Notes under the pieces: model-generated
Databases searched by the model: none
What the model was told of the DNA's origin: nothing
Seen by the model: only the letters and a program-made list of their open reading frames with translations
Made by a program: the position numbers and the translations under genes
Shown: positions 1 to 64,000 of the stretch, piece by piece
How the letters are laid out: each line of letters begins with the position of its first letter
How positions within the stretch are numbered: position 1 is the first letter of the stretch
Origin: Candidatus Shapirobacteria bacterium
GTDB taxonomy: Bacteria > Patescibacteriota > Microgenomatia > PFEM01 > JBDRBL01
Assembly (NCBI GenBank): GCA_043822685.1
Contig: JBDRBL010000003.1
Coordinates: 4,659-68,658 of the forward strand
Direction of reading: 5' to 3'
DNA length: 64,000 bases

Positions 1-95
1 GAGAGATTTTTTCCGCCAAGCGAACCAGTTTTTGCGTCGAGAACAAGAGGATGGCAAGGCCGAGGCAAAACTTGAGGATAATTTCAGACATGTCG

Positions 96-437
96 CTATG
101 AGACGGTTTTCTTTTTGGGAGTTTTTGTTTCTTTGACTTCCGTTTTTGGTTTTGTCAAGATATCCAAAATCTTATCCAGTTTGTGGTTGATTGACTCCAG
201 TTGTTCGTTGTTTTGGGGGCGAGGGTTGTCCCGGCCACCGCTTTTTTCAAAACATTGACTGCAATAAACCGGCTTGTCGCCGGTGGGTCGAAAAGGTACT
301 TCGCAATCTTTGCCGCAGGTACTGCAAACGGCTTGATGCATCTCTCTTGGCCCGCGATCGCTAAAACTCCGTCGGCCAAAATCCCTCTGGCCGAAACTCC
401 TTCCTCCCGATCGATCATCCCGCCTAAAGTTACCCAT
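96..437 (-). CDS. small zinc-ribbon protein with a CxxC...CxxC motif, Arg/Gly-rich N-terminus and Lys-rich C-terminus; hypothetical nucleic-acid binding
   Basis: ORF track; CSTCGK...CSQC tetracysteine zinc-ribbon pattern read from the translation. Confidence 0.45.
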   Translation of the reverse strand: MGNFRRDDRSGGRSFGQRDFGRRSFSDRGPREMHQAVCSTCGKDCEVPFRPTGDKPVYCSQCFEKSGGRDNPRPQNNEQLESINHKLDKILDILTKPKTEVKETKTPKKKTVS

Positions 438-542
438 ATATTTATATCATAACACACTTTTGGACGAATAACGAGTAGCAGTTTGCTTTTGTATTCGTAT
501 CATTGGAAGAGAAGTTTTCATATTGCTCTATGATTATTTCTC

Positions 543-1193
543 TTGATTTGCTATAGTTGGCTGGTGGAAATTGTGGCGGGCATAATCAATTTTATCTTGC
601 ACATTGATACTCACTTGGGGGAGATTATTGCCCAATATGGCACGCTCTCTTATTTGATTTTATTTGTGATTATCTTTGCTGAGACGGGTTTTGTTTTTAC
701 CCCTTTTTTGCCGGGCGATTCACTTCTTTTTGCCGCCGGAGCATTTGCGGCGATTGGCTCTTTTAATTTGCCGGTCGTACTCTTGGTTCTTTGGTTGGCG
801 GCTTTTTTGGGTGACACGGCCAATTATTGGATCGGGCATTTTTTTGGTCAGAAATTAATCAACCACCCCAAAGTACCCATTAATCAGGAACATGTTGATA
901 GAACCCAGGCTTTTTATCAAAAACATGGCGGCAAGACGATTTTTTTAGCTCGCTTTATCCCGATTATCCGTACCTTTGCCCCTTTTGTGGCCGGTATTGG
1001 CCGGATGCAGTATCGAAAGTTTGTTTATTTCAATGCTACCGGTGGCTTGGTTTGGGTTTTTGGCTTTACGCTTTTGGGTTATTTTTTTGGCAACATTCCC
1101 GTGGTTAAAGAAAATTTTTCGTTGGCGATCATGGCCATTATTGTTATTTCTATTTTGCCGTTTTTTATTCAACTGATTAAAACTAAAAAATGA
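543..1193 (+). CDS. DedA/SNARE-associated family membrane protein
   Basis: LPGDSLLFAAGAFAA and ARFIPIIRTFAPFVAG motifs typical of the DedA family; multiple TM segments. Confidence 0.75.
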   Translation: MICYSWLVEIVAGIINFILHIDTHLGEIIAQYGTLSYLILFVIIFAETGFVFTPFLPGDSLLFAAGAFAAIGSFNLPVVLLVLWLAAFLGDTANYWIGHFFGQKLINHPKVPINQEHVDRTQAFYQKHGGKTIFLARFIPIIRTFAPFVAGIGRMQYRKFVYFNATGGLVWVFGFTLLGYFFGNIPVVKENFSLAIMAIIVISILPFFIQLIKTKK

Positions 1194-1936
1194 CCGTTTT
1201 ACTTTATATTGTGGTAGCTAACTTGGTGGTTAGTCTTGGTTCGTTGGTGGGAATTTTAACTTTGGGAATAAAACCAAAACAACTTGATCGGATTTTGCTT
1301 TTTTTAGTTTCTCTTTCGGCGGGAAGTTTGATGGGCGGGGCATTTTTACATCTTTTGCCCGAAGCCTCGGAGAAGCTGTCTCCGACTCAAGTTTATACTA
1401 CGGTTTTAGTCTCTTTCCTGCTTTTTTTTCTCATTGAGAGGTTGCTGCATTGGCGGCATTGCCACAAAGGACATTGTGATATTCACGCTTTTGGTTATCT
1501 GAATTTGTTTGGCGATGGTATACACAACTTTCTTGACGGACTGGTGATTGCCGCTGCTTTTCTCACCGATTTTCGTTTGGGGGTTACAACAACTATCGCT
1601 GTTTCTTTACACGAAATACCGCAGGAAATTGGTGATTTTGGGGTACTTTTATACTCTGGTTTTAGTCGGCAAAAAGCTCTGGCTGCTAATTTTTTGATTG
1701 CTTTAACGGCGGTGATTGGGGGAGTAGCCGGCTATTATTTTTCTTTTTCGCTGGCGGATTATTTGCCCTATTTACTTCCTTTTGCCGCCGGTGGTTTTTT
1801 GTACATTGCCGCCTCGGATTTAATGCCCGAAATTCGCAAAGAGGAGAGCCTGAAAAAGTCTTTTTTCCTTTTTGCGACCTTTGTTTTAGGCATTTTGATA
1901 ATTTTAGCGGCAAAATTCTTTCTGCCCGAGTCATGA
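1190..1936 (+). CDS. ZIP family metal (zinc) transporter, ZupT-like
   Basis: HEIPQEIGDFGVL motif and His-rich loop HWRHCHKGHCDIH; polytopic membrane protein; start overlaps the DedA stop by 4 nt. Confidence 0.75.
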   Translation: MTVLLYIVVANLVVSLGSLVGILTLGIKPKQLDRILLFLVSLSAGSLMGGAFLHLLPEASEKLSPTQVYTTVLVSFLLFFLIERLLHWRHCHKGHCDIHAFGYLNLFGDGIHNFLDGLVIAAAFLTDFRLGVTTTIAVSLHEIPQEIGDFGVLLYSGFSRQKALAANFLIALTAVIGGVAGYYFSFSLADYLPYLLPFAAGGFLYIAASDLMPEIRKEESLKKSFFLFATFVLGILIILAAKFFLPES

Positions 1937-1957
1937 TCTTTTTTGAGTCGTTAAGTA

Positions 1958-1986
1958 TTGACAAGTTGCCTAACTTGTGTTAAGTT
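1958..1986 (+). promoter_or_regulatory. sigma70-like promoter (TTGACA -35) overlapping an 18-bp palindrome ACAAGTTgcctAACTTGT; likely autoregulatory operator for the HTH-Doc pair; transcript near-leaderless
   Basis: TTGACA at 1958-1963; inverted repeat 1961-1978; TGTTAAGTT -10-like element ending 7 nt before the ATG at 1993. Confidence 0.4.
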
Positions 1987-1992
1987 ACTGAT

Positions 1993-2271
1993 ATGAACTT
2001 AACTAACTTTCTTTCTACTCCCCAGTTGGCCAAATTATTGGGTATCAGCCGCGTGGCTGTTTATCAAAAGATCAAAGCCGGTCAAATTCCCGCTGTTAAG
2101 ATTGGTCGTAATTTTGTGATTGCCAAAAGCGAACTTGGTAGTTTGACGGGGGACAGTTTGACCGACAAAGAGGATCGATTGATTCGCCAAGCCGTTAAAA
2201 AAACCATTGCCGATTATGGCGAAACCCTCAAGTTACTAGCCGCCTATGACCAAAGCCATCCGTCTGATTGA
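1993..2271 (+). CDS. HTH DNA-binding protein (excisionase/MerR-type HTH), putative antitoxin partner of the Doc toxin
   Basis: LAKLLGISRVAVYQKIKAGQIPAVKIGRNFVI helix-turn-helix motif; 26-nt overlap with the downstream Doc gene. Confidence 0.55.
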   Translation: MNLTNFLSTPQLAKLLGISRVAVYQKIKAGQIPAVKIGRNFVIAKSELGSLTGDSLTDKEDRLIRQAVKKTIADYGETLKLLAAYDQSHPSD

Positions 2272-2665
2272 GGTTAAACGAATCACTTTTTATTTAGCTC
2301 GGGAATTCCTGAGTTTTAATGAAGCTATTCCAGATTTTGACACCCGTTTTTCTGATGTTTTGGAGAGTTGTTTGGCGGTTCCTTTCCAACGCTTCGCCCG
2401 TCATTCACTTTATCCTGACCTAGTCAGTCAAGCCGCCATGCTTTTTTACCTTTTAGTTAAAAATCATCCCTTTCAAAACGGTAATAAAAGAATTGCAATG
2501 ACGACTTTGTTGTATTTTTTGTTTAAAAACCAAAAATGGCTTGAAATTGACGCGAAAAGACTTTACAATTTTGCTGTTTGGGTGGCCGAAAGCCCGGCCG
2601 AACTCAAAGACGACACTCTCTCCGCCGCCAGAAAATTTATCAAAAGATATTTAGTTGAATTGTAA
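2246..2665 (+). CDS. doc: Doc (death-on-curing) / Fic-fold family toxin
   Basis: HPFQNGNKR matches the Doc variant (HxFx[D/N]GNKR) of the Fic motif; about 140 aa; overlaps the upstream HTH gene. Confidence 0.7.
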   Translation: MTKAIRLIEVKRITFYLAREFLSFNEAIPDFDTRFSDVLESCLAVPFQRFARHSLYPDLVSQAAMLFYLLVKNHPFQNGNKRIAMTTLLYFLFKNQKWLEIDAKRLYNFAVWVAESPAELKDDTLSAARKFIKRYLVEL

Positions 2666-2666
2666 C

Positions 2667-3047
2667 TTACTTCACCTCAAACCATTCGATTGGCGTGCGG
2701 TCGTCGGGTTCGCCGTTGTAATTGACGGTAATTTCCTCACCTTTTTTAATATTTTTAATGGCGCGATAGACCATGGTCACGGTGCGAAAGTTTTGTTTCC
2801 AGTCGGCGTTGGGCTCAAAGGAATGATTGTAAATGGAGCCGTAGCCTAGAACCATACAAGCGCCGCGAGTGGAACGCCAGGGATAAATGTACTGATCTAA
2901 AACTGTGTTTTCGCAGCGTTTCCGTTCCTTTGGGGTCAGAGGGATGATAGGGCAAACCTCGACGATTTCTCTCTTTTTAAAATTCTTTAAAGCGATTATT
3001 CCCCGGCCCTTGTTTTTAAAATTTTTGAGCTTAACATCTTTGATCAT
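2667..3047 (-). CDS. SET-domain protein methyltransferase (126 aa)
   Basis: GRGIIALKNF (GxG), YNHSFEPN (NHSCxPN-like) and EEITVNYN motifs; start reassigned to the MIKDVK ATG at 3047, because the longer 248-aa ORF runs over the divergent gene at 3093. Confidence 0.7.
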   Translation of the reverse strand: MIKDVKLKNFKNKGRGIIALKNFKKREIVEVCPIIPLTPKERKRCENTVLDQYIYPWRSTRGACMVLGYGSIYNHSFEPNADWKQNFRTVTMVYRAIKNIKKGEEITVNYNGEPDDRTPIEWFEVK

Positions 3048-3092
3048 GGGTTGAGTATAGCAAAAAACTCTCCTTTTTGGTAAGATAATTTT

Positions 3093-4151
3093 ATGGCTGA
3101 ATCGACGACCACCGGTGAAACAAAGCTGCCCAAAATTGTCCTGCAGATTGACAGAGACGCTCTTAAAAGACTTAATTTCGTGACGGTAGCTTACTCTCAT
3201 GTTGAACCGGAGATGTTTCCCACCAAAGATGCTTACGAAGCGGAGGTGGAGGTGGAGGAGCGGGCTAAAGAAGTGGCAGAAGCGGTTAAAAAACTGGGAA
3301 TTGAGTGTAAAACTTCTCCCGGTAATCAATACTTTTTGACCAACTTGCTGGTGGACAAGCCCGATCTGGTCGTTAATTTGGTTGATACTCTCAAGGGAAA
3401 AGATAGTCTGCAAACTTCAGTACCGGCGGCTTTGGAGCTATCCAACATTCCTTATACCGGAGCAGGCATGGAAGGCATGGTCATTGGTAATAATCGCAAT
3501 ATTACTAAAAGAATGTTGGTGGCCTACGATATTCCCACTCCCGCCTTTCAATTTATTCGTCGGGTGGGAACCAAAGTAGACGAGACTCTGGGTTTGCCCC
3601 TGATTGTCAAACTTAACGAGGGTGGTGGCAGCGTTGGTGTCGACAACAAGGCCGTTAAAGAGACCTTTCGTGAAGCCCAGCAAAAAGTTGACAAAATGAT
3701 TTCCCGCTATAAGTTGCCGGTGATCATGGAACAGTTTGTGGATGGGCCGGAAATTACGGCCTGTGTTTTTGATGACGGCAGTAAGAAACATGTTTTTATG
3801 GGCCAAAAGATTTTTCGTAAAAAACCCGATGGCAAGCATTTTTTTACCAGTCTTGAATCTTATGATGACGCGCGGGCCTATCGTTATGTTTATGTGGCTG
3901 AACCGTTGAGAAGCAAAATTGCCAAACTAACTATTAGGGCTTTTCGCGGTCTTCACCACGAGGATTATGCCAAATTTGATATTCGTTACGACGAACATAC
4001 CAATACGCCTTATTTTACCGACTCCAACCCCAATACCGCTTTTGGTCCCGATCTTGGCCTGCCTTTCACCGAAGTGGCGGCGATGCACAACATCAGCTTT
4101 GATGATTTGATTGCCAGCCTGCTTTCCAAATATGGTAAAGAAATCCGCTAA
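3093..4151 (+). CDS. ATP-grasp ligase of the D-Ala-D-Ala ligase (Ddl) fold family, non-canonical N-terminus
   Basis: MEQFVDGPEITACVF (Ddl-like EEFIxGxExT core); C-terminal FTDSNPNTAFGPD analogous to the Ddl EVNTxPG; lacks the canonical N-terminal GGxSxE motif. Confidence 0.65.
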   Translation: MAESTTTGETKLPKIVLQIDRDALKRLNFVTVAYSHVEPEMFPTKDAYEAEVEVEERAKEVAEAVKKLGIECKTSPGNQYFLTNLLVDKPDLVVNLVDTLKGKDSLQTSVPAALELSNIPYTGAGMEGMVIGNNRNITKRMLVAYDIPTPAFQFIRRVGTKVDETLGLPLIVKLNEGGGSVGVDNKAVKETFREAQQKVDKMISRYKLPVIMEQFVDGPEITACVFDDGSKKHVFMGQKIFRKKPDGKHFFTSLESYDDARAYRYVYVAEPLRSKIAKLTIRAFRGLHHEDYAKFDIRYDEHTNTPYFTDSNPNTAFGPDLGLPFTEVAAMHNISFDDLIASLLSKYGKEIR

Positions 4152-4749
4152 TTTTTATTTTCCCGACCTGCCCCGGGTAGTTCAAAAGAACAATGTCTAT
4201 TGCGGCCCGGCTTGCCTGGAGATGCTTACCGGTTTTCAGAATGTTCATCTTGATCAGGAGGATTTTGTTCAGGCCCTTGGTTTAGAGAAAAAAATTTACC
4301 AACGGGGTCTGTTTGTGGAGGAAATGGCACTGACGATAAACAAATTATTGCCCGAGTTGTGCTTTTGGTTTAAGGAGTGCGCCACAATTAAGGAATTGTC
4401 GCAATTGGTTAATGTTTTTAAACATCCGGTCGGGGTGGAGTGGCAGGGAGTTTTTCGCTACGCGACCCGGCAGGAGGCAGAAGACGATGATCCGGGTCAC
4501 TACAGCTTGATAACGGCCTTAGAGACGAAAAAGAACTTGATTATGATGGCCGATCCCTACAAGGATTATGCCGGCAAAGATCGAAAATTTACGGTTTTGG
4601 AGTTTGAACGGCGGTGGTGGGATATCAACAAAGTGGTTGATTCAAAAAGAGGAAAAACCAAAGAAGTTTATGACTATCGCGTTATGTTTATTGTCACGCC
4701 GCAAAAAGCGACTTTTCCCTTGCGTTTGGAAATGACCAAGATTAGTTAG
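4111..4749 (+). CDS. papain-like cysteine peptidase, C39 / BtrH-like family (start uncertain)
   Basis: N-terminal Q..VYCGPACLEM catalytic Cys motif and downstream GHYSLI His motif, typical of C39-like peptidases; overlaps the upstream ATP-grasp gene by about 40 nt. Confidence 0.5.
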   Translation: MPACFPNMVKKSANFYFPDLPRVVQKNNVYCGPACLEMLTGFQNVHLDQEDFVQALGLEKKIYQRGLFVEEMALTINKLLPELCFWFKECATIKELSQLVNVFKHPVGVEWQGVFRYATRQEAEDDDPGHYSLITALETKKNLIMMADPYKDYAGKDRKFTVLEFERRWWDINKVVDSKRGKTKEVYDYRVMFIVTPQKATFPLRLEMTKIS

Positions 4750-5038
4750 TACAGTTGCAATTGCGGTCGAAGGGGCAGGCGGCTTGGTAGCAGCGAAGCA
4801 ATTTGCCGCAACTGCTTCCCGGCGGGCACCAGTTTTTGCCGCAGATCAGTCCTTCACATTCGGTATCCTCGCCGCAGGGCCGATAACACTTCGTGTCCGC
4901 CGCCGCCGCCCTTTTTTGGTACAACTGCTTTTTGCTTATTTGCTGAAAAGATAAAGCCAGCGCCAAAATTAAAAATATTAAAAAAAACAAGGAACGTACG
5001 GTTGGTTGCCTTAAATTTCGCTTAAACTCCTCCCACAT
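4742..5038 (-). CDS. small secreted/anchored cysteine-rich protein: N-terminal hydrophobic signal/anchor plus a 10-Cys C-terminal domain of about 50 aa
   Basis: SLFFLIFLILALALSF hydrophobic segment; DTKCYRPCGEDTECEGLICGKNWCPPGSSCGKLLRCYQAACPFDRNCNC; convergent with the C39-like peptidase. Confidence 0.45.
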   Translation of the reverse strand: MWEEFKRNLRQPTVRSLFFLIFLILALALSFQQISKKQLYQKRAAAADTKCYRPCGEDTECEGLICGKNWCPPGSSCGKLLRCYQAACPFDRNCNCTN

Positions 5039-5066
5039 ACTTCTAATCTAACACATTTTTTCCTTC

Positions 5067-5096
5067 TTGACAAATTTATCAATCTAATACTATACT
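5067..5096 (+). promoter_or_regulatory. sigma70-like promoter of the iscRSU operon, leaderless-type
   Basis: TTGACA (5067-5072), 18-nt spacer, TATACT (5091-5096), ATG at 5107 with no SD in between. Confidence 0.45.
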
Positions 5097-5106
5097 TGTC
5101 ATAGTT

Positions 5107-5490
5107 ATGTTGAGTTTTACCAAGAAGGTTGATTACGGTTTGGAACTAATGCTTGCCTTGGCGAGAAGCGATGGTCAGCCCCTCTCTTTGCGTCAAGTTT
5201 CTCGTCAAAGTCGCCTGCCTTATGCTTTTTTAACTCAAGTGGCGGTTGAATTGCGCCGCGCTGGTTTGATTGAAGCCAAAGAAGGGGCAACTGGGGGTTA
5301 TTTTTTGGCCTGTCCGCCCGAAAAGATCAATTTGGCCGAGATTGTGGCTGCGCTCAATGGAGATAGCGCCGAAAACTGCGAGGTTTGCGAGCGAGAAGGG
5401 ATTTGCCGGCCGCGGCAAATTTGGGCAGAGATCGAAGATGAATTGGCACAAAAGTTTAAAAACCGAACTTTAAAAGATTTAATTAAATGA
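5107..5490 (+). CDS. iscR: Rrf2 family transcriptional regulator (IscR-like)
   Basis: Rrf2 HTH region SLRQVSRQSRLPYAFLTQVAVELRRAGLI; C-terminal CEVCEREGIC cysteine cluster; upstream of iscS/iscU. Confidence 0.75.
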   Translation: MLSFTKKVDYGLELMLALARSDGQPLSLRQVSRQSRLPYAFLTQVAVELRRAGLIEAKEGATGGYFLACPPEKINLAEIVAALNGDSAENCEVCEREGICRPRQIWAEIEDELAQKFKNRTLKDLIK

Positions 5491-6641
5491 AAAAAACGAT
5501 CTATTTAGATAACGCGGCCACTACACCGGTAACCGAGGAGGTAGTTAAGGCGATGTTGCCTTATTTTACTGCCCAATACGGCAACGCTTCCGAGTTTCAT
5601 TATTGGGGTCAGCAGGCGCGCGCGGCGATTGAAACCAGTCGAGCAACTTTGGCTGATTTTTTAGGCGCCAAGCCGGAAGAAATTATCTTTACTTCCGGGG
5701 CCACCGAATCAATTAACTTAGCTCACAAAGGGTTGATAGAGGGTTTAAAGGTTCAAAAGTTCAAAAATTCTCCGCATATCATCACTTCGCAAATTGAGCA
5801 CAAGGCGGTGCTGGAGACTTGTAAACATTTGGAGAAGCTTGGTTGGGCGACAGTCACTTATCTCCCTGTTGATCAATATGGCCTGATCAATCTTAGTGAT
5901 TTAGAAAAAGCGATCAAACCAGAAACAGTTTTGGCGAGCATTATGTATGTTAATAACGAAGTCGGGACGATTGAGCCGTTGATCGAAATCGGTCAATTGT
6001 TGAAAAAAATGGATCATAAAATTTATTTTCACACCGACGCCACCCAAGCGATTCAATGTTTGGATTGCAATATCGACAGATTGGGCGTTGATCTTTTGTC
6101 TTTAACTGGCCATAAATTTGGCGCGCCTAAAGGAGTAGGAGCCTTGTATGTTCGCCGAGGTACACCTCTGGTCCGTCAACAGGATGGCGGCAGTCAGGAA
6201 TCAGGATTGCGTGCGGGTACGGAGAACGTGCCGTATATCGTTGCCTTAGGAAAAGCAACGGATTTAATTAGTAAATTACGAATTTTAAGAGATGAATTGA
6301 TTAGTGGTGTTTTAAAAATTTCGGGGGTTAAATTGACCGGTCATCCGGTTAAGCGAGCACCGCATGTTGCTTCTTTTGTTGTTGATGGGGTGGAAGGTGA
6401 AGCAATTTTATTGCATTTATCCGATGCGGGCGTGGCGGCTTCAACCGGCTCCGCCTGTAATAGTAGTAATTTGGAGGCCTCGCATGTTTTGAAAGCGATG
6501 GGGCTGTCGGAGGAGACCTCTCACGGTTCCTTGCGTTTGTCCTTAGGACCGCAAACGACCAAAAAGGAAATTGATTATGTTTTAGAGATTTTACCTAAAA
6601 TTATTAGTGATTTAAGGAGGATGGCGCCCAAAAATGTTTAA
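5487..6641 (+). CDS. iscS: cysteine desulfurase IscS/NifS
   Basis: class V aminotransferase fold; PLP-lysine motif SLTGHKFGAPKGVGALYVR; C-terminal GSAC active-site cysteine. Confidence 0.85.
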   Translation: MKKTIYLDNAATTPVTEEVVKAMLPYFTAQYGNASEFHYWGQQARAAIETSRATLADFLGAKPEEIIFTSGATESINLAHKGLIEGLKVQKFKNSPHIITSQIEHKAVLETCKHLEKLGWATVTYLPVDQYGLINLSDLEKAIKPETVLASIMYVNNEVGTIEPLIEIGQLLKKMDHKIYFHTDATQAIQCLDCNIDRLGVDLLSLTGHKFGAPKGVGALYVRRGTPLVRQQDGGSQESGLRAGTENVPYIVALGKATDLISKLRILRDELISGVLKISGVKLTGHPVKRAPHVASFVVDGVEGEAILLHLSDAGVAASTGSACNSSNLEASHVLKAMGLSEETSHGSLRLSLGPQTTKKEIDYVLEILPKIISDLRRMAPKNV

Positions 6642-7032
6642 ACAATTATATTCCGAAAAAGTTTTACAACATGTTCGGCACCCCCAAAATATGGGCGAGA
6701 TTAAAAATCCCGATGGCGTGGCCACGGTGGGCAACAAACAGTGCGGGGACATTATGAGAATGTTTATCAAGGTTAAAAATAAAGACGGAGTTGAGTATCT
6801 CGATAGCGTCAAATTTCAAACTTTGGGATGCGGCGCCGCGATTGCTACCTCTTCCATTGCCACGACGATGATTAAAGGGAAGCCCTTGGTCGAGGCAGAA
6901 AAATTGACCAATCAGGCAATTGTCGATAATTTGGGCGGTTTGCCCGCGGCCAAACTCCACTGTTCTGTTTTGGCCGCGCAAGCCCTCCAAAAGGCAATCC
7001 AGAACTATCGGGAAAAGAACGTAAGGGCTTAA
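6634..7032 (+). CDS. iscU: Fe-S cluster assembly scaffold IscU/NifU
   Basis: three conserved Cys: NKQCGD, LGCGAAIATS, KLHCSVLA. Confidence 0.85.
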   Translation: MFKQLYSEKVLQHVRHPQNMGEIKNPDGVATVGNKQCGDIMRMFIKVKNKDGVEYLDSVKFQTLGCGAAIATSSIATTMIKGKPLVEAEKLTNQAIVDNLGGLPAAKLHCSVLAAQALQKAIQNYREKNVRA

Positions 7033-7038
7033 AGAAAG

Positions 7039-7066
7039 TAGGGGCGCAATTTATCACGCCCCTACA
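7039..7066 (+). terminator. GC-rich hairpin after iscU; possible terminator, weak U-tract
   Basis: GTAGGGGCG-loop-CGCCCCTAC 9-bp stem read from the sequence. Confidence 0.3.
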
Positions 7067-7165
7067 ACAGGAGAGGAAATAACCCTCGAGACTGAGTTAG
7101 CAAAAATTCGCGAATACATCTATACTAATCCCTGGAACTGGGAAAAAGATGAATATTTTTAGCAC

Positions 7166-7693
7166 ATGATCTTTGTTAATTTTAAAGATTATCCAAACGG
7201 CAAAAGAGAGAAGGGTCAACAATTGGTTGAAATTTGCCGTCAGGTGCAAAAGCAAAGCGGCGTGCCGATTTATCCGGTTATTGATGGTCGCTTTGAAGGT
7301 GGAGTACTTCTCAATCATTCCAGCCGACCAATGACTTTAATTCAGGTAAAAAATTTTTTGACTCAATTTTCGGCTTTGAAAACTTTAGTGTGTTGTTCTA
7401 CAATAGAAGAGGGGAAAAGTTTAGCGGCGCTTAAGCCCTGTTATTTGGCCTATGAAGTGCCGGAGTTGGTTGGCGGTCGAGTGGCGGTTTCGATGGCTCA
7501 ACCAAGGGCAATTCGCGATCTGGTCGAGTCGGTTCGGCCTCTGCCGGTTTTGGCCGGAGCCGGAGTTCATCAAAAAGAAGATGTAATTCGGGCGGTGCAA
7601 ACGGGGGCGGTGGGAGTGTTAGTTTCAGCCGCAGTGATGACCGCGCTTGAACCAGAGAAAGTTTTAAAAGACTTAGCAGAGGGTTTTAAATGA
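7166..7693 (+). CDS. tpiA: triosephosphate isomerase, archaeal-type, unusually short (175 aa)
   Basis: VNFKDY (catalytic Lys region), GGVLLNHSSRPM, AYEVPELVGG (catalytic Glu), AGAGVHQKEDV...GVLVSAAV match archaeal-type TIM; an in-frame stop at 7160-7162 precludes a longer N-terminus. Confidence 0.55.
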   Translation: MIFVNFKDYPNGKREKGQQLVEICRQVQKQSGVPIYPVIDGRFEGGVLLNHSSRPMTLIQVKNFLTQFSALKTLVCCSTIEEGKSLAALKPCYLAYEVPELVGGRVAVSMAQPRAIRDLVESVRPLPVLAGAGVHQKEDVIRAVQTGAVGVLVSAAVMTALEPEKVLKDLAEGFK

Positions 7694-8271
7694 AAAAACT
7701 AAAGATTTGCGTTTCCGGCTCGGCGGGCGGGTACACTCAAGAGGCGGCTTCGATTGCCAAAGTGGTGGGGGCGGAGATTGCCCGTCGGGGGCATGCGATT
7801 GTTACCGGCGCAACTCACGGTATTCCCCATTTGGCGGCGGCGGCGGCTAAAAAAGCCGGTGGGGTGAGTATCGGCATTTCGCCGGCGGCTTCAGAGGCGG
7901 AGCATGTTGGCAAGTATCTTTTGCCCGGGGACAAGATTTTTGATTACGTTATTTATACTAAAGCCGGCTACACCGGTCGTAATTTATTGATGGTCAGAAG
8001 CTGTGATGCCACGATTGTGATTAACGGGCGAATGGGAACATTAAACGAATTTACCTGTGCTTTTGAAGAAAACGAAATTGTTTGTGTAATGAAAAATACC
8101 GGCGGTATTGCCGCTATTGTTCGCACGATTTTGCGGGTAGCCAACAAAGGCACGCGTAAAGTTTTTTATGAGACCGATCCGATCAAAGCAGTGGAAGAGG
8201 TGATTCGTCGTGTTAATCAGGAGAAAAAAAACGAAAAGAAGTTTCATTTGGAGTTTGAGGATATCGGCTGA
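7690..8271 (+). CDS. LOG / TIGR00725-type Rossmann-fold nucleotide-binding protein
   Basis: ICVSGSAGG...VTGATHGIPHLAAAAA...RNLLMVRSCDATIVINGRMGTLNEF pattern of the LOG/YgdH-like family. Confidence 0.5.
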   Translation: MKKLKICVSGSAGGYTQEAASIAKVVGAEIARRGHAIVTGATHGIPHLAAAAAKKAGGVSIGISPAASEAEHVGKYLLPGDKIFDYVIYTKAGYTGRNLLMVRSCDATIVINGRMGTLNEFTCAFEENEIVCVMKNTGGIAAIVRTILRVANKGTRKVFYETDPIKAVEEVIRRVNQEKKNEKKFHLEFEDIG

Positions 8272-9198
8272 ATGAAGTTACCGAGCATTAAAGATTTGGC
8301 GATCAAAAATAAGCGAGTTTTGCTCCGGGTCAATTATGATTTGCCTTCTTTAAGTGATACTTCTCGAGTTGATGAGTCTTTGCCCACGATTAAATATCTT
8401 TTGAGACAAAATGCAAAAATTACTTTGATTTCTCATTCGAAGTCTAGCCTAAAACCGGTTGCCGCCTATTTATCTAAACTTCTTCCCGGAGTGAAAGATT
8501 GTTATTTGCGGGAAAATCTGCGTTTTGACCCGCGCGAGGAGGCCAATGATCCTAGTTTTGCTAAAGAAATAGCTTGTGACAAAGATTTTTTTATCAATGA
8601 TGCCTTTGCGGTTTCCCACCGGAAGCATGCCTCCATTGTGGGTTTACCGAAAATTTTACCCACAGCCTTTGGTTTTGATTTTTTGGAGGAGATTGAAAAT
8701 TTATCTAAAATTTTAGAGAATCCAGCTCGACCAAATGTTTTAATTATCGGTGGAGCAAAAGAAGATAAATTGGCGGATTTAACTAAATTGGCGGCAAAAT
8801 TCGATCAAGTTTTAATTGGCGGCCGGTTGCCAGTCCTTGTTAGCAATCAACTATCAATCATGAATAATCTTGTCATTGCTAAACTAAATTCAAGGGGAAA
8901 AGATATCTCAAGAGACTCAATCGAGCAGTTTAAAAAAATTATTGTTGGAGCACGAACGGTTGTTTTATCCGGACCGATGGGTTGCTATGAAGAAGAAGGT
9001 TCGGAAACAGGGACGAAAGCGGTTTTTGAGACAATTGCTCGAGGCCCTGCTTTTAGTGTGGCTGGCGGCGGAGATACAGAAATGGCGTTGGTAAAATTTG
9101 CTCTCAAGGACAAAATCGGTTATATTTCTTCTGGAGGGGGAGCAATGTTAGCTTTTTTAGCTAACGGCACTTTGCCGGGAATTGAGGCGGTTTTATGA
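8272..9198 (+). CDS. pgk: phosphoglycerate kinase (short form)
   Basis: N-terminal KRVLLRVNYDLP and C-terminal GGGAMLAFLANGTLPGIEAV PGK signatures. Confidence 0.75.
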   Translation: MKLPSIKDLAIKNKRVLLRVNYDLPSLSDTSRVDESLPTIKYLLRQNAKITLISHSKSSLKPVAAYLSKLLPGVKDCYLRENLRFDPREEANDPSFAKEIACDKDFFINDAFAVSHRKHASIVGLPKILPTAFGFDFLEEIENLSKILENPARPNVLIIGGAKEDKLADLTKLAAKFDQVLIGGRLPVLVSNQLSIMNNLVIAKLNSRGKDISRDSIEQFKKIIVGARTVVLSGPMGCYEEEGSETGTKAVFETIARGPAFSVAGGGDTEMALVKFALKDKIGYISSGGGAMLAFLANGTLPGIEAVL

Positions 9199-10169
9199 TT
9201 AAGATTGGCATTAATGGCTTTGGGCGGATCGGTCGAGTCGTGCTCCGCGCGATTTTGGAGCGTTATTCTGATCAAATTGAAGTTGTGCTGATCAATGCCT
9301 CCGATTCGATGACTCAAGCCGGCTGGTTACATCTTTTAAAACATGATTCGGTTTATGGTCTTTTTTCCAAAGGGGTAGCGATTCCTTTTTCTTTTCAACG
9401 TGATCCGGCTCTGATTCCCTGGCAGGATTTCGGAGTTCAGGTGGTTTTGGAATGTACCGGGGCCTTCCGTAATAAAGAGGCCTTGGAAGCCCATCTTCGC
9501 GGCAACAATCTTAAGGTTGTTGTTTCTGCTCCGGCCAAGGGAGTAGAAACTTATGTTTTGGGAGTCAATGATCAAAATTATCAAGGGGCTAAAATTATCA
9601 GTAACGCCTCCTGTACTACTAACTGTATTGCCCCGATCACTAAAATTGTCTGGGATAATTTAGGGATTCAAAAAGCGATTATGAGCACGGCACACGCGGT
9701 TACGGCCGATCAGGAATTGGTGGACGGTTCAAATAAAGATTGGCGTCGGGCTCGATCAGCTTTGACCAACGTTGTTCCGACTTCGACCGGGGCGGCAATT
9801 GCTGTCACCGAGGTGTTACCCATGCTAAAAGGTCTTTTTGGCGGGTTGGCTTATCGAGTTCCCGTTAGTTGTGGTTCTTTGGCCGATTTAACTCTTGTTA
9901 CCACCAAACGGACAACCTCAGAGCAGATCAATGAGATTTTTACCATGGCAGCCAAGAATCAATACAAAAATTTGGTTCAGGTAACAGAAGAACAACTGGT
10001 TTCGCATGATATTATTGGTAATCCCGCCTCCGCCATTGTCGATTTAAATTTAACTCAAGTGATTGATGGTGATTTAGTCAAGATAGTTGCTTGGTACGAT
10101 AACGAGTATGGTTATTCTTGCCGTTTAGTCGAAATGGCATTAATGGTAATCGAAAATGACGCGAAGTAA
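9195..10169 (+). CDS. gap: glyceraldehyde-3-phosphate dehydrogenase
   Basis: INGFGRIGR NAD-binding motif; SNASCTTNC active site; WYDNEYGYS. Confidence 0.9.
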   Translation: MIKIGINGFGRIGRVVLRAILERYSDQIEVVLINASDSMTQAGWLHLLKHDSVYGLFSKGVAIPFSFQRDPALIPWQDFGVQVVLECTGAFRNKEALEAHLRGNNLKVVVSAPAKGVETYVLGVNDQNYQGAKIISNASCTTNCIAPITKIVWDNLGIQKAIMSTAHAVTADQELVDGSNKDWRRARSALTNVVPTSTGAAIAVTEVLPMLKGLFGGLAYRVPVSCGSLADLTLVTTKRTTSEQINEIFTMAAKNQYKNLVQVTEEQLVSHDIIGNPASAIVDLNLTQVIDGDLVKIVAWYDNEYGYSCRLVEMALMVIENDAK

Positions 10170-10839
10170 ACTGGCCAGTTATCTTGATTTGGCGAATCAT
10201 CATGCCAATGCTGTCCCTGACGACATTAAAAAGCTTTGTGATGATGTTAAAAAATTTGGTTTTCACACTGCCTTTGTTAATCCTTGTTATATTGGTTTGG
10301 TTCGCGAGTGCCTTTTTGACAGCAGAAGCAAGATTGGAACGGTTATTGCCTTTCCTTTGGGCCAAGAAACGAGTGAGATCAAAAATATTGCTACTCTTGG
10401 CGCGGTTAACGAAGGCGCTGATGAGTTGGATATCTGTATGAATGTTGGTCTTTTTAAAGCCGGCAAGTTTACTGTGGTCAGAAACGAAATGCGCAAACTT
10501 GTAGATACCGCCAAAAGCTTTAAACCCAAGACGGTCGTTAAGTTTATTATTGAAACCGGTTATCTGACCGGTGATGAAATTCGTAAAGCCTCTCAGTTGG
10601 TTGTTGAGTCAGGCGCCGATTTTGTTAAGACTTGTTCCGGGTTGGGGCCGCGTGGGGCCAAATTAGAAGACGTTTCTCTAATCAAGGGAGTGGTAGGAGA
10701 CAAAGTGAAGATCAAAGTCGCAGGGGGGATTACCACTCTCCAGCAGGTGAAGGATTTCCTCGATTGGGGTGCGGATAGGATCGGCACTTCTCATGCGGTG
10801 GAGATTTATAACGAATTCTTAAAAACAAGTCAAAAATAA
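10156..10839 (+). CDS. deoC: deoxyribose-phosphate aldolase (DeoC family)
   Basis: FVKTCSGLG Schiff-base lysine region, KVAGGITT, FVNPCYI. Confidence 0.7.
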   Translation: MTRSKLASYLDLANHHANAVPDDIKKLCDDVKKFGFHTAFVNPCYIGLVRECLFDSRSKIGTVIAFPLGQETSEIKNIATLGAVNEGADELDICMNVGLFKAGKFTVVRNEMRKLVDTAKSFKPKTVVKFIIETGYLTGDEIRKASQLVVESGADFVKTCSGLGPRGAKLEDVSLIKGVVGDKVKIKVAGGITTLQQVKDFLDWGADRIGTSHAVEIYNEFLKTSQK

Positions 10840-11700
10840 ATGATGAATACACGGGAGATTTTGGTAAAAGCTAGGGAGGAAAAACGAGCCATTGGGGCGT
10901 TTAATGCCGGCAATTTGGAAATTGCCAAGGCGGTTTTGCAAGCGGCGCAAGTTAAACAAACTCCGATTATTATTCAAACTTCAGCCAAGGAAGCGCTTCA
11001 TTTTGGGATGAAGAATTTTTTGGCGGTAGTTGATAATTTTCGGGAAGAAACCGGTTTGGCTATTTTAACTAATCTTGACCACGGTCCGGATTTGGAAACC
11101 TGTCAGAAAGCGATCGAGTTGGGTTACGACCTGATTCACTTTGATGGCTCGTGCTTAAGCTGGGAAGAAAATTTACGAATTACTCAAGATTTGGTCAAAT
11201 TAGCCCACGCACACGCTCTTTTGCTGGAAGGAGAGATTGATGCCATTATGGGAAGTGAAGAAGCGGGAGAGATTAATTATACCGATCCGCGTCAAGCGGC
11301 GGATTTTGTTGGCCAGACCGGTTGTGATTTGTTGGCGGTTTTTGTCGGCAATCGTCATGGTATTTGTCCGGAAGGAGAACCATTGGCTTTAAACCGCCTT
11401 GGCCAAATTGCCGCTCAAATTGATTGTTTTTTGACCTTGCATGGTGGTTCAGGGATTGCCTCTGATCAAATTCATCAGGCGATTAATTTGGGAGTGGTCA
11501 AAATCAACGTTAATACCGAATTGCGTTTGGCTTACAAGGAGACATTAGAGAACGTTTTGCGTGGTTCGGAAGAAGTCGCTGTGCATCAGCTGATGCCTCC
11601 CGTAATGGCCGCGGTGCAAAAAGTGGTCGAGGAAAAGATTGATTTGTTCAACAACCAATTTTCCCCCGGTGATATTCCTCACTTAAAACCAGAGATTTAA
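10840..11700 (+). CDS. fba: class II fructose-bisphosphate aldolase
   Basis: GAFN...IIQTS N-terminus, LDHG, LHGGSG motifs of class II ketose-bisphosphate aldolases. Confidence 0.8.
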   Translation: MMNTREILVKAREEKRAIGAFNAGNLEIAKAVLQAAQVKQTPIIIQTSAKEALHFGMKNFLAVVDNFREETGLAILTNLDHGPDLETCQKAIELGYDLIHFDGSCLSWEENLRITQDLVKLAHAHALLLEGEIDAIMGSEEAGEINYTDPRQAADFVGQTGCDLLAVFVGNRHGICPEGEPLALNRLGQIAAQIDCFLTLHGGSGIASDQIHQAINLGVVKINVNTELRLAYKETLENVLRGSEEVAVHQLMPPVMAAVQKVVEEKIDLFNNQFSPGDIPHLKPEI

Positions 11701-12022
11701 AAATGAAATTCTCTTTTAAAATTTCTCGACCGCAATTACGTGTTTTTTCGGCCGTTTGCTCCGATTTTGCCGTTTTCTGGCTTGGAGCAATGCTTGCTAC
11801 CAGAGACATTCCAACCTTGATTACCAATCTATTTTTTGCTACAGTATCAATAGATTTAGCAGTGAGAGCAGAAACGATTTTGGAGGAAATATGATTGATT
11901 TAACTCCGACAATTAATTTAGCGCAGATTGCCTTTGCTTTTGGTTTATTGTCCGTGGCGGTTCTGTATTACGTCTTTGCCAAAAAACCACTCGTCCCACC
12001 CAAAAAGTCCAAGAAATAACTT

Positions 12023-12403
12023 TTAGTGTTTTTCGGTCTCGGCGGCATCGGCTTCGGCTTTGGTTTTTTGGGCCCGATCGGCCGGGTGATTGGGTGGGCT
12101 GTAGATGGTATACAACTTTAATGGCCCTATACCGCTGTTAACAATGTTGTGTTGGGTGCCTCGAGGCACCACAATCGCAAAACCATCACTTACTAACGCT
12201 TCCTCACCGTTCATTATTACCTTGCCCTCGCCTTGTTCGATGCGGAAAAACTGATCAACGGTGTCGTGTACCTCCATACCAATTTCCTCATTGGGCTGCA
12301 AGCACATCAAAACTAACTGCTGACCAACACTTGTGTTAATCACTTTACGAAAATAATCGTTTTGCAGGGTCATCTCTTCGATTTTGCCAATAAATCCGAT
12401 CAT
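12023..12403 (-). CDS. cupin domain protein
   Basis: cupin beta-barrel motifs (GMEVHDTVDQFFRIEQGEG...VVPRGTQHNIVN); about 126 aa. Confidence 0.6.
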   Translation of the reverse strand: MIGFIGKIEEMTLQNDYFRKVINTSVGQQLVLMCLQPNEEIGMEVHDTVDQFFRIEQGEGKVIMNGEEALVSDGFAIVVPRGTQHNIVNSGIGPLKLYTIYSPPNHPADRAQKTKAEADAAETEKH

Positions 12404-12460
12404 GTATCCTCCTTATTTTTTAACATTTTTATTGTAGCAAAAATAGAGTAAAATAAAAAC

Positions 12461-13324
12461 ATGAAATTCGATGTTGTTTCTTTTGGCTCGGCCATTTGGG
12501 ATGTTTTTTTGTCGGTTGATAAAGTTGAATGGGGGAGTAAAAACGAAATTAAGGCCTTGGTTATGGGTAGTGGTGGCGGGAGTACCAATACGGCGGTAGG
12601 CATGGCGCGGTTGGGTTTAAAAACGGCGGTCGTGGGGCGGTGTGGTCAGGATGAGTTTGGTCGACGGATTGGTGACGAGTTAGAAAGAGAAAAAGTTAGT
12701 CTTCGTTTCTTGGTTGAATGCCGGGGAGAAGCGACCGATTACTCGACGATTTTGGTTGAAGCCAACGGCCGCTCAACCCCTTTAATTTATCGCGGCCCGA
12801 CTCGTTTGGAAGAAAAATTGATCAACTGGTCGGGTCTCAAAAAAACTTCTTGGTTTTGTCTTTCTTCTTTAGAGGGAAATTTGGGTCTGCTGGCGAAAAT
12901 TCTTTTTTTTGCTCGGCAAAACCGGATCAAAGTGGCAATCAATCCCGGCGCTCGCGAGCTTGCCCATGCGAGTCAACTTTTAGATTTGATCAAAGGAGTT
13001 GAGGTTCTGATTGTCAACGAAGAAGAGTCTCGCCAGTTAAAAAGCCAAAATGAGGGAATTTTTGTTATTACCAAAGGTGCTCGCGGTGCCGAACTTTATC
13101 AAACCGGTGAACATCTGTTTGAACCGGCGGCCAGAAAAGTAACCATGATTGACGCGACCGGTGCCGGTGATGCTTTTACCGCCGGCTTTTTGGTTGGCCT
13201 GATTAATGGCTCTGATCCCCGTCGTGCTTTGCGCTTGGGTTTGGCCAACGGCGCTTCGGTAGTGACCCAGGTTGGCGCAAAAACCGGTCTTTTGAGAGAA
13301 AATGAAATTGAGAAATGGATTTAG
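12461..13324 (+). CDS. PfkB-family carbohydrate kinase (ribokinase-like)
   Basis: C-terminal DATGAGDAFTAGFL PfkB signature; N-terminal Gly-rich loop. Confidence 0.75.
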   Translation: MKFDVVSFGSAIWDVFLSVDKVEWGSKNEIKALVMGSGGGSTNTAVGMARLGLKTAVVGRCGQDEFGRRIGDELEREKVSLRFLVECRGEATDYSTILVEANGRSTPLIYRGPTRLEEKLINWSGLKKTSWFCLSSLEGNLGLLAKILFFARQNRIKVAINPGARELAHASQLLDLIKGVEVLIVNEEESRQLKSQNEGIFVITKGARGAELYQTGEHLFEPAARKVTMIDATGAGDAFTAGFLVGLINGSDPRRALRLGLANGASVVTQVGAKTGLLRENEIEKWI

Positions 13325-13333
13325 TTTTTTATT

Positions 13334-14224
13334 ATGATTGATTTGCATACCCATACCACTATGTCGGACGGGGTTTTGTCACCGGAACAATTAGTAGAAA
13401 AAGCCAAAGAAAAAGGTCTATCCGCTTTAGGGATTGCTGATCATGATTCGGTTGAAGGCGTAGCCGCGGCTCAAGCGGCGAGTAAGGAATGTGCTTTGGA
13501 GATTGTTCCGTGCATGGAATTGTCCTGTTATTGGCTGGAACGAAACCGGAAAGAATTTCACCTTTTGGGTTATTATTGTAATCAGCAAAATGGGGAATTG
13601 ATCGAGAGATTGGAATTTTTTCGTCAAGAACGTTTGCGCCGCGCCCAAAAATCCTTAAAGCTCTTAAACGATTTAGGTTATTTTGGTGATTGGGATTATT
13701 TGATTAAAATGGCCGTTGGCACGGTTGGTCGACCTCATCTGGCTCGTACTGTTTTGGAAAATCCTCAAAATCGAGAGAAATTGGTTAAGGAGTTTGGTCA
13801 ACTTCCTCATCTTGGTCAATTTATCGAAAAATACCTTATTTTTGGCCAATCTGCCTATGTCGAAAAAGCCGGTTTTGAACCAGATAAGGCGATTAAATTA
13901 ATTCATCAGGCGGGTGGAGTGGCGATTTTGGCTCACCCGTGTTTTGACTTAGAAATGGAGGTAGAGGATACATTGAAAATTTTTAAAGAATGGGAACTCG
14001 ACGGCCTGGAAGCGATTGCTCCTTACAAAAATCCACCGGAAACCAAGATTAAAATCGATTTTTTTTTAAAAATGGCTCGAAAATTTAATTTTTTGGTTAC
14101 CGGCGGTTCCGATTATCACGGCTTGGATGGTGTTGGCGCTGGCCTTGGTCTGCTCGAGTGGGGCTTGAGTATTGATGACCAATATTTAGTTGACTTAAAA
14201 ACATGCCTGGAATCAAAAAGATAA
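13334..14224 (+). CDS. PHP-domain metal-dependent phosphoesterase
   Basis: MIDLHTHTTMSDG and GIADHD PHP motifs. Confidence 0.7.
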   Translation: MIDLHTHTTMSDGVLSPEQLVEKAKEKGLSALGIADHDSVEGVAAAQAASKECALEIVPCMELSCYWLERNRKEFHLLGYYCNQQNGELIERLEFFRQERLRRAQKSLKLLNDLGYFGDWDYLIKMAVGTVGRPHLARTVLENPQNREKLVKEFGQLPHLGQFIEKYLIFGQSAYVEKAGFEPDKAIKLIHQAGGVAILAHPCFDLEMEVEDTLKIFKEWELDGLEAIAPYKNPPETKIKIDFFLKMARKFNFLVTGGSDYHGLDGVGAGLGLLEWGLSIDDQYLVDLKTCLESKR

Positions 14225-14369
14225 TTCCCGGTAAAAAGAAGGGTCAATATTCCGGTAGTCGCCGTGGGGTTTTGCTGGTTTTTGCGCTTACTCTCCTTTT
14301 GGCCTTTTGTCTTTACCTTGTGCCGATGTTGCTGGCATTTTGGCAGCGTTTTACCGCTCCGGCTTTTGT

Positions 14370-16478
14370 TTAGAGCGATTGTGTCGGGGAGGGAGCAGGA
14401 GAGGGACAGTGATACTTTGGGGCGGTACCGGCCAAAAAGAGTTCTTTCTTCCTCGTGGGTGAACAAATCTCTGTTTCCTCCATCCCTTCCGGTCTTGGCC
14501 AGCCCCGGTTTTCTTTTAAAATCAGATTCATAATTTTGTTCCAAATCGGTGAAGCACCGGTAATTCCCGATGCCACATAGCTCATCGGCGAATTGTCATT
14601 ATTGCCTACCCATACCGCGGTCAAAAAGTCCGGCGTGTAGCCAATCGTCCAGTTGTCCCGGCGGTTTTGAGTTGTGCCGGTTTTAACGGCGACGTTAGGA
14701 AAGTCTTTGATGTTCAGCCACGAATGTATCCCAAACGCCGGTGACCGCGCTTCTGGATCAGCCAAAATATCGGTTAAAAGATAAGCAATTCGTTCGTCCA
14801 TCACCTTTTCTTTTTTAACGGTCATTTTTTCTAAACTCTGTCCACGCGCGTTTTTCACTTCCAAAATCGGGTTTAGTTCTACTTTTTGTCCCAGATTAGC
14901 TAAAGCGCCGTAAACTACGGCCATATCCGTCATTTTTACTTCGCCCCCGCCCAAAGTTAAGGATAAACCAAAACGTGATCGCTCTTTCCAAGTTGTAATT
15001 CCCATTTTTTCTCCCTGATCAATCATTCTGTTGACTCCCAGCGCGGCCAGCACTTTAACTGCCGGTACGTTATAGGATGAAGCTAGCGCTACCCGTAGCA
15101 CTACCTCGCCGTGAAACCGGTCGTCATAGTTGTTGGGTGAATACGGCGGCTGGCCGGCGACCTCGTAAGTGATGGGTGTGTCCGACAATAAGGTTGCGGC
15201 GGTAAAGCCATTGGCCAAAGCTACAGCGTAATTAATCGGTTTAATTGCCGAGCCTGGTTGGCGGGAGCGGGTTGTTACATTGACATTGCCGTCATTTTCC
15301 AAATCGAAATAGTCTTTTGATCCGACCATGGCCAGTATCTCTCCCGTTTCTGGCCTAGTTACCAAAGCCGCCCCGTTGCTGATTTTTAACGGTTCGATCT
15401 TGCCGATTTCCTCGCTGACAATTTTTTGTACTTTTTTTTGTAACTCCAGATCCAGCGAGGTGTAAACTTCCAGTCCGCCGCTTTCCACCATCGGCTGGCC
15501 ATATTTTTGCTCCAACAGCTCTCTAATGTACATCACGTAATGCGGCGCCTGAATTTCATTTCGCTGTGGCGCGAAATGCACCTCCTCCTTTTTGGTTGCT
15601 TCTTCCGCTTCCTTAGTAATAAACTTTTCTTCTCTCATTCGGCGAAGGACTTCTTCCTGCCTCTGTTTTGCCAATTCCGGGTTAGCGCCAAATGGTGAAT
15701 AAGTCGTTGGTGAAGCCGGTAATCCGGCCAGCAGTGCCGCTTCAGCCAAGTTTAGTTTCGCGGCTGGTTTATCAAAATAACTCCAGCTGGCCTCCTCAAT
15801 TCCGTAAGCCGTTCCGCCAAAGCCTACCTCGTTTAAATACATCTGCATAATTTCGTCCTTGGAAAATTGCCACTCTACCCTCAAGGCCAGTAAGATTTCC
15901 CTGATCTTGCGTGACCAGGTTTTTTCCGGAGTCAAGAGCGCATTTTTGACCAATTGTTGAGTAATCGTTGACCCGCCAACCAACTTTTGTTCCCGAATAT
16001 TTTTCCAAGCGGCTCGAAAAATTCCCTTTAAGGACAAGCCGCGGTGTCGATAAAACTCGGCATCTTCAATGGCGACCACTGCCTGCACTAGGTGAATCGG
16101 CAACTCGTTTATTTTGATCAGTGTTCGGCTTTGGCTGCGGTAAATTTTGTAGAGCAATTGACCGTTGCGATCATAAATTTTGGTTGTCAATAAAGGCTGT
16201 CGGTTTATCAATTGATTTGGATCCGGTAAATCCCTCAAAATTAAAAAATAAAAGTTAAAAAATAAAAACAAAAATCCAACTAAAAAAGCGGGGACTAAAA
16301 TCTTTTTAAAATTAAATTTAAGTTTAGCTGGAGGAAAAACGATAACAGTTTTTTTACGAAGATAGCGAGGTTTTTTTTGACTGGCTTTTTCCAGCAGCCA
16401 AACAAGAAGCCTAAAAAAGGGCTGGCCTATTTTTTGCAAAAACAAAGCTATCGGTGAGCCTGTCCTTCGCCGCTTCAT
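14370..16478 (-). CDS. class A penicillin-binding protein (transglycosylase + transpeptidase)
   Basis: GT51 motifs EDAEFYRHRG, GGSTITQQLVKN; transpeptidase SxxK/KTG regions; N-terminal TM. Confidence 0.85.
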   Translation of the reverse strand: MKRRRTGSPIALFLQKIGQPFFRLLVWLLEKASQKKPRYLRKKTVIVFPPAKLKFNFKKILVPAFLVGFLFLFFNFYFLILRDLPDPNQLINRQPLLTTKIYDRNGQLLYKIYRSQSRTLIKINELPIHLVQAVVAIEDAEFYRHRGLSLKGIFRAAWKNIREQKLVGGSTITQQLVKNALLTPEKTWSRKIREILLALRVEWQFSKDEIMQMYLNEVGFGGTAYGIEEASWSYFDKPAAKLNLAEAALLAGLPASPTTYSPFGANPELAKQRQEEVLRRMREEKFITKEAEEATKKEEVHFAPQRNEIQAPHYVMYIRELLEQKYGQPMVESGGLEVYTSLDLELQKKVQKIVSEEIGKIEPLKISNGAALVTRPETGEILAMVGSKDYFDLENDGNVNVTTRSRQPGSAIKPINYAVALANGFTAATLLSDTPITYEVAGQPPYSPNNYDDRFHGEVVLRVALASSYNVPAVKVLAALGVNRMIDQGEKMGITTWKERSRFGLSLTLGGGEVKMTDMAVVYGALANLGQKVELNPILEVKNARGQSLEKMTVKKEKVMDERIAYLLTDILADPEARSPAFGIHSWLNIKDFPNVAVKTGTTQNRRDNWTIGYTPDFLTAVWVGNNDNSPMSYVASGITGASPIWNKIMNLILKENRGWPRPEGMEETEICSPTRKKELFLAGTAPKYHCPSPAPSPTQSL

Positions 16479-16537
16479 AGCCGTATTTTAACAGAGAATT
16501 ATTTTCTGGCAACAAGAAGAGATGGCAGATGAACGAA

Positions 16538-18721
16538 TTATAATACTGGGGCGGGATGGATGATATTTTCGATTTTAATAATTTCGGCTTGAGCGGGGAA
16601 GGGGCAATCAAGACAAAATTTAGTACTCAATGGATCGGTAATGATATTTTTTTCTTGAATTTCTTTATTTTCCGGTAAAGTCTGTTCGTTGGCTAAAGCA
16701 CCGGTTGTTTTATCAATTTCCACGCCTTGTTTTAAGTTTTCCATTGGAGGGAGAGTGTCAGTCAAAAAATACTCAAATCGCGTTTGACAAGGTGCTGCCG
16801 GATTGGGAGAAAAACCCGAAGTGGCGCAAATTTCTGCTCCCACCAGGCCCTCCGGCAGGGAGGGCCACTGCTCTTTTTTGTCCTTTAGGGCGTAACTGAT
16901 AATCTTGTTCCAAATTGGTGAGGCCCCGGTAACTCCCGAAGCCACATAGCTCATGGGCGAATTGTCATTGTTGCCCACCCAAGCAACTACCAGAGTGCTT
17001 GGCGTCCAGCCAATTGTCCAATTATCCCGCAAATCGTTTGTTGTGCCTGTTTTGACCGATACTTCCGGATGGTTTTTAACTGCCAGCCATGAACTGGTTC
17101 CGAAAGCGGCCGACCTGGCGCCATTATCCAGCAAGATGTGATTGATTAAATAAGCCACTTCCATTGGCAGGGCCCGTTTGCCTTCTTGGTCCGGCTGGTC
17201 AAAAATCACTTTTCCGCTAATATCCTCTACTTTTTTGATTGCCCACAAATCTTGACGAATTCCTAAGTTGGCGAAGGTTGAATAGGCGGTTGCCAAATCA
17301 TACATGGTCACTTCGCCCCCGCCCAAAGTTAAGGATAAGCCGTAATTTACCGGCTCTTTCCAGGTCGTTAACCCCATCTCTTTACCTTTAGCCACCACTT
17401 CTTCCAGCGTATTTAAAGCGAGCACTTTTACCGCGGGGATGTTATAAGAATTTGCTAAGGCAAATCGCACGGTCACTGGTCCGTGAAATTGGCCATCGTA
17501 ATTCACTGGACAATAATTCTTTTGACCAGCGACTTGAAAGCAGGTCGCGACATCATTCAAAACTGTTGCCGGGGTAATTAATTTTTTTTCCAAGGCGGCA
17601 GCGTAATTAACAGGCTTAATTGCCGAGCCTGGCTGTCTGGGTCGAGTAACAACGTTAACGTTGCCGTCGATTTCTTGATTAAAGTAATCTCTTGATCCGA
17701 TCATGGCCAAGATTTCTCCCGTTTCCGGCTTGGTCACTAGAACCGCCCCGTTGCTGATTTTTTGCTTAACCAGTTTAGCGGTTTCGCTAGCCACGGTGGT
17801 TTGTGCCCAATCTTGCAAATCCAGATCTAGTGTTGTCGTGACGGTTAAGCCTCCTTGGGCGACCATCTTTTCGCCATATTTTTCTACCAGCAAATCTTTG
17901 ACGTACAAAACAAAATGCGGCGCTTTCATCCGATTGTCCGGTTCGGCATAAACAAGATCTTCTTTTAGAATTTTTTCCTTCTCTTCCGGTTTTAATTTGC
18001 CCATTTCTATCATTTGCTGTAACACCAGCGCCTGCCTCTGTTTAGCCAATTCCGGGTGTGCCCCAAAAGGGGAAAAACGTGTCGGCGATACCGGCAAGCC
18101 AGCTAATAAAGCCGCCTCCGCTAGGCTCAATTCCCGGGCATGCTTGCCAAAATACATCTCGGCGGCGGTCTCAATTCCCCAAGCTGTCCCCCCATAAGGC
18201 GCCTGATTTAAATACATCTCTAAGATTTGATCCTTGGAATAACTTATCTCGGTTGCCGCGGTTAAAAAGGCCTCTCTGATCTTTCGTTTAATTGTTCTTT
18301 CCGGGGTTAGCAGTGAGTTTTTTACCAGTTGTTGGGTCAAGGTTGATCCGCCCTGCAATGATTTTTTGAAAATGGTGTTGTAAGCTGCTCGAGTGATTCC
18401 TTTTAAATCGAAGCCGTGGTGCTGGTAAAAATTTTTATCTTCGGCGGCCAGTGTTGCCCAAGGGATGTATTCCGGCAATTCGCTTAACTTGACCGGCGTT
18501 CGGTTTTTCTCCGCATAGATCTCATAAAGTACTTCCCCGTTTCGATCTAAAATCCGGCTCGATGCCGGCATGTTATTGTCTGTTAGGCGAGCAGGGGAGG
18601 GGAGATCAATGAAAACATAAACCAAACCGCCGGCCGCGGCCAGCGCCAGAATTGCCAATCTCCTTTTGAACCTCACGTTGAATATTATAGCATTCTGGTT
18701 TATCATTGCTTCAGTGACCAA
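16538..18721 (-). CDS. class A penicillin-binding protein, paralog of the adjacent PBP
   Basis: EDKNFYQHHG, GGSTLTQQLVKN; tandem with 14370-16478; start may instead be the MINQ Met at 18706. Confidence 0.85.
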   Translation of the reverse strand: MVTEAMINQNAIIFNVRFKRRLAILALAAAGGLVYVFIDLPSPARLTDNNMPASSRILDRNGEVLYEIYAEKNRTPVKLSELPEYIPWATLAAEDKNFYQHHGFDLKGITRAAYNTIFKKSLQGGSTLTQQLVKNSLLTPERTIKRKIREAFLTAATEISYSKDQILEMYLNQAPYGGTAWGIETAAEMYFGKHARELSLAEAALLAGLPVSPTRFSPFGAHPELAKQRQALVLQQMIEMGKLKPEEKEKILKEDLVYAEPDNRMKAPHFVLYVKDLLVEKYGEKMVAQGGLTVTTTLDLDLQDWAQTTVASETAKLVKQKISNGAVLVTKPETGEILAMIGSRDYFNQEIDGNVNVVTRPRQPGSAIKPVNYAAALEKKLITPATVLNDVATCFQVAGQKNYCPVNYDGQFHGPVTVRFALANSYNIPAVKVLALNTLEEVVAKGKEMGLTTWKEPVNYGLSLTLGGGEVTMYDLATAYSTFANLGIRQDLWAIKKVEDISGKVIFDQPDQEGKRALPMEVAYLINHILLDNGARSAAFGTSSWLAVKNHPEVSVKTGTTNDLRDNWTIGWTPSTLVVAWVGNNDNSPMSYVASGVTGASPIWNKIISYALKDKKEQWPSLPEGLVGAEICATSGFSPNPAAPCQTRFEYFLTDTLPPMENLKQGVEIDKTTGALANEQTLPENKEIQEKNIITDPLSTKFCLDCPFPAQAEIIKIENIIHPAPVL

Positions 18722-19358
18722 AATCAGTTTAAAGCGCTCTCTTGCTCTTTTTTCCTGTATTTTTCTTTTTTGGTCTTTTTATCGTTATTTTCCGGAGTTT
18801 TTACCGACTTGGTTCGAAGAATTGGTATTTAAACCGGCTTTTTGGCTTTTGCCTACCTTCTGGCTGGTTTTGAACTTGGAAAAACAACCTCTCTCTTCTT
18901 TGGGTTTTACCTCCAAGAATAAGTCTAAAGTTTTTTACTGGAGCTTTGGCTTCGGAATTATTTTTTTTGTCGAGGGGTTTTTAACCAATATTCTTAAATA
19001 CCGCGGCTTGCAGATTAGTTTCCCTTCTTTGTCTTCGGCAGTTAATGTTTTTTTTCTCTCTCTGATGACCGCTTTTACCGAGGAAACTCTTTTTCGCGGC
19101 TACTTTTTTACTCGTTTTTCTCGTCTCTGGCATCATGAATTATGGGCCAACCTGGCTTCCTCCTTTCTCTTTGCTCTGATTCATCTCCCGATGGGGGTTT
19201 TTGTTTTGAGTTATGTGCCGGCGATGCTGTTAATTTATTTTTTCCTGGTTTTTATTTTTGCCTTTGCCTCAGCCTTTATTTTTGCCCGTACTCAAAACTT
19301 GTTCTCCAGCATCCTGCTTCATCTTTTCTGGTCCTGGCCGATTATGTTGTTTAAATAA
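18666..19358 (+). CDS. CPBP family intramembrane metalloprotease (CAAX protease/Abi-like)
   Basis: TAFTEETLFRGYFF and FALIHL motifs; polytopic; annotated start overlaps the divergent PBP start by about 56 nt, so one start is probably downstream. Confidence 0.7.
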   Translation: MNLTLNIIAFWFIIASVTKISLKRSLALFSCIFLFWSFYRYFPEFLPTWFEELVFKPAFWLLPTFWLVLNLEKQPLSSLGFTSKNKSKVFYWSFGFGIIFFVEGFLTNILKYRGLQISFPSLSSAVNVFFLSLMTAFTEETLFRGYFFTRFSRLWHHELWANLASSFLFALIHLPMGVFVLSYVPAMLLIYFFLVFIFAFASAFIFARTQNLFSSILLHLFWSWPIMLFK

Positions 19359-19462
19359 AAATTTATGAAAAAGTTAACCATTACTCAAAAAAGCCGGCTT
19401 TCCGAGATTCTTGGCAACATTGCTGTAGCTTGGTTTTCCGCTTAATTGCTTTTGGAATTTCG

Positions 19463-19491
19463 TTGACGATGAGCGTCTTCTCTGGTATGAT
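19463..19491 (+). promoter_or_regulatory. sigma70-like promoter for the small-peptide operon
   Basis: TTGACG (19463-19468), 17-nt spacer, TATGAT (19486-19491); strong GGGGAGG SD before the ATG at 19522. Confidence 0.5.
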
Positions 19492-19521
19492 GTCCTTAAA
19501 ATTATTGGGGAGGTTAACAAA

Positions 19522-19620
19522 ATGATTGAGTGGAATGTGGTTAATACTTATCTTTTTGCCGGTATTGTCAGTAGCTTGTTGCTTATTTTTAGCTGGTTTG
19601 CTTTTTTAAAGAAAAAATAA
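19522..19620 (+). CDS. small hydrophobic peptide (32 aa, single TM)
   Basis: MIEWNVVNTYLFAGIVSSLLLIFSWFAFLKKK; not in the ORF track (<60 aa); supported by promoter and SD. Confidence 0.4.
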   Translation: MIEWNVVNTYLFAGIVSSLLLIFSWFAFLKKK

Positions 19621-19621
19621 T

Positions 19622-19705
19622 ATGTTCGGTGAAGCCAATCCGACTTTGTTGATTATTGCCTTGATCCTTGTCGTTATTGTTGGTTATCTGGTGATTAAAA
19701 AATAA
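19622..19705 (+). CDS. small hydrophobic peptide (27 aa, single TM)
   Basis: MFGEANPTLLIIALILVVIVGYLVIKK; starts 1 nt after the previous stop. Confidence 0.35.
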   Translation: MFGEANPTLLIIALILVVIVGYLVIKK

Positions 19706-19707
19706 TT

Positions 19708-20157
19708 TTGAAGGTGTTCTCCAAAATTAAAAAATTGTTCTTCATTTTTTTGGTGCTGGCTTTTGGGGGGATAGTTTTAGTTCTGTCTTTAGAACGGGCG
19801 GCCGAGCAGATTATTTTCCTAGACTTTAATTACTCAATTAATGTTGTTAGGGACCGTTTTTCGATCTTTTTTACTTTTGACAAAAAGGCCCGTGCCGAGC
19901 TTTTTTTGGCCTTATCGGTCGAAAGACAAAAAAGCGCTTTAGAGCTGGCTGACAAAAGAGACTTGAAGGGTGTTTTAAATTTGGCTCAAAAAGCTCGTGG
20001 TTATTTGAGCTTGGCGGTTCTTTCTGGCCAGTTTGATCGCGATCTTCTCTCTCAAAAAGCCGAGCAATATAACTTCTTTATTAACAAACTGCAAGAAAAG
20101 ACAGGTGAGAAGGGGTATTTTAATGAGTTGAGAATTAAGGATCCCTTGGCCTTTTGA
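19708..20157 (+). CDS. hypothetical membrane-anchored protein (TTG start)
   Basis: N-terminal TM then a helical soluble domain; third gene of the small-peptide operon. Confidence 0.4.
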   Translation: MKVFSKIKKLFFIFLVLAFGGIVLVLSLERAAEQIIFLDFNYSINVVRDRFSIFFTFDKKARAELFLALSVERQKSALELADKRDLKGVLNLAQKARGYLSLAVLSGQFDRDLLSQKAEQYNFFINKLQEKTGEKGYFNELRIKDPLAF

Positions 20158-20189
20158 AAAACTGATCAGTTTTGATCTTTTTGTTGCCA

Positions 20190-20220
20190 ATTGACACCCT
20201 CCCGCCGTTTCTTGTTATGA
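20190..20220 (+). promoter_or_regulatory. sigma70-like promoter upstream of nrdD
   Basis: TTGACA (20190-20195) and TATGAT (20215-20220); GAGGGG SD before the ATG at 20251. Confidence 0.45.
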
Positions 20221-20250
20221 TGTTCTCACTTCTTTTGAGGGGCAAGGCAG

Positions 20251-22155
20251 ATGAAAAAAAATAAGACGGATGCGACCGATTTTGCTTTGGCGATAAATCA
20301 TAAGCCCGTAAATGGCAACGGTTTTGCTTTTAAGTATGCCGGTAAACGGGGCAATATCGAGATTGATGAAGACGAAGTTGATACCATTGTTGTTGGGGAA
20401 GGAAGCAAGGACGACGCTAATAAAATTAATTCACCCGAGGCGACTAGTTTCACTCTGGCCGAGTACGTCAAAAAAGAATACGCTCTTAAACGTGTTTTTT
20501 CTCCAGATGTTGCGGAGGCTCATAAAAATGGCGATATCCATTTACAAAAATTAGGTTTTATTGATCGACCGTATTGTTCTGGTCAATCAGTGGAGTATGT
20601 TAAAAAATTTGGTTTGGAACGGCACTCGTCTTTTGCGGCGGTCAAACCAGCTGCGCACGCCGACGCTTTAATTGATCATTTACATCGTATGACCATGGCT
20701 TTGCGGGCGCAATTTGGTGGGGCCATTGGTTGGGATGCCGTCAATATGTATGTGGCCCCGTATTTGGTCGGCATGTCAGACGGAGAGATTTACCAAGTTG
20801 CTCAAAAACTGATCTACAGTTTTAATGAAACGACTGGTCCGCATGGGGCACAACCGGTTTTTTCGGATATCAATTTGTATTGGGAAATTCCTGCTCACTT
20901 TGCTGCTGTACCTGCCATTGGTCCGCGCGGCGAATTTACCGGGAAAGTTTATCAGGATTACGAAAAAGAAGCCCAAGCTCTAGTCTGGCAAATCTTTAAT
21001 GTTTATCATCACGGTGACGCTAATGGCGCGCCTTTTTTCTGGCCCAAACCCAACTTACATATTACTAAAAAATTTTGGCAAACACCGCAGCACGAGGCCT
21101 TTCTCGAACATGTTTGTAATGTAGCTGCAACCATGGGTAATCCCTATTTTATTATCGATCGCTCCGATGTGGCCAAAATTTCCGAGTGTTGTCGGATTTC
21201 TTTTGAACTTTCACCGGAAGATTTACAAGATGCTCTAAAACCATGGAAGATGCGCTATGCCGCTTGTCCGTATCTTTCGCCTAATTTACCGCGGTTGGCT
21301 TATCGAGCTAAGCACGATGATCAGAAATTTTTTCGCTATTTAGACGCAACTCTGGCCTTGCTTTTTAAAGCTCATTTGCAAAAACGAAGTTTTTTGAAAC
21401 GTATTTTTGATTTGGGAGAATTGGGCCCCTTATCGATGTTAGCTTATCGGGCGCCCGGCGATGACGAACCCTATTTGCGTTTTGATAAGATGGCCTATTT
21501 GATTGCCTTGGTGGGAGTTGATGACGCGGTGCGTTTTCATTTGGGCAAGGCGATTAACGAATCGGCTGAGGCGTTAAAATTAGCGCTCAAAATTGTCGCT
21601 CATATTCGGTTGCGGTGCCATGAATTTGGTCAAAAACATCATTTAAAAATGGTGGCTGACCAGGCACCATCAGAGTCAACGTGTTATCGTTTGGCTCGTT
21701 TAGATTTAGAATACTATCCAGATCAGGCAAAAAAGATTGTTCATGGCAATTTCAAGACGGGTGAAGTTTACTACACTAACTCTACTCAAGTGGCGGTTGA
21801 TGTGCCGATGGATCCTCTGGAAAGAATTGAATTGGAAGGTCGTTTCCACCCTCTGATGGAAGGGGGTTGCATGACGCATATTTGGATTGGCGAAAAAATG
21901 CCCTCGCCCGCTTCATTGGCTAATGTAGTGAAAAAAACTTTTTACGAAACGCAAAATGTTCAGATTGCTTTCTCGCCCGAGTTTACCGTGTGTTTTAATT
22001 GTGGCCAGACCTCGCGCGGTTTGCATAAGATGTGTTCTTATTGTCATAGTCGACGGGTAGACGGGATTACGCGCATTACTGGTTATTACTCTTTTATTAG
22101 TGCGTGGAATAAAGGCAAAAAGGGTGAATTGAGAGATCGTTATAAAGTCTTTTGA
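20251..22155 (+). CDS. nrdD: anaerobic ribonucleoside-triphosphate reductase (class III RNR) catalytic subunit
   Basis: AHKNGDIHLQKL motif; C-terminal CxxC...CxxC zinc ribbon (CFNCGQ...CSYCHS) and glycyl-radical RITGYYS. Confidence 0.8.
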   Translation: MKKNKTDATDFALAINHKPVNGNGFAFKYAGKRGNIEIDEDEVDTIVVGEGSKDDANKINSPEATSFTLAEYVKKEYALKRVFSPDVAEAHKNGDIHLQKLGFIDRPYCSGQSVEYVKKFGLERHSSFAAVKPAAHADALIDHLHRMTMALRAQFGGAIGWDAVNMYVAPYLVGMSDGEIYQVAQKLIYSFNETTGPHGAQPVFSDINLYWEIPAHFAAVPAIGPRGEFTGKVYQDYEKEAQALVWQIFNVYHHGDANGAPFFWPKPNLHITKKFWQTPQHEAFLEHVCNVAATMGNPYFIIDRSDVAKISECCRISFELSPEDLQDALKPWKMRYAACPYLSPNLPRLAYRAKHDDQKFFRYLDATLALLFKAHLQKRSFLKRIFDLGELGPLSMLAYRAPGDDEPYLRFDKMAYLIALVGVDDAVRFHLGKAINESAEALKLALKIVAHIRLRCHEFGQKHHLKMVADQAPSESTCYRLARLDLEYYPDQAKKIVHGNFKTGEVYYTNSTQVAVDVPMDPLERIELEGRFHPLMEGGCMTHIWIGEKMPSPASLANVVKKTFYETQNVQIAFSPEFTVCFNCGQTSRGLHKMCSYCHSRRVDGITRITGYYSFISAWNKGKKGELRDRYKVF

Positions 22156-22159
22156 AAAT

Positions 22160-24256
22160 ATGACCATTGACGAAGTTAGAAAAAGACGAGATGAGGTTTT
22201 TGAGCGGGCGTATAATGTCCGCCGGTCGGATGAAATCATAAAAAATTGGGACCGGCAGGCGATCATTAAGTCACTGAAGAAAGAATTGGGCGATAAAGAC
22301 GGCTTAACGGAAGAAATTGCCGAAGCGGTTGAGAAAAAGATCTTTAAGATGGATTTGTCGGTGATTACCGGACCATTAGTTCGCGAGACGGTCTGTATTG
22401 AATTATTGTTGCGGGGAATGGAGGAAGAGTATCGGAGATATCAGCGATTAGGGTTACCGATTTATGATGTCCGCAATATTATGATGACGCACAACGAGGC
22501 GGTTTCTTCTAATAATCCTCACACTCCGGAGACAACTAATATGACGATTGCCGGGTCGATCAAAAAAGATTACGCCATGGCGGAAATCTTTTCGCGTGAA
22601 GTCACCGAAGCTCATCTGAAAGGGGATCTTCATCTACACAAGTTGGATTTTCCTGACCGGCCATATTGTTGCGGCAATAGCTTGGAGTACGTTAAAAAAT
22701 ACGGCCTTAATTTGAGCTCGTCTTTGGCGATTGCTCGCCCAGCCAAACACGCCGGTGTTTTGATTTTGCATATGATTAAGTTTTCCTGTATGCTGCAAAT
22801 TCATTTTTCCGGAGCAATTGGCTGGGAAGCGGTTAATATTTTTTTGGCACCGTATTTAGTCGGTTTATCAGAAAAAGAGATTTATGATTTGGCGCAGTTG
22901 TTAGTCTATGAATTTAATACTCAAAACGTGGCCAAGGGCGGGCAGGCGGTTTTTTCCGATATTAATCTCTACTGGGAAGTGCCGGAACACTATCGCCAAA
23001 CGCCGGCGATTGGTCCTGGCGGCAAATATACCGGCAAGACTTATGCTGACTACGAAAAAGAAGCGCAGTTGTTTTTAACCCAATTAATGCAGGTTTATCT
23101 CAAAGGCGATGGCTCCGGCCGGCCTTTTTTTTGGCCTAAGCCCGATTTTCATATGACCGAGCGTTTTTGGCAAACACCGGGGCATAAAGAATTTTTAAAT
23201 TTGGCTTGTCAAGTGGCGAGTAAAATGGGCAATACCGAGTTTTTCTTTGACCGGGGCCAAGCCTCGCGGATTTCCCAATGCTGTCGCTTGTCGTTTAAAC
23301 TCGACAAAAAAGACTTGGAAGAAACCAAAAAACCAGAATTAATGCGCCATTCGGCTACCTCTTGGGTGACGCTTAATCTACCGCGAATCGCTTATGAAGC
23401 TAATCACAATGATGACAAATTATTTTTGTTGTTGAAAAAACGGATGAATTTGGCGGCCAAGGCTCATGTCCAAAAACGACGTTTTATACAAAAAATCCTG
23501 AACTTGAGGACTAATGGTCCCTTATCAGCGTTGTGTACCCGCCAAGTTGATGATCCCTATCCTTTTTACCGTTTTGACCGATCGGTCGAGTTGACCACGA
23601 TTTACGGCGTTAATGAGATGGTTCAATATCATTTGGGTCAACAATTGCATGAATCAGACGACGCGTTAAAGCTAGGGCTTAAAATTGTTTCGATGATGAA
23701 TTTGTACACCAAAGAGCAAAGCCAAAAGTTAAAGTTGCGAATTTGTACCGAGCAAACCCCGGCTGAAGGCACTTCATATCGCCTGGCGCGTTTGGATTTG
23801 CAATGGTTTTCGGACGAAGCAAAACAAGTGGTTAAGGGCAATCAAAAGACCGAAGCGGTTTACTATACCAATTCTTCGCAGTTAAATAATTCGGCGGCAG
23901 TTGATCCGATTGAAAGAATCAAAAAAGAGGGCTTGTTTCACCCTTTAATCGATGCCGGCGCGATGACTCACCTTTGGCTGGGAGAGCAGGAGCCACCGGC
24001 GAACTCTTTAGCTAATTTTATCAAAAAAATTTTTCAGGAAACCAAGTGTGAGTTGGTCGCTTTTTCACCGGAGTTTACTTTATGTTCTGATTGCCGCCAG
24101 ACTACCCGGGGATTAAAAGATGTTTGTTCTTATTGTAATTCAAGAAATATTGACCATATGACCCGTGTTTCCGGTTTCTACTCGCTTACCAGCCGGTGGA
24201 ATAAGGGCAAGATGCAAGAGTTAAAAGACAGATACCGGAACGATAATAAATTTTAA
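22160..24256 (+). CDS. nrdD: class III RNR catalytic subunit, second paralog, with an N-terminal ATP-cone-like extension
   Basis: about 55% identity to the upstream paralog over the core; CSDCRQ...CSYCNS and RVSGFYS; N-terminal roughly 100 aa resembles an ATP-cone. Confidence 0.8.
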   Translation: MTIDEVRKRRDEVFERAYNVRRSDEIIKNWDRQAIIKSLKKELGDKDGLTEEIAEAVEKKIFKMDLSVITGPLVRETVCIELLLRGMEEEYRRYQRLGLPIYDVRNIMMTHNEAVSSNNPHTPETTNMTIAGSIKKDYAMAEIFSREVTEAHLKGDLHLHKLDFPDRPYCCGNSLEYVKKYGLNLSSSLAIARPAKHAGVLILHMIKFSCMLQIHFSGAIGWEAVNIFLAPYLVGLSEKEIYDLAQLLVYEFNTQNVAKGGQAVFSDINLYWEVPEHYRQTPAIGPGGKYTGKTYADYEKEAQLFLTQLMQVYLKGDGSGRPFFWPKPDFHMTERFWQTPGHKEFLNLACQVASKMGNTEFFFDRGQASRISQCCRLSFKLDKKDLEETKKPELMRHSATSWVTLNLPRIAYEANHNDDKLFLLLKKRMNLAAKAHVQKRRFIQKILNLRTNGPLSALCTRQVDDPYPFYRFDRSVELTTIYGVNEMVQYHLGQQLHESDDALKLGLKIVSMMNLYTKEQSQKLKLRICTEQTPAEGTSYRLARLDLQWFSDEAKQVVKGNQKTEAVYYTNSSQLNNSAAVDPIERIKKEGLFHPLIDAGAMTHLWLGEQEPPANSLANFIKKIFQETKCELVAFSPEFTLCSDCRQTTRGLKDVCSYCNSRNIDHMTRVSGFYSLTSRWNKGKMQELKDRYRNDNKF

Positions 24257-24517
24257 ATGACACTCAAACTTTTTACTCAACCAAATTGTTCGAAGTGCCC
24301 AACTGCGCATGCGCTCGTGCACCAGTTAACAGTTAACAGTGAACAGTTAATAGTCGAAGAGTACAACGTCACTACTGCTGACGGCTTGGCGGAGGCAAGT
24401 TTTTACTCGGTGATGGCGACTCCCAGTTTGGTTTTACTGGATGATTCCGGTAAAGAAATCCACACCTGGCGCGCCGAAACACCGAGTTTGACAGAGATCA
24501 ATGCTTTACTACGATAA
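24257..24517 (+). CDS. small thioredoxin/glutaredoxin-fold protein with CxxC (NrdH-like candidate reductant); contains a heptamer-repeat insert
   Basis: TQPNCSKCP redox motif near the N-terminus; sits between nrdD and nrdG. Confidence 0.5.
   Translation: MTLKLFTQPNCSKCPTAHALVHQLTVNSEQLIVEEYNVTTADGLAEASFYSVMATPSLVLLDDSGKEIHTWRAETPSLTEINALLR
24323..24357. repeat. heptanucleotide tandem repeat (CAGTTAA)x5 embedded in-frame in the thioredoxin-like CDS
   Basis: cagttaa cagttaa cagtgaa cagttaa tagtcga read directly; encodes QLTVNSEQLIVE. Confidence 0.55.
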
Positions 24518-24532
24518 TACGTATCATTATAG
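24509..24532. repeat. degenerate copy of the dispersed palindromic element, immediately upstream of nrdG
   Basis: CTACGATAATACGTATCATTATAG compared with the consensus CTATGATGATACGnATCATCGTAG. Confidence 0.45.
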
Positions 24533-24538
24533 CAAGAG

Positions 24539-25231
24539 ATGAGAATTGCTGGGTATTTAAGAACTTCGCTCATTGAGTGGCCGGGGAAGATCAGCAGTGT
24601 CATTTTTACGCCCGGGTGTAATTTTGCCTGTCCCTTTTGTCATAACGCGGATCTAGTGAGGAACAAGGGAACGCAGGAAATTAGTGAACAGTCGGTTTTG
24701 GAAGATTTGAAGAAGCGGAAAAAATGGATCGATGGCGTGGTGATTACCGGTGGAGAGCCGACGCTTCAGCCGGATCTGCCTGAATTTATCGCCAAAGTAA
24801 AAAAATTGGGTTTTGAAATAATGCTGGAGACAAATGGCAGTTTACCCCAAAACCTTCAAAAAACGCTTCCACTTCTTGATTATTTATCGCTGGATTTTAA
24901 GACAAGATTTGAGGACTACTCCAAAGTGGTCAGAAATAAAAATTTTGATGTTAGAGATTGGCAAAAAAGTCTGCGCTTAATAATTGCGGCCCAAATCCCT
25001 TTTGAAATCCGTACGACAGTTGTACCAACAATTCACAATCAGCAAGTTTTAGTCGCCATGGCCCAAGAATTATCTAAACAACTAGCTTGTTCTACTTGGT
25101 TCTGGCAATCTTTTGTTCCCCAAAACTGTTTGGACAAATCTTTTCTCAAAATCAAACCCCATCCCGTGACCGAGTTAGAAACTCTTGCCCGCCAAGCGAA
25201 AAATTTTTACTCCGAAATTAAAATTAAATAA
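24539..25231 (+). CDS. nrdG: anaerobic RNR activating protein (radical SAM)
   Basis: CNFACPFCHN radical-SAM cysteine motif; position downstream of nrdD. Confidence 0.8.
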   Translation: MRIAGYLRTSLIEWPGKISSVIFTPGCNFACPFCHNADLVRNKGTQEISEQSVLEDLKKRKKWIDGVVITGGEPTLQPDLPEFIAKVKKLGFEIMLETNGSLPQNLQKTLPLLDYLSLDFKTRFEDYSKVVRNKNFDVRDWQKSLRLIIAAQIPFEIRTTVVPTIHNQQVLVAMAQELSKQLACSTWFWQSFVPQNCLDKSFLKIKPHPVTELETLARQAKNFYSEIKIK

Positions 25232-25257
25232 TTTTCGGTTTGTGCTATCATTGAGTT

Positions 25258-25605
25258 ATGGTGAGTGATGAGCGCAAGGATATTCCCAGTGTTGAACCAG
25301 AAACAGTTAAATATACCGAAGTTGAGACGACTCCGGAAATTGGTCCGGAGGTTAAGGATTGGTTGACCCAGCTGGAGCAAGGCGAGGAAATTAAACTGCC
25401 CCAGCCGGTGACCGATGATCAAGGTCAGATTTTGGTGAGCAATGTGGCTCCACAGCAAGTAACGATCACTTTACCTTTAACCGAAGCGGAGATGAGGCGC
25501 GCTCTGCATTTAAAACTAGTTTATGCCGCTCGTTGGTTGGGGGAGCAGATGAACCGGCTGTCGCAAATTATGGGAGGAAGGCTTGTTTATAAATTCAAAA
25601 GTTGA
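25258..25605 (+). CDS. hypothetical protein, acidic
   Basis: ORF track; stop/start overlap with the downstream ATPase gene. Confidence 0.35.
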   Translation: MVSDERKDIPSVEPETVKYTEVETTPEIGPEVKDWLTQLEQGEEIKLPQPVTDDQGQILVSNVAPQQVTITLPLTEAEMRRALHLKLVYAARWLGEQMNRLSQIMGGRLVYKFKS

Positions 25606-27944
25606 ATATGGAATTGATTGACAATTTTCTTAATCGTTTGCTTTCTTGGCTGGTGATTTTAGCGACGGTGGCGCTGGTTGCCGGGGCGTTGGCCTTGGTT
25701 TTTTACGCTTTTTTTGTCTGGTGGAAATATCGTCGTCGCGAAAAACAATCCCTAGAATATTTGATACTTCAAATTGCCGTACCTCATGATAATGAGATTA
25801 AAATTGATGCCGCCGAGCAGATGTTTGCTTCCCTGGCTTCCATAAAAAAAGGTGGCTGGTTTTCTTTTTTACGCCCCCAGCCGCACCTTGCTTTTGAAAT
25901 TTTGGCTAAACACGAGGATATTTGTTTTTATCTTTCGGTTCATCGCAAGATGCGCGATTTGGTGGAAAAACAAATTTATGGTGCCTATCCCGATGCCAAA
26001 TTGCTCGAAGTTGAGGAGCCCACGATTTTTACTCAAAACGGCAAAGTTGCTTTTGCCGAGATGCAGTTTCGCTCGAGTGCCTACCTTCCCCTCAAGGTTT
26101 ACAAAGATCTTCCTACTGACCCTCTTTCGGCGATTACCGCGGTGATGGCCAAGATGGGTGAGGAGGAGGGGGCGGTGATTCAAATTTTAATCTCTCCCGC
26201 CGACGGTAAGTGGAGAAACAAGGGCCATGCTTATGTTTCTCGTATCAAGAAGAACGAAAGTAATCCGGAGAAGGCTAAATTTGCTGTTGACCCCAAGGAT
26301 TTGGAGGCGATTGAGAATAAGTGTTCCAAGCCCGGTTTCAAAACTTACCTGCGTTTTGTTGTCTGCGCCCCCGATTTAGAGCAGGCTAATGCTCATTTAG
26401 GCAATCTTAAAAGCGCCTTTTCTCAATTTGATTCTCATCTTAACAGCTTCAAAAGCAAAAAAACATGGCTTAAGAAATCCTTTATGCTCGACTTTATTTA
26501 TCGCTATCAGCCGCGCTGGACATGGCGTACCAATAGCGCTATTTTAAATTCAGAGGAGTTGGCCACGGTTTTTCACTTGCCTAACAAACAAGTGGAAACG
26601 CCCCACCTGCGCTGGGTTTATTCCAAACGTTCCCCGGCACCGATTAATATTCCCACCGGCGGTTTATTGCTGGGTCGTAATGTTTTTCGCGGGGTTACCC
26701 GGCCGGTCTATCTCACCGACTCCGATCGCCGCCGGCACATCTATATTATTGGCCGTACCGGCGTCGGCAAAACAGAACTAATGCGCGATCTGATTTTGCA
26801 GGATATTCGTTCGGGTAAGGGAGTTTGCCTGATTGATCCTCATGATATTGCCGAGGATATTCTTAATTTTATCCCGCCGGAGAGAGCCGAAGACGTGATT
26901 TATTTTGATCCTTCCGACGAAGAGCGGCCGCTAGGTTTAAATTTACTCGAAGCGCACACTGAACAACAAAAGCACTTTGTGACCACCGGTATTATTAATT
27001 TAATGTATAAGCTTTTTGATCCTTATAAAACAGGAATTGTCGGGCCGCGCTTTGAACACGGAGTGAGAAACGCAATGTTGACGGTCATGTCCGAGCCGGG
27101 GGCTACTTTTATCGAGGTCGTTCGGATTATGACCGATTCCCGTCTGGTCCAGGAATACCTGCCTAAAGTTACCGACGCTATGGTGCGCCGCTATTGGACT
27201 GATCAAATTGCCCAAACCTCTGATTTTCACAAGTCCGAGGTTTTGGACTACACCGTTTCCAAGTTCGGTCGTTTCGTTACCAATAAAATGATGCGGAATA
27301 TCATTGGTCAATCAGAGTCTTCTTTTGATTTCCGCAAAGTTACGGATGAGGGAAAAATCTTGATTATTAATTTGGCTAAAGGTAAATTGGGGGAGGAAAA
27401 TTCTAATTTTTTGGGCCCGATTTTGGTGCCGAAGATTCTTATGGCGGCGATGTCGCGCCAAGACACTCCCGAGGAACAGCGGAAAGACTTTTATTTATAT
27501 GTGGATGAGTTTCAAAACTTTGCCACGCCTGATTTTGCCCAAATTTTGTCCGAGGCGCGCAAGTATCGGCTTAATTTGTGCGTTGCCAACCAATTTATTG
27601 GTCAAATGGAGGAGGAAGTTAAAAACGCGGTTTTTGGCAACGTTGGAACATTGATTTCTTTTAATATTGGGGTCACGGATGCCAACTTTTTGCAGCATTG
27701 GTTTGCACCTACCTTCGGGGAGGATGACCTGATTAACATCGAAAAATATAACGCCTATATCAAAACAATCGTTAAGAGCGAGCCTCAACCGCCTTTCTCG
27801 ATGGATTTATCTAAAGATATGGCGGAACTTAATCGCCAGCGCAATCCACGCGTTTCGGAGATGATCAAACAGCTTTCCCGGCTCAAGTATGGCCGCGCCA
27901 GAGAGGTTGTTGAGGCGCAAATTACCCAGCGGGCAAGATTATAG
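25602..27944 (+). CDS. membrane-anchored P-loop ATPase of the type IV secretion type (VirD4/TraD coupling-protein or VirB4-like; FtsK/HerA superfamily)
   Basis: N-terminal TM; Walker A IGRTGVGKT; Walker B-like YLYVDEFQNF; 780 aa. Confidence 0.5.
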   Translation: MNMELIDNFLNRLLSWLVILATVALVAGALALVFYAFFVWWKYRRREKQSLEYLILQIAVPHDNEIKIDAAEQMFASLASIKKGGWFSFLRPQPHLAFEILAKHEDICFYLSVHRKMRDLVEKQIYGAYPDAKLLEVEEPTIFTQNGKVAFAEMQFRSSAYLPLKVYKDLPTDPLSAITAVMAKMGEEEGAVIQILISPADGKWRNKGHAYVSRIKKNESNPEKAKFAVDPKDLEAIENKCSKPGFKTYLRFVVCAPDLEQANAHLGNLKSAFSQFDSHLNSFKSKKTWLKKSFMLDFIYRYQPRWTWRTNSAILNSEELATVFHLPNKQVETPHLRWVYSKRSPAPINIPTGGLLLGRNVFRGVTRPVYLTDSDRRRHIYIIGRTGVGKTELMRDLILQDIRSGKGVCLIDPHDIAEDILNFIPPERAEDVIYFDPSDEERPLGLNLLEAHTEQQKHFVTTGIINLMYKLFDPYKTGIVGPRFEHGVRNAMLTVMSEPGATFIEVVRIMTDSRLVQEYLPKVTDAMVRRYWTDQIAQTSDFHKSEVLDYTVSKFGRFVTNKMMRNIIGQSESSFDFRKVTDEGKILIINLAKGKLGEENSNFLGPILVPKILMAAMSRQDTPEEQRKDFYLYVDEFQNFATPDFAQILSEARKYRLNLCVANQFIGQMEEEVKNAVFGNVGTLISFNIGVTDANFLQHWFAPTFGEDDLINIEKYNAYIKTIVKSEPQPPFSMDLSKDMAELNRQRNPRVSEMIKQLSRLKYGRAREVVEAQITQRARL

Positions 27945-27962
27945 AACAATTTTTAATCAATT

Positions 27963-27979
27963 CCTGCCTTGCTGGCAGG
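27963..27979 (+). terminator. hairpin CCTGCC-ttgct-GGCAGG after the ATPase gene; possible terminator (U-tract displaced)
   Basis: inverted repeat read from the sequence, followed by an AT-rich region. Confidence 0.3.
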
Positions 27980-28275
27980 CAGGTTAAATATCAAATTTTT
28001 AAACTGTCCGAATAATTTTTAATTCTTTCATAATTTGGTTTGTCATTGTAAAAAACTCATTTTTGGAGAGCAAAGATTTGGATTTTTCGTCTAATTTTTT
28101 CTCAAAATTTTCTCCGATTTTATCAAGATCATGTTTGGTGATGATCATGATTTAATTGAAAGATAATCTCTGGGAGAAGTCAAGATAATTTGTTGCCACT
28201 TTGACAAAGTAGTCATTAGTTGATAAACTGAACAGTAGTAGATAGTTTTTATGGGTTTAGTTTTATTGTTCGATA

Positions 28276-28956
28276 ATGACTCGAGTAATTGATCGGCGTA
28301 AAGCCATCTATTTTCGTCAGCAGGGTAAGACTTACAGTGAAATTAAAAAAGAATTAAATCTTTCCAAAAGCACTCTTTCTGGTTGGTTAAGTAAATATCC
28401 ACTCACTCGAGAACAACTTGAGAAGGTAAAATCTAGAATTAATTTTAAAAAGAATTTGGCTGTTGAAAAATGTCGTCTTACTAAACTAAACAAATGGAAA
28501 AATCGACTTAAACAAACTTATGAAAACGAAAAAAATAGGTTGTTGAATCTGACGGAAAAAGAGTTATATATTGCTGGTTTGTTCTTATATTGGGGAGAAG
28601 GATCAAAAGCAATAAAAAATGCTATTTCTCTTAATAACACTGATCCCAAAGTGGTTAAATTTTATTTATTTTGGCTGACCAAAATTCTCCACTTTGATAG
28701 AAACAAAATTAGAGTTCAAGTTCATCTCTACGATGATATGAATATCAAGCGTTCTTTAGATTACTGGAGCAGGGAATTGAGGATGCCTATGAACCAATTT
28801 GCTAGACCATATATAAAAAAGAGCAAAAGAATTGAGGTTGACCAAAAGGGTTTTGGGCACGGCACTTGTACCTTAAGAATAGGCAACGTTCTTCTTAAGG
28901 AGAAGATTCTTATGGGGATAGAAGCGATTGCTGATCATTATAACCAAAAAATTTGA
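28276..28956 (+). CDS. HTH-domain protein with a C-terminal region weakly resembling a LAGLIDADG endonuclease fold; hypothetical, low GC
   Basis: N-terminal GKTYSEIKKELNLSKSTLSGWL HTH; YIAGLFLYWGEGSK resembles a LAGLIDADG motif with an insertion; AT-rich codon usage. Confidence 0.35.
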   Translation: MTRVIDRRKAIYFRQQGKTYSEIKKELNLSKSTLSGWLSKYPLTREQLEKVKSRINFKKNLAVEKCRLTKLNKWKNRLKQTYENEKNRLLNLTEKELYIAGLFLYWGEGSKAIKNAISLNNTDPKVVKFYLFWLTKILHFDRNKIRVQVHLYDDMNIKRSLDYWSRELRMPMNQFARPYIKKSKRIEVDQKGFGHGTCTLRIGNVLLKEKILMGIEAIADHYNQKI

Positions 28957-28971
28957 TAAAATACGCTTTAG

Positions 28972-29044
28972 GGGGCGGTAGCTCAATGGTGGAGCGGCAT
29001 CCTTATAAGATGAAGGCTTGATGGTTCGAATCCATCCCGCCCCA
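28972..29044 (+). tRNA. tRNA with UAU anticodon (reads AUA; Ile)
   Basis: manual cloverleaf fold: 7-bp acceptor GGGGCGG/CCGCCCC, D-stem GCTC/GAGC, anticodon loop CUUAUAA, T-arm GATGG-TTCGAAT-CCATC, discriminator A; a G27-A43 mismatch and a 6-nt variable loop make the fold imperfect. Confidence 0.65.
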
Positions 29045-29056
29045 CAGAAATGGATT

Positions 29057-29135
29057 TTTCGGCGAGTCAGAGATGGCGCTCGCCGCGCCCGCTCCCGCCC
29101 CCCCCCACACGCAGCGCTACCTTCACGCTCGGCCT
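29057..29135. repeat. GC-rich element A with an internal hairpin; imperfect direct repeat of element B at 30075-30125
   Basis: shares GGCGAG-N4-5-AGATGGCGC, TCGCCGCGC and GCGCTACCTT blocks with element B; GC-rich in an otherwise AT-rich stretch. Confidence 0.4.
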
Positions 29136-29404
29136 TCAGTCTCGTAAAAAGTCGGCTCGGTCAGTCCTTTCTTAAAAAGAAATGATCTCAAAGAAAAACG
29201 CAAAAATTTTAAAGAACTAAATCGATAAACTTTAAAGGCGCAACCGGTGGAACCAACTAAGAATCGCTTCTTGTTGTCCGATTGCGCCATTGAAAAAGCG
29301 ATTCCCTAAAAGTTGGTTCCAAATATCAATATACCAAATTCCTAAGGATTTTGGTATACTCATTTCAATATAAGTACAAGTTTAGAAAGAGAGGAGGTGA
29401 AAAT

Positions 29405-29986
29405 ATGCAAGAAGCTAGCAATAAAGAGCCTGTCAACAGTAATTTAGGCGATATTTTACAAAGGTCGCGTGGCGAGACCGATGCTGCTTTGAATGCAAAG
29501 GAGGTAGCAGAACAAGCTGAGCGAGATAGACAATCGGCAATTGATCAAGCATTGAGAAATATGGTTAGCAATAAGGACTTATTAAAATTTCTCAAGGCAA
29601 GAGATAAAGCGGTTACCTTGGTAGAGGGTAAACAGAAAACAGTTAATGCAGGAAAACCACTTGTAGAAATTACTGGTAATGGAAGAATAATAATTTCCCA
29701 CAGGAATTGGAAGGACGGAAGTGTCAGGGCAACTGATAGTTATGGGCTTGTCGATGTCAACGACCCAAATAGTAGAGTAAACTCTGACCAAATGGAGTAT
29801 CTTAATAGATTTGTTGTGGATGGAAAAGCGTTTATATTAAAATCTACAAGCAGTGCAATTAGTCCTAAAGTAGGTGATTTCCTTGCAGCAACCTATTTAG
29901 GTAATGATGTTTTGGGAACAAATATAACTGCAGACCATATAAGCCGATCGCTGACAGCAGGGGTTACAGAGCTCGCTAATAAGTAA
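29405..29986 (+). CDS. hypothetical protein (193 aa), low-GC, apparently strongly expressed orphan
   Basis: start reassigned to the ATG at 29405 preceded by a very strong SD AGAGGAGGTGA and a TG-extended -10 TGGTATACT; no signal peptide; flanked by elements A and B. Confidence 0.5.
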   Translation: MQEASNKEPVNSNLGDILQRSRGETDAALNAKEVAEQAERDRQSAIDQALRNMVSNKDLLKFLKARDKAVTLVEGKQKTVNAGKPLVEITGNGRIIISHRNWKDGSVRATDSYGLVDVNDPNSRVNSDQMEYLNRFVVDGKAFILKSTSSAISPKVGDFLAATYLGNDVLGTNITADHISRSLTAGVTELANK

Positions 29987-30074
29987 GTGAAATTATTAAA
30001 ACTCGGCGGAGCCGAGCAAAAATCGCGCGCGAAACATAAGCGAGGCCGAAGGCCCCTCCAGAGGCGGGCAGGCG

Positions 30075-30125
30075 AGCGTGAAGATGGCGCGGCGAGTGGG
30101 CGGCGGCACTCGCCGCGCTACCTTT
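30075..30125. repeat. GC-rich element B with a perfect 10-bp hairpin (GCGCGGCGAG...CTCGCCGCGC); partner of element A
   Basis: direct sequence comparison with 29057-29135. Confidence 0.4.
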
Positions 30126-30166
30126 GAAACTCAGTTCGAATTTTTTCGTAAAGAGTCCACTCCGTT

Positions 30167-31036
30167 TTACAACTCTTCCAATTTGACGTTTTCTTTGACC
30201 TTGTTCTCCACCAGTTTTAAGTATTTTTCGGTGGTGGAAAGCCTTTTGTGGCCAACCAGTTGCTGCAAAGTTACCACTGGGGCTCCGGCCGCCAACTGGT
30301 GAGCAATAAAAGTGTGCCGCAAGTCATTAACCGTGGCATTTTTGACTTCTGCGATTCGGAAGTAGCGATCAATGGCGGCTCTGATATTGCGCACCAGCAA
30401 TTGTTTGCCGGTTTTGGTTACAAAGATACTCTGACACTTTGCCATCGACCGATGGTTTAAGTATTTTTCCAGCGCTTTTTTGACTGAATCGTTTAATGGG
30501 ACGAGCCTTTCTTGGTGTCCTTCAAACGGCCGAACTCTCAAGCGATTTTCTTGCACATCAGCCAATTCCAGCCTCGCCAGCTCACTGATTCGTAAACCTG
30601 TTTGCAGTAAAATTTCAATTACGGCGGCTATTCGGACATCTCCTCGTGCCGCATCTCGTAAGGCTCGATATTCCATTTTGGATAACACTCTGGGTGCTTT
30701 TGATTCATAGCGCGGATAGGCCACCGTCTGGGTTGGATTTTCGCGAATTACTCCTTGTTGGGTTAAAAATCGAAAAAAAGTTTTGATTGAATTTAACTTT
30801 CGAGAAATTGATTTGGCAATGTATTTCTTTTGCGTGAGATCTTTTTTAAACTCTTCGATTGTTGCCGCGGTTACCTGGTCGACCTTGTCGATTTCTTTAG
30901 CCGCCAGAAATTTATTCAACTGCTCAACATCTTTTCCGTATGCTAAAATAGTTGCTGAAGCGCGGCCCTGTTTTTTTAGTTCGCTAACAAAGTTATTTTG
31001 GGCAACTATTAATAATACTTTCTCGTTTTCGTTCAT
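30167..31036 (-). CDS. tyrosine site-specific recombinase (XerC/XerD / phage-integrase family)
   Basis: C-terminal catalytic LRHTFIAHQL...GHKRLSTTEKY (R..HxxR..Y) and an N-terminal SAM-like domain. Confidence 0.8.
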   Translation of the reverse strand: MNENEKVLLIVAQNNFVSELKKQGRASATILAYGKDVEQLNKFLAAKEIDKVDQVTAATIEEFKKDLTQKKYIAKSISRKLNSIKTFFRFLTQQGVIRENPTQTVAYPRYESKAPRVLSKMEYRALRDAARGDVRIAAVIEILLQTGLRISELARLELADVQENRLRVRPFEGHQERLVPLNDSVKKALEKYLNHRSMAKCQSIFVTKTGKQLLVRNIRAAIDRYFRIAEVKNATVNDLRHTFIAHQLAAGAPVVTLQQLVGHKRLSTTEKYLKLVENKVKENVKLEEL

Positions 31037-31095
31037 GAAGTTGCAAGCAGTTGGCCCATAATAACACCGAGAGGGTTGGCTGTCAATTGGAAAAA

Positions 31096-31434
31096 ATGAA
31101 GCGTTTGATCAAATATATTATTTTTTTTGGCGGTATTGTCGTAATTATTGGCTTGTCAAAAGATATTCTGCGCTTGCTTAAAGTGGGAGACGAAGTTAAA
31201 ATTGCCGAGCAAAAAGTTTTTGACTTAAAGCAAAAAAATCAGGAACTCAAAGCGCAACTGGACTACTACCAGTCTGATGAGTTTGTGGAAAAAGAAGCTC
31301 GCAATAAGCTCAACTTGGTTCGTCCGGGTGAAACGATTATTGTTTTACCTCTTGATTACGGCGGAAAAGCCTCTTCCTTTGAACATCCTGACCCGCCCAA
31401 TTATCTCAAATGGTGGCGATTGTTTTTTGAGTAG
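31096..31434 (+). CDS. septum formation initiator FtsB/DivIC family
   Basis: TM + coiled coil + EARNKLNLVRPGE motif; start taken at the internal ATG 31096 (MKRLIKY). Confidence 0.6.
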   Translation: MKRLIKYIIFFGGIVVIIGLSKDILRLLKVGDEVKIAEQKVFDLKQKNQELKAQLDYYQSDEFVEKEARNKLNLVRPGETIIVLPLDYGGKASSFEHPDPPNYLKWWRLFFE

Positions 31435-31505
31435 CAGGGGAGGGAATCGAACCCTCGACCTCGGCGTTATGAATGCCGCGCTCTTACCAACTGAGCTACC
31501 CTGCC
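31432..31505 (-). tRNA. tRNA-Met (CAU anticodon; elongator-type, could be Ile2/lysidine)
   Basis: manual cloverleaf on the minus strand: acceptor GGCAGGG with a G1-U72 wobble, anticodon loop UUCAUAA, T-loop TTCGATT. Confidence 0.7.
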
Positions 31506-31534
31506 AAATTAGTCGTTAGTCAGAATCAAGGCTG

Positions 31535-31563
31535 ATTATAGCAATAAAAAAATCCCGAAACAA
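31535..31563 (-). promoter_or_regulatory. promoter for tRNA-Met (minus strand)
   Basis: TATAAT about 29 nt upstream of the mature 5-prime end, TTGTTT -35 with a 17-nt spacer (read on the minus strand). Confidence 0.45.
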
Positions 31564-31579
31564 TTTCGAGGTGAATGTG

Positions 31580-31649
31580 TTGCGGGGCCGGGAGTCGCAC
31601 CCGGTCTGCGAGATTATGAGCCTCGCGTGCAACGGTACACTACCCCGCG
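31580..31649 (-). tRNA. tRNA with CAU anticodon, initiator-like (C1:A72 mismatch)
   Basis: manual cloverleaf: acceptor CGCGGGG/CCCCGCA with C1-A72 unpaired, anticodon loop CUCAUAA, unusual T-loop TGCGACT, 70 nt. Confidence 0.55.
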
Positions 31650-31674
31650 CGTCAGTCTTTAGTCAGACAAGGGG

Positions 31675-31703
31675 ATTATACCTTTTGACTGGGGATTTGA
31701 CAA
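31675..31703 (-). promoter_or_regulatory. consensus sigma70 promoter for the initiator-like tRNA
   Basis: TTGTCA -35, 17-nt spacer, TATAAT -10 about 25 nt upstream of the tRNA 5-prime end (minus strand). Confidence 0.55.
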
Positions 31704-31885
31704 GAGCAGGGGAAGGGAGTTAAAATAAAGCAATTGAAAATTGAGTAAAAGCTTTGAGAGAGCGGGTTGGAGCTCTTGAATAGCTGTTGGGAGGAAATGC
31801 CCGGCCGGAAGCGAAACCGTACAAATCTCGCTGCGTGTGTCGTAAGCCAACGGAGCACGAAGGAAATAAATGATTTTCTTTGCGT

Positions 31886-31907
31886 CCCCGTTGAGGGGAT
31901 TTTTTTG
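31886..31907 (+). terminator. rho-independent terminator (plus strand)
   Basis: TCCCC-gttga-GGGGA hairpin followed by TTTTTTT. Confidence 0.55.
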
Positions 31908-31910
31908 TGA

Positions 31911-31984
31911 GGGGGTGTGGTTAAGTGGTATAACACGGGTCTCCAAAACCTGTATCGGGAGTTCGATTCTCTCCACCCCCGCCA
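31911..31984 (+). tRNA. tRNA-Trp (CCA anticodon) with encoded 3-prime CCA
   Basis: manual cloverleaf: acceptor GGGGGTG/CACCCCC, anticodon loop CUCCAAA, T-loop TTCGATT, discriminator G then CCA. Confidence 0.85.
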
Positions 31985-31997
31985 AGAAAGGAAAAAA

Positions 31998-32999
31998 ATG
32001 ATTAAAATTAAAAAACGGATTCTTACCGGCGATACGCCGACGGGGAAATTGCATCTTGGTCATTATGTGGGCACGTTGGAAAATCGGGTTAAATTGCAAC
32101 ACGAGTACGAAACCTATATTTTATTGGCCAATGTTCACGCTTTTGACAATTTTTATAACGATCCTGAGCGGATCAATCGGGATGTTTATAATGTTTTTTT
32201 AGACAATTTGGCCGTGGGTATTGATCCCAATATTGCTACGATTTATTTGGAATCAGGGATCCCGGAAACCTACGAACTTTACAGTTTGTTTTTGGCCATG
32301 GTCAAGCATTCTGTAGTAATTCGCAACCCCTCGGTTAAGGACGAAATTAAATATAAAAAACTCGATCCCTCCATTGGTTTTGTCGTGTATCCCGTTTTAC
32401 AAGCGGCCGATATTTTGGGTTTTAATGCCGATCTAGTGCCGGTTGGGGAGGATCAGTTGCCCATTATTGAGCAAACTCGCGAAATTGCTCGCGCTTTTAA
32501 TCGGACTTTTGGGGAAACTTTTGTAGTGCCTCAAGCCAAGGTTGGTCGGGTAGCTCGACTGGTTGGCACTGACGGTCAAACCAAGATGAGCAAGGGTGGC
32601 GGCAACGCGATTCTTTTATCTGATGATGAAAAGACTTTAAAGCAGAAGATTATGGCCTGTTATACCGATCCCAACAGAATTCATGCTTCTGATCTGGGAA
32701 AAGTGGAAGGTAACCCTATTTTTGTTTATCATCAAGCCTTTAATCCCAATAAAGATGAAGTAGCCGATTTGGAGGCACGATATCGAACTGGCAAGGTTGG
32801 CGATGTTGAGGTCAAAGAAAAATTGTTTACTGCTCTAAATAATTTTCTCATGCCGATCAGAGAAAAAAGAAAATATTACGAAGACAGACCTCGCTTGGCC
32901 AAAGAAATTTTGGTTGAAGGAACCAAGCGCGCTCGGAAAGTTGTCCAAGCGACTTTGGAACGAGTCAGAGAGAAGACTCAAATAAACAAGCTTATTTAG
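31998..32999 (+). CDS. trpS: tryptophanyl-tRNA synthetase
   Basis: class I HIGH-type motif TGKLHLGHY, KMSKGG (KMSKS); start moved to the ATG at 31998, because the track ORF starts inside the tRNA-Trp gene. Confidence 0.85.
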   Translation: MIKIKKRILTGDTPTGKLHLGHYVGTLENRVKLQHEYETYILLANVHAFDNFYNDPERINRDVYNVFLDNLAVGIDPNIATIYLESGIPETYELYSLFLAMVKHSVVIRNPSVKDEIKYKKLDPSIGFVVYPVLQAADILGFNADLVPVGEDQLPIIEQTREIARAFNRTFGETFVVPQAKVGRVARLVGTDGQTKMSKGGGNAILLSDDEKTLKQKIMACYTDPNRIHASDLGKVEGNPIFVYHQAFNPNKDEVADLEARYRTGKVGDVEVKEKLFTALNNFLMPIREKRKYYEDRPRLAKEILVEGTKRARKVVQATLERVREKTQINKLI

Positions 33000-33000
33000 A

Positions 33001-33029
33001 TTGGCAAAAAAGCCTTGTTTGTGCTAAAA
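33001..33029 (+). promoter_or_regulatory. sigma70-like promoter upstream of ftsH
   Basis: TTGGCA, 18-nt spacer, TAAAAT; the ATG at 33040 follows within about 10 nt (leaderless-type). Confidence 0.4.
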
Positions 33030-33039
33030 TGACTTCCTA

Positions 33040-34926
33040 ATGGCCAGGAAAAATCACCCTAAAATTAAGCCTAAAGTTCTCAAGAAGTTTGAATTTCGCC
33101 TGCGTTTTAATCTTAAAAACTTATTAACTTGGGGTTTGGTGGCTTTTTTAGTGCTTTCCTTTTTGGCCTCGGCTTCGAGCATGCCCTCGGCGCCAAAAAT
33201 TCCTCTGTCGCAGGCCCTGCAGGATATTAAGGATCAGAAGATCGAAAAGATTGAAGTCGAAGATGGCAGATTGAACCTAACTTATAAGGATGGTCAAACC
33301 TTGGTGGCCCAGAAGGAAACCGGCGTGGCTTTTACTGAAGTTCTTAAATCAGTGGAGATCTCGCCGGAGACGGTTAATTTTACGATTAAAGACATTGGCC
33401 TTTCTAAACTTTGGCTGGATTTGATCTCCAATGTTTTACCGATTATCTTGATGGTGCTATTTTTCTTTTTTATTTATCGTCAGGCACGGGGAGCGCAAGA
33501 TTCAATCTTTTCTTTTGGCCGCTCGCCGGCGCGGATGTTTATCCGCAACGGGAAACAACCCAAAATTACCTTTAAAGATGTCGCCGGAGTGGATGAGGCG
33601 AAAAAGGAGTTAACCGAAGTAGTCGATTTTTTGAAGAATACGGAGAAATACAAGAAGCTGGGCGCGCGCACTCCCAAAGGGGTTTTGTTGGTAGGTCCGT
33701 CGGGAACAGGTAAAACTTTGCTGGCCAAAGCGGTAGCGGGTGAGGCGAATGTACCCTTTTTTAGCATGGCCGGCTCGGAATTTATGGAGATGTTGGTGGG
33801 GGTTGGCGCCAGCAGGGTGCGCGATCTGTTTAATACCGCCAAAAAAGCCGCCCCTTCAATTATTTTTATTGATGAGATCGATGCGATTGGCCGTCAGCGG
33901 GCGACCGGTGTTTTTTCCGGTGGTCATGATGAGCGAGAGCAGACTCTTAACCAAATTTTGGTGTAGATGGATGGTTTTACCACTCAAGATAATGTCATGG
34001 TAGTGGCGGCTACCAATCGCGGCGATCTTTTGGATTCGGCTCTTTTGCGTCCCGGCCGCTTTGACCGACGGGTGGTTTTGGATTTGCCGGATGTTGAAGG
34101 CAGGCAGGCGATTTTGAAAATTCATGGTCAAGGGAAGGTTTTTGCTCAAGACATTAATTGGGGTTCAATCGCTAAACAAACAGTGGGTTTTTCCGGGGCG
34201 GATTTGGAAAACATGCTTAATGAGGCGGCTATTTTTGCGGCGGGGGCCAATAAAACGGCCATCGAGGAAAAAGATATTCGCGAGGCTTCGGTTAAGGTTA
34301 AACTGGGACCGGAACGCAAACGCCTGCAATCGGTTGATGATCGAAAAATGACGGCTTACCACGAGGCCGGTCATGCTCTAGTGAGTTTTTGTTCGCCGCA
34401 GACTGACCCGGTGCGCCGGGTTTCCATTGTGGCGCGGGGTATGAGTTTGGGGCACACCATGATGTCCCCAATCAAAGATCGGACCCATGAGACCAAGACT
34501 CGATTGGAAGAGCAGATTAGCGTGATGATGGGTGGCCGGGCTGCCGAGCAATTAATTTTCAAAGAGATGACTACCGGAGCGGCTAATGATATTGCGAGCG
34601 CAACGAAGTTGGCGCGGGCGATGGTGGTTAATTTTGGCATGAGTCATTTGGGACCGGTTTATTTGGGGTCACAGAGTGAAGAAGGGGAGATGGGCCGGAT
34701 GTTGTGGTATGAGCCGGCCAATCTTTCCCCACAAATGCAGGCTAAGATTGATGCAGAGATTAAAAAAATTACCGATACCGCTTATCGGCGCGCCGTGACG
34801 ATTTTAAAATCGCATCGAATACAAATGGATACTCTGGCCAAAGCCTTGTTGGAAAAAGAAACGCTGGAAGAAGAAGAGTTTGAGAAAATAATGAAAGTCG
34901 AGAATGAAGCGCTTGGTTCTCATTGA
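33040..34926 (+). pseudogene. ftsH: ATP-dependent zinc metalloprotease FtsH interrupted by an in-frame TAG at the conserved Glu of LLVEMDGF (two ORFs, 33040-33966 and 33967-34926)
   Basis: both ORFs are in the same frame; ...[25 protein letters not shown]...; Walker [19 protein letters not shown] zinc motif. Confidence 0.6.
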
Positions 34927-35803
34927 TGGCCATGCGATTTTGCATCGGGCTTATCATGCTTTTCCGCTGACCTTGACGACCAGAAAGGGCGAATTGGTCA
35001 ACGCTGTTTATGGTTTTACCCGGATTTTGCTTTCCGTAATTGAAGAATTGCGACCAGAGTATTTGGCGGTGACTTTTGATACCGGCAAACCCAATTTTCG
35101 CCACAAGGAGTTTGTCGGTTATCAGGTCCAGCGGCCGCATATGGATGAAGAATTAAAAGATCAGATCGCGCGCGTAATGCAAGTGGTGCAGTCCCTAAAT
35201 CTGCCGATTTTTTCACTGGAAGGTTTTGAGGCGGATGATGTGATTGGCACGCTGGCAAAACAGTCTAAAGTAGAGACGATTATCGTCACCGGAGATAAGG
35301 ATATTCTGCAACTGGTCAACAGCTCAACCCAAGTCTATATGCCCGGGCGGGGAAGTGGACCCGCGACGCTTTATGATGAGGAAAAAGTGAAAAATTTCTT
35401 GGGAGTTTTGCCGACACAAATCATTGACTACAAAGCCTTGGTGGGCGACTCCTCCGATAATTATCCCGGGGTGCATGGCATTGGTCCGAAGACCGCTACA
35501 AAACTTTTAAGTAGCTATCAAAATTTGGATAATATCTATACTCATTTAGATGATTTAGAGCCATTATTAAGGAAAAAATTAATCGAAGGAAAAGAGGCGG
35601 CCTACCTTTCGCAAAAGCTGGCGCGGATTGTGATCGACTCGCCGGTAACGCTTGATTTGCCAGCTTGTCGAGTGAGTGATTATGATCAAACCAAAGTAAC
35701 CCAGTTGTTTGAAGAATTGGAATTTAAGTCGCTTTTGAAAAAACTTCCTGGAGTTAAAGCGCAAGATGATAAAATTAAGAGCGAGCAAATCGGGCTATTT
35801 TGA
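34904..35803 (+). CDS. 5-prime to 3-prime exonuclease (Pol I N-terminal domain / FEN-like)
   Basis: LVLIDGHAILHRAYHAF start and acidic metal-binding motifs; about 299 aa with no polymerase domain. Confidence 0.75.
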   Translation: MKRLVLIDGHAILHRAYHAFPLTLTTRKGELVNAVYGFTRILLSVIEELRPEYLAVTFDTGKPNFRHKEFVGYQVQRPHMDEELKDQIARVMQVVQSLNLPIFSLEGFEADDVIGTLAKQSKVETIIVTGDKDILQLVNSSTQVYMPGRGSGPATLYDEEKVKNFLGVLPTQIIDYKALVGDSSDNYPGVHGIGPKTATKLLSSYQNLDNIYTHLDDLEPLLRKKLIEGKEAAYLSQKLARIVIDSPVTLDLPACRVSDYDQTKVTQLFEELEFKSLLKKLPGVKAQDDKIKSEQIGLF

Positions 35804-36906
35804 AAATGAAAATTGCTTTGGTGCATGATTATCTCAAGGGTGAGGGCGGGGCGGAACAGGTGCTGTTGGCTTTGCACGAACTTTTTCCTCAAGCGCCGAT
35901 TTACACCCTGTTTGCCGATTTTAAAAGAGACGCTAATTTTGGGCAAAAATATGCGCGGGCGAAAATAGTCGAGAGCTGGTTTGCTTGTTTGCCTTTGCAC
36001 GCACGATTAATTTCGCCTCTGCGTTTTTTACTGCCGATGCTTTGGCGGAGCTTTAATTTTTCTTCTTATGACTTGGTGATTTCTTCGGCTTCCTGGGCGA
36101 TAACTAAAGGCTTTGCTCAAGGTAAAACCAAAGAAATCTGTTATTGCCACACGCCCCCACGGTCGCTGTATGGCTATGATACCTCGCGAGATTGGCGCAA
36201 AAATTGGTTAACCCGGACTTATGGCTTGATTGTCAACCATTTTTTGCGTTTGTATGATTTTGAGCAGGCGCAAAAAGTGACTCAATTTGTCGCTAATAGC
36301 CGCGAGGTACAAAAGAGAATTAAAAAATTTTATCGCCGCGAAAGCGTGATTATCTCTCCGCCAGTTGATGTTTTTAATATCAAGGGTAAAGTGCAAAACT
36401 ATTTCTTGACCGGCGGTCGATTGGAAAAACCGAAAAATTTTGACTTAATTATTAAAGCTTGCGACCGGTTGAAAGTAAATTTAAAAATTTACGGCGTTGG
36501 TCCGCAGGAAAAATATTTGCGGTCTTTGGCCGGACCAACTATTAAATTTGTGGGGGGAGTGAACGATCAGGAAAAAGCGCGACTGTATGCCGATTGCAGG
36601 GCTTACATTGTGGCGCAAAGAGACGAAGATTTTGGCATTACACCGGTGGAGGCGATGGCGGCGGGACGACCGGTGATTGCTTATCGGGGAGGGGGCTATC
36701 TGGAAACGGTGGTGGAGGGGGAGACGGGCGAGTTTTTCGACAAATTAACGGTTGAAAGTCTAGTGGAAACTCTTCGTCACTATGATGATACGAATCATCG
36801 TAGTATAAAACCGGAAGATTGCCGAGCACAGGCGGAAAAGTTTAGTAAAAAAAAGTTTAAAAAGGCGATCTTAGAATTGGTGGCTCACTATGCCCGAACT
36901 TCCTGA
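35800..36906 (+). CDS. glycosyltransferase family 4 (GT1/GT-B fold)
   Basis: C-terminal EDFGITPVEAMAAGRPVIA motif. Confidence 0.7.
   Translation: MKMKIALVHDYLKGEGGAEQVLLALHELFPQAPIYTLFADFKRDANFGQKYARAKIVESWFACLPLHARLISPLRFLLPMLWRSFNFSSYDLVISSASWAITKGFAQGKTKEICYCHTPPRSLYGYDTSRDWRKNWLTRTYGLIVNHFLRLYDFEQAQKVTQFVANSREVQKRIKKFYRRESVIISPPVDVFNIKGKVQNYFLTGGRLEKPKNFDLIIKACDRLKVNLKIYGVGPQEKYLRSLAGPTIKFVGGVNDQEKARLYADCRAYIVAQRDEDFGITPVEAMAAGRPVIAYRGGGYLETVVEGETGEFFDKLTVESLVETLRHYDDTNHRSIKPEDCRAQAEKFSKKKFKKAILELVAHYARTS
36780..36804. repeat. copy of the dispersed palindromic element inside the glycosyltransferase CDS (encodes HYDDTNHRS)
   Basis: CTATGATGATACGAATCATCGTAGT. Confidence 0.4.
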
Positions 36907-37687
36907 AGTAGAAACGATTAGATTACAACTGGATAAGGCGATTAGGGGTCGGCGAATTGTGGGGGTGGAAGTTTTGACTCCAAAAAGTTTTCTTGGTGAC
37001 CCTAAAAAAATAATCGGCAAAAAAGTTTTAGGTGTAGAGCGACGGGCAAAAATTACGTTGATCAGACTGAAAGACGGTTTTTGCTTAGCAATTCACCTAA
37101 AACTTACTGGTCAGCTAATTTTTGATGCTGATTTTGATCGGAAATATATTCGGGTAATAATTACTTTTGATAATGGAAAAAGGTTGTTTTTCAATGATTT
37201 GCGTATTTTTGGTTGGATTAAGATTGTTAAAAATAATTTGGATTTGGAAAAATTAGGGCCGGAGGCGATAGATGAGCAAACTTTTAATTTAAAATATTTT
37301 CAAGACGTTTTGGCCAAGACTAATCGAGCTATAAAGCTGGTAATTTTAGATCAAAAGATCTTGGCGGGTGTGGGCAATATTTATGCTAACGAAGCTTTGT
37401 TTGCGGCCAAAATTGATCCCCGTCGGCCAGCCAAAAGTCTTAAATTCGAAGAAATTAAATTTCTGCGGCAAGAAATTATAACAGTTTTACGCGAGGCAAT
37501 TACACACCACGGCACTTCCGACAAAGATGAGGCCTATCGCCAGCTGAATGGCCGAAAGGGCCAGTATCAGCGCTATCTACAAGTTTATGGGCGGACGGGT
37601 CAAGTCTGCCCCAAATGCGGCACGGTGATTAGAAGAATTAAAATTGGGGGACGAGGAACGTTTTTTTGCCAGAAATGTCAAATATAG
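36890..37687 (+). CDS. mutM: formamidopyrimidine-DNA glycosylase
   Basis: MPELPEVE N-terminus (catalytic Pro2/Glu3); C-terminal zinc finger CPKCG...CQKCQ. Confidence 0.85.
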   Translation: MPELPEVETIRLQLDKAIRGRRIVGVEVLTPKSFLGDPKKIIGKKVLGVERRAKITLIRLKDGFCLAIHLKLTGQLIFDADFDRKYIRVIITFDNGKRLFFNDLRIFGWIKIVKNNLDLEKLGPEAIDEQTFNLKYFQDVLAKTNRAIKLVILDQKILAGVGNIYANEALFAAKIDPRRPAKSLKFEEIKFLRQEIITVLREAITHHGTSDKDEAYRQLNGRKGQYQRYLQVYGRTGQVCPKCGTVIRRIKIGGRGTFFCQKCQI

Positions 37688-37689
37688 CC

Positions 37690-37710
37690 AATAGTTAACA
37701 GTTAATGGTT
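37690..37710. repeat. heptamer repeat (AATAGTT AACAGTT AATGGTT) at the fpg-recF junction, overlapping the recF start
   Basis: read directly. Confidence 0.45.
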
Positions 37711-38793
37711 TTAAAATCAACTACTCTTCAGGATTTTCGTAATTACACTCAAAAACAATTTGAGTTTGCTTTGGGTTTGAATTTGGTGGCTGGTCGTAAC
37801 GCGACGGGTAAGTCTAATCTTTTGGAGGCGCTTTATTTGCTGGCCACCGGCACTTCCCGTCGAGCAGATTTGGGGGAGGAGATGATTCGTTACAAACAAG
37901 ATTTGGCTCGGGTTAAAGGCCAAATCATCCCGTCTGAGTCCTCTGAGTTTTCTGAACTAGAAGTCATTTTGACCCGTGGCTTACTTTTGGGGGAAAAAGT
38001 CGCCAAGAAGAAGTTTTTAATCAACGGGGTAGCTAAGCGCCGTCTGGATTTTGTCGGCTCTTTCAAGGCCGTTTATTTTGGCCCGGAAAATTTGGCAATT
38101 ATTATCGATGGTCCATCGATTCGCCGCGATTATTTAGATTTGGTTTTGACGCAAACCGATCATGATTATACTCGGGCGCTGCTTTCTTATCACAAGGGCT
38201 TGCGTCAACGCAACCGCCTATTGGAACAAATTCGTGATCAGCACCGGCCACGGACCAGTTTATATTTTTGGGACCGTCTGCTCATCGAAAATGGCCGGAT
38301 TTTGACGGAAAAACGGGCCGAAATGGTAGATTTCGTTAATCAGAATTCAGAAAAATATGGCTATTTGTCACTACTTTATCAGCGCAATTTAATTTCGGTT
38401 GAACGGCTGACACAATACCAAGCGGCGGAAACAGCGGCCGCTAAAACCTTGATTGGACCACATCGGGATGATTTTGAAATCGGGACACGGGACATGAAGC
38501 ACGAAACCCACCAATTCGACGGGCAGGCACGAAATTTGCATTTGTACGGCTCGCGCGGGGAGCAGCGGACGGCGATTTTTTATTTGAAATTAGCCGAACT
38601 GGATTTTATTCGGCAAAAAACCGAGCAAACACCCGTTTTGCTTTTGGATGATATCTTTTCGGAGCTGGACCAGTCTCATCGGGAGTTGATTTTGCACTCT
38701 TTGCCCGATTTGCAAGTAGTTTTAACCACGACCGATGTGAATTTAGTTAAGGCCAAATATCAATCTCAAGCAAAAATAATTTCCCTGGGGTGA
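37705..38793 (+). CDS. recF: DNA replication and repair protein RecF
   Basis: Walker A GRNATGKSNLLEA; SMC-like architecture; about 362 aa. Confidence 0.85.
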   Translation: MVLKSTTLQDFRNYTQKQFEFALGLNLVAGRNATGKSNLLEALYLLATGTSRRADLGEEMIRYKQDLARVKGQIIPSESSEFSELEVILTRGLLLGEKVAKKKFLINGVAKRRLDFVGSFKAVYFGPENLAIIIDGPSIRRDYLDLVLTQTDHDYTRALLSYHKGLRQRNRLLEQIRDQHRPRTSLYFWDRLLIENGRILTEKRAEMVDFVNQNSEKYGYLSLLYQRNLISVERLTQYQAAETAAAKTLIGPHRDDFEIGTRDMKHETHQFDGQARNLHLYGSRGEQRTAIFYLKLAELDFIRQKTEQTPVLLLDDIFSELDQSHRELILHSLPDLQVVLTTTDVNLVKAKYQSQAKIISLG

Positions 38794-38805
38794 TAAAATC
38801 AAAAT

Positions 38806-39198
38806 ATGATTACTTTCAAACAAAAGCAACTTTTAGCTCAAGAAAATTTTGCGCTGGCGACGTGCGATAAAAATGGCCAACCAAACGCAATTGCGGTTGG
38901 TTGCGCCGAGACGGTAGGGGGGGATCTTATTTTAATTACGGATAATTTTATGAATAAAACTAAGAAAAATATTCTGGAAAATAATAAAGTTGCTTTGGCA
39001 GTTTGGTCGAAAAATGGGGATGAGGGCTATCAATTTAAAGGTAAAGCTGATTATCTAACTTCTGGAGAATACAAAGAGCGAGTTGATAATGATCCGGACA
39101 ATCAAGGTCTGGCCCACAAGGCGGCGATGTTGGTGCATGTTGAGGAAATTTACGACTTGGCTAACCCGAAACTTCTTTGGCAAAAACCCAAAAAATAA
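38806..39198 (+). CDS. pyridoxamine 5-prime-phosphate oxidase-like FMN-binding split-barrel protein
   Basis: length and pattern of the PNPOx-like family (LATCDKNGQPNAIAVG...). Confidence 0.55.
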   Translation: MITFKQKQLLAQENFALATCDKNGQPNAIAVGCAETVGGDLILITDNFMNKTKKNILENNKVALAVWSKNGDEGYQFKGKADYLTSGEYKERVDNDPDNQGLAHKAAMLVHVEEIYDLANPKLLWQKPKK

Positions 39199-39204
39199 CC
39201 ACGA

Positions 39205-39239
39205 TTGACATTTGATATGATGATACGTATCATCATATC
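39205..39239 (+). promoter_or_regulatory. promoter (TTGACA, 17-nt spacer, TATCAT) overlapped by a perfect 26-bp palindrome GATATGATGATACGTATCATCATATC; candidate operator
   Basis: palindrome 39214-39239 verified by reverse complement; GGAGGG SD and the ATG at 39251 follow. Confidence 0.5.
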
Positions 39240-39250
39240 AAGGAGGGAAG

Positions 39251-39691
39251 ATGACACAGATTTCTAAGCGTCCATTAGATAAGAAAATTGAGAGCGAGTT
39301 GTTTCAACTTCTAGTTAAAGCCATTGCCGACTTAAGAAATTCCGAAGAGATCGAAGAATTTTTAGCTGATTTTTTGTCACCGGTGGAAAAAATTATGCTG
39401 GCCAAAAGATTGGGAATTGCCGTCTTGATGGGAAAAAATTATGACTATCGGCAGGTGAAAGAAGTTTTAAAAGTTACTCCGGGAACGATTGCGGCCGTAA
39501 ATTTGAAGTACAAATATGCCAATCGAGGCTATAAAAAAGTGGTCGAGAAGATTCTCAAACAAGAAAAAACAGGGGAGTTGTTCAATAGAATTGGCGATTT
39601 TTTGACCTCGGTTCCTCCCAAAGGTGGCGATTGGTCGGTTTGGCGCCGGCGCAAAGAACAGGCCAAAGTCGCCCGCCAAAAAATACTCTGA
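39251..39691 (+). CDS. TrpR-like YerC/YecD family DNA-binding protein
   Basis: ELFQLLVKAI...EEIEEFLADFLSPVEKIMLAKRLGIAVL...TPGTIAAVNLKYKYANRGY mirrors the YerC/YecD pattern. Confidence 0.6.
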   Translation: MTQISKRPLDKKIESELFQLLVKAIADLRNSEEIEEFLADFLSPVEKIMLAKRLGIAVLMGKNYDYRQVKEVLKVTPGTIAAVNLKYKYANRGYKKVVEKILKQEKTGELFNRIGDFLTSVPPKGGDWSVWRRRKEQAKVARQKIL

Positions 39692-39710
39692 TGATACGAA
39701 TCATCGTAGT
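39688..39710. repeat. copy of the palindromic element between the convergent yerC-like and flavodoxin genes
   Basis: CTGATGATACGAATCATCGTAGT overlapping both 3-prime ends. Confidence 0.45.
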
Positions 39711-40192
39711 AAGGTGAATTGACTTAAGGTTTTGATAAAACAACTAATTTTTTCTTCAAATTTTTCCTGCCAGACTTTGGGGGCGGTGAGAGCTAGGGTG
39801 GCGATTGGTTTTTGATCGATGATTTTGGCCATGTCGGTAAAAGTTTTGTCCACGCCCGAGCTATGATAAGTGACAAAAAAAGCCACTTTGTTAAATTTCT
39901 TTTTATTTTGAGTTAAAAAAGTTTTTATGGGTGAAGAGAGAGTAAAGGCCCAAATAGGGGTACCGATTATAACGAGGGAGTAGTTAGTCAGGACACGGTC
40001 TTTAGTCGAAAACTGAATTGGAACAAAAATTTTTAACATCGTGGAACGGCCGGCTTTGAGATAACCTACTGGTCCCAAGCCAATCGACGGGCAAAGAATT
40101 TCCAAAATATCCGCCTTTAATTTTTCTGCCAGTTTCAAAGCGATTTTTTTGGTGGTTCCTGTTCGAGAGTAAAAAGCGACTAAAATCCTCAC
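39701..40192 (-). CDS. flavodoxin-like protein
   Basis: MRILVAFYSRTGTTKKIA flavodoxin phosphate-binding loop. Confidence 0.65.
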   Translation of the reverse strand: MRILVAFYSRTGTTKKIALKLAEKLKADILEILCPSIGLGPVGYLKAGRSTMLKIFVPIQFSTKDRVLTNYSLVIIGTPIWAFTLSSPIKTFLTQNKKKFNKVAFFVTYHSSGVDKTFTDMAKIIDQKPIATLALTAPKVWQEKFEEKISCFIKTLSQFTLLR

Positions 40193-40245
40193 TAAAACGA
40201 TTATACCACCTTGTTTTTTTCCTCAAAATTTGCGAAAATTAAAGC

Positions 40246-41325
40246 GTGTACGAACCGGAGTTTACGATTACCCAAGAGATTCTTAGCAATATTGGTCGGA
40301 TTGAGGCGGCTAAAGAGGTGATCGAAAATGCGCCCTTGGTGCCGATTTACGAGGCGCGTTTTGTTTCCGATGCCCTTAACCGAACCGTCCACCACAGCAC
40401 CCATTTGGAAGGCAACGATTTGACCCTGCAGGAGGCAAAAAAGATTATTGAGGGGGAAAACATTGTTGCCCGTACCCGCGATGTCCAAGAGGTAATTAAT
40501 TATCGCAATGTCCTTAAACACCTTGACGGTTTGGAAAAAGATCTGCGCGAAGGCTGGCAGTATGATCCCGACGTTCTGGGAAAGATTAACGAAATCGTTT
40601 GTGATCGTTTGATTGATCCCGGCCAATTAGGCGTTTTTCGCTCTGTCCAAGCGATCTTAAAAGATGATCAAAGCGGCGAAATCGTTTTTCGTCCGCCGCC
40701 GGCAGTGGAGGTCCCTTATCTTTTGGAAGACTTTTTTGCTTGGCTTAATTCTGTTGAGGGTAAAAAAATCCATCCGGTTCTGCGCGCCGGCATTGCTCAT
40801 TATTATCTCGTGGCGGTTCACCCTTTTGTCGAGGGCAACGGCCGCTCCGCTCGCACCTTTGCCACTCTTGTCCTGTTTGCTGAAAATTATGACATTAAAA
40901 AGTTTTTCTCTTTGGAAGAATATTTTGACAAAGACTCCGCTCAATATTATCAGGCCCTTTTTGATGTTGACACTTCCCATTCCGATTCCGATATTGGCAG
41001 TCGCGATCTAACTCCCTGGCTGGAATATTTTACCCAAGCGATGGCGATTGAACTGACTCGCATTAAAGAAAAAGTTAAACAACTTTCTTTGGATGTCAAG
41101 ATCAAGCGGCAGATTGGCCATCAGGTGCCTCTCAAGGAGCGGCAGATGAAAATTATGGAGTATCTGGAGGCCAATGGTTCAATGACGACCGCAGAGGCGC
41201 GGGTGGCGGTGCCGGGTTATTCTGATGATAGTTTAGTGCGCGATTTTAATTATCTTTTAAATAAGGGCTTGCTTCGAAAAGTGGGCAAAACTAAATCTGC
41301 CCGGTATTGTTTGAAAAAATCATGA
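40246..41325 (+). CDS. Fic family protein (AMPylator type) with a C-terminal winged-HTH region
   Basis: HPFVEGNGRSAR canonical Fic motif. Confidence 0.75.
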   Translation: MYEPEFTITQEILSNIGRIEAAKEVIENAPLVPIYEARFVSDALNRTVHHSTHLEGNDLTLQEAKKIIEGENIVARTRDVQEVINYRNVLKHLDGLEKDLREGWQYDPDVLGKINEIVCDRLIDPGQLGVFRSVQAILKDDQSGEIVFRPPPAVEVPYLLEDFFAWLNSVEGKKIHPVLRAGIAHYYLVAVHPFVEGNGRSARTFATLVLFAENYDIKKFFSLEEYFDKDSAQYYQALFDVDTSHSDSDIGSRDLTPWLEYFTQAMAIELTRIKEKVKQLSLDVKIKRQIGHQVPLKERQMKIMEYLEANGSMTTAEARVAVPGYSDDSLVRDFNYLLNKGLLRKVGKTKSARYCLKKS

Positions 41326-43040
41326 CCTTTTTTGAATTGGCGCAGTTTTTGGCTCGTCTGGAGGCAACTTCTTCTCGTCTGCAAATTACGCAAATTTTGG
41401 CGGAACTGTTTGCTAAGACCAATCAAGAAGAGATTGATAAGGTTTGCTATCTAACTCAAGGTTGTTTGGCGCCGTCTTATGAAGGCTTGGAATTTAATTT
41501 GGCGGAAAAATTATTAATTCGAGCTGTAGCCCGGGCAGCCGATACCACTGAGACAGAAGTGAAAAAACTTTATCAGCAAAAAGGCGATCTTGGTGATGTG
41601 GTCAAAGAATTAAGAATTAAGTCCCGCCGCAGCGGGATAAAACTAACTGAAGTTTATGGGCTTTTAAGGAGAATTGCCCGAGAGAGCGGCGAGGGATCGG
41701 TGGAAAGAAAGATTGATTTGATGGCTGATTTACTCCGCCGGCTTGATTCTTTGAGCGCCAAATATGTGGCCCGTATTCCTTTGGGGAAATTGCGTTTGGG
41801 TTTTTCCGAATTAACAATTTTGGACGCATTATCTTGGTTAATGAGTGGCGATAAACGTCATCGGGAAGAAATTGAGAGAGCTTATGAGGTTAGAGCTGAC
41901 ATTGGAGCAATTGCCAAATTGGTTAAAACTTCCGGCCTGCAGGGCTTGAAGACCATCGAACCGGAGGTGGGGGTGCCGATTTTGTCTGCCTTGTGTCAAC
42001 GTCTGCCGGCTTTTGAAGAAATGATTGAGAAAATGGGCGAGGTGGCAGTGGAGCCAAAATATGACGGCAGCCGGGTCCAAATTCACTACCGACGCAAATT
42101 GCCGATTTTAAGAATTTTTACCAGGAATTTGGAAAATGTGACTCATATGTATCCGGATTTAGTCAGGGCAGTTAAGGGAGAAATTAAAGCTGATGAGGTG
42201 ATTTTAGATGGTGAAGCGGTTGGTTTTGACCCCCGAACTGATCGGATTTTACCTTTTCAGGAGACAATCAAACGCAAACGCAAGTATGAAATTGCCCTTT
42301 TTAGCCAGAGTATTCCGCTAAAATGTTTTGTTTTTGATATTTTGGTTTACAACGGTCGGAATATGATGACGAGACCTCTAAATGAGCGGAGAAAAATTCT
42401 TGAGCGAGTTGTGCTTGGTGGCACACTGGTTTTAACACCGCAAATTGTGACACAAAAAATTGATGAGTTAAAAAGATTTTACGATCGGCAAATTGCTCGT
42501 GGCTTGGAGGGGGTAGTGGCCAAAAAATGGGACTCGGTTTATGATCCGGGCCGGCGAGGTTTTAACTGGGTGAAGCTCAAAAGCGAAACGAGTAAAAAAG
42601 GCGCGGGGTTGGCTGACACTTTGGATTGTGCGGTCATGGGCTTGTATCGGGGCAAGGGCAAGCGCACCGGTTTTGGCGTCGGGGCTTTTTTGGTGGGGGT
42701 TCGCCGAAGCGAAAATATTGACAACTTTCTTTCGGTTTCCAAAATCGGTACTGGACTTACAGATGAACAGTTTCGTGAGTTAAAGGCTCGAAGTGAACAG
42801 TTAATAGCTAATAGTAAACAGTCAAGCTATCAAGTTGATAAGAACCTGGAACCGGATGTTTGGTTGAAGCCGGGTTTGGTAGTGGAGATTCAGGCGGATA
42901 ATATTACCGTTTCACCCATTCACACTGCCGGTTATGCGCTGCGTTTTCCGCGTTTGGTGCGGTTTCGCGACGATAAAAAGGCTTCCCAAGCTACAACACT
43001 GGCAGAGTTGAAAAAACTTTACCAACTCCAAAAACGGTAA
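41307..43040 (+). CDS. ATP-dependent DNA ligase
   Basis: KxDG adenylation motif in EPKYDGSRVQIH; OB-fold C-terminus; contains a heptamer-repeat insert at 42795-42822. Confidence 0.8.
   Translation: MFEKIMTFFELAQFLARLEATSSRLQITQILAELFAKTNQEEIDKVCYLTQGCLAPSYEGLEFNLAEKLLIRAVARAADTTETEVKKLYQQKGDLGDVVKELRIKSRRSGIKLTEVYGLLRRIARESGEGSVERKIDLMADLLRRLDSLSAKYVARIPLGKLRLGFSELTILDALSWLMSGDKRHREEIERAYEVRADIGAIAKLVKTSGLQGLKTIEPEVGVPILSALCQRLPAFEEMIEKMGEVAVEPKYDGSRVQIHYRRKLPILRIFTRNLENVTHMYPDLVRAVKGEIKADEVILDGEAVGFDPRTDRILPFQETIKRKRKYEIALFSQSIPLKCFVFDILVYNGRNMMTRPLNERRKILERVVLGGTLVLTPQIVTQKIDELKRFYDRQIARGLEGVVAKKWDSVYDPGRRGFNWVKLKSETSKKGAGLADTLDCAVMGLYRGKGKRTGFGVGAFLVGVRRSENIDNFLSVSKIGTGLTDEQFRELKARSEQLIANSKQSSYQVDKNLEPDVWLKPGLVVEIQADNITVSPIHTAGYALRFPRLVRFRDDKKASQATTLAELKKLYQLQKR
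42795..42822. repeat. heptamer repeat (GAACAGT TAATAGC TAATAGT AAACAGT) inside the DNA ligase CDS
   Basis: read directly; encodes SEQLIANSKQS. Confidence 0.5.
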
Positions 43041-43044
43041 CGGT

Positions 43045-44604
43045 ATGATCAAAAATTTTTTTGTATTTTTGTTTTGTTTGTTTTTCAGTTCTTCATCTGT
43101 CTTTGCCTCGGAATTACCTAATAACAAATTTGGCATTCATTTGGCAGTGCCGAACAAGGACGATCTAATCGCCGCGGCTAAACTGGTTAATTCCAATGGC
43201 GGCGATTGGGGCTACGTAACTTTGGTAATTCAAGACAATGATTTGGATCAAAATAAGTGGCAGGGAATTTTTGATCACCTGCGTGAGCTGCATGTGATTC
43301 CCTTGATTCGCCTGGCGACTCATCCGGAAAACGAGGGTTGGGCAAGGCCAACGGTTGACCAAGCAGAAAAATGGGCCATTTTTCTGGATTCTTTAAATTG
43401 GGTGGTTAAAAACCGCTACGTGATTTTGTTTAATGAGCCCAATCATGCCACCGAGTGGGGTGGAGAGGTGGATCCGGCAAATTATCAGGCGGTAGCGCAA
43501 GCTTTTATTACGGCTTTAAAAAACAAAAACCCGGACTTTTTTGTCATGCTTGCTGCGTTTGACGCCGCCGCGCCTCATCAGCCGCCGCGCTATGAAAGTG
43601 AAGCCGTTTTTTTGCGTGCTATTAGAGATTTATTTCCCTTAATTGACGGTTGGGCGTCGCATAGTTATCAGGGAGAGGAGTACCTAAAATCACCTCCAAA
43701 TCTTCCTGTCTTTATCACCGAAACCGGGTTTCGGCACGCTGAAGGGATTGGCTACGACCGCAAGCTGCCGACTGCGGCCAAAACAGCCACTCTGACCGTT
43801 AACTTGTTGCAGAAATTGATTCGCGATCCGCATGTAACTGCGGTGACCCCCTTTCTTTTAAATTATCAAGCCGAGCCGTTTGATCATTTTTCCTGGCAAA
43901 AATTTAACTCGAGTGAGTTTTATCCACAATACGGGGCAATACAAGATTTAGCCAAAGTTGCCGGTGAACCACGGCAAGAGCAAAAACTAGTCGTGGAACC
44001 AACTTTATCTCATCGCTTGCTAGCGGATTCGACTTATCAAATTCCGATTAAAATTAAAAATGAAGGTCAGGCAATTTGGTCTAAAGATGAAGGTTATCAA
44101 GTGCAATTGCAATTTCCTGACCAGCCGGAGTGGGAGTATTTTTTTACCGATTTTACCAACTTAAAACCTTTTCAAAGCGAAACTTTGTGGCTACATCTTA
44201 AAACCGAAGGTCAAACTGATCCGGCGACTTTAAAAATCGCTGTTGCCAAAAATGGCGAAACCATCTCCAATTTGGTTGAGTGGCCGGTGGAAGTTTTGCC
44301 GCCGATTAATTTAGAGCTAAAAGTCCCGCGGCTATTCTCTCGTTTTACGGCACCAACTGGCTTTAAACTGGTAATCTATGATTCTCAGGAGCAAGTGGTT
44401 TATGTTAGAGAAAAATTAACGGCGGTTAACGGCCGAATTAGAGTTGAGGGAGTGAATAATTTGACGCTGGATCAGCCATATCGCTTGGTGATGGTCAAAG
44501 ACGGCTACTTGCCCCGCCAGACTTTTTTGACGCCTGACGCGGGTGACAACAGCGTTGTTTTTAAACTAATGCTTTTGGACCTGCAAGCTTTACTTTCACT
44601 ATGA
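43045..44604 (+). CDS. secreted glycoside hydrolase, clan GH-A (GH5-like TIM barrel) with an extra C-terminal domain
   Basis: signal peptide MIKNFFVFLFCLFFSSSSVFA; LFNEPNH (acid/base NEP) and FITETG (nucleophile) motifs. Confidence 0.5.
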   Translation: MIKNFFVFLFCLFFSSSSVFASELPNNKFGIHLAVPNKDDLIAAAKLVNSNGGDWGYVTLVIQDNDLDQNKWQGIFDHLRELHVIPLIRLATHPENEGWARPTVDQAEKWAIFLDSLNWVVKNRYVILFNEPNHATEWGGEVDPANYQAVAQAFITALKNKNPDFFVMLAAFDAAAPHQPPRYESEAVFLRAIRDLFPLIDGWASHSYQGEEYLKSPPNLPVFITETGFRHAEGIGYDRKLPTAAKTATLTVNLLQKLIRDPHVTAVTPFLLNYQAEPFDHFSWQKFNSSEFYPQYGAIQDLAKVAGEPRQEQKLVVEPTLSHRLLADSTYQIPIKIKNEGQAIWSKDEGYQVQLQFPDQPEWEYFFTDFTNLKPFQSETLWLHLKTEGQTDPATLKIAVAKNGETISNLVEWPVEVLPPINLELKVPRLFSRFTAPTGFKLVIYDSQEQVVYVREKLTAVNGRIRVEGVNNLTLDQPYRLVMVKDGYLPRQTFLTPDAGDNSVVFKLMLLDLQALLSL

Positions 44605-44625
44605 TGATACGTATTATCGTAGTGA
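44598..44625. repeat. copy of the palindromic element at the 3-prime end of the GH gene
   Basis: CACTATGATGATACGTATTATCGTAGTG. Confidence 0.45.
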
Positions 44626-44977
44626 AAAAACAGATGACGGTTGAGATACTAACAAATCTTGGCCCGGACGATCCGTATCCGAAGACGGATTATGAGCCTA
44701 CGGCCGCAGAGAGAGATTAGAAAAAGTATGGACGGGTTGTTTGTATTTTTCATATATTTACAAGGTAATCCTTATCCGGGGAAAGGCTTTTCTCTTCAAA
44801 AAGGTCAGGAATTTTTGGAATTAGCCAGATTGCAACCAACTTGGACAGCGGAAAATTTGCGGCCTCTTTGGCAAGAACTTTATGATTTTTTGAAGCCGCA
44901 GACGGGCGTGATAAATCACGCCCCTACACAAGATTAATCAAATTTTTTTGTTTAATTTTTTGTGCTAAACTGGAGAG

Positions 44978-47317
44978 GTGCAAGGATTAAGCGGCCAAGA
45001 AGCTAGGCAAAAACTTCAGCAATTTGGTTTTAATGAATTACAAGCAGTCAGGGGAGTTTCTTTTGGCGAGTTGTTGGTGTCGCAATTTCGCTCGCCCTTG
45101 GTTTACGTTTTGCTCGCCTCGGCTCTAATTACTTTGTACTTAAAAGATTGGACCGATTCCTTGGTGATCTTTATTGCTGTTTTGGCCACGGGATTTTTTG
45201 GCTACTGGCAGGAGAGTCGAGCGCAAAAAGCCCTCGTTGCCTTGCGAAAAACAATTGTTTCTCAAGCTAAAGTGATACGCGAAGGCAAGCAAAGATTCAT
45301 TCCTGTCCGCGAGTTGGTTCCCGGCGACGTGGTGATTTTAACTATTGGTGATCAGGTTCCCGCCGACGGGGTTTTGTTTGAATCAACTGACCTTTTAATT
45401 AACGAAGCCATTCTAACCGGCGAGTCGCTGCCGGTGAAAAAGAAAACCGGCGAGACCGCTTTTATGGGAACGATTATCAGTCATGGGATTGCCCGCATGA
45501 AGGTTTCAATTACTGGTCGTCAAACCAAAATGGGGCGAATTGGCCAATTGGTGAGCCAGATTGATGACCAGAAAACACCTCTGCAGCTTCAATTGTCTCG
45601 ATTGGTGGGCCAAATAAGCTTGATTTCTTTAGCGGTGGGTGGAGTAATTTTTGTCTTAAGTGGCAATTTCCCTTTGGCAGTAGCCGTGGTCGTGGCGGCA
45701 ATTCCCGAGGGCTTGGTGGTGTCATTGACAATTATTTTAGCTTTGGGCATGAAGCGTTTGTTTAAACGCAAGGCCTTGGTGCGGCGTTTTATTGGCGCCG
45801 AGACGTTGGGGTCGATCTCAACTTTGTGTTTGGATAAAACAGGTACGCTTACCGAGGGAAAAATGAGCGTGGTTGATTTTTTAACTGACGATAAAGAGTT
45901 GTTGGTTAAGGCGGCGCTATGGTGTAACGATATGCGCGATCCCCTCGAGATCGCTATGACGGAATGGGGGAAGAAAGAAGCAAAGAGCAAAGAGCAAATG
46001 GCAAATAGCCAGAGATTGGATGAGATCCCGTTTTCTCCGCAGGCAAAATTGATTGCTACCCTGCACCAGGGCGGCTTGCTTTTAGTTTCCGGCGCGCCGG
46101 AGGCAATTTTGGCTAAATGTTCTCATCCACCTAATTTGGACAAGCAATTCGAAATTTTTGCCCAACAAGGTTTACGTCTTGTTGGTTTTGCCTCAAAGCA
46201 GGTTAGCAATAAGCAATTAGCAATTAGCAATTCTGATCTTAGTGATCTTTCCTGGCTCGGAATTCTCGTTTTTGAGGATCCGATCCGAGAGGGCGTGGCT
46301 CAGATGATCCAACAATGCTATCAAGCGGGTTTAAAAATCAAAGTGATTACCGGTGATTATCCGGAAACGGCCAAGGCGATTATTAATAAATTAAAAATTG
46401 TCGGAGATGGTGTGATTACCGGTGAGGAGTTGAAAGAACTTTCTTTTGAGGAGTTAAAGGAGGTGATCGATCAGATTGTTCTGTTTGCCCGGACGGCTCC
46501 GGATCAAAAATTAAAAATTGTTCAGGCTCTGAAAGCCAAGGGTGAAGTGGTGGGGATGATGGGAGATGGCGTGAATGATGCCCCGGCGCTGGCCGCGGCC
46601 GATGTTGGCATCGTGATGGATAATGCGGTTGATGTGGCCAAACAAACCGCGCAACTGGTTTTGCTTGATTCCAATTTTGCCACCATTTTGGCGGCGATTG
46701 AAGGCGGCCGGAGTATTTTTGACAATATTCGCAAGACGGTTATTTATTTGCTTTCGGATAGCTTGATCGAGGTTACTTTTGTAGTGGGGGCGCTTTTGCT
46801 GGGCTTTCCGGCGCCTTTAGCGGCCGCGCAAATTATCTGGCTCAATCTGGTGGAGGATATTTTGCCCGGAATTGCCTTGGCTTTTGAACAAGGGGAGGCG
46901 GGTATTCTGTTGCGATCACCCCGTTTGCCGGGTACGGGGATTTTTACTTCTCGTTTTCGTTTTTTCACTTTGGCAATAGTTGTTGTTACCAACTTGCTTT
47001 TATGGCTAGTTCTTGTCTTTGGAGCTAGTCAAACTTTTATCTTTGCGGCGACCGGTTTACACTCGCTTCTGGCGGTTTTTGTTTTGCGTTCTTTTCACCG
47101 GCCTTTTTGGCGAAGTAAAATTTTTGCCAATCGGGCAATAAATTTGGCGGTGGGGATGGGGTTGTTTTTGCTCGTGCTGGCCATTTATTGGCCGCCCTTA
47201 CAGTTTTTACTTAAAACTCAGCCTTTGACCGCTTTTCAATGGCTGGCGCTTTTGGTGCTAGGCTTGATTAATTTGTTTTCACTTGAAGGGGTCAAAAAAT
47301 TGGCAAGGCTGGTATAA
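44978..47317 (+). CDS. P-type cation-transporting ATPase (type II/III-like)
   Basis: DKTGTLT phosphorylation motif, GDGVNDAPAL, PEGL in TM4; contains two heptamer-repeat inserts. Confidence 0.8.
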   Translation: MQGLSGQEARQKLQQFGFNELQAVRGVSFGELLVSQFRSPLVYVLLASALITLYLKDWTDSLVIFIAVLATGFFGYWQESRAQKALVALRKTIVSQAKVIREGKQRFIPVRELVPGDVVILTIGDQVPADGVLFESTDLLINEAILTGESLPVKKKTGETAFMGTIISHGIARMKVSITGRQTKMGRIGQLVSQIDDQKTPLQLQLSRLVGQISLISLAVGGVIFVLSGNFPLAVAVVVAAIPEGLVVSLTIILALGMKRLFKRKALVRRFIGAETLGSISTLCLDKTGTLTEGKMSVVDFLTDDKELLVKAALWCNDMRDPLEIAMTEWGKKEAKSKEQMANSQRLDEIPFSPQAKLIATLHQGGLLLVSGAPEAILAKCSHPPNLDKQFEIFAQQGLRLVGFASKQVSNKQLAISNSDLSDLSWLGILVFEDPIREGVAQMIQQCYQAGLKIKVITGDYPETAKAIINKLKIVGDGVITGEELKELSFEELKEVIDQIVLFARTAPDQKLKIVQALKAKGEVVGMMGDGVNDAPALAAADVGIVMDNAVDVAKQTAQLVLLDSNFATILAAIEGGRSIFDNIRKTVIYLLSDSLIEVTFVVGALLLGFPAPLAAAQIIWLNLVEDILPGIALAFEQGEAGILLRSPRLPGTGIFTSRFRFFTLAIVVVTNLLLWLVLVFGASQTFIFAATGLHSLLAVFVLRSFHRPFWRSKIFANRAINLAVGMGLFLLVLAIYWPPLQFLLKTQPLTAFQWLALLVLGLINLFSLEGVKKLARLV
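45980..46007. repeat. heptamer repeat (GCAAAGA x2, GCAAATG, GCAAATA) inside the P-type ATPase CDS
   Basis: read directly; encodes AKSKEQMANSQ. Confidence 0.5.
46203..46230. repeat. heptamer repeat (TTAGCAA TAAGCAA TTAGCAA TTAGCAA) inside the P-type ATPase CDS
   Basis: read directly; encodes VSNKQLAISNS. Confidence 0.55.
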
Positions 47318-47331
47318 TAAAATAGGGTTAA

Positions 47332-47844
47332 ATGATTTTAATTGTCGGTCTCGGCAATCCGGGCGAGCGGTATCAACATACCCGACATAATTTGGGGTTT
47401 GGAGTTGTTGACGAATTAATTAAAAATTATCCTTCCGTTGGAAAACAATTTATTTTTCTAAAACCACAAACTTTTGTGAATGCTTCCGGTTTTGCAGTTG
47501 CCAAAGCGGCCAATTTTTACAAAATTGCCCCCAAAGACATTTGGGTAATTCACGACGAGGTGGATCTGCCGCCGGGTAAAATTAAGATTCGTTTAGGCGG
47601 CGGGTCGGCTGGTCATCGGGGAGTGAGTTCGATTATCGAGAAACTGGGAACGGAGCGTTTTGTTCGTTTTCGCTTGGGAATTGGTCACCCCAAAGAATTG
47701 GACGACAAGCATTTATCAGTCGAAAAATATGTTTTGCAAAGTGACGCGCGTTTGACTAAAAAACTAATCAAAAAAGCCACCCAAGCAGTGATTTTTGCCT
47801 TGGAAAAAGGTCTGGAAAAAGCCATGAATCGTTTTAATTCCTGA
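47332..47844 (+). CDS. pth: peptidyl-tRNA hydrolase
   Basis: LIVGLGNPG...RHNLGF N-terminal signature. Confidence 0.85.
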   Translation: MILIVGLGNPGERYQHTRHNLGFGVVDELIKNYPSVGKQFIFLKPQTFVNASGFAVAKAANFYKIAPKDIWVIHDEVDLPPGKIKIRLGGGSAGHRGVSSIIEKLGTERFVRFRLGIGHPKELDDKHLSVEKYVLQSDARLTKKLIKKATQAVIFALEKGLEKAMNRFNS

Positions 47845-48107
47845 TGCAATCACTCAAGGATCTACTCAAACATCATCATAATGACGCCAACAAATATGTG
47901 AGCCGGGAGTTTCAAGACTACGGCTATCGATTGGCGGTGGAGCTAGACGATTTGGCACATAAATCACTTTATATTAAACTAGCCAAAACTTTGCCCCGCG
48001 CGATTTTGGAACAAGCCCGCTCTTTTGTCAAAGACGCCAATGCCCGATCAAGGGGGAAGTTATTTATGTGGAAAGTGGGGGAGTTATCTCACGCCCGTTC
48101 GACGTAG
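47844..48107 (+). CDS. hypothetical small protein
   Basis: ORF track only; overlaps the efp 3-prime end by 19 nt. Confidence 0.3.
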   Translation: MQSLKDLLKHHHNDANKYVSREFQDYGYRLAVELDDLAHKSLYIKLAKTLPRAILEQARSFVKDANARSRGKLFMWKVGELSHARST

Positions 48108-48652
48108 TTGCCGTTAGCAACATTGATGACAATTATTTCGCCTTCTTTGATAAATAAGGGCACTTGGAGTTTGTAGCCGGTTTCCACTTCAGCCTCTTTG
48201 GTGGCGCCGGTGACGGTGTTGCCCCGCACGCCCGGATCGGTGCGAGTAACTTTAAGACGGACTTTGAGAGGCGGGCGCATGGAGACAGCCTGATCATTCA
48301 GGGTAAAAATTTGATAAATATCGCCTTCTTTCATCAATTCGGCAAAATTAGCGACAATTTCTTTGTTTAAGCGATATTGTTCGTAGTTGCGTGGGTTCAT
48401 TAAGACCAATTCCTCGCCTTCGGGATAAAGATATTGCATTTCCACCGTTTCCACCAGCGCTTCTTCTACCATTTCATTGGACTTAAAAGTAAATTCCAAA
48501 ACTGCGCCAGTGGCTAAATTTTTAAGCTTGGTACGATAAAAAGCCGAGCCCTTGCCCGGCGAGACAAAAAATTTATCGGTAATCAGATGCGGTGAATCGC
48601 GAAAAACCAAACACTCGCCTTTTTTGAGATCAGCAATCCCCGTCTTGGCCAT
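48089..48652 (-). CDS. efp: elongation factor P
   Basis: N-terminal KKGECLVFRDSPHLITDKFFVSPGKGSAFYRTKLKNL with the conserved modified Lys loop. Confidence 0.85.
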   Translation of the reverse strand: MAKTGIADLKKGECLVFRDSPHLITDKFFVSPGKGSAFYRTKLKNLATGAVLEFTFKSNEMVEEALVETVEMQYLYPEGEELVLMNPRNYEQYRLNKEIVANFAELMKEGDIYQIFTLNDQAVSMRPPLKVRLKVTRTDPGVRGNTVTGATKEAEVETGYKLQVPLFIKEGEIIVINVANGNYVERA

Positions 48653-48694
48653 GAGGGGTATTTTACCCGATGGTTAAGCGTATGGCAATATGCC

Positions 48695-49651
48695 CTACAA
48701 AGAAGATAGTGTTATTTGGTGAATGTCTTTGGTGCCAGTGAGGGCCATAACTAGGCGATCAACACCGAGAGCCATGCCGGCGGTAGGGGGTAGACCACGT
48801 TTGAGAGCGGCAATAAATTTGCGATCATAATCGAAAACTTTCATCCCGCGTTTTTTTCTTTCTTGTATATCAATTTGGAATCTTTTTTTTTGTTCTTGGG
48901 CATCGGTTAACTCGGTATAGCCGTTGGCAATTTCCAAACCCTTTAGATGAAACTCAACTCTTTCGGCCCAGTGAGGCGGTTCTTTTTTAGTTTGCGCCAA
49001 CTCGGCCAAAAGGGGTGGATAATCAAGCAGAAAAAAGGCCGGTAAAGTGCAAAGCTTCGGTTCGACTTCGTTTAGAAAAATCTGGTGATAGAGCTGCTCC
49101 CAAGTGGTTACTTTTTCTACTCGATAACCTTTTTTCTGGGCGATTTGGCGGGCTTTGTTAATGTCAAGAAATTCGATTAAATTAACACCGGCGTAACGCT
49201 GAAAAACTTCCTGGCAGGTTAGTTGAGGATAGGGCGGCGAGGGTGATTTTAGGGCTGTTTTTTGGCTAATAAGAGCAACTAAATTTTGACAATCGGCGAT
49301 TAAATCTGAATAGTTAGCGCCATCACGATACCATTCCAAAATTGTAAATTCGCGTAAATGCAAACAATCGTTTTCTTCGTTTTCGCGAAAAGATTTAGTG
49401 ATCTGATAAATATTTCTGGCGCCCTCACTAATGAGTTTTTTAAGGTAAATTTCCGGAGAGGGGGAGAGATAATATGTCTCTTGGCCAGATTTAACTTCAA
49501 AGACTTCATGATACAAACTGGGATCCGGATGTTTGACCAACAACGGCGTGTCCGCTTCCGAAAAACCCTTTTGGGTAAAAAATTCCCGAATGGCGGCAAA
49601 AATCTGGGCTTTGAGTTGGAAATCCATCGGTAAAAGTTGACTTGTCGACAA
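48695..49651 (-). CDS. epmA: EF-P beta-lysine ligase EpmA (truncated LysRS class II paralog)
   Basis: class II aaRS core motifs; about 318 aa; adjacent to efp. Confidence 0.7.
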   Translation of the reverse strand: MSTSQLLPMDFQLKAQIFAAIREFFTQKGFSEADTPLLVKHPDPSLYHEVFEVKSGQETYYLSPSPEIYLKKLISEGARNIYQITKSFRENEENDCLHLREFTILEWYRDGANYSDLIADCQNLVALISQKTALKSPSPPYPQLTCQEVFQRYAGVNLIEFLDINKARQIAQKKGYRVEKVTTWEQLYHQIFLNEVEPKLCTLPAFFLLDYPPLLAELAQTKKEPPHWAERVEFHLKGLEIANGYTELTDAQEQKKRFQIDIQERKKRGMKVFDYDRKFIAALKRGLPPTAGMALGVDRLVMALTGTKDIHQITLSSL

Positions 49652-50061
49652 ATTATACTACAATAAGTAGTATTATGGAAACAAGAATTTTGAGTACCTT
49701 GGAGCAGAAGGTGATGTCTTTGATTTGGGATTGCACGCCCTGTTCGATTAAGGAAATCAAGAGCCGGCTGGACAAAAAAAAGAAGCTGGCGTATACCACA
49801 GTGGCCACGTTAGTTCAGCGTCTTGAGAACAAGGGGATGCTAAAGCGAGTTGCTGATGCCTCTTCGGGGAGTTGTTTTAGATATGCTCCCAAAATGAGTC
49901 GAGAGGCCTACTCGTCGCTGGTGGCTCAATCGTTTATTAGCAACTTTCAACACTCGTTTGGCGACTTGGCGATCGCTTCATTTGCTAACTCCATCAATTC
50001 TCTTAAGAAAGCCAAGCGGGAATATTTCTTAAAGCTTCTCTCAAAGCATGCTAAAAAATAA
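49642..50061 (+). CDS. BlaI/MecI/CopY family transcriptional repressor
   Basis: winged-helix N-terminus EQKVMSLIW...SIKEIKSRL...AYTTVATLVQRLENKGMLKR; possible alternative start at 49675. Confidence 0.7.
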   Translation: MSTNYTTISSIMETRILSTLEQKVMSLIWDCTPCSIKEIKSRLDKKKKLAYTTVATLVQRLENKGMLKRVADASSGSCFRYAPKMSREAYSSLVAQSFISNFQHSFGDLAIASFANSINSLKKAKREYFLKLLSKHAKK

Positions 50062-51010
50062 ACCGCTGGTTCTTTTGTTTTTGTTTTTGCTTTTTGTCAG
50101 TCTGCTTTTGGGATTTATTTTTGCTAAATATTTTCCCTTTTTGTTTCGTGTGCCGGTGTACTACTGTCAACACCGGCTGTGTTCCACTCTGATTAAGATC
50201 TCCAGTTTTTTGGGAACGACTCTTTTTAGGCTTCTGGTAATCACTCTTCTGATCACTTTGACCAAGACATTTCTGGATTTTTGGCGTGTTGCCGCCCTAC
50301 GTCGTCATCTGACTCCGTTGGCGCTAAGCACCAAATCAAAAAAAATCATGCACGAGCTCAAGTTGGATAAACAAGTAATGATGGTTAAACATGTCGCCCC
50401 TTTTGTTTTTTGTCTGGGCTTTTTCCGTACCAAGATTATCATCTCCGATACTTTTTTAAAACTGCTTACTCCTCGACAATTAAAAGCGGTTTTGTATCAC
50501 GAAAAATATCATCAAGATCATTTTGATGCTTTGATTATGTATCTTGGCCGTTTTTGGCAATCGCTTTTGCCCTTTTTCCCCCTATTAAAAGACCAGTTAA
50601 ACCATTTATCTTTAGACCGGGAAATTAACGCCGATCATCAAGCGATGGTAAAATTGGGGAGCAATCGGCCGCTCGTTTCTACCTTAAAAAAGTTATTGGC
50701 TTACGAGGTTATACCGGCTTATCGAACCTTTCCCTCGTTTTTGGATTCGGAGAAAAATTTGGAGATGCGGATTAAGGCTCTTCTGCATCAAAGTTTCGCC
50801 TCGTCTTCCTTTTCTCGAAAAAATGCGACCTTGAGTTTGATCGTTTTGGTTATTCTTTTAAGTCTACTTTTTCTGCCGCTTAATACGGTCAATATTAATG
50901 CGGCTGGTACCAAAGAGGTGGTGGCCTGTCTGAATGATGAGTCTTGTATCCAAGCATGTCGGCAAGAGGAACATGAGGACGGGGCGCTTTTTGACCAGCT
51001 TCACCCTTGA
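50048..51010 (+). CDS. M56 family (BlaR1/MecR1-like) membrane metallopeptidase, sensor/anti-repressor
   Basis: HEKYH HExxH zinc motif in a TM context; overlaps the repressor gene. Confidence 0.65.
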   Translation: MLKNKPLVLLFLFLLFVSLLLGFIFAKYFPFLFRVPVYYCQHRLCSTLIKISSFLGTTLFRLLVITLLITLTKTFLDFWRVAALRRHLTPLALSTKSKKIMHELKLDKQVMMVKHVAPFVFCLGFFRTKIIISDTFLKLLTPRQLKAVLYHEKYHQDHFDALIMYLGRFWQSLLPFFPLLKDQLNHLSLDREINADHQAMVKLGSNRPLVSTLKKLLAYEVIPAYRTFPSFLDSEKNLEMRIKALLHQSFASSSFSRKNATLSLIVLVILLSLLFLPLNTVNINAAGTKEVVACLNDESCIQACRQEEHEDGALFDQLHP

Positions 51011-51049
51011 CATCCAATCGATTAACTACTACACTTCGTAGTAACCTTT

Positions 51050-51547
51050 ATGAAAAAGTTTGTTGTTGGAGTGATTGTTTTTAGCTTGGTGATTGTTGCT
51101 TTGGGGGTATATCTGCTTTCCCGAGCGCCCGCGAGAGTGGCTCTTTTTCCGGAAAATGAGGCAAGGATTGGCCTTGAAAGCCGACGATATGACTTTGGAT
51201 CGGTAAGGCTAAATTCCGGTTTGATTGTTCATCGTTATGTGATTAGAAATCTGGGTAAGATTGATTTAAAAATTGCCAATCTAGCCAGTTCTTGTGCCTG
51301 TATCAAAGTGTATTTTAAGTCAGCCAATCAGGAAAGTCCGCGCGCCGGCATGAAAGGCATGACCAAAATAAGCGAGTGGATTGGTGTTTTGCAACCGGAA
51401 GAGAGCGGCGAGGTGATTATTGAATTTGATCCCAACTTTCACGGTCCTCAAGGAGTGGGGAAGATCACCCGCGCTGTCAGTTTTGAAACTAACGATCCGC
51501 AAAATCGGTACGTTGAATTAAGTTTTAATGGAGAAGTGACCAAATAA
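51050..51547 (+). CDS. membrane-anchored DUF1573-like beta-sandwich protein
   Basis: N-terminal TM; YDFGSV...HRYVIRNLGKIDLKI pattern of DUF1573. Confidence 0.4.
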   Translation: MKKFVVGVIVFSLVIVALGVYLLSRAPARVALFPENEARIGLESRRYDFGSVRLNSGLIVHRYVIRNLGKIDLKIANLASSCACIKVYFKSANQESPRAGMKGMTKISEWIGVLQPEESGEVIIEFDPNFHGPQGVGKITRAVSFETNDPQNRYVELSFNGEVTK

Positions 51548-51550
51548 AAT

Positions 51551-52396
51551 ATGGGAGAGATACTTTTTCAAACTTCTTTGATCGCCGCTTTCGTTGCCGG
51601 CATGGTGGCTCTTTTTGCTCCTTGTTGTATCACCTTTTTACTGCCAGCTTATTTAGGCAGCGTCTTTAAAGAAAAAGAAAAAGTTTTAGTGATGACTTTA
51701 GTTTTTGGGGCCGGTATTTTTGTGGTTCTTCTGCCGGCAGTAGTGGGAGTGGCCTTTATTTCTCAAGCGCTCTTTCGATACCACAATCTGGTCTATTATC
51801 TGAGCGGAAGTATGATGCTCCTTGTTTCCCTGGTAACGCTTGTGGGTATCAAATTGCCCCTGCCTTATTTTTCGCGCCAAGCCTCGGCTCAAAAAACCGA
51901 CGTTGGCTCAATTTTTATGCTGGGGATGTTTTCCGGTATTACCAGCGCTTGTTGTGCTCCGGTTTTAATTGGGATACTTACTCTGACTTTTTTGTCGCCG
52001 AGTTTTTTGGGGGCGTTGGCGGTAGGGGGTATGTATGTTTTGGGCATGGTAACCCCTTTATTGTTGATCTCTTTATTTTTGGACAACAAAGTACCCAACA
52101 TGGCGATATTGCGTCGGCCAATAATTGCTTTTAAAATTGGAAAAAAGTCTTTTTTTGTCAGTCTAAGCAATCTTGTTGGTGCGGTGATTTTTTTTGTAAC
52201 GGGATTCTTTACTCTTATTTTTACTTACACCGGTATTTTGACGGAAAAGAGTATGGAAAAATTTACCCAAATAATTGGCCGGGCAGCGGTTGCGGCCGAC
52301 GGTTATCTTGGCAATAATCTCGTTCTCAACGGTCTATTCTTTTTCGGAGTGATTCTTTTTATTTACTGGATTATCAGAAAGGCAAAAAAAGAATGA
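51551..52396 (+). CDS. CcdA/DsbD-family membrane thiol-disulfide transporter-like protein
   Basis: polytopic; FAPCCITFLLP cysteine pair in TM1 and a second Cys pair TSACCAPV. Confidence 0.5.
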   Translation: MGEILFQTSLIAAFVAGMVALFAPCCITFLLPAYLGSVFKEKEKVLVMTLVFGAGIFVVLLPAVVGVAFISQALFRYHNLVYYLSGSMMLLVSLVTLVGIKLPLPYFSRQASAQKTDVGSIFMLGMFSGITSACCAPVLIGILTLTFLSPSFLGALAVGGMYVLGMVTPLLLISLFLDNKVPNMAILRRPIIAFKIGKKSFFVSLSNLVGAVIFFVTGFFTLIFTYTGILTEKSMEKFTQIIGRAAVAADGYLGNNLVLNGLFFFGVILFIYWIIRKAKKE

Positions 52397-52484
52397 CCAA
52401 GGCAATTGCTAAGAAACTCCCTCTTGACAAGATTTTGTCACCGTACTACACTCTGTAGTATTATAAAAAGTAACCGGTGACCAA

Positions 52485-53282
52485 ATGCTAACTAAGACAG
52501 AGTTTAATCAAAGAAATCAGTTAGAAAAAAAGACAACTCAAGTTTTTGAGAAAACTCAACCTCCTAAAGATTATTTGAGGGTTGTTTTGATTGCTCTTTT
52601 GGTTATTGCTTCTTTTCTTTTGGGAAAGATGTCTACAGGACCGGAACAAAAGACGGTGGCCAATCTGCCTGCTGCTAATAATCTGCCTGTTGCTACTCCC
52701 CAGCCGACGATTGATCCCAGTAAAGTTGATAAACTGGCGGTGACTGATCACCTGCGGGGTGACAAGAATGCCCGATTTCAGTTAATTGTTTATTCTGATT
52801 TAGAATGTCCCTTTAGTAAGAAATTTCAGACGACGATTAAGCAGGCGAGTGATCAGTACAAAAATCAGGTTGCGGTTGTTTATCGGCACTTTCCTTTGGA
52901 TCAGATTCACTCCAAAACTCGAAAAGAGGCTCAAGCAACCGAGTGCGCGGCCAAGTTGGCCGGTAATGAGGGTTTTTGGCGATTGACCGATAAAATCTAC
53001 GAGACGACAAACTCCAATAACAGTTTGGATTTAACGACCTTGCCGACTTTGGCAGTCCAAGTTGGTCTGGACAAAGTTGCTTTTCAAAGTTGCTTAGACA
53101 GTGACAGTGTGGCTCAAACGGTTGAGGCTCAATATCAAAGCGGGGTTAGGGCGGGGGTAAGTGGCACTCCGGGGAGTTTCTTGGTTGATAGCCGAACCGG
53201 AACGGTAAAGTTTATCTCTGGCGCCCAACCCCTTGAACAGTTAAAATCATTAATTGATAGCGCTCTAAGTCAACAACAATGA
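52485..53282 (+). CDS. DsbA-like thioredoxin-domain protein (CxxS variant), membrane-anchored
   Basis: LECPFSKKF thioredoxin active-site region, N-terminal TM. Confidence 0.55.
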   Translation: MLTKTEFNQRNQLEKKTTQVFEKTQPPKDYLRVVLIALLVIASFLLGKMSTGPEQKTVANLPAANNLPVATPQPTIDPSKVDKLAVTDHLRGDKNARFQLIVYSDLECPFSKKFQTTIKQASDQYKNQVAVVYRHFPLDQIHSKTRKEAQATECAAKLAGNEGFWRLTDKIYETTNSNNSLDLTTLPTLAVQVGLDKVAFQSCLDSDSVAQTVEAQYQSGVRAGVSGTPGSFLVDSRTGTVKFISGAQPLEQLKSLIDSALSQQQ

Positions 53283-54736
53283 AACAACATATCTATAAGG
53301 TGCGGGGCATGCATTGTGCTTCCTGTGAACTTATAATTGAGAAAAAATTAATCCAACTTGAAGGTGTGGAAGCGGTAGATGCTTCTACAACCAAAGAAAC
53401 CGTGACTGTTTTTTATAAAGATGAACTTCCTTCAGAAAGTTTGATTAACAAAGTTTTAAAGGAAGACGGTTATTGTGCTTGTGAAAGTGACAGTAAATTT
53501 GAAAATGTTTCTGTTTCAGGTAAAGGTCTTTTTACCGCCATTGGTATGGCTCTCTTGGTCTTTTTTGGTTTCTTACTACTTAATCGTTTGGGGCTGGCCA
53601 GTTTAGTTAATGTGACGGCTTCTTTGTCCTTGCCAACCTTTCTCTTTTTTGGTTTGCTGGCCGGTGTTTCTACCTGTGCGGCTTTGACAGGGGGGATCGT
53701 TCTTTCGATGTCCAAATCTTGGGGTGGCCGGCGCGAACCACATATTTTATTTAATCTTGGTCGAGTGGTCTCGTATGCTTTGTTTGGTGCCATCTTGGGC
53801 ATAACTGGTAGTAAATTACAATTTTCACCGACTTTTAGCGCTTTTTTGGTGATCGCGGTTTCGATTTTTATGATTCTTACTGGCTTGAAAATGCTGGGAG
53901 TTAAAGCTTTGCGCGGTTTCCAAATTGCTTTACCCAAGTCGTGGACTCGCCAAGCGGTCAACGGCCAAAACTTTCAAGGTAGATACATGTCCTTGATAAT
54001 GGGCGCCTTGACGATTCTTCTTCCGTGTGGTTTTACGATTACCGTGGAAAGTTTAGCTTTATTATCCGGCAACCCGATGCAAGGTGCTTTGATTATGGCC
54101 GCTTTCGCTGTGGGGACGGCACCGGGGTTGTTGGCGATTGGCTTTTCGGCGGTTAAAATGGAAAATTCTTCCCGATCAGTGTTGTTTTCCCAAATTGCTG
54201 GGGCATTGATCTTGCTTTTTGCAATTTTTAACATCAACTCCCAACTTAATGTTTTGAGTTTACCCAGTCTGGACAACTTGAGTATTGGATCTTCGACCAA
54301 AGGGCAAATAATCGGGGCGAGTGATGCGAAAGACGGTTTGGCGCCTATTGTTAATGGTAAACAAGTGTTAAAAATGAACGCCAGCGCTTCCGGTTATTCG
54401 CCTAACTATTTCAAAGTACGCGCCGGCACGCCGGTTCGTTGGGAAATTACCGATACTGGCACCAGCGGTTGTACTAACGCGGTAATGTCCCAAAGTCTTT
54501 TTGAAGGTCAAATTCCTCTGACTCCGGGCCAGACGAGTGTCAAGGAATTCACTCCGGCCAAAGCCGGAAAATATAAATTTAGTTGTTGGATGGGTATGGT
54601 GACCGGAGTTATGGAAGTGATTAATCAAGATGGCTCTGGAGTTGTCAATACCGGCGCGACAGCCGAGATTCCTTCCGGAGCGAAAGGGTGTGGGTGCGGC
54701 GGTGGCGGTGGCAGTAGTTGCGGAGGCGGGAGGTAA
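53279..54736 (+). CDS. fusion protein: N-terminal HMA metal-binding domain + polytopic membrane domain + C-terminal cupredoxin-like domain with a Cys/Gly-rich tail
   Basis: GMHCASCE MxCxxC; about 8 TM; C-terminal GKYKFSCWMGMV cupredoxin-like ligands; tail GCGCGGGGGSSCGGG. Confidence 0.55.
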   Translation: MKQHIYKVRGMHCASCELIIEKKLIQLEGVEAVDASTTKETVTVFYKDELPSESLINKVLKEDGYCACESDSKFENVSVSGKGLFTAIGMALLVFFGFLLLNRLGLASLVNVTASLSLPTFLFFGLLAGVSTCAALTGGIVLSMSKSWGGRREPHILFNLGRVVSYALFGAILGITGSKLQFSPTFSAFLVIAVSIFMILTGLKMLGVKALRGFQIALPKSWTRQAVNGQNFQGRYMSLIMGALTILLPCGFTITVESLALLSGNPMQGALIMAAFAVGTAPGLLAIGFSAVKMENSSRSVLFSQIAGALILLFAIFNINSQLNVLSLPSLDNLSIGSSTKGQIIGASDAKDGLAPIVNGKQVLKMNASASGYSPNYFKVRAGTPVRWEITDTGTSGCTNAVMSQSLFEGQIPLTPGQTSVKEFTPAKAGKYKFSCWMGMVTGVMEVINQDGSGVVNTGATAEIPSGAKGCGCGGGGGSSCGGGR

Positions 54737-54737
54737 C

Positions 54738-54950
54738 ATGGCTAAAGTTATGTTAAATATTACCGGTATGCATTGCACTTCGTGTGCCAAGATAATTAAA
54801 ATGGAGCTTAATGATCACCACGGAGTCATTCGGGCGGAGGTTGACGATGTCAAAAAACAGGCTTTGATAGACATTGATCCCAGTCAGACGGATGTTTCTA
54901 AACTTAAAAAACTCATTAATGATTTGGGTTATCAGGCCGAGGAAGTCTGA
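54738..54950 (+). CDS. copZ: copper chaperone CopZ (HMA domain)
   Basis: GMHCTSCAK; 70 aa; start set at the ATG 54738 preceded by GGAGG. Confidence 0.75.
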   Translation: MAKVMLNITGMHCTSCAKIIKMELNDHHGVIRAEVDDVKKQALIDIDPSQTDVSKLKKLINDLGYQAEEV

Positions 54951-54959
54951 GAAAATTTC

Positions 54960-57383
54960 ATGGACAGTAATAAAATTAAAATAAACGCAATCGGGAATGA
55001 TCCGCTAAAAATTTTTCTGGAAATTAATGTTCATCAATCTGAGCCTGTTGATCAAGTTGAAAATGAACAAACCCAAAACGTTTCCTCAAGGAGGGTAAGT
55101 TTGGTCATTTCAGGTATGCACTGTTCGTCCTGTGCCTTGATTATTGAAAAGTCTCTTAAGAAAATTGCCGGAGTTAAAGAAGCAAATGTCAATTTTGCCG
55201 CCGAAAAAGCGACGATTCAAGTTGAAAACGGAGTTATCGATGAGGTTTTGATAGGGGCGGTTAAAAAAGCCGGGTATGGGGCAACGGTTTTGGATGCTTC
55301 AAATACTGAATTTGAAGCTCAAAAAAAACAACTGGAGATTGGTAGTTTGTTAAAAAGATTTCGCATCAGCTTTATTTTGAGTCTGCCCCTGCTTTATTTT
55401 ATGTTTTTTAATTTTTTTCCAACGCTTCCCGGAAACAAGTTGTTGTTGCCCTATATCGGTCTTATTTCCTTAATTTTGGCCACGCCTGTTCAATTTGTGG
55501 TTGGCGGGAGTTTTTATAAAGGTATGTGGTCGGCCTTGCGCATGAAAACTTTCAATATGGATTCATTAATTGCGATTGGCACTTCGGTGGCATATTTTTA
55601 TAGTTTGATTAACTATTTGACTAAAATTCCGGAGCTTTATTTTGAAACAGCGGCTTTTTTAATTACTTTCGTTACCTTGGGTAAATGGTTGGAAGCCCAA
55701 GCTAAAGGAAAAACTTCGGAAGCGATTAAAAAACTGATGGGGTTACAAGCCAAAACTGCCCGAGTAGTGCGCGATGGGATCACGCAAGATATTCCTTTAG
55801 ATCAAGTCGTTGAGGGCGACACGGTGATTGTTCGGCCCGGGGAAAAAATTCCGGTTGACGGGGTGATTACCAAGGGTTCATCAGCAGTAGACGAATCCAT
55901 GATTACCGGAGAGAGTTTGCCGGTGGAAAAGGTGGTTGAGAGTCGGGTTATCGGCGGGACGATTAATAAAAACGGCAGTTTTGAGTTTACAGCCGATCGT
56001 TTGGGGGCGCAATCAACTTTATCCCAAATTGTGCGTTTGATTGAAGAAGCGCAAGGGTCGAAGGCGCCGATTCAAGCGGTGGCTGATCGGATTTCCGCTT
56101 ACTTTGTGCCGATGGTGATTGGTTTGGCGGTGCTGACCTTTGCCGTGTGGTATTTTGTCTTGGGGGCAACTTTGGGTTTTGCTTTGATGACTTTTACCGC
56201 GGTGATTGTGATTGCCTGTCCGTGCGCTTTGGGTTTGGCCACCCCAACGGCCATTATGGTGGGTACTGGCAAGGGGGCGGAAAACGGGATTTTAATTAAA
56301 GGAGGGGAGCCGTTGGAGATGGCGGGTAAAATCGATACGCTTATTTTTGATAAAACCGGCACGCTGACTAATGGCCAGCCAGTCGTTACGGATGTTGTTG
56401 GTATCAATGATACTGATGATGATGAAGTAATGCAACGGGCCGCCAGTTTGGAAAAACAATCAGAACATCCTTTGGCCGAGGCGATCTATCGCTACGCGCA
56501 AGAAGAGGGCCTAAAGTTAAGCGCGGTGAAGGCTTTTAAGGCGATTCCCGGGCAAGGTGTTCAAGGAAAAATTGAAGATACTTTTTATTATTTTGGCAAC
56601 CGAAAATTAATGACCAACTTTCTTCACCTTGATTTGGAAAAAGTGGAGCGAAAACTGGAGCGTTTGGAGGAACAAGGTAAGACGGCGATGATTTTGGCGA
56701 CACCAAAAAATATTATTGGTCTTATTGCGGTGGCCGATACGATCAAAGCAACTACCCGGGAAGCGATAGAGAAATTAAAAGCCCAGGGCATGGAGCTATA
56801 CATGATTACCGGAGACAATCAGCGGACGGCAGCGGCGATTGCCCAGCAGGTGGGGATTACCAATGTTTTGGCGGAAGTCTTACCGGCCGATAAGGCTTTT
56901 GAAGTCAAAAAGCTTCAAGATTTGGGAAAAAAGGTGGCGATGGTGGGTGACGGTATTAATGACGCGCCGGCTTTGGCTCAAGCCGATTTGGGAATTGCGA
57001 TGGCTTCGGGAACGGATGTGGCGATGGAAACCGGTGGGATCGTGCTGATCAAAAATGATCTGCGCGATGTGGTTCACGCAATTCAACTGGCCAAGGAAAC
57101 GATGGCCAAAATCAGACAAAATTTGTTTTTTGCGCTGTTTTATAATGTCATGGGGATTCCGATTGCGGCGCGTGCTTTGATTGGCGTGGGGCTGGTTTTA
57201 AAGCCCGAGCTGGCCGGTTTGGCGATGGCTTTGAGCTCGATTTCGGTGGTTTCTAACTCTCTGCTTTTAAAATATTTTCGACCAGGCAAGAGAAACTATG
57301 CCTCGATCTTTGCTCCGGCAGTCATGATGTTGGTTTTTTCGCTGTTATTTTTCGAGTTTGCCCGTTTTTCCGCCGGCATGTGA
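54960..57383 (+). CDS. copA: copper-translocating P1B-type ATPase
   Basis: N-terminal [14 protein letters not shown] in TM6, [15 protein letters not shown]. Confidence 0.9.
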
Positions 57384-57395
57384 TAAAATCAAGGT

Positions 57396-57734
57396 ATGAA
57401 ATTGGTGGATGCGGTTTTGAGTCAAAAAGAAATCGTGGAGTTGCACAAACACTATGGCGGTTATGTAAAAATTACGGCAGAAATTGAAAAAGAAGAATTG
57501 ATTGTTGGAACGGAACTCCACGCCGACGGGGAAAAAGTTTTACTGACTCGTGGCGGCCAACAAGACAATATTTGGGGTGGGGGAATTGATTTGGAGGCCA
57601 AGATTGTGGATACTACAGCCGTTTTGAATTTGCGCCCGTGTTTGGGCAATGACAGTTTGGAAATTCTTTTACCGGAAAAAAGAGAAAAATTTATTAAGTT
57701 GGTCAAAAAATATTTTGTCAAGTTATGGTCTTAG
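57396..57734 (+). CDS. uncharacterized 112-aa protein, cassette copy A, gene 1
   Basis: paralog of 59744-60082, sharing H.HYGGY..IT, HADGEK.LL, NIWGGGI.LE, NLR. Confidence 0.5.
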   Translation: MKLVDAVLSQKEIVELHKHYGGYVKITAEIEKEELIVGTELHADGEKVLLTRGGQQDNIWGGGIDLEAKIVDTTAVLNLRPCLGNDSLEILLPEKREKFIKLVKKYFVKLWS

Positions 57735-57940
57735 ACAAAAAAAGTCTTAAAGCGGATGCTTTGGCCAATCTGTATCGGGCGGCGTATTATTTGGCTAAAG
57801 GTCAGACCTCAACCAGTCGGCTTTTATTGGCCCGCGCTCAAAAAATTTTAAATTTTAATTTGGATCTCGATGCTTCTCGATCCGATCTTTACTGGGCGGA
57901 AAAAATTCTCGATCAGTATCAAAAACAAAAAGTTCAATAG
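57725..57940 (+). CDS. uncharacterized 71-aa helical protein, cassette copy A, gene 2 (translationally coupled)
   Basis: 10-nt overlap with gene 1; paralog of 60075-60323 (shared L..L.RAA...A.AQKIL). Confidence 0.45.
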   Translation: MVLDKKSLKADALANLYRAAYYLAKGQTSTSRLLLARAQKILNFNLDLDASRSDLYWAEKILDQYQKQKVQ

Positions 57941-57966
57941 TTCGAATTATTGAAGTATTTATTTTA

Positions 57967-57992
57967 CTATGATGATATGAATCATCGTAGTG
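57967..57992. repeat. copy of the palindromic element between convergent genes
   Basis: CTATGATGATATGAATCATCGTAGTG. Confidence 0.45.
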
Positions 57993-58242
57993 ATTTTGTG
58001 AGGGTGATTCTTTTGTTGGGAAAGTCGAACTGTAATTCATAATCAGCAAAGAGTGAGGTGCCGGCCAAAGCCTCCGAACCGGCCGTCAAAGTTGCCGGGA
58101 CCGTTTTGGGATGATCTTTTTCATCCTCAATGGCTAAGTATTTACCCAAGTTCTTTTCTTCCATTTTGCTACTGATTTTCTGGTAAATAGCCAGACCTTT
58201 TTGAGAAAGCTCTTCAGGATAAACGGTTGGCAAGGAATTCAT
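57982..58242 (-). CDS. hypothetical protein
   Basis: ORF track only. Confidence 0.3.
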   Translation of the reverse strand: MNSLPTVYPEELSQKGLAIYQKISSKMEEKNLGKYLAIEDEKDHPKTVPATLTAGSEALAGTSLFADYELQFDFPNKRITLTKSLR

Positions 58243-58276
58243 GCTTTTAGTTTACCAAAATGGTATGATTATTTCA

Positions 58277-58951
58277 ATGCGTCAAATTACCGTTATCAAG
58301 TGGGATGGGCGGAAAGAGCCGTATGAGCAGAATAAGGTCGTTGCCTCGCTCGTGCGCTCTGGGGTTGGTCAAGCCGATTTGGGCAAACTTTTGGGCGAAA
58401 TTGAAGGCGAATTGACCGATCCGATCACCACCAAACGGCTTTTTGAAATTGTTGATAATATTTTGGGTCTGTACAAACTGGAAAAACCGCGAGAGCAATA
58501 TCATTTGCGGGACAAACTGGCGGTAATGGATCCGTTTGAGTTTGAAAAATTTATCCAAAAGATTTTGGAAGAAGAGGGTTATCAATGTGAAGGGAACGTA
58601 GTCGTGCCGGGTTTTTGGGTGGAACACCAGATAGATGTCGTGGCACAAAAGGGTGATAAGGTTGTGATGGTGGAGGTGAAGCATCATGACAATCCCCATC
58701 GACTGACCGGTTTGGGCGATGCCTGTGAGTTGTGGGCGAGGCTGGAAGATTTGGAGCATGGCTATCGGGAAAGCAAAAATCCTTATAATTTCAATCAGGC
58801 GTGGCTGGTGGTCAATACTAAATTTTCCGAACACGCGATCAGATATGCCAAGGGGAAAAATTTGTGGCTGACGGGCTGGCGGTATCAATTAAAAGATGGC
58901 ATTGAAGTCCGAGACGGGCTTGAAAAACAGATAGAAAAAGATTTAATTTAG
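58277..58951 (+). CDS. ATP-cone domain fused to an Mrr-like (PD-(D/E)xK) restriction endonuclease domain
   Basis: ITVIKWDGRKEPYEQNKVVASL...YHLRDK ATP-cone pattern; PFEFEKFIQKILEEEGYQ...DVVAQKGDKVVMVEVKHH Mrr_cat; start set at 58277 just after a TG-extended -10 GGTATGAT. Confidence 0.55.
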   Translation: MRQITVIKWDGRKEPYEQNKVVASLVRSGVGQADLGKLLGEIEGELTDPITTKRLFEIVDNILGLYKLEKPREQYHLRDKLAVMDPFEFEKFIQKILEEEGYQCEGNVVVPGFWVEHQIDVVAQKGDKVVMVEVKHHDNPHRLTGLGDACELWARLEDLEHGYRESKNPYNFNQAWLVVNTKFSEHAIRYAKGKNLWLTGWRYQLKDGIEVRDGLEKQIEKDLI

Positions 58952-58966
58952 TTTAAAGGAGGTTGT

Positions 58967-59725
58967 ATGTTTGATTTAACGGGCAAAAAGGCATTGGTGA
59001 CGGGGGGGTCAAGAGGGATTGGCCGGGGAATTGCTTTGGCGCTGGCCAAACAAGGAGCCGATGTGGCGGTCAATTATCGCTCTAATCAAGTCGCGGCTGA
59101 AGCGGTTGTTGGAGAGATTAAAGCGTTGGGTCGGCAATCTTTGGCTATCCAAGCCGATGTGGCGCAAAAAGCTTCGGTCGTGGCGATGTTTGAGCAAATA
59201 AAAAGCCAGTGGGGAAAATTGGATATTTTGGTCAACAACGCCGGGATTGTATTTTCCCTGCCGGTGGAGCAAACAACCGAGCAACAATGGGATCAGACTT
59301 TGGCGACCAACCTAAAAGGCCAATTTTTGTGTGTCCAAGAAGTCCTAAAAATGATGGGCCAAGGCGGTCGGATTATTAATTTAAGTTCGATTGCTTCCGG
59401 TGGAGTGGGAGCCGGTTTTGGCAACTCGTCGGCCTATGTGGCCTCCAAGGGCGGGGTAATCGGCTTGGTTGAGGATTTGGCCGTGGAGTTGGCGCCCAAA
59501 GGAATTAATATTAATGCCATTGCCCCAGGAATTATTGCCACCGATATGACGAAAGAGTTTTTGGGCGACGAACAGGTGAAAGCGGGCTTTTTGGCGAAAA
59601 TTCCCAAAAAACGCCTTGGCAAGCCGGAAGACATCGGCGCGGCGGCGGTTTATTTGGCCTCCGATGAGGCGGATTATGTCACCGGCACGGTTTTGTACGT
59701 CGACGGCGGCTGGCTGACGGGGTAA
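58967..59725 (+). CDS. fabG: SDR family 3-oxoacyl-ACP reductase-like oxidoreductase
   Basis: TGGSRGIGRGIA cofactor motif, NNAG, catalytic YVASK. Confidence 0.8.
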   Translation: MFDLTGKKALVTGGSRGIGRGIALALAKQGADVAVNYRSNQVAAEAVVGEIKALGRQSLAIQADVAQKASVVAMFEQIKSQWGKLDILVNNAGIVFSLPVEQTTEQQWDQTLATNLKGQFLCVQEVLKMMGQGGRIINLSSIASGGVGAGFGNSSAYVASKGGVIGLVEDLAVELAPKGININAIAPGIIATDMTKEFLGDEQVKAGFLAKIPKKRLGKPEDIGAAAVYLASDEADYVTGTVLYVDGGWLTG

Positions 59726-59743
59726 TGTGGTAAAATTGGTTCA

Positions 59744-60082
59744 ATGGCGATCGTTTTAACCAAAAACAATTTATCTTTGGCTGATTTTCGGAAGGCTTGT
59801 GGGGATTATGAAAGTTATCTGAAAATTACCATTGATATTGAGCAAGAAATTACAGCTCTGGGTGGTGAATATCACGCGGATGCGGAAAAGATTTTGCTGG
59901 AACAGGGTTCAAAGCAAAAAAACATTTGGGGTGGAGGGATTAATTTGGAAACCGGTCAATACGAAACGATGGCGATGGTTAATTTGCGCGCTGGTCGTAA
60001 CAACAGTACCGATATTTTAGATGCTCAAGCGAGAAATAAATTTTTAAAATTGGCCCAAAAGATTTTGCAAGCATATGTCTGA
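59744..60082 (+). CDS. uncharacterized 112-aa protein, cassette copy B, gene 1
   Basis: paralog of 57396-57734. Confidence 0.5.
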   Translation: MAIVLTKNNLSLADFRKACGDYESYLKITIDIEQEITALGGEYHADAEKILLEQGSKQKNIWGGGINLETGQYETMAMVNLRAGRNNSTDILDAQARNKFLKLAQKILQAYV

Positions 60083-60323
60083 TCGAGAGAAAAAAATCCT
60101 GAATTGTTTTACCGATTTGCAACGGGCGGCGGTGGCTTGCGCGACGCAAGGTTGGCAAACCGAAAAAATTTTTCTTGCTCATGCCCAGAAAATTTTGCAT
60201 GATTTGCGTTTGCCAGCGGTTTTGTGGGCCATTAGGCAGGCAGAGCAGATGACCAATTCTGTTTACCGTGCCGACAAACTCTTGACTCTTGGCTTAAGAT
60301 TAAAAGGTGGTTGGGAGGTTTAA
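60075..60323 (+). CDS. uncharacterized 82-aa helical protein, cassette copy B, gene 2
   Basis: 8-nt overlap with gene 1; paralog of 57725-57940. Confidence 0.45.
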   Translation: MSDREKKILNCFTDLQRAAVACATQGWQTEKIFLAHAQKILHDLRLPAVLWAIRQAEQMTNSVYRADKLLTLGLRLKGGWEV

Positions 60324-60628
60324 TGACCGATGCAGATTTTTTGAATTCGGACATACCGGTATTGGTGGATTTTTACGCTGACTGGTGCGGACCATGCCAG
60401 ATGGCCGGGCCGGTGCTGGAGAAGATCGCGGCTGATTACAAAGGCAAGATTAAGCTGGTAAAAATTAACGTAGATGAAAATCAGGCCTTGGCACAAAAAT
60501 ATGGCGTGGCGAGTATTCCGACGGTGATTTTGTTTAAAGAGGGCAAAGAAAAAGAGAGAGTTATGGGGTATCAGGGAGATGAGGGATATCGTAATTTAAT
60601 TTTGAAAAATTTAAAAATTAAAAATTAA
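60311..60628 (+). CDS. trxA: thioredoxin
   Basis: WCGPC active site. Confidence 0.85.
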   Translation: MGGLMTDADFLNSDIPVLVDFYADWCGPCQMAGPVLEKIAADYKGKIKLVKINVDENQALAQKYGVASIPTVILFKEGKEKERVMGYQGDEGYRNLILKNLKIKN

Positions 60629-60639
60629 AAATTGTTTTA

Positions 60640-61566
60640 GTGTTTATGTATGATTTAATTATTGTCGGCGCGGGACCGGCGGGCTTGACGGCCTCGATTT
60701 ACGCTTCGCGCTATCGCTTGTCCAATTTAGTTGTTGGTCAACAACTGGGCGGAACAATTACGTTGGCTCATAAGGTGGAAAATTTTCCCGGTTTTGAAAG
60801 TATTTCCGGTTTGGAGTTGGCGCAAAAAATGGCCAATCAAGCCAAAAAACTGGGAGGCGAGATTATTTTGGCGGGAGTGGATAGGATAGAAAAGGGAGAG
60901 AAGGGATATCGGGCGCATGAGGATGGTGGAGAAAATCGGGTTTGGAAGGCCAAAACGCTGATTATTACTACCGGGACTCGGAGACGTAAACTGGAAATTC
61001 CGGGCGAGAAAGAGTATCTGGGCCGGGGCGTTTCCTACTGCACTAATTGTGACGCGCCCTTTTTTAAAGATAAGGTCGTCGCGGTCGTGGGTGGTTCGGA
61101 TGCGGCCGTTTCCGGCGCTATTCATCTGTCTGGCTTCGCTGGGCTGGTCTACCTTATTTATCGCAAAGACCAATTGCGCGCCGAGCCGATGTGGAATCAG
61201 CAGGCCGTAGGTAATTCTAAGATCAAAGTGATTTACAAGACGAACGTAATTAGAATAATAGGAGAGGAAAGAGTTGGAAGTGTAGAGCTAGATAAAGAAT
61301 ATCTAGGGAAAAAAGAATTGGCGGTCGACGGCGTGTTTATTGAAATCGGCGGGACGCCGGGGAGTAATTTACTGGCACGTTTGGGCGGAAAAACTGACAA
61401 GGCGGGCTTTGTGATTGTCGATGAAAAAATGGCCACCAATTTACCCGGAGTTTTTGCCGCGGGCGACTTCACCAATCAAAGTAAATATTTATCTCAAGCG
61501 ATCATCGCTTGTGCCCAAGGCGCCACGGCGGCTTTTAGCGCTTTTAAATATGACCGATCCATTTGA
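60640..61566 (+). CDS. trxB: thioredoxin-disulfide reductase
   Basis: GAGPAGLTA FAD motif, redox-active CTNC, second Rossmann GGSDAAVSGA. Confidence 0.85.
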   Translation: MFMYDLIIVGAGPAGLTASIYASRYRLSNLVVGQQLGGTITLAHKVENFPGFESISGLELAQKMANQAKKLGGEIILAGVDRIEKGEKGYRAHEDGGENRVWKAKTLIITTGTRRRKLEIPGEKEYLGRGVSYCTNCDAPFFKDKVVAVVGGSDAAVSGAIHLSGFAGLVYLIYRKDQLRAEPMWNQQAVGNSKIKVIYKTNVIRIIGEERVGSVELDKEYLGKKELAVDGVFIEIGGTPGSNLLARLGGKTDKAGFVIVDEKMATNLPGVFAAGDFTNQSKYLSQAIIACAQGATAAFSAFKYDRSI

Positions 61567-62791
61567 CAATGCGCAAAAACAACTTGATAAACTGGCCGAA
61601 TATCTCCAAATTGCGCCGGAAGTTTTGGTTCGGTTAAAGACGCCCCAGCGAGTTTTGGAGGTGAATTTTCCGATTAAGATGGATGATGGGACGGTGCAAG
61701 TCTTTAGGGGTTTTCGGTCACAGCACAATAACGCTCGAGGACCCTACAAGGGTGGCATTCGTTTTCATCCCAATGTTACTCGCGAGGAGGTGACGGCGCT
61801 TTCGCTTTGGATGACCTGGAAATGCGCCATTGCTGATGTACCTTATGGGGGAGGAAAAGGGGGCGTGATTGTGGATCCCTCCAAACTTTCAAAACGAGAA
61901 TTAGAGCGCCTCTCGCGTGCCTATGCTCGAGCGATTGCGCCGATTATTGGCCCAAAAACCGATATTCCCGCCCCGGATGTCAACACCGACAGTCAAGTAA
62001 TGGCTTGGATGGTGGATGAGTACACAAGAAGTCAACAGTTAACAGTTAATAGTCAACAGTCAAAACTTTTAGCTGCCTTTACCGGCAAGCCGATTAACTT
62101 GGGGGGAAGTTTGGGGCGGGAGAAAGCCACTGGCCGTGGGGGGTTGTATGTTCTTCAGGCGTTGACAAAGCAATTAGCCATTAACAATCAACAATTAACT
62201 ATTGCCGTGCAGGGTTTTGGCAATGTCGGTTACTGGTTTGCCAAACTGGCCGAAGAAGCCGGATTCAAAATTGTTGCCGTTTCGGATTCCAGGGGCGGAG
62301 TGATAGGGGAGATCAGGGTGGATAGGTTGATGAGATGGAAAGAAAAAACGGGGTCAGTCATTGGTTTTGCGAAGACAAAAACAATTTCTAATAATGAATT
62401 ACTCCTGACTAAATGTGATATTTTAGTGCCGGCGGCGTTGGAAAATGTGATTACCGATAAGAATGCGGCTGGAATCAAGGCGAAAATTGTTTTGGAATTG
62501 GCCAATGGGCCAACCACGCCCAAGGCGGATGAAGTTTTATTCAAGAAGAAAATTATTGTGATTCCGGATGTTTTAGCTAATTCTGGTGGCGTGACCGTTT
62601 CCTATTTTGAATGGTTGCAGAATTTAAAAAGGGAGCGGTGGTCGGAAGATAAGGTCAATCGAAAATTAAAATTAAAGATGCTTCGGGCGTTTGGGGCGGT
62701 TTGGCAGACCATGCAGGAAAAAAAGCTGGATGGCCGCACCGCGGCTTATGTTTTAGCGATTGACAGAGTAATAAAGGCGATGTTAAAGTGA
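61550..62791 (+). CDS. gdhA: NAD(P)-glutamate dehydrogenase
   Basis: KGGIRFHP motif; start moved to the ATG at 61550 (MTDPFDNAQ), 17-nt overlap with trxB; contains a heptamer-repeat insert at 62034-62061. Confidence 0.85.
   Translation: MTDPFDNAQKQLDKLAEYLQIAPEVLVRLKTPQRVLEVNFPIKMDDGTVQVFRGFRSQHNNARGPYKGGIRFHPNVTREEVTALSLWMTWKCAIADVPYGGGKGGVIVDPSKLSKRELERLSRAYARAIAPIIGPKTDIPAPDVNTDSQVMAWMVDEYTRSQQLTVNSQQSKLLAAFTGKPINLGGSLGREKATGRGGLYVLQALTKQLAINNQQLTIAVQGFGNVGYWFAKLAEEAGFKIVAVSDSRGGVIGEIRVDRLMRWKEKTGSVIGFAKTKTISNNELLLTKCDILVPAALENVITDKNAAGIKAKIVLELANGPTTPKADEVLFKKKIIVIPDVLANSGGVTVSYFEWLQNLKRERWSEDKVNRKLKLKMLRAFGAVWQTMQEKKLDGRTAAYVLAIDRVIKAMLK
62034..62061. repeat. heptamer repeat (CAACAGT TAACAGT TAATAGT CAACAGT) inside the gdh CDS
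   Basis: read directly; encodes QQLTVNSQQS. Confidence 0.5.
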
Positions 62792-62985
62792 AAAGCATGA
62801 ATTTCGTGGTTGACCCAAAATTGTGTATTGGCTGTGGAACGTGTGTGGCGCTTGCCGGCAAGAGTTTTAAGATGAATGATCAGGGCAAAGCGGAGGCAAT
62901 TAATCCTCCCGGTGATGAAGAAAAAATAATTGGAGAAGTAATTGACAGCTGTCCGGTCGCGGCGATTGAGGAGGTTCATGGCTAA
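62788..62985 (+). CDS. small ferredoxin (single cluster)
   Basis: CIGCGTC...CP cluster motif. Confidence 0.7.
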   Translation: MKSMNFVVDPKLCIGCGTCVALAGKSFKMNDQGKAEAINPPGDEEKIIGEVIDSCPVAAIEEVHG

Positions 62986-63745
62986 AGAAAAAAATTATAC
63001 TAATATTGTCCTTATTGTTTTGTTGGTCGCGGCGGCGTTTTTGCTGGGAAAGATGTGGGATAAGAGTAAAATTACCGGTAGCGGCTCGACCGTTCCGACA
63101 GGCGGTGTTTCTCCTGCGGCAAAAGATCCTGATGCCGTTTTGGCCGGATATGCCGGTCAAATCGGCTTGGACGTTGATCAATTTAAAAGTTGCGTTTCTT
63201 CGGGCAAGTATGCCCAAGCAGTCAAAGATAATCTTGCTTTTAGTAACGAAATCGCCAAGACGGCCTGGGATTTGAACGTTATTGATCATAAAGAAATTCC
63301 TAGTCGTGACCAAGCCGGTTTTGGCACCCCAACTTTTTTTATCAATGGCCGAATTTTGGTAGGCGCTCAACCTTACGAGGTTTTCGACACGGCGATTAAA
63401 GAAGCTTTGAATGGTCAAGCTAAAGGACCGGCTTTGAAACAAGATACCCTAGATCAAATTGTGGCCAATGCGGCCGCCGTCAAGGGCGACAAAGAAATGA
63501 AAGTCGTTGTTGCCGAGTTTTCCGATTATGAGTGTCCCTTTTGCGGCCGATATGTTACCCAGACGATGCCGGAAATTTTGAAAAATTATGGAGACAAAAT
63601 TCTTTATGTTTTCTTGGATTATCCCCTGCCTTTTCACCAATCGGCCCAAAAGATGGCCGAGGCGGCCAGATGCGCGGGCGAGCAGGGCAAGTATTGGGAG
63701 CTGCACGATTTGATCTATGCCGGCCAGGCCGACTGGTCGGGGTAG
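62978..63745 (+). CDS. membrane-anchored DsbA-like thiol:disulfide oxidoreductase
   Basis: YECPFCGRY CxxC motif; N-terminal TM; start set at the ATG 62978. Confidence 0.65.
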   Translation: MAKEKNYTNIVLIVLLVAAAFLLGKMWDKSKITGSGSTVPTGGVSPAAKDPDAVLAGYAGQIGLDVDQFKSCVSSGKYAQAVKDNLAFSNEIAKTAWDLNVIDHKEIPSRDQAGFGTPTFFINGRILVGAQPYEVFDTAIKEALNGQAKGPALKQDTLDQIVANAAAVKGDKEMKVVVAEFSDYECPFCGRYVTQTMPEILKNYGDKILYVFLDYPLPFHQSAQKMAEAARCAGEQGKYWELHDLIYAGQADWSG

Positions 63746-63776
63746 CTTTTCTTCAAAAATGTTATAATCGCTTCAG

Positions 63777-64000
63777 ATGAATTTTAGCTTTTATTTTTTG
63801 CGTGAAGGAGTGGTTTTGGCGCGAGCCTCGGGTTTGTCCGATTCCGTTATTGCCGCCTTTTTGCTTTTGCCTTTGGCCGCAGCCTTTATTGCTGCCGCTC
63901 GTTATCTTCTCGGCCTGCGCGGCCTGGGTGTCTTTACGCCGATTATGCTCTCGGTTGTTTTTTTGATGATTGGTCTGCCCACCGGTTTAAGCCTTTTCTT
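63777..64000 (+). CDS. membrane protein, 5-prime partial (continues beyond the window)
   Basis: ATG at 63777 about 9 nt after an extended -10 TGTTATAAT; hydrophobic segments. Confidence 0.35.
   Translation, partial: MNFSFYFLREGVVLARASGLSDSVIAAFLLLPLAAAFIAAARYLLGLRGLGVFTPIMLSVVFLMIGLPTGLSLF

Follow-up and report, generated by a model that had tools for sequence, protein, structure and literature searches.

In glutathionylspermidine synthetase/amidase (GspSA) a synthetase that makes an amide at the expense of ATP is fused to a papain-like (CHAP) cysteine amidase by which that bond is hydrolysed, and in the TTL/vasohibin system a papain-clan cysteine peptidase works against an ATP-grasp ligase. 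SET enzymes are protein lysine methyltransferases, and proteins are their usual targets. The eukaryotic protein TTLL12 combines a SET-like domain with a TTL ATP-grasp (PMC3520985). Among the graspetides the precursor gene adjoins that of the ATP-grasp and encodes a peptide with a core of the Thr/Ser-Asp/Glu-Lys type and a leader motif (PMC8939145); in branches 7 and 8 of the graspetide type (Makarova et al. 2022, PMC8939145) ATP-grasps are strongly associated with peptidases from several unrelated families, and the loci have no precursor gene.

The locus described here lies in a 64,000-nucleotide stretch of a Candidatus Shapirobacteria contig (the window), and the initial annotation proposed that four adjacent genes form a peptide-modification cassette resembling those of graspetide or butirosin biosynthesis. 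These genes are:

2667..3047, minus strand: minimal SET-domain methyltransferase, 126 aa from an internal ATG; sporadic accessory or neighbour
3093..4151, plus strand: Ddl-derived ATP-grasp ligase, 352 aa; first core gene
4132..4749, plus strand: C39-like (papain-fold) cysteine hydrolase, standalone and cytoplasmic; second core gene
4742..5038, minus strand: 98-aa protein with a signal/anchor and a 10-Cys domain; neighbour, judged to lie outside the module

All four open reading frames are present at these positions, as are the motifs quoted for the peptidase (Q..CGPACLEM and GHYSLI), and profile searches against Pfam and NCBIfam bear out the domain assignments made for the four proteins. The SET and ATP-grasp genes are transcribed divergently across a 45-nt spacer. 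The peptidase could start at a TTG at 4111, giving 212 aa, or at the ATG at 4132 used in the NCBI annotation, giving 205 aa and overlapping the ATP-grasp stop by 20 nt; the Cys-rich open reading frame is convergent with the peptidase gene and overlaps its end by 8 nt. A riboswitch or a defence-system explanation was considered and dropped: an Rfam search returned only four distant tRNAs, and PADLOC gave no defence-system match at E <= 0.01 for any of the four proteins.

In 65 of 84 loci, each from a distinct Microgenomates species, the C39 peptidase gene follows the ATP-grasp gene directly and in the same orientation, and in 37 of those 65 the peptidase open reading frame begins before the ATP-grasp stop codon. 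The flanking genes vary from locus to locus, no other gene cluster is common to more than 16 of the 84, and a Pfam census of the 150 immediate neighbours revealed no third conserved partner, the most frequent family accounting for at most five. One metagenomic protein, P0241, is a single 524-aa ATP-grasp::C39 polypeptide, the only such fusion found, N-terminally truncated and encoded on a 2.2-kb contig. The coupling is far beyond coincidence, and the suggestion that the ATP-grasp and the C39-like enzyme cooperate is supported, since adjacency is conserved, start and stop codons overlap and gene fusions occur. The true unit is nonetheless a two-gene pair found across the Microgenomates and not the four-gene cassette, which is contiguous only in the window and in its close relatives L090 and L091.

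The pair has been elaborated and altered in several ways. In seven loci the C39 domain is fused to a GNAT acyltransferase of the Acetyltransf_3 (RimJ/RimL-type) family, a fusion found in Collierbacteria, and 19 of the 84 loci encode a standalone GNAT. About 13 loci with sufficient flanking sequence have no C39 gene nearby. Some loci lacking C39 have another cysteine amidohydrolase in its place, either a bona fide C45/AAT Ntn-hydrolase or a 416-444-aa protein (cluster 21) with C45-like motifs. The similarity of the latter to C45 enzymes is only suggestive, with an NCBIfam match at E = 0.011, an hhalign probability of 19.5%, and GCQT aligned with HCTI and HTEED with HNEDW. PDB sequence searches with the GNAT and the 444-aa partner returned nothing useful.

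The 98-aa Cys-rich protein recurs in L090 and L091, where its open reading frame was missed by the gene callers, at 66% identity and with all ten cysteines (10/10) retained. No homologue is encoded in the 84 other loci, and searches of Pfam, NCBIfam and PADLOC placed it in no family. It looks like an exported disulfide-rich protein. We conclude that the gene is real and encodes an exported protein, that it is confined to the closest relatives, and that it is a bystander to the pair. Its proposed role as the substrate is not supported: 84 other loci lack it, and it carries a signal/anchor whereas the three enzymes are cytoplasmic. A RiPP cassette of the graspetide or butirosin kind, in which the ATP-grasp and SET enzymes modify the Cys-rich protein and the C39 enzyme processes it, would accord with the contiguity of the four genes in the window, L090 and L091, and with the co-occurrence of ATP-grasps and C39 peptidases in graspetide clusters (PMC8939145), but we consider it highly improbable. 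The 84 loci lacking the Cys-rich protein keep the enzyme pair; comparison with PMC8939145 reveals neither a double-glycine nor a Phhx(1,2)h leader motif in that protein, which has a signal/anchor instead; no small open reading frame is co-conserved with the pair, nor is an ABC transporter or small precursor gene (84 loci, 150 neighbours). The graspetide analogy is further weakened by a peptidase that stands alone, unfused to an ABC transporter, and by an ATP-grasp whose nearest relatives appear to be Ddl proteins, and a macrocyclase maintained at 65-89% identity across a superphylum-level group would not be expected. As for butirosin, there is no BtrH_N match, no carrier protein, and no pathway gene nearby.

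The ATP-grasp matches Pfam Dala_Dala_lig_C (E = 1.1e-15), with no Pfam match to Dala_Dala_lig_N and with weak matches to GARS_A and ATP-grasp_4. Its significant family and PDB matches are all to Ddl, L-amino-acid ligases or PurD, and the best in sequence are Ddl and L-amino-acid ligases. It has the superfamily fold with the nucleotide and Mg ligands: the equivalents of K144, E180, E187, D257 and N272 (E. coli DdlB numbering here and below) are invariant, and K97R and E270D are conservative changes. The substrate and catalytic residues of Ddl (H63, S150, K215/Y216, R255, G276, S281 and L282) are different throughout the family, with the invariant replacements H63->D, S150->G, R255->K, G276->A, S281->L and L282->P; at the K215/Y216 site there is no residue or a Ser, K215 being missing, and a Tyr at the Y216 position may persist in the HMMER alignment. 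Most of the D-Ala-binding and catalytic residues are replaced. The N-terminal GGxSxE motif, in which E15 binds D-Ala1, is absent as had been claimed, and the family has VAYSHVERE where the canonical Ddl proteins of L012 and L006 have GGESSERE. These canonical Microgenomates enzymes are encoded on the same contigs as the ATP-grasp in L006 and L012, are 39-40% identical to E. coli DdlB, have both the N and C Pfam domains (204 bits), and retain every substrate and catalytic residue that the ATP-grasp has replaced; within the 64-kb window there is no second Ddl.

These comparisons bear directly on the simplest alternative raised by the initial annotation, that the ATP-grasp is merely a divergent Ddl of peptidoglycan synthesis, taken here to mean the organism's housekeeping D-Ala-D-Ala ligase with coincidental neighbours. 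The best family matches are indeed to Ddl, and several members are labelled D-alanine-D-alanine ligase by JGI. Scores against the NCBIfam Ddl models (TIGR01205 / NF002378) are, however, only 92-100 bits, against cut-offs of 243-246 (100 bits against 243 for the better); the N-terminal Ddl domain and GGxSxE are missing; H63, S150, K215, R255, S281 and L282 are changed where the canonical proteins of L006 and L012 keep them all; a canonical ddl coexists on the same contigs in these related genomes; and the coupling to the peptidase would have to be accidental. We regard this reading as excluded for practical purposes. The ATP-grasp would instead appear to be a Ddl paralogue that has kept the ATP/Mg machinery and had both of its substrate sites rebuilt, which forms one element of an overall explanation whose chances we judge to be about even. 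Its chemistry may also differ from that of a standard ATP-grasp, given that every family member has Lys in place of the catalytic R255 of Ddl and lacks K215. An AF2 model built from an 18-sequence alignment has a pLDDT of 58, and below 50 in the central domain, and its pockets are not inspectable.

A departure from D-Ala-D-Ala synthesis could still serve the cell wall if the pair were a peptidoglycan-precursor module with the logic of VanA and VanX, the ATP-grasp making an alternative stem dipeptide or side-chain addition and the peptidase removing the standard or unwanted species. Ddl is the closest family, the pair adjoins a canonical ddl and/or a MurF-like ligase in L012, L008 and L006, a few neighbours are wall-related (GH3, VanW/PG_binding_4, transglycosylase), and there is a weak NCBIfam match to an archaeal pseudomurein Ddl-like protein. 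Yet the D-Ala1- and D-Ala2-binding residues are replaced, each wall-related family contributes at most three of the 150 neighbours, and the nearest sister family is also found in DPANN archaea, which to our knowledge have no murein. Proximity to murF or ddl is seen in only about four of the 84 loci. Taken together we find a wall-precursor role quite unlikely. A reading as a cyanophycin-synthetase-like system, with an ATP-grasp beside a Mur ligase in L012 and L008, was likewise rejected, as the ligase is MurF-like, lies beside a canonical ddl and occurs in only about four loci.

The peptidase matches Peptidase_C39_2 (E = 1.9e-5; 25.7 bits against a cut-off of 24), and its Pfam C39_2 and C39 matches are only marginally above their cut-offs; a weak match to phytochelatin synthase falls below the family threshold (14.5 bits against 24.9), and a PDB sequence search returned only spurious repeat-protein matches. 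A papain/C39 fold is predicted with confidence, and with its Gln (oxyanion), Cys, His and Asp the protein has the features of C39/C39_2 peptidases of papain clan CA. These four residues are invariant in the family. Other features are particular to it: invariant Arg and Trp residues, and a variable acidic loop immediately before the catalytic His. All 120 homologues listed are likewise standalone proteins, 190-220 aa in length.

The SET protein matches PF00856 strongly (E = 2.9e-17; 63.5 bits against a cut-off of 22.4), and its GRG, YNHS and GEEITVNY motifs, which mark it as a SET-domain methyltransferase, are invariant in four orthologues. Its place in the proposed cassette is partly sustained. 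The divergent SET/ATP-grasp arrangement of the window recurs in L090, L091 and L024, and in L055 the SET gene is downstream of the C39 gene; these are only a few genomes, SET adjoins the pair in about 4% of loci, and the majority of close SET orthologues have no ATP-grasp nearby. In L109 a SET gene lies about 1.1 kb from the pair. Other Ddl-like ATP-grasp genes are overlapped or abutted by SET genes in L144, L108 and L136, and in L144 the ATP-grasp is of the sister family and shares 41 nt with the start of the SET gene. SET therefore occurs sporadically but repeatedly beside this ATP-grasp clade, in several arrangements independent of one another, and is a loose accessory and not part of the core. 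The sister-family ATP-grasps, 33-37% identical and distributed among CPR bacteria and DPANN archaea, adjoin genes for GNAT, a KamA-type amino-acid 2,3-aminomutase, or SET, and none of the sister-family loci contains C39, cluster 21 or C45. The GNAT, KamA and SET neighbours of the sister family all act on amines or amino acids.

The explanation that we favour, with about as much chance of being right as wrong, is that the pair is a self-contained cytoplasmic module in which an amide bond is formed and afterwards broken or transferred. The ATP-grasp would activate a carboxylate as an acyl-phosphate and couple it to an amine, producing a peptide or isopeptide bond, a step suggested by the family chemistry and the retained catalytic residues. 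The translationally coupled C39-like hydrolase would then attack this or a related bond by way of a thioester acyl-enzyme, as suggested by its fold, its conserved Q/C/H/D residues and the gene fusion, and would either hydrolyse the intermediate, acting as an amidase or editing enzyme, or hand the acyl group to another acceptor as a transpeptidase, like phytochelatin synthase. The substrate is neither D-Ala-D-Ala nor the neighbouring Cys-rich protein; at a guess it might be a small amino-acid or peptide-type metabolite with a basic, lysine-like amine. GNAT in Collierbacteria and their relatives, and SET in a few lineages, would be lineage-specific accessories acting on the same amine-bearing substrate.

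The conservation of the ATP-grasp invites a different view of that substrate. Identity across the Microgenomates is 65-89%, the whole family falls into one 50%-identity cluster, and in genome pairs in which the ATP-grasp is 72-82% identical NusG is at 59%, S21 at 66% and canonical Ddl at 60%; where the ATP-grasp reaches 86%, the canonical Ddl of the two genomes is at 60%. This conservation and the usual protein targets of SET enzymes are no less compatible with a macromolecular substrate than with a small molecule. The ATP-grasp could then extend a lysine side chain or the C-terminus of a conserved protein by one or more amino acids and the C39-like enzyme remove them, with SET methylating and GNAT acetylating the same protein, in parallel with RimK and RimB on ribosomal protein S6 and with TTL, vasohibin and TTLL12 on tubulin. 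We hold this to be possible but on balance improbable. In its favour the ATP-grasp is among the most conserved proteins of these loci, above NusG, S21 and canonical Ddl, protein-lysine-methylating SET enzymes recur beside the clade in independent arrangements, the fused GNAT is of the RimJ/RimL type (Acetyltransf_3), and TTLL12 unites a SET-like domain with the ATP-grasp of TTL (PMC3520985). A longer N-terminal tail on the ATP-grasp also tends weakly to go with a longer acidic loop in the peptidase (rho = 0.49, a raw value that ignores phylogeny and includes a few mis-set anchors), which is a mere hint. Against it, neither the neighbourhood clusters nor the 150-neighbour census contains a co-conserved candidate for the target protein, and SET is beside the pair in only about 4% of loci. 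The protein-tailing ATP-grasps so far described belong to the RimK and TTL families and not to the Ddl family, whereas the best matches here are Ddl and L-amino-acid ligases, and small-molecule amides are the typical substrates of C45/AAT enzymes, which take the place of C39 in some loci. In its most specific form, a protein 'tail code' in which a Ddl-derived ATP-grasp adds an amino acid to a lysine or the C-terminus of a conserved protein, the C39-like enzyme erases it, and SET and GNAT compete for the amine, we think it unlikely; if true it would be a prokaryotic counterpart of TTL/vasohibin/TTLL12, and the ATP-grasp the first protein-modifying member of the Ddl branch.

The amide-forming and amide-breaking module and the protein-directed reading both have consequences for how these genomes are interpreted. 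The genomes of the Microgenomates, a large group that is uncultured, are tiny, and a gene kept at 65-89% identity across the group is very likely important. Its routine annotation as a D-alanine-D-alanine ligase is wrong and would mislead metabolic reconstructions in which it is counted as ddl. The pairing, the replacement of the hydrolase by a non-homologous one, the GNAT fusions and the recurrent SET genes make this a compact and directly testable two-protein system. In CPR bacteria its product might be a small peptide metabolite or a protein modification, new in either case, and the sister family carries the question on to the DPANN archaea.

Among described systems the Ddl/VanA family is the closest in sequence, sharing the C-terminal ATP-grasp domain and the ATP/Mg ligands, but the ATP-grasp here differs from Ddl in having no N-terminal signature, in the replacement of the D-Ala-binding and transition-state-stabilising residues, and in coexisting with a canonical Ddl in relatives. 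The C39-like enzyme shares its fold and Q/C/H/D set with the bacteriocin C39 domains of PCAT/ComA-type ABC transporters; unlike them it is a standalone, cytoplasmic protein of 205 aa with no ABC transporter or double-glycine substrate gene, and it has the family-specific invariant Arg and Trp and the acidic loop before the catalytic His. Similarity to phytochelatin synthase-like enzymes (Nostoc Alr0975) is sub-threshold, and there are no glutathione pathway genes nearby. As in graspetide-type branches 7 and 8 and in RimK/RimB, an ATP-grasp is linked to a peptidase with no precursor gene, and here C39 is swapped for a C45-type enzyme in some lineages; the ATP-grasps of branches 7 and 8 are microviridin/RimK-like whereas this one appears to be Ddl-derived, and the taxa and partner peptidases differ. 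With TTLL12 and TTL/vasohibin the analogy is one of domain combination only, the ATP-grasp here not being of the TTL type and SET being separate and sporadic. The likeness to GspSA is one of logic, with no homology claimed: in both an ATP-dependent amide ligase is physically coupled to a papain-clan cysteine amidase, here by a single fusion (P0241) and by translational coupling elsewhere, with a Ddl-like ligase and a hydrolase that is C39-like rather than CHAP.

All four genes that the initial annotation had grouped as a peptide-modification cassette are present as described, and Pfam searches support the family assignments of three of them (SET, Ddl-type ATP-grasp and C39-type peptidase); the same searches found no N-terminal Ddl domain in the ATP-grasp and no family match for the 98-aa Cys-rich protein.

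Open reading frames of the window locus
2667-3047, minus strand, SET ORF, 126 aa (Pfam SET, E = 2.9e-17)
3093-4151, plus strand, ATP-grasp, 352 aa (Pfam Dala_Dala_lig_C, E = 1.1e-15)
4111-4749, plus strand, peptidase, 212 aa (Peptidase_C39_2, 25.7 bits; C39, 23.5 bits)
4742-5038, minus strand, Cys-rich ORF, 98 aa with ten cysteines (from the ORF list)

The two peptidase scores barely exceed the Pfam cut-offs. An identical peptidase in the NCBI annotation is 205 aa long and starts at an ATG at 4132, overlapping the ATP-grasp stop codon by 20 nt. The locus belongs to a Candidatus Shapirobacteria MAG.

The conserved unit is a two-gene module composed of the ATP-grasp and the peptidase. A peptidase profile search of 84 non-redundant loci from this and other genomes (designated by L-numbers) detected the peptidase in 68, in 65 of which it lies on the same strand less than 200 nt downstream of the ATP-grasp, and in 37 loci the peptidase ORF starts before the ATP-grasp stop codon. 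When neighbouring ORFs were clustered all against all, the next commonest clusters (ribosomal protein L33, SecE, NusG, S21 and RNase HII) occurred in at most 16 of the 84 loci and are clade synteny; a Pfam census showed no third shared partner, with no family in more than 5 of 150 immediate neighbours. On three long contigs whose contexts were recovered independently, the same pair stands between unrelated flanking genes, and the proposed four-gene cassette is therefore not borne out.

The ATP-grasp is strikingly conserved and its family compact: identity to the window protein is 71-100% in all of the best 120 clusters, and a library clustered at 50% identity contains essentially one representative. 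A scan with one genome per species found 105 loci, 80 of which were fetched, and those with a lineage name are Shapiro-, Collier-, Woese-, Gottesman-, Roizman-, Cerri- and other Microgenomates. Many GTDB representative MAGs with the pair bear the titles 'uncultured Gammaproteobacteria', 'Pseudomonadales', 'Spirochaetia' or 'Chloroflexia' (L010, L013-L015, L019-L021 and others), but these titles look wrong, because the gene architectures are the same and the neighbours near-identical to those of named Microgenomates.

The simplest alternative offered at the outset was that the ATP-grasp is merely a divergent peptidoglycan Ddl. The best-scoring NCBIfam Ddl models give it 92-100 bits, far short of cut-offs near 245. 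For residue comparisons we aligned it with an E. coli DdlB sequence, which is validated by full-length ORFs of L006 and L012 that are 39-40% identical to it and carry both Pfam Ddl domains (204 bits). In this alignment the ATP-grasp family has retained the residues that bind the nucleotide and Mg (K144, E180, E187, D257 and N272) and has the changes K97R and E270D, whereas H63, S150, K215, R255 (to Lys), G276, S281 and L282 are invariantly replaced and the GGxSxE motif is absent. Canonical Microgenomates Ddl proteins retain every one of the replaced residues in the same alignment, and the substitutions recur in HMMER alignments with Ddl proteins of solved structure. Canonical ddl genes also lie on the same contigs as the pair in L006 and L012, the latter with the order ddl, MurF-like ligase, ATP-grasp, C39. 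Placement beside murF and ddl in relatives had been named as one of the two marks of a cell-wall enzyme; a few loci do show it, but the gene so placed is a paralogue. Given the low scores, the replaced residues and the coexisting canonical genes, we regard a plain Ddl as excluded, its residual probability being negligible. The ATP-grasp also has a Lys/Glu-rich low-complexity N-terminal tail (window 3093-3150 and homologues) that varies from 0 to about 70 residues.

The C39-like fold and catalytic set of the peptidase are confirmed. Invariant across 24 homologues are R15, Q18, C24, H123, D141, R151, R161, W162, W163 and D164. AF2 predicts the structure with confidence (pLDDT 90), and a fold search with this model returned UfSP-type proteases (about 12.6) and the BtrH-N protein CtaG (11.9), without singling out a single substrate class. 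The N-terminus has no signal sequence, and the peptidase is thus predicted to be cytoplasmic. A poly-acidic loop of variable length directly precedes the catalytic His (window approx. 4470-4510), and its length correlates weakly with that of the ATP-grasp tail (55 loci, Spearman rho = 0.49, phylogeny not corrected).

Fusions and partner replacements provide further views of the pair. The metagenomic protein P0241 (524 aa) is a single ATP-grasp::C39 polypeptide, sharing 55% identity with the window protein over its ATP-grasp part; because it is a singleton on a 2.2-kb JGI metagenome contig, N-terminally truncated at the contig edge, we treat it as supporting and not decisive. Before the oxyanion Gln it has Tyr, where Arg is invariant elsewhere. 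In seven Collierbacteria-type loci an N-terminal GNAT domain (Acetyltransf_3, E = 1e-10) is fused to the peptidase. A standalone paralogue of this GNAT, present in Collierbacteria-type genomes as well, closely precedes the ATP-grasp in 19 of the 84 loci, and in L069 it sits between the two core genes. Five Gottesmanbacteria loci have no C39 gene and carry a clear C45/AAT Ntn-hydrolase (PF03417, E = 8.5e-31) two genes downstream; in four others (L041, L047, L048 and L070) an uncharacterised 416-444-aa protein replaces C39 directly downstream of the ATP-grasp, with invariant GCQ and HTEED that align, with weak statistics, to the C45 nucleophile and HNEDW motifs. Such a swap of unrelated cysteine amidohydrolases would be expected if the ligase needs an amide-cleaving or amide-transferring partner.

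Fused and replacement partners
L023 9068-10321, GNAT::C39 fusion (also in L016, L018, L020, L021, L027 and L036)
L048 9001-10335, uncharacterised 416-444-aa family
L064 664-1902, minus strand, fifth member of this family cluster, upstream of the ATP-grasp on the opposite strand

In L047 and L048 the 416-444-aa gene is followed by one for a 180-aa protein without a family match, and L048 also has a second Ddl-like ATP-grasp.

The Cys-rich ORF, although a genuine gene, is no more than a local bystander. By tblastn its homologues occur only in the closest relatives, L090 and L091 (ATP-grasp 86% identical), with 66% identity and all ten cysteines in register, and it was not found in the other 84 loci.

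Homologues of the Cys-rich ORF
L090 7668-7964, minus strand, uncalled in the source annotation
L091 2565-2861, minus strand, uncalled in the source annotation

Its basic N-terminus, hydrophobic segment and roughly 50-residue ten-cysteine domain suggest an exported, disulfide-bonded protein, whereas SET, ATP-grasp and peptidase show no export signals; its proposed membership of the cassette is accordingly withdrawn. A RiPP or butirosin reading of the locus is very improbable.

SET adjoins the pair in the window, L090, L091, L024 and L055; an iterative search found it in just three of the 84 loci (window, L024 and L055), each time immediately adjacent. It is divergent and upstream of the ATP-grasp in the window (an arrangement shared by L090 and L091) and in L024, and co-directional just downstream of C39 in L055. 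Among 80 metagenomic SET loci most close SET orthologues have no ATP-grasp nearby. L109 contains the core pair, its C39 gene lying at a distance of about 1.1 kb from SET; in L144 an ATP-grasp (111-1133) of the sister family, the next relatives, overlaps the start of SET (1093-1494) by 41 nt, apparently with translational coupling; and in L108 and L136 other Ddl-like ATP-grasps lie ≤65 nt from SET. By a rough estimate assuming 2-3 Ddl-like genes per Mb, chance would place about 0.5 such immediate adjacencies in the 172 kb of near flank, against three observed, so that SET is a sporadic accessory of this ATP-grasp clade, and probably a non-random one. The few papers returned by a full-text literature search describe no bacterial SET/ATP-grasp pairing; they include one on eukaryotic TTLL12, in which a SET-like domain is fused to a TTL ATP-grasp domain (PMC3520985).

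Immediately upstream of SET is a type II toxin-antitoxin pair (window 1993-2665), made up of a gene for an HTH_17/excisionase-type DNA-binding protein (1993-2271) and, overlapping it, the gene for a Fic/Doc 'death-on-curing' toxin (2246-2665). Just downstream of the locus, an Fe-S cluster assembly operon (5107-7032) encodes an Rrf2-family regulator, a NifS-like cysteine desulfurase and a NifU-like scaffold, the Rrf2 position being kept in L090 and L091. The minus-strand ORF at 96-437 encodes a basic protein of 113 aa, in which a zinc-ribbon-like CxxC...CxxC motif, CSTCGKDCEVPFRPTGDKPVYCSQCF, lies between tails rich in Arg/Gly and in Lys. Four tRNA genes on both strands (28972-31981) lie in or near the lowest-GC stretch (0.369 at 28001-30000). 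GC skew over 1-64000 is positive except in two adjacent 2-kb bins (14001-18000), and its near-monotonic cumulative rise is consistent with one replichore whose strands are strongly asymmetric.

The sister family (33-37% identity) is more diverse and spans CPR bacteria and DPANN archaea (Aenigmarchaeota, for example), and several members share the Lys-for-Arg change. No C39 partner was seen at the sister-family loci examined: one has an overlapping GNAT, one a nearby ThiF-like gene, one nothing recognisable, and one (L089, Magasanikbacteria, 5001-8071) two tandem Ddl-like ATP-grasps followed by a KamA-family radical-SAM aminomutase. The best NCBIfam matches of this KamA are lysine, glutamate and arginine 2,3-aminomutases and EpmB, and the arrangement suggests ligation of a beta-amino acid; enzymes acting on amines or amino acids are the recurring theme. 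Since these archaea lack murein, the clade is unlikely to serve peptidoglycan alone, and a peptidoglycan-precursor role for the pair, to which the L012 gene order might be thought to point, is improbable.

We consider it about an even chance that the pair is a general make-and-break module, with a small molecule as the leading guess for its substrate. On this best-supported reading, the ATP-grasp would form an amide bond via an acyl-phosphate, and the cysteine hydrolase would cleave or transfer that bond via a thioester, as a self-contained, cytoplasmic pair. That the two enzymes instead write and erase a modification on a protein seems rather unlikely. A protein substrate is favoured by the exceptional conservation of the ATP-grasp (86% identity between two genomes whose canonical Ddl proteins share 60%, and higher than for NusG and S21), by the SET link and by the RimJ/L type of the fused GNAT, but descent from Ddl and L-amino-acid ligases, replacement of C39 by C45-type enzymes in some lineages, and the aminomutase and GNAT contexts of the sister family favour a small molecule.

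The enzyme families and the ligase-plus-amidase logic of the make-and-break module are already known. What appears undescribed is this Ddl-derived family and its distribution across Microgenomates, the obligate-looking coupling of a Ddl-derived ligase to a standalone C39-like hydrolase, and the GNAT fusions and SET association; a widespread misannotation of the ATP-grasp as D-alanine-D-alanine ligase is also corrected. Glutathionylspermidine synthetase/amidase makes and then breaks an amide, and the likeness lies in this logic of an amide ligase paired with a cysteine hydrolase. The core pair likewise follows the logic of the loci described by Makarova et al. (PMC8939145), in which ATP-grasp and peptidase genes occur with no precursor gene.

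Follow-up and report, generated by a model that had tools for sequence, protein, structure and literature searches.

Mini-domains packed with disulfides are common among the secreted proteins of eukaryotes and uncommon in bacteria. Among described systems, the closest to the protein reported here are the spider ICK toxins (ProTx-II, GsMTx2 and heteropodatoxin-2; Pfam Toxin_12), which are small and secreted and carry six to eight cysteines; the TIL domain and other ten-cysteine, five-disulfide modules of about 50 to 55 residues, which occur either alone or within large extracellular proteins; sugar-binding mini-domains and other accessory modules, such as CBMs, dockerins and the hevein-like CBM18; and the class II bacteriocin and double-glycine peptides, small cysteine peptides encoded beside a C39-family gene and processed by the C39 peptidase domain of an ABC exporter. 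The surface proteins of CPR bacteria (Patescibacteria), presumed mediators of host attachment, are to our knowledge almost entirely uncharacterized. Our literature search found nothing on a ten-cysteine domain or on Cys-rich CPR surface proteins. Here, we describe a 98-residue protein encoded in a 64,000-nucleotide stretch of a Candidatus Shapirobacteria contig, hereafter the window, and conclude that it is very probably an exported disulfide-rich module protein. Its C-terminal 51 residues are a single copy of a ten-cysteine module that is rare and has not been described before.

The coding sequence is complete and lies on the reverse strand (4742..5038), with an ATG at 5036-5038 and a TAA stop codon at 4742-4744; its 98 codons translate to MWEEFKRNLRQPTVRSLFFLIFLILALALSFQQISKKQLYQKRAAAADTKCYRPCGEDTECEGLICGKNWCPPGSSCGKLLRCYQAACPFDRNCNCTN. 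On one side it converges with a C39-like peptidase gene; on the other, it diverges from an Rrf2-IscS-NifU operon. An Rfam scan of 4300-5500 returned no RNA family, and no intrinsic terminator was found between the two convergent genes. The protein begins with a basic region (residues 1 to 15, MWEEFKRNLRQPTVR; 4994..5038, reverse strand) that holds four lysine or arginine residues and is predicted to be cytoplasmic. This is followed by a segment of 16 uninterrupted hydrophobic residues with basic residues on both flanks (residues 16 to 31, SLFFLIFLILALALSF; 4946..4993, reverse strand; mean Kyte-Doolittle value, 3.05), probably a Sec signal anchor or the h-region of a signal peptide. A Q/K-rich linker (residues 32 to 47, QQISKKQLYQKRAAAA; 4898..4945, reverse strand) ends in four alanines, which provide a small-residue (AxA-type) motif before the first cysteine. 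The remaining residues, 48 to 98 (4745..4897, reverse strand), make up the module, with cysteines at C51, C55, C61, C66, C71, C77, C83, C88, C94 and C96 in the spacing C-x3-C-x5-C-x4-C-x4-C-x5-C-x5-C-x4-C-x5-C-x-C. A profile HMM found no second copy of the module in the window.

The 98-residue frame is a genuine gene and evolves under purifying selection. When 5.8 billion proteins were searched, two relatives were returned, one of the same length and 74% identical (P0001), the other 99% identical and listed in NCBI (P0002). The NCBI proteins of 99 to 100% identity come from a Candidatus Shapirobacteria metagenome-assembled genome, in agreement with the CPR source that the initial sequence-only reading had supposed. 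A full HMMER scan of 1.84 billion representative proteins added an orthologue of 49% identity (P0003), and a scan of metagenome contigs for a DNA signature brought in a fourth, about 70% identical (L092). The frame and all ten cysteines are kept in three of these orthologues (P0001, L092 and P0003; 74 to 49% identity), which disposes of the concern that the frame might be spurious and conserved in no relative. Compared with L001, nucleotide differences number 24, 10 and 59 at first, second and third codon positions, respectively, and 41 codon changes are synonymous against 25 that are non-synonymous. This third-position bias reaches through the N-terminal 31 codons, and residues 1 to 15, which are kept in P0001 and L092, show changes of 4, 4 and 11 by codon position, again biased toward the third. 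Nei-Gojobori estimates of pN for the three orthologues are 0.14, 0.18 and 0.31, versus saturated pS values of 0.84 to 0.98. The ten-cysteine protein is also better conserved (74%) than the flanking Rrf2 (68%) and C39-like (54%) proteins. An antisense open reading frame at 4784-4954 on the forward strand was considered as the coding frame and rejected, because the excess substitutions would land on its first codon positions. A six-frame scan of the window found ten cysteines per 50 residues at one stretch only, within the 98-residue frame, and this singularity, combined with the coding-type substitutions, led us to take the frame as far beyond chance. The earlier description of a small protein of the disulfide-rich type was thus accurate in its open reading frame, in its cysteine count and in the peptide it quoted from the sequence and the open reading frame list, ten cysteines within 49 residues.

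The gene start differs between our model and the public one. P0002, as modeled in NCBI, is 74 residues long and begins at the TTG of codon 25, 24 codons downstream of our start, and it lacks the basic N terminus and most of the hydrophobic segment. Both conservation and promoter geometry favor the ATG at 5038 as the probable true start. A promoter-like site with a TG-extended -10 element (TTGTCA-17 nt-TAGATT; 5045..5073, reverse strand) has its last base 6 nt before this ATG. The same -10 element, as TGnTAGATT or TGnTAGAGT, is found in the window, in L001 and in L092, each time exactly 6 nt ahead of the start codon, and the TTGTCA -35 element at 17 nt is present in L092 as well as in the window; the start codon of the L092 orthologue is GTG. 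A convincing Shine-Dalgarno sequence is not conserved. The recurrence of the -10 element at this distance in three loci supports the long frame and suggests a leaderless or near-leaderless transcript. With the start at 5038, the public annotation would stand corrected, having placed the start 24 codons too late and cut into the export segment.

The four basic residues among residues 1 to 15, together with the hydrophobic stretch that follows them, form an N-region and core of the Sec type, which calls for a hydrophobic h-region of at least 7 to 15 residues near the N terminus, and a hydrophobic segment equivalent to that of the window protein is present in all five stand-alone homologues. The Sec-type hydrophobic N terminus proposed earlier is therefore borne out, whether it serves for export or as an anchor. 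With regard to topology, lysines and arginines around the segment number four on either side in the window protein, so that the positive-inside rule alone leaves its orientation unfixed; counts of 5 versus 2 and 5 versus 3 in orthologues lean toward an N-in arrangement. The linker pattern QQ[IL]S[QK][KR]Q[LVI][YF]Q[KQ]xA is kept in four orthologues and is absent from P0006, a further stand-alone form in which a P/S-rich linker replaces the Q/K-rich motif. A signal peptidase I site has small residues at -3 and -1, placed 3 to 7 residues after the h-region; small-residue motifs (AAA, APA or ATG) are conserved here, but at a distance of 13 to 16 residues. A type IV prepilin signal was also considered and was rejected, as the G/FTLxE motif is missing.

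The family as a whole is small, with about 10 distinct sequences recovered from 1.84 billion protein representatives together with 241 million records from metagenomes, a size at which generalizations are fragile. A word-indexed profile search with alignment A1, in which all ten cysteines are invariant, returned the two closest proteins and nothing more, and it was the HMMER scan that recovered the tail of about 50 residues, alone, inside unrelated larger proteins, with one more coming from the metagenome scan. In the resulting ten-member alignment (A3), all ten cysteines are likewise invariant, together with Y52, G67 and P89, that is, a tyrosine after C1, a glycine after C4 and a proline after C8; a G-L pair before C4, a tryptophan before C5 and a tyrosine after C7 are nearly so. 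The module contigs outside the window are metagenomic and mostly of low GC content (0.34 to 0.46); from their context, we presume that the other family members are from CPR bacteria as well. In a tblastn search of phage and plasmid collections the module had no match, and a signature scan of viral contigs gave a single match (GC content, 0.61), without an HMM match, that we judged to be due to chance. A degenerate DNA pattern, C-G-x2-W-C-P-P-G-x2-C, run over genome contigs gave 79 loci, all of them chance matches in GC-rich genomes; the profile HMM found the domain in none of them.

The architectures of the larger homologues show the module to be a component of extracellular proteins. The largest, of 1531 residues (L090/L096), combines a fervidolysin-type pro-domain, a Peptidase_S8 domain (E 5e-50), FG-GAP repeats, a Laminin_G_3 domain and a PS-rich linker with a module near the C terminus, 32 residues from the end. 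P0008 has an N-terminal anchor, a beta-helix with Chlamydia-PMP/POMP-type repeats and a PT-rich linker that leads to the module, and P0009 has an N-terminal signal, the module at midprotein and, as its last domain, a type I dockerin (E 9e-8). P0007 and P0010 each start with a transmembrane segment or anchor, with the module behind it. A long PT-rich stalk then leads to an LPEAG or LPLAG motif and to a C terminus that is hydrophobic, a layout that looks like a sortase-type sorting signal. The tail of P0007 weakly matches the wall-anchor region of internalin K (E 1.4e-4), and its gene, downstream of pilN/pilO, neighbors genes for other PT-rich proteins that share the same C-terminal motif.

From these contexts, with their S8 protease, beta-helix, dockerin, PT-rich stalks and LPxAG-type anchors, we infer that the cysteine domain of the window protein is extracytoplasmic, where cysteines are normally oxidized. 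The window also encodes two transmembrane-anchored DsbA-like proteins. One of them (52485..53282, forward strand; Pfam DSBA, E 7e-18) has an N-terminal transmembrane segment and a CPFS active site rather than CxxC, and the gene for a DsbD_2-family membrane protein follows it directly (53279-54736); the second looks truncated or rearranged. The ten cysteines therefore probably form five external disulfides, with the protein at 52485..53282 as a candidate helper in extracytoplasmic thiol-disulfide chemistry.

The same location bears on the idea that the protein is a membrane-tethered cysteine cluster that faces the cytoplasm and binds metal, of the metallothionein or Zn/Fe-S-like kind. The cluster is 20% cysteine, four basic residues directly follow the hydrophobic segment, and the gene is the divergent neighbor of an iron-sulfur operon (Rrf2, cysteine desulfurase and NifU). 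However, the anchors, PT-rich linkers, dockerin, S8 protease and LPxAG-type signals that accompany the module elsewhere are extracytoplasmic, the module lacks histidine and CxxC pairs and has a single CxC, the cysteine count is invariantly even, and in the P0003 locus (L085) another gene separates the ten-cysteine gene from Rrf2. We consider metal binding of this kind extremely unlikely.

The neighboring C39-like peptidase gene had been described at first as convergent and abutting, and this arrangement is real, as the 3' ends overlap by 8 bp. The peptidase (212 residues; 4111-4749, forward strand) passes the Pfam cutoff for Peptidase_C39_2 (E 1.9e-5; 25.7 bits; cutoff, 24). C39_2 and C39 are its only matches, and it is a stand-alone protein, without an ABC transporter domain, in which no signal peptide or export signal was found; no ABC exporter is present. 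Q25, C31, H130 and D148 are invariant in 13 C39-like homologues. Upstream lies a gene for a D-Ala-D-Ala-ligase-like ATP-grasp protein (3093-4151), whose end the start of the peptidase gene overlaps and to which that gene is translationally coupled; the peptidase gene follows an ATP-grasp gene in every locus examined. Such stand-alone C39-like peptidases form at least 126 protein clusters, the named ones from Shapirobacteria, Beckwithbacteria and other Microgenomates.

This arrangement invites the view that the 98-residue protein is a ribosomal precursor peptide, in which the linker (ISKKQLYQKRAA) would serve as a leader of the double-glycine-like kind, to be cut by the C39-like peptidase, and the ATP-grasp enzyme might modify the product. 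The consensus of double-glycine leaders is LSxxELxxIxGG, and the linker resembles it at positions -12, -11, -7, -2 and -1; the peptidase retains the Gln/Cys/His/Asp catalytic set, and the ten-cysteine gene lies 0 to 2.1 kb from the C39_2/ATP-grasp pair in 4/4 orthologous loci. These four loci, however, are close relatives with general synteny and hence not independent evidence. At three of three distant loci (L098-L100), the cysteine-module HMM found no open reading frame within 4 kb of the C39/ATP-grasp pair. As the pair is widespread in Microgenomates without the cysteine gene, its adjacency finds its simplest explanation in synteny among close relatives. In L085, a response regulator gene and a 441-residue gene intervene between the C39-like and ten-cysteine genes. 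The two genes are convergent rather than cotranscribed, and the supposed cut would have to be made on the outer side of the membrane, yet the peptidase has neither a signal peptide nor an ABC domain. With respect to the leader itself, the 16-residue hydrophobic segment precedes it, the candidate cleavage site reads AA or AT where a double-glycine leader, short and free of a membrane segment, ends in GG, GA or GS, position -4 is a lysine or glutamine rather than a hydrophobic residue, and the motif is missing in P0006. A precursor role is therefore very unlikely, and the adjacent peptidase appears, from these comparisons, to stand outside the ten-cysteine system.

Fold and family searches addressed the suggestion that the cysteine spacing is that of a knottin or defensin. 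In a knottin, three disulfides pair C1-C4, C2-C5 and C3-C6, and the third passes through the ring closed by the other two. Pfam-A and NCBIfam gave no match for the module in the window protein, P0003 or P0006 to P0010, and neither the knottin nor the defensin families of Pfam matched the window protein. No significant relative of the module was found in the PDB, where the best profile matches were spider ICK toxins (ProTx-II, GsMTx2 and heteropodatoxin) at a non-significant E of 0.5 to 1. AlphaFold models were of low confidence (mean pLDDT of 67 over the whole protein and of 59 for the domain by itself), placing residues 12 to 45 in one long helix and, according to DSSP, no helix in the cysteine domain; fold searches with these models returned no match. 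Aligned by hhalign with ten ICK toxins, the family scored 57% probability over 20 columns, and the aligned stretch contains the motif C-x5-C-EG[LM]VC-x2-3-WC. The CC doublet of the toxins corresponds to a single cysteine in the module, so that the canonical set of knot partners is incomplete.

These resemblances bear most directly on a secreted toxin or antimicrobial mini-protein of the knottin (ICK) or defensin type, which would be freed from its N-terminal segment and hit the membranes or channels of a host or competitor. In its favor, the first six cysteines are spaced within generic ICK loop lengths; P0003, alone in the family, comes near a knottin family of Pfam, that of the potato carboxypeptidase inhibitor (CarbpepA_inh; E 0.026; 14.7 bits; cutoff, 25), and C51-x3-C55 with C94-x-C96 resembles the CxxxC...CxC motif pair of CS-alpha-beta defensins, in which a helical CxxxC is disulfide-bonded to a CxC in a beta-strand. 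However, none of these matches reaches the significance level or gathering threshold that applies to it, a cysteine of the knot lacks an equivalent in the module, and the consensus CYxPC puts a proline in the would-be defensin helix, for which the low-confidence model offers no helix either. The module is also built into surface enzymes of very large size and into wall-anchored proteins, an atypical use for a toxin, and family members are near-neutral or acidic (pI 4 to 7.7). The knottin- or defensin-like assignment is thus unsupported, and the earlier candidacy as a toxin, effector or inhibitor finds no support either, given the same fusions, a window protein that is not cationic (pI about 6.2) and the lack of an exporter. 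We regard a toxin of this type as unlikely. Slightly less probable still is a bacterial counterpart of the cystine-knot mini-proteins, related or convergent, with two extra disulfides, which an episymbiotic CPR cell would display or shed as a host-directed ligand, for instance an adhesin head, an effector, or a blocker of a channel or protease. If this were correct, the 98-residue stand-alone form would be the minimal deployable version, the family would be one of the very few of disulfide-knotted mini-proteins that are native to bacteria, and it would offer a handle on CPR-host contact.

Considering these data, we propose that the protein is probably a membrane-tethered, or possibly released, disulfide-stabilized binding module that belongs to a new and rare family of domains. 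In this model, Sec would insert the basic N terminus and hydrophobic segment in an N-in and C-out orientation, leaving the Q/K-rich helix and the cysteine module outside the membrane. There, oxidation would turn the ten cysteines into five disulfides, a step for which the membrane-anchored DsbA-like proteins of the same window are plausible agents, and the module would become a compact binding head that resists proteases and whose ligand would be a polymer or would sit on a cell surface or host surface. The head may be tethered via the uncleaved anchor; alternatively, signal peptidase may release it at the conserved AAA/AxG motif, 3 to 5 residues before the first cysteine. In the larger homologues, PT-rich linkers would join the same head either to enzymes or to C-terminal anchors of the sortase type. 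A binding or adhesive role specifically is a more tentative proposal, drawn by analogy from domain architecture, since terminal modules on PT linkers are normally deployed for binding or anchoring.

The window gene is not a surprising kind of object. What it contributes is a new, very rare ten-cysteine module that would occur both as a minimal membrane-tethered protein and as the terminal module of large surface enzymes. At 51 residues, the module is a small synthesizable target for structure determination and ligand screening. If its function turned out to be simply structural or adhesive, it would be a useful but ordinary addition to domain catalogues.

Compared with the systems introduced at the outset, the module shares some features with each and differs in others. 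With the class II bacteriocin and double-glycine peptides, it shares the small cysteine peptide beside a C39-family gene and a loosely leader-like linker, whereas its leader contains a hydrophobic segment of transmembrane length and ends in AA, and the peptidase is a stand-alone, ATP-grasp-coupled protein of 212 residues without an ABC transporter whose co-occurrence with the module fails outside close relatives. With the ICK toxins, it shares the small, disulfide-dense and secreted format, the local motif C-x5-C-E-G-[LM]-[VI]-C-x2-3-W-C and first six cysteines within ICK loop ranges; unlike them, it has ten cysteines, no CC doublet and one knot partner missing, and it is bacterial and built into proteins of up to 1531 residues. 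TIL and the other five-disulfide modules resemble it in length and in occurring both alone and within large extracellular proteins, but no Pfam TIL match appears at E<=1, the cysteine spacing differs, and the lineage is prokaryotic (CPR). The CBMs, dockerins and hevein-like CBM18 domains are matched in architecture, as the module follows PT- or PS-rich linkers at or near the C terminus (in the S8 protease and the beta-helix protein) or sits beside a dockerin, and it has conserved aromatics (Y52, W70, Y84 and F/Y90) like those of sugar-binding mini-domains; in sequence, however, it matches none of the CBM, hevein (Chitin_bind_1) and dockerin models, and hevein has eight cysteines with a CC doublet. 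The module is best placed among the small disulfide-rich extracellular modules, a category already known, as a family not described before.

The start of the ten-cysteine gene (window 4742-5038, minus strand) is preceded by a TG-extended -10 element (window 5045-5073, minus strand) that is conserved in two of its orthologues (about 1565-1596 in L001 and about 160-194 in L092). In all three sequences, the start codon lies exactly 6 nt downstream of this element, and no conserved Shine-Dalgarno sequence was found across the same three. Because of this spacing and the lack of a shared ribosome-binding motif, the arrangement suggests that the gene is transcribed without a leader, although GTG would then be the first codon in one orthologue. 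The near-identical public protein P0002 (locus tag ABH807_00490) is annotated with 74 aa, starting at the TTG of codon 25, a start that removes the basic N-terminus and 9 of the 16 hydrophobic residues. Conservation favors the longer, 98-aa model over this annotation.

Elsewhere in the window's six frames, only one other stretch reaches at least 7 Cys per 50 residues (window 50055-50189, plus strand; 8 Cys in 45 aa). Since the BlaR1/M56-like gene at 50048-51010 reads in a different frame, this stretch is probably non-coding.

The homologue P0007, which combines the ten-cysteine module with a PT-rich stalk, sits within a gene run 3' of pilN/pilO (L086 1904-7237). The PT-rich proteins encoded there have in common a C-terminal [LI]P-x-[AT]-G-x-x-LPTIG motif followed by a hydrophobic tail without a basic end, and motif and tail together look like a lineage-specific sorting signal. 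One neighbor of P0007 in the run (408 aa) is Cys-rich as well.

Convergent with the ten-cysteine gene is a stand-alone C39_2-type cysteine peptidase gene (window 4111-4749, plus strand), in which Q25, C31, H130, and D148 are invariant and whose start is overlapped by the 3' end of a D-Ala-D-Ala-ligase-like ATP-grasp gene (window 3093-4151, plus strand). This pair is kept in all Microgenomates loci examined, and stand-alone peptidases of this type form at least 126 clusters; the two genes may constitute an independent peptide ligase/peptidase module.

Two DsbA-like proteins are encoded in the window. The first, TM anchored and with a monothiol CPFS active site (window 52485-53282, plus strand), overlaps by 4 bp the gene for a 485-aa protein in which an HMA (heavy-metal-associated) domain is fused to DsbD_2 transmembrane and cupredoxin-like domains (window 53279-54736, plus strand). 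It is unusual for redox and copper-related domains to be combined in this way. The second, with CPFC (window 62942-63745, plus strand), looks rearranged or truncated, as a match to the DSBA C-terminal end is followed by a Thioredoxin_4 match covering the N-terminal half only and then by a stop; it may be a pseudogene or the result of a frameshift or of faulty assembly.

At window 1993-2665 (plus strand) and 2667-3413 (minus strand), HTH_17 (92 aa) and Fic/DOC (139 aa) genes with overlapping ends, resembling a toxin-antitoxin pair, adjoin a SET-domain protein gene (E 1e-16) that is conserved in the locus of the orthologue P0003 too. Finally, ARAGORN predicted a tRNA-Ile gene with the anticodon TAT (UAU) (window 28972-29045, plus strand), 2.4 kb from two adjacent tRNA-Met(CAT) genes (window 31431-31649, minus strand). 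A UAU-anticodon tRNA-Ile is uncommon in bacteria, where AUA is usually read by a lysidine-modified CAU tRNA.

Follow-up and report, generated by a model that had tools for sequence, protein, structure and literature searches.

Why do tandem repeats with a 7-nt unit recur in unrelated protein-coding genes of a single bacterial genome? The question is raised by a 64-kb stretch of DNA (the window, analyzed here over its full length) from Candidatus Shapirobacteria (Patescibacteria), with proteins 100% identical to those of a Candidatus Shapirobacteria MAG. Among the ‘prime-number’ periodicities of prokaryotic DNA, none is as common as the tandem heptamer (PMC6344855). A preliminary description of the window had taken six such arrays for frame-preserving insertions, and had offered a slipped-strand hotspot, a mobile mini-insertion or the footprint of a site-specific process as their source.

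Heptamer arrays in the window

The arrays, and one hairpin adjoining them, are as follows.

16237-16268, no strand assigned: A/T-only period-7/14 tract between two minus-strand ORFs
24323-24357, + strand: (CAGTTAA)x~5 in the thioredoxin-like gene of an nrdD-nrdD-trx-nrdG operon, encoding QLTVNSEQLIVE
37690-37710, + strand: about 2.5 copies of the NAACAGT family, which occupy the fpg-recF spacer and extend over the recF ATG
41605-41621, + strand: (AAGAATT)x2.4 in the DNA ligase linker from GDLG to LTEVY (ligase hot spot 1)
41622-41637, + strand: GC-rich mini-hairpin TCCCGC-CGCA-GCGGGA in the ligase gene, in frame and abutting the (AAGAATT)x2.4 array
42795-42822, + strand: degenerate (NAAYAGY)x4 in the C-terminal OB domain of the ATP-dependent DNA ligase (ligase hot spot 3), encoding EQLIANSKQ
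45974-46009, + strand: (GCAAAGA/AAAGAGC)x~4-5 in a variable loop of the P-type ATPase N domain, encoding KEAKSKEQMANS (TRF)
46203-46232, + strand: (TTAGCAA)x4.3 in a second variable loop of the P-type ATPase, encoding VSNKQLAISNS (TRF)
60606-60633, + strand: (AAAAATT)x4 at the 3' end of a thioredoxin gene and in the spacer before a trxB-like start
62030-62063, + strand: (AGTYAAC)x4.9 in the glutamate dehydrogenase (gdh) variable loop from DEY to FTGKP, encoding SQQLTVNSQQS (TRF)
62169-62203, + strand: weak period-7 tract of AGCAATT/AACAATT type in a second gdh loop, placed by alignment

The six arrays noted at the outset lie at, or within a few bases of, the positions first given; TRF calls four of them, at 24323-24354 (CAGTTAA x4.6) in the thioredoxin-like gene, 45974-46009, 46203-46232 and 62030-62063. 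Domain matches confirm the host genes as they had been named: Thioredoxin_3, ATP-dependent DNA ligase, ELFV (Glu/Leu/Phe/Val) dehydrogenase, a RecF-like protein with SMC_N and AAA domains, and a P-type ATPase; the peptides had also been quoted correctly. The copy at 37690-37710 does overlap the recF ATG, as described, and it fills the 17-nt spacer that separates the fpg stop (37685-37687) from the ATG at 37705. Five of these six arrays lie in CDSs and one in a spacer, a distribution that is not mainly intergenic. The arrays at 41605-41621, 62169-62203, 60606-60633 and 16237-16268 were absent from the preliminary description. Its statement that copy counts preserve the reading frame does not hold, as the arrays are 28-35 nt long, with no multiple of 21 or 3. 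Arrays similar to the (AAAAATT)x4 at 60606-60633 are present in many Patescibacteria loci. The mini-hairpin at 41622-41637 is possibly a separate small element; AAGTCCCGCCNCAGCGGGAT and CCCGCCTGCCGGAYGGGCAGG are the hairpin sequences tied to the question of array-plus-hairpin modules, which we take up below.

Period 7 is the sole enriched tandem period in the window, with 4 strong arrays vs 0.03 in dinucleotide shuffles. When the window was scanned with the 18-mer CAGTTAACAGTTAACAGT and up to 3 mismatches were allowed, 4 loci returned 8 matches, each on the + strand, vs 0.01 expected, and this bears out the earlier observation that one unit family, NAACAGT, recurs across unrelated genes. The AGCAATT family occupies 2 loci of the 64 kb, the gdh tract at 62169-62203 being of the same family as the ATPase array at 46203, and at least four unrelated unit families coexist in the window. 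Because the 7-nt unit is out of register with codons, an array is read in all three frames. In-frame NAA positions carry a base other than T in 5/5 cases and out-of-frame positions read TAA in 7/9, which points to stop avoidance: the third unit of the thioredoxin-like array has GAA in place of an in-frame TAA, and the gdh array at 62030-62063 has CAA at its in-frame NAA positions. A dispersed single-copy motif of the uptake, Chi or KOPS kind was considered and rejected, since AACAGT occurs 25 times vs 21 expected, and the arrays themselves make up the excess. At gathering score, Rfam models matched only 4 tRNAs in the window, and the arrays were without a match.

Replacement of protein segments

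Comparison with orthologues speaks against insertion. The repeat segment of the thioredoxin-like protein aligns without gaps to 19 orthologues, and in an AF2 model (pLDDT 94) its residues 23-34 run from the last part of helix a1 through a loop into the first part of strand b2. The ligase segment at 42795-42822 has the modal length of 39 aa in 105/119 orthologues, and the array loop of the ATPase is no longer than those of 23 homologues. At all five coding sites the orthologue alignments were gap-free or of average length, and a lineage-specific insertion is therefore rejected at five of five. The alignments that the preliminary description had proposed as its own refutation test thus show zero net insertion, where it had spoken of repeats inserted into genes and generating short inserts; the net insertion expected of a MITE-like or SDR-like mobile mini-element is absent from the same five sites. 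Of the three mechanisms first offered, the mobile mini-insertion and the site-specific footprint are without a sign in these alignments, and the slipped-strand hotspot fits best. Judged from sequence, the repeats replace existing protein segments at their native length, and these segments are in part structured.

Period 7 in related Patescibacteria loci

In 966 kb of Patescibacteria loci bearing the ligase, a sample centered on that gene and hence biased, we found 73 period-7 arrays vs 0-7 for each other period from 4 to 15, with shuffles near 0. Period 7 still gave 40 arrays vs at most 7 for the other periods once ligase genes were excluded, and arrays of period 3, 6, 9 and 12 were nearly absent. 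About 84% of these arrays fall in ORFs, and in a count of 82 arrays 70 did so, against a baseline of 91% of positions (p=0.07), so coding DNA is not depleted of them. The units are mostly A-rich (AAAAGTC, AAATGTC, AAATTCC), and each genome prefers a few unit families that are common to unrelated genes, as in L132, where 11.5 kb hold 13 arrays. Lengths of 27-37 nt predominate among the arrays, and GC content was uncorrelated with array density (r = -0.04).

Hot spots and unit turnover

Arrays return to orthologous sites with differing units in gdh, the thioredoxin-like gene and the ligase. The gdh loop between DEY and FTGKP holds (AAAGTTC)x5 in L001 and (CTCAAAA)x7 in L003, both unlike the unit in the window. 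Strong period-7 arrays occur in 10/76 ligase orthologues at hot spot 1 and in 10/76 at hot spot 3; at the latter, period-7 self-match exceeds 0.5 in 11/76, and the 65/76 orthologues that are without an array show no length difference. Units can change in concert, with (AAATGTC)n in L132, L137 and L141 vs (AGGTGTC)n in L136 at an identical site and in an identical register. L129 and L131 share 88% identity over the ligase gene and 91% when 2.8 kb are compared, yet the unit is AAAAGTT in the one and AAAATTG in the other, and hot spot 1 is hypervariable.

Four near-identical pairs of related Patescibacteria contigs (L001/L002, L136/L146, L147/L149 and L182/L185; 99.1-100% identity) showed no differences in copy number, which suggests that slippage is slow or strongly filtered. 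The annotated proteins of the window itself were found on a single contig. Since a slip by a single unit is a frameshift, turnover would have to proceed by three-unit steps or by length-neutral templated patches.

Origin of the arrays

We consider the arrays to be, more likely than not, heptanucleotide simple-sequence repeats that arise by slippage or misaligned templated repair and are filtered by selection. Either slippage during replication or repair synthesis templated in misalignment, working in a 7-nt register, would create and homogenize arrays at the level of DNA, and in the Patescibacteria lineage this process would strike coding DNA as freely as the scarce non-coding DNA. Where a gene is tolerant, a tract of some 28-35 nt would thereby be turned periodic with its net length unchanged, and selection would purge variants that shift the frame, bring in an in-frame stop or encode an intolerable peptide. 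Such a model could account for arrays that are perfect up to the limit set by the frame, exactly every third unit having its TAA mutated, for the sense strand being the A-rich strand, and for the siting of arrays in surface loops, linkers and the substitution-tolerant ends of helices and strands. Arrays of this kind would be self-perpetuating and would evolve in concert, and differing units at one orthologous site across lineages would follow. We infer both the mechanism, slippage or templated repair, and its neutrality. Slippage alone does not explain the per-genome unit families common to unrelated genes, the clustering of lengths at 27-37 nt, or the period of 7 itself. For the last, polymerase contact length has been suggested (Mrazek et al. 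2007, in the summary given by PMC4679880), and heptamers are reported as the most abundant long simple-sequence repeats (LSSRs, with 5-11-nt units) in most genomes examined, slippage having been proposed (PMC4679880, PMC6344855).

Functional cis-elements offer a different reading, in which the arrays are tandem DNA or mRNA binding sites for a lineage-specific protein (a translational regulator, nucleoid protein or replication factor) selected even within genes. Several arrays do lie just before starts (37690-37710 at recF, 60606-60633 at trxB, and L147 9859/9951 at the ligase), a placement shared with the TAACTGA repeats of Beggiatoaceae (PMC4679880), and the genome-specific unit families, the conserved hot spots and the single orientation of all NAACAGT copies in the window are in keeping with selected sites. 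The orientation bias is, however, largely due to stop codons and peptide chemistry. Genomes carry several unrelated units (at least four families in the window), the unit of one site switches between genomes that are 88-91% identical, and the ligase site is array-less in 65/76 orthologues of like length. The host genes have no functional theme, and RNA folding of five arrays gave z-scores of -1.9 to +0.2, with no significant structure. We therefore regard cis-element function as unlikely. Rather less likely still is copying between loci, whether by a very small mobile element or by short-patch ectopic conversion of about 30 nt, that would move arrays or array-plus-hairpin modules. It would make sense of the shared unit in unrelated genes of a single genome and of the narrow range of lengths (27-37 nt), and the hairpins are in keeping with it. 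The segment at 41605-41637 of the window, (AAGAATT)n followed by TCCCGCCGCAGCGGGA, has a near-identical counterpart, with an adjacent array, in an unrelated EndoQ-like gene of L188 (19/20 nt, E=0.013); in L129 and L131 the hairpin CCCGCCTGCCGGAYGGGCAGG is enclosed by arrays that lie at different loci, the L131 ligase being without CCCGCCTGCCGGAYGGGCAGG; and a GC-rich hairpin with a 6-bp stem was met close to an array 6 times vs about 1.3 expected. Yet this is a handful of cases, GC islands adjoining arrays are not enriched by a looser test (18 vs 32 expected), unit differences between loci are too large for recent copying, neither the five coding sites of the window nor the L188 site shows a net insertion, and, short of a systematic search, target-site duplications and terminal repeats were not noticed around the arrays.

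The remaining readings we rate far lower. That the periodicity follows, in an AT-rich genome, from selection for Lys/Ser/Gln-rich peptides of 7-residue period is highly improbable: a 7-nt period requires coordinated synonymous choices, and synonymous-codon shuffles gave a period-7 match above 0.5 in 0/76 genes vs the 11/76 observed at the C-terminal ligase site. These are thus repeats at the level of DNA, as first described, and not codon repeats, which would have a period that is a multiple of three and is explained by the peptide. Related peptides do recur (LKVKSEK, QLTVNSE), and the ancestral, array-less sequence of the ligase site already resembled xLKxKSxxLKVK; but spacers carry arrays too, and peptides like CQMSNVKCQ displace the conserved pattern wholly. 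Phase-variation (contingency) switching, in which the gain or loss of one unit shifts the frame and turns a gene off or on, has a shade less to recommend it. A single slip of the out-of-frame unit is indeed a frameshift, and heptanucleotide repeats are reported to drive phase variation in Haemophilus (PMC8262952). The hosts here are housekeeping genes (DNA ligase, gdh, the redoxin of the nrd operon, the P-type ATPase) rather than surface, virulence or dispensable genes, the arrays, with their 4-5 units, are short as well as interrupted, every ORF is intact, and the four near-identical contig pairs from related Patescibacteria show no difference in copy number. An artefact of assembly or sequencing, which one might suspect given that the source is a MAG, has a negligible chance of being the cause, as assemblies made independently, with different samples and different pipelines, contain identical arrays (L001/L002, L136/L146, L147/L149), frames are intact, and the phenomenon recurs in NCBI, JGI, ENA and Logan data.

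Beyond heptanucleotide slippage or templated repair filtered by selection, we raise one wider conjecture, to which we give about the same low standing as the cis-elements: Patescibacteria and filamentous cyanobacteria might share an active, so far unrecognized DNA process that rewrites tracts of about 30 nt in a 7-nt register and that could also copy array-plus-hairpin modules from one gene to an unrelated one, with length kept. If so, this would be short-patch templated ‘overwriting’ distinct from slippage or transposition of the classical kind; a specific molecular machine would have left the heptamer arrays as its footprint, and DNA repeats would keep giving rise to new protein segments in these lineages.

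With about 91% of their positions in long ORFs, the sampled Patescibacteria loci offer a natural experiment in which a process acts on coding DNA under strong selection that can be read out as frame, stop and peptide. The orthologous hot spots with their unit turnover should make rates and mechanism measurable, including the choice between three-unit steps and length-neutral patches. Repeats at the DNA level can overwrite helix and strand segments of essential enzymes, and are in this way a source of lineage-specific protein sequence. Such overwriting is likewise a caveat for alignment, phylogeny and annotation of Patescibacteria genomes.

Comparison with known repeat systems

The window arrays are heptanucleotide repeats of a known kind, of LSSR or STRR type. 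STRR (short tandemly repeated repetitive) is the cyanobacterial name for such arrays, and CAACAGT is presumably ‘STRR3’. Mazel et al. in 1990 and Vioque in 1997 reportedly described STRR heptanucleotide sequences in filamentous heterocyst-forming cyanobacteria, the latter, to go by its title as cited in PMC4748335, inside a functional gene, that for RNase P RNA. The window arrays resemble STRRs in their 7-nt unit, their short tandem arrays with many dispersed copies, and their genome-specific unit families, and a 21-nt super-period of TAA-TAA-GAA also occurs in the cyanobacterial locus L013. The unit itself is the same: the exact 18-mer CAGTTAACAGTTAACAGT is present in more than 120 stretches, mostly of filamentous cyanobacteria, and (CAGTTAA)n with its CAGTGAA and CAGTCAA variants is abundant in Microcoleus, Nostoc, Calothrix, Rivularia, Kamptonema and others, the taxa with the unit being cyanobacteria, Bacteroidota and Thiotrichaceae. 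The host here, unlike that of an STRR in the strict sense, is not a cyanobacterium. Unlike STRRs, the window arrays lie mainly in protein-coding genes and overwrite native segments, while in cyanobacteria-dominated loci, a biased set chosen for the presence of arrays, 27/284 arrays were in long ORFs vs a baseline of 82%. The SDR very small mobile elements of Nostoc are said to be embedded in heptamer repeats (Elhai et al. 2008), and the GC-rich hairpin modules within heptamer arrays (window 41622-41637; L129, L131, L141, L144) recall them. They differ in amounting to a handful of cases with no demonstrated multi-copy family, and in causing no net insertion where testable (L188).

In the literature, STRRs are described as 7-bp repeats of unknown function (PMC2670836), and heptanucleotide tandem repeats are a recognized prokaryotic class (PMC4679880, PMC4692102, PMC6344855). 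The novelty first claimed therefore does not extend to the class, and belongs to the pervasive intragenic form in Patescibacteria, which appears undescribed, no report of it having been found in the CPR/Patescibacteria literature searched. As in the LSSR class, the window arrays are head-to-tail 7-nt units in at least 3 copies (TRF and period scan) and exceed chance in number, both in the window (4 vs 0.03) and in related loci (73 vs about 0). The LSSR surveys likewise report 7 as the dominant tandem period, and polymerase slippage has been proposed (PMC4679880, PMC6344855); there, heptamers are chiefly intergenic and genes carry units that are multiples of three, whereas in Patescibacteria it is period 7 that is found in genes. 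The GGGNATC repeats of Xanthomonas and Nostoc (Rehm et al. 2015, PMC4692102) are also heptamer arrays dispersed genome-wide, with about four units preferred; the window arrays differ in being A/T-rich, without structure and not under-represented in ORFs. With the tandem repeats of Borg elements (PMC9879509) the window arrays have in common that fast-evolving DNA-level repeats in ORFs rewrite protein segments, there creating disordered regions; the window arrays, with their 7-nt unit, add no length and can encode structured elements.

The TAACTGA repeats of marine Beggiatoaceae, cyanobacteria and Bacteroidetes (MacGregor 2015, PMC4679880) come close in sequence as well, since (ATAACTG)n is one base from (TTAACTG)n, the complement of the window unit, and their taxonomic spread is similar. 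They too form arrays of 2-6 copies, some directly upstream of starts, with occasional copies within ORFs that fall in variable surface loops and are limited in orientation by the stop codons of the unit (PMC4679880). These repeats are mostly intergenic and one unit dominates (PMC4679880), whereas the arrays of Patescibacteria comprise several units and are mostly intragenic.

Period-7 arrays in the window

The period-7 arrays of the window are real and significant. A period scan finds four strong period-7 arrays, against 0.03 in dinucleotide shuffles; periods 4-6 and 8-15 show no excess like this. The array at 24323-24357 reads CAGTTAA CAGTTAA CAGTGAA CAGTTAA TAGTC, and the 18-mer CAGTTAACAGTTAACAGT, with up to 3 mismatches, recurs at 24323, 37692, 42798 and 62029 (0.01 matches expected), on the + strand in all cases. 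The preliminary description had placed heptamer arrays in coding sequences at these points, which the sequence, Tandem Repeats Finder and the period scan bear out, and the domain families found agree with the host genes it named.

Arrays in the window (TRF, called by Tandem Repeats Finder)
24323-24357 (TRF, 24323-24354): Thioredoxin_3-family (trx-like) protein
37690-37710: copy in the 17-nt spacer from the fpg stop to the ATG of recF, which encodes a RecF-like (SMC_N/AAA) protein
42795-42822: ATP-dependent DNA ligase
45974-46009 and 46203-46232 (TRF): P-type ATPase
62030-62063 (TRF): Glu/Leu/Phe/Val dehydrogenase (gdh)
16237-16268, 41605-41621, 57843-57858 and 60606-60633 (TRF): smaller arrays

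The last of these, (AAAAATT)x4, runs from the final codons of a thioredoxin gene through its stop and across the spacer up to a trxB-like start. Similar A/T-only heptamer arrays are present in many related loci; our low-complexity filter dropped them, so the array counts reported here are underestimates. GC skew is positive in each 4-kb step across 1-64000 and the + strand holds most long ORFs, and array orientation relative to transcription is therefore inseparable from orientation relative to replication.

Arrays replace native coding sequence

The repeats had been read as insertions whose copy counts preserve the reading frame. Neither part of that reading holds: orthologue alignments show segments of native length at the trx-like, ligase, ATPase and gdh sites, and the arrays, at 28-35 nt, are multiples of neither 3 nor 21. 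What keeps the frame is replacement of sequence rather than addition. The trx-like peptide HQLTVNSEQLIVEE aligns without gaps to 19 homologues (e.g., RQLKVKSSMLKIEE and KSLIVNRESLIVEE), and in an AlphaFold model (pLDDT 94) residues 23-34 run from the end of helix 14-27 through a loop into the first part of strand 32-37. The ligase segment from GLTDEQ to PDVW is 39 residues long, the modal value, as it is in 105/119 orthologues. The two ATPase arrays occupy variable N-domain loops that are no longer than in 23 homologues, and the gdh array lies in a variable loop, DEY to FTGKP, about as long as in the closest orthologues. One gdh homologue, P0024, carries an extra ~25-30 residues (…ENFPVHDSLRENSRGSHKSSRRSQ…) at the heptamer-bearing loop (alignment columns ~170-205).

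Because the unit contains TAA, a perfect three-unit array would stop translation in every frame of both strands. In the trx-like, ligase and gdh arrays, none of the five in-frame NAA positions begins with T (GAA, CAA, CAA, GAA, AAA); out of frame, TAA occupies seven of nine. The coding arrays reach the maximum perfection that the reading frame permits.

Neighboring genes

The trx-like gene belongs to an nrdD-nrdD-trx-radical-SAM operon. Its gene order, a tandem pair of full-length nrdD genes (634 and 698 aa), then the small trx-like gene, then a radical-SAM activase, is conserved between the window (20251-25231) and L126, another Patescibacteria contig (6001-10953). Downstream, after ~370 bp in the window (25602-27944) and 900 bp in L126 (11871-14204), is a gene for a ~780-aa protein with TraG/TrwB-like coupling-protein domains; a conserved nrd neighborhood is unexpected for a conjugation-type ATPase. 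Among the Patescibacteria ligase loci L128-L207, ~30 have a gene a few kb downstream of the ligase (e.g., L188 8018-9502) that we labeled EndoQ-like by eye from motifs. The 936-aa ligase homologue P0195 has precomputed PF14528 and PF14890 between its ligase domains; we take these to be intein-related, which would point to a ligase intein in a relative.

Hot spots and unit turnover

Period-7 tracts recur at orthologous sites of other Patescibacteria. The gdh loop holds (AAAGTTC)x5, encoding FKVQSSKFKV, in locus L001, whose gdh gene has two more arrays, and (CTCAAAA)x7 in L003. At the trx-like site, four orthologues are periodic with units ending in TTAA; self-match is 0.49-0.66 at period 7 and 0.1-0.56 at other periods, with period 8 nearly equaling period 7 in L125 (0.47 vs 0.49). 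In 76 codon-aligned ligase genes, arrays recur at three places, and period 7 accounts for 202 scan positions, against 0-4 for periods 5, 6, 8 and 9.

Ligase hot spots (reference residues, genes with arrays among 76)
~100-109: 10 genes
200-219: 4 genes
490-509: 10 genes (the window's own array scores under the scan threshold)

At the C-terminal ligase site, 65/76 genes have ordinary, non-periodic sequence of equal length (e.g., ELKKRLSGLEVKDKPKEY); period-7 self-match exceeds 0.5 in the other 11, and in none after synonymous-codon shuffling. The (AAATGTC)n of L132, L137 and L141 stands in identical register to the (AGGTGTC)n of L136, so each unit has both substitutions, which amounts to concerted evolution. 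The ligase genes of L129 and L131 are 88% identical, and 2.8 kb of the two loci 91%; at this site they have (AAAAGTT)n and (AAAATTG)n, respectively, and their hot spot 1 has diverged past recognition. Hot spot 1 is a linker of 29-63 residues, and arrays there do lengthen it somewhat.

Spread among Patescibacteria

Period-7 arrays are a lineage-wide phenomenon in Patescibacteria. In 80 metagenome loci with ligase orthologues (966 kb) there are 73 strong period-7 arrays, against 0-7 for each other period from 4 to 15 and ~0 in shuffles. Leaving out the ligase genes gives 40 against at most 7, so the signal is no ligase artifact. Density falls from 1.9 per 10 kb, where the ligase is nearest the window's, to 0.4 per 10 kb in more distant loci; L132, an 11.5-kb contig, has 13 arrays. 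Once the window, L001 and L126 are added, 69/82 arrays fall within stop-free ORFs of 100 codons or more (70/82 counting the 86-codon trx gene), no depletion from ORFs relative to the 91% baseline for a random 33-nt window (p = 0.07). Lengths concentrate at 27-37 nt. Sense-orientation units are mostly A-rich (AAAAGTC, AAATGTC, AAATTCC, AAAAGTT and similar), with A exceeding T in 50/64 non-redundant arrays and in 11/12 whose unit is stop-free both ways round.

Hairpin modules

At ligase hot spot 1 of the window (41605-41637), (AAGAATT)x2.4 is followed at once by the hairpin TCCCGC-CGCA-GCGGGA. A near-identical pair, AAGAATTAAGAATAAAGAAG and TCCCGCCTCAGCGGGA, occurs in the unrelated EndoQ-like gene of L188, a distant Patescibacteria contig, with no length change relative to orthologues. 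GC-rich hairpins also lie inside arrays of L129, L131, L141 and L144; examples in this AT-rich coding DNA include TCCCGC-loop-GCGGGA, CCCGCCTGCCGGAYGGGCAGG and stems with UUCG-type loops.

In-frame GC-rich hairpin modules in or abutting arrays
Window 41622-41637
L188 9059-9075
L129 ~1409-1430
L131 1310-1326
L141 1490-1580
L144 4232-4279

By a strict definition 6 hairpins lie near arrays against ~1.3 expected, and by a loose one 18 against 32; with statistics this mixed, the association is a lead only. SDR mini-elements occur within heptamer repeats in Nostoc, and the hairpins inside Patescibacteria arrays can be likened to them.

Origin of the arrays

The data fit a DNA-level process with a 7-nt register that would make adjacent units alike, either by whole-unit slippage or by transient misalignment with templated synthesis, the products then being filtered by selection. 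At the C-terminal ligase site, the fall from 11/76 to 0 under synonymous shuffling argues against a by-product of protein-level selection. Structured RNA was rejected after an RNA-fold test and a dispersed motif after a motif-count test, and independent assemblies concur, which disposes of an assembly artifact. The host genes make phase variation unlikely, as does the absence of polymorphism: four contig pairs from different samples or assemblies (99.1-100% identity) show no array indels. For the copies immediately upstream of recF and trxB a binding-site function is conceivable, but it poorly fits the diversity and turnover of units. Slippage does not account for why the period is 7, why unit families are specific to genomes or why lengths fall in so narrow a range.

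Comparison with known heptamer repeats

The preliminary description was aware of no account of such repeats. The kind of element is already known: these are heptanucleotide simple-sequence repeats like the STRRs of cyanobacteria, which are described as having 7-bp units and unknown function (PMC2670836). In the literature searched we found no mention of heptamer repeats in Patescibacteria (CPR), and their pervasive intragenic, length-neutral, hot-spot-bound form there appears undescribed within the literature searchable; it merits systematic survey. Elsewhere, heptamer repeats are chiefly intergenic (PMC4692102, PMC6344855). TAACTGA repeats of Beggiatoaceae, cyanobacteria and Bacteroidetes (PMC4679880) are one base off the complement of the window unit. 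In that paper, Mrazek et al. 2007 are cited for heptanucleotides as the most abundant category of long simple-sequence repeats (LSSRs, 5-11-nt units) in most genomes examined, for polymerase slippage as the proposed cause, and for multiples of three as the usual units in genes.

With one genome per species, the exact 18-mer matches at least 120 stretches, overwhelmingly from filamentous cyanobacteria among the matches listed (Microcoleus, Kamptonema, Nostoc, Calothrix, Rivularia, Fischerella, Tychonema and others), with a few from Bacteroidota, Acidobacteriota, Obscuribacterales and Thiotrichaceae. These loci share the CAGTGAA and CAGTCAA variants of the window arrays, and one, L013, has the same 21-nt super-period. 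They hold 284 period-7 arrays, against at most 18 for other periods. Unlike in Patescibacteria, long ORFs hold just 27 of the 284 where the baseline is 82%, a contrast that is indicative only since the set was chosen for array presence.
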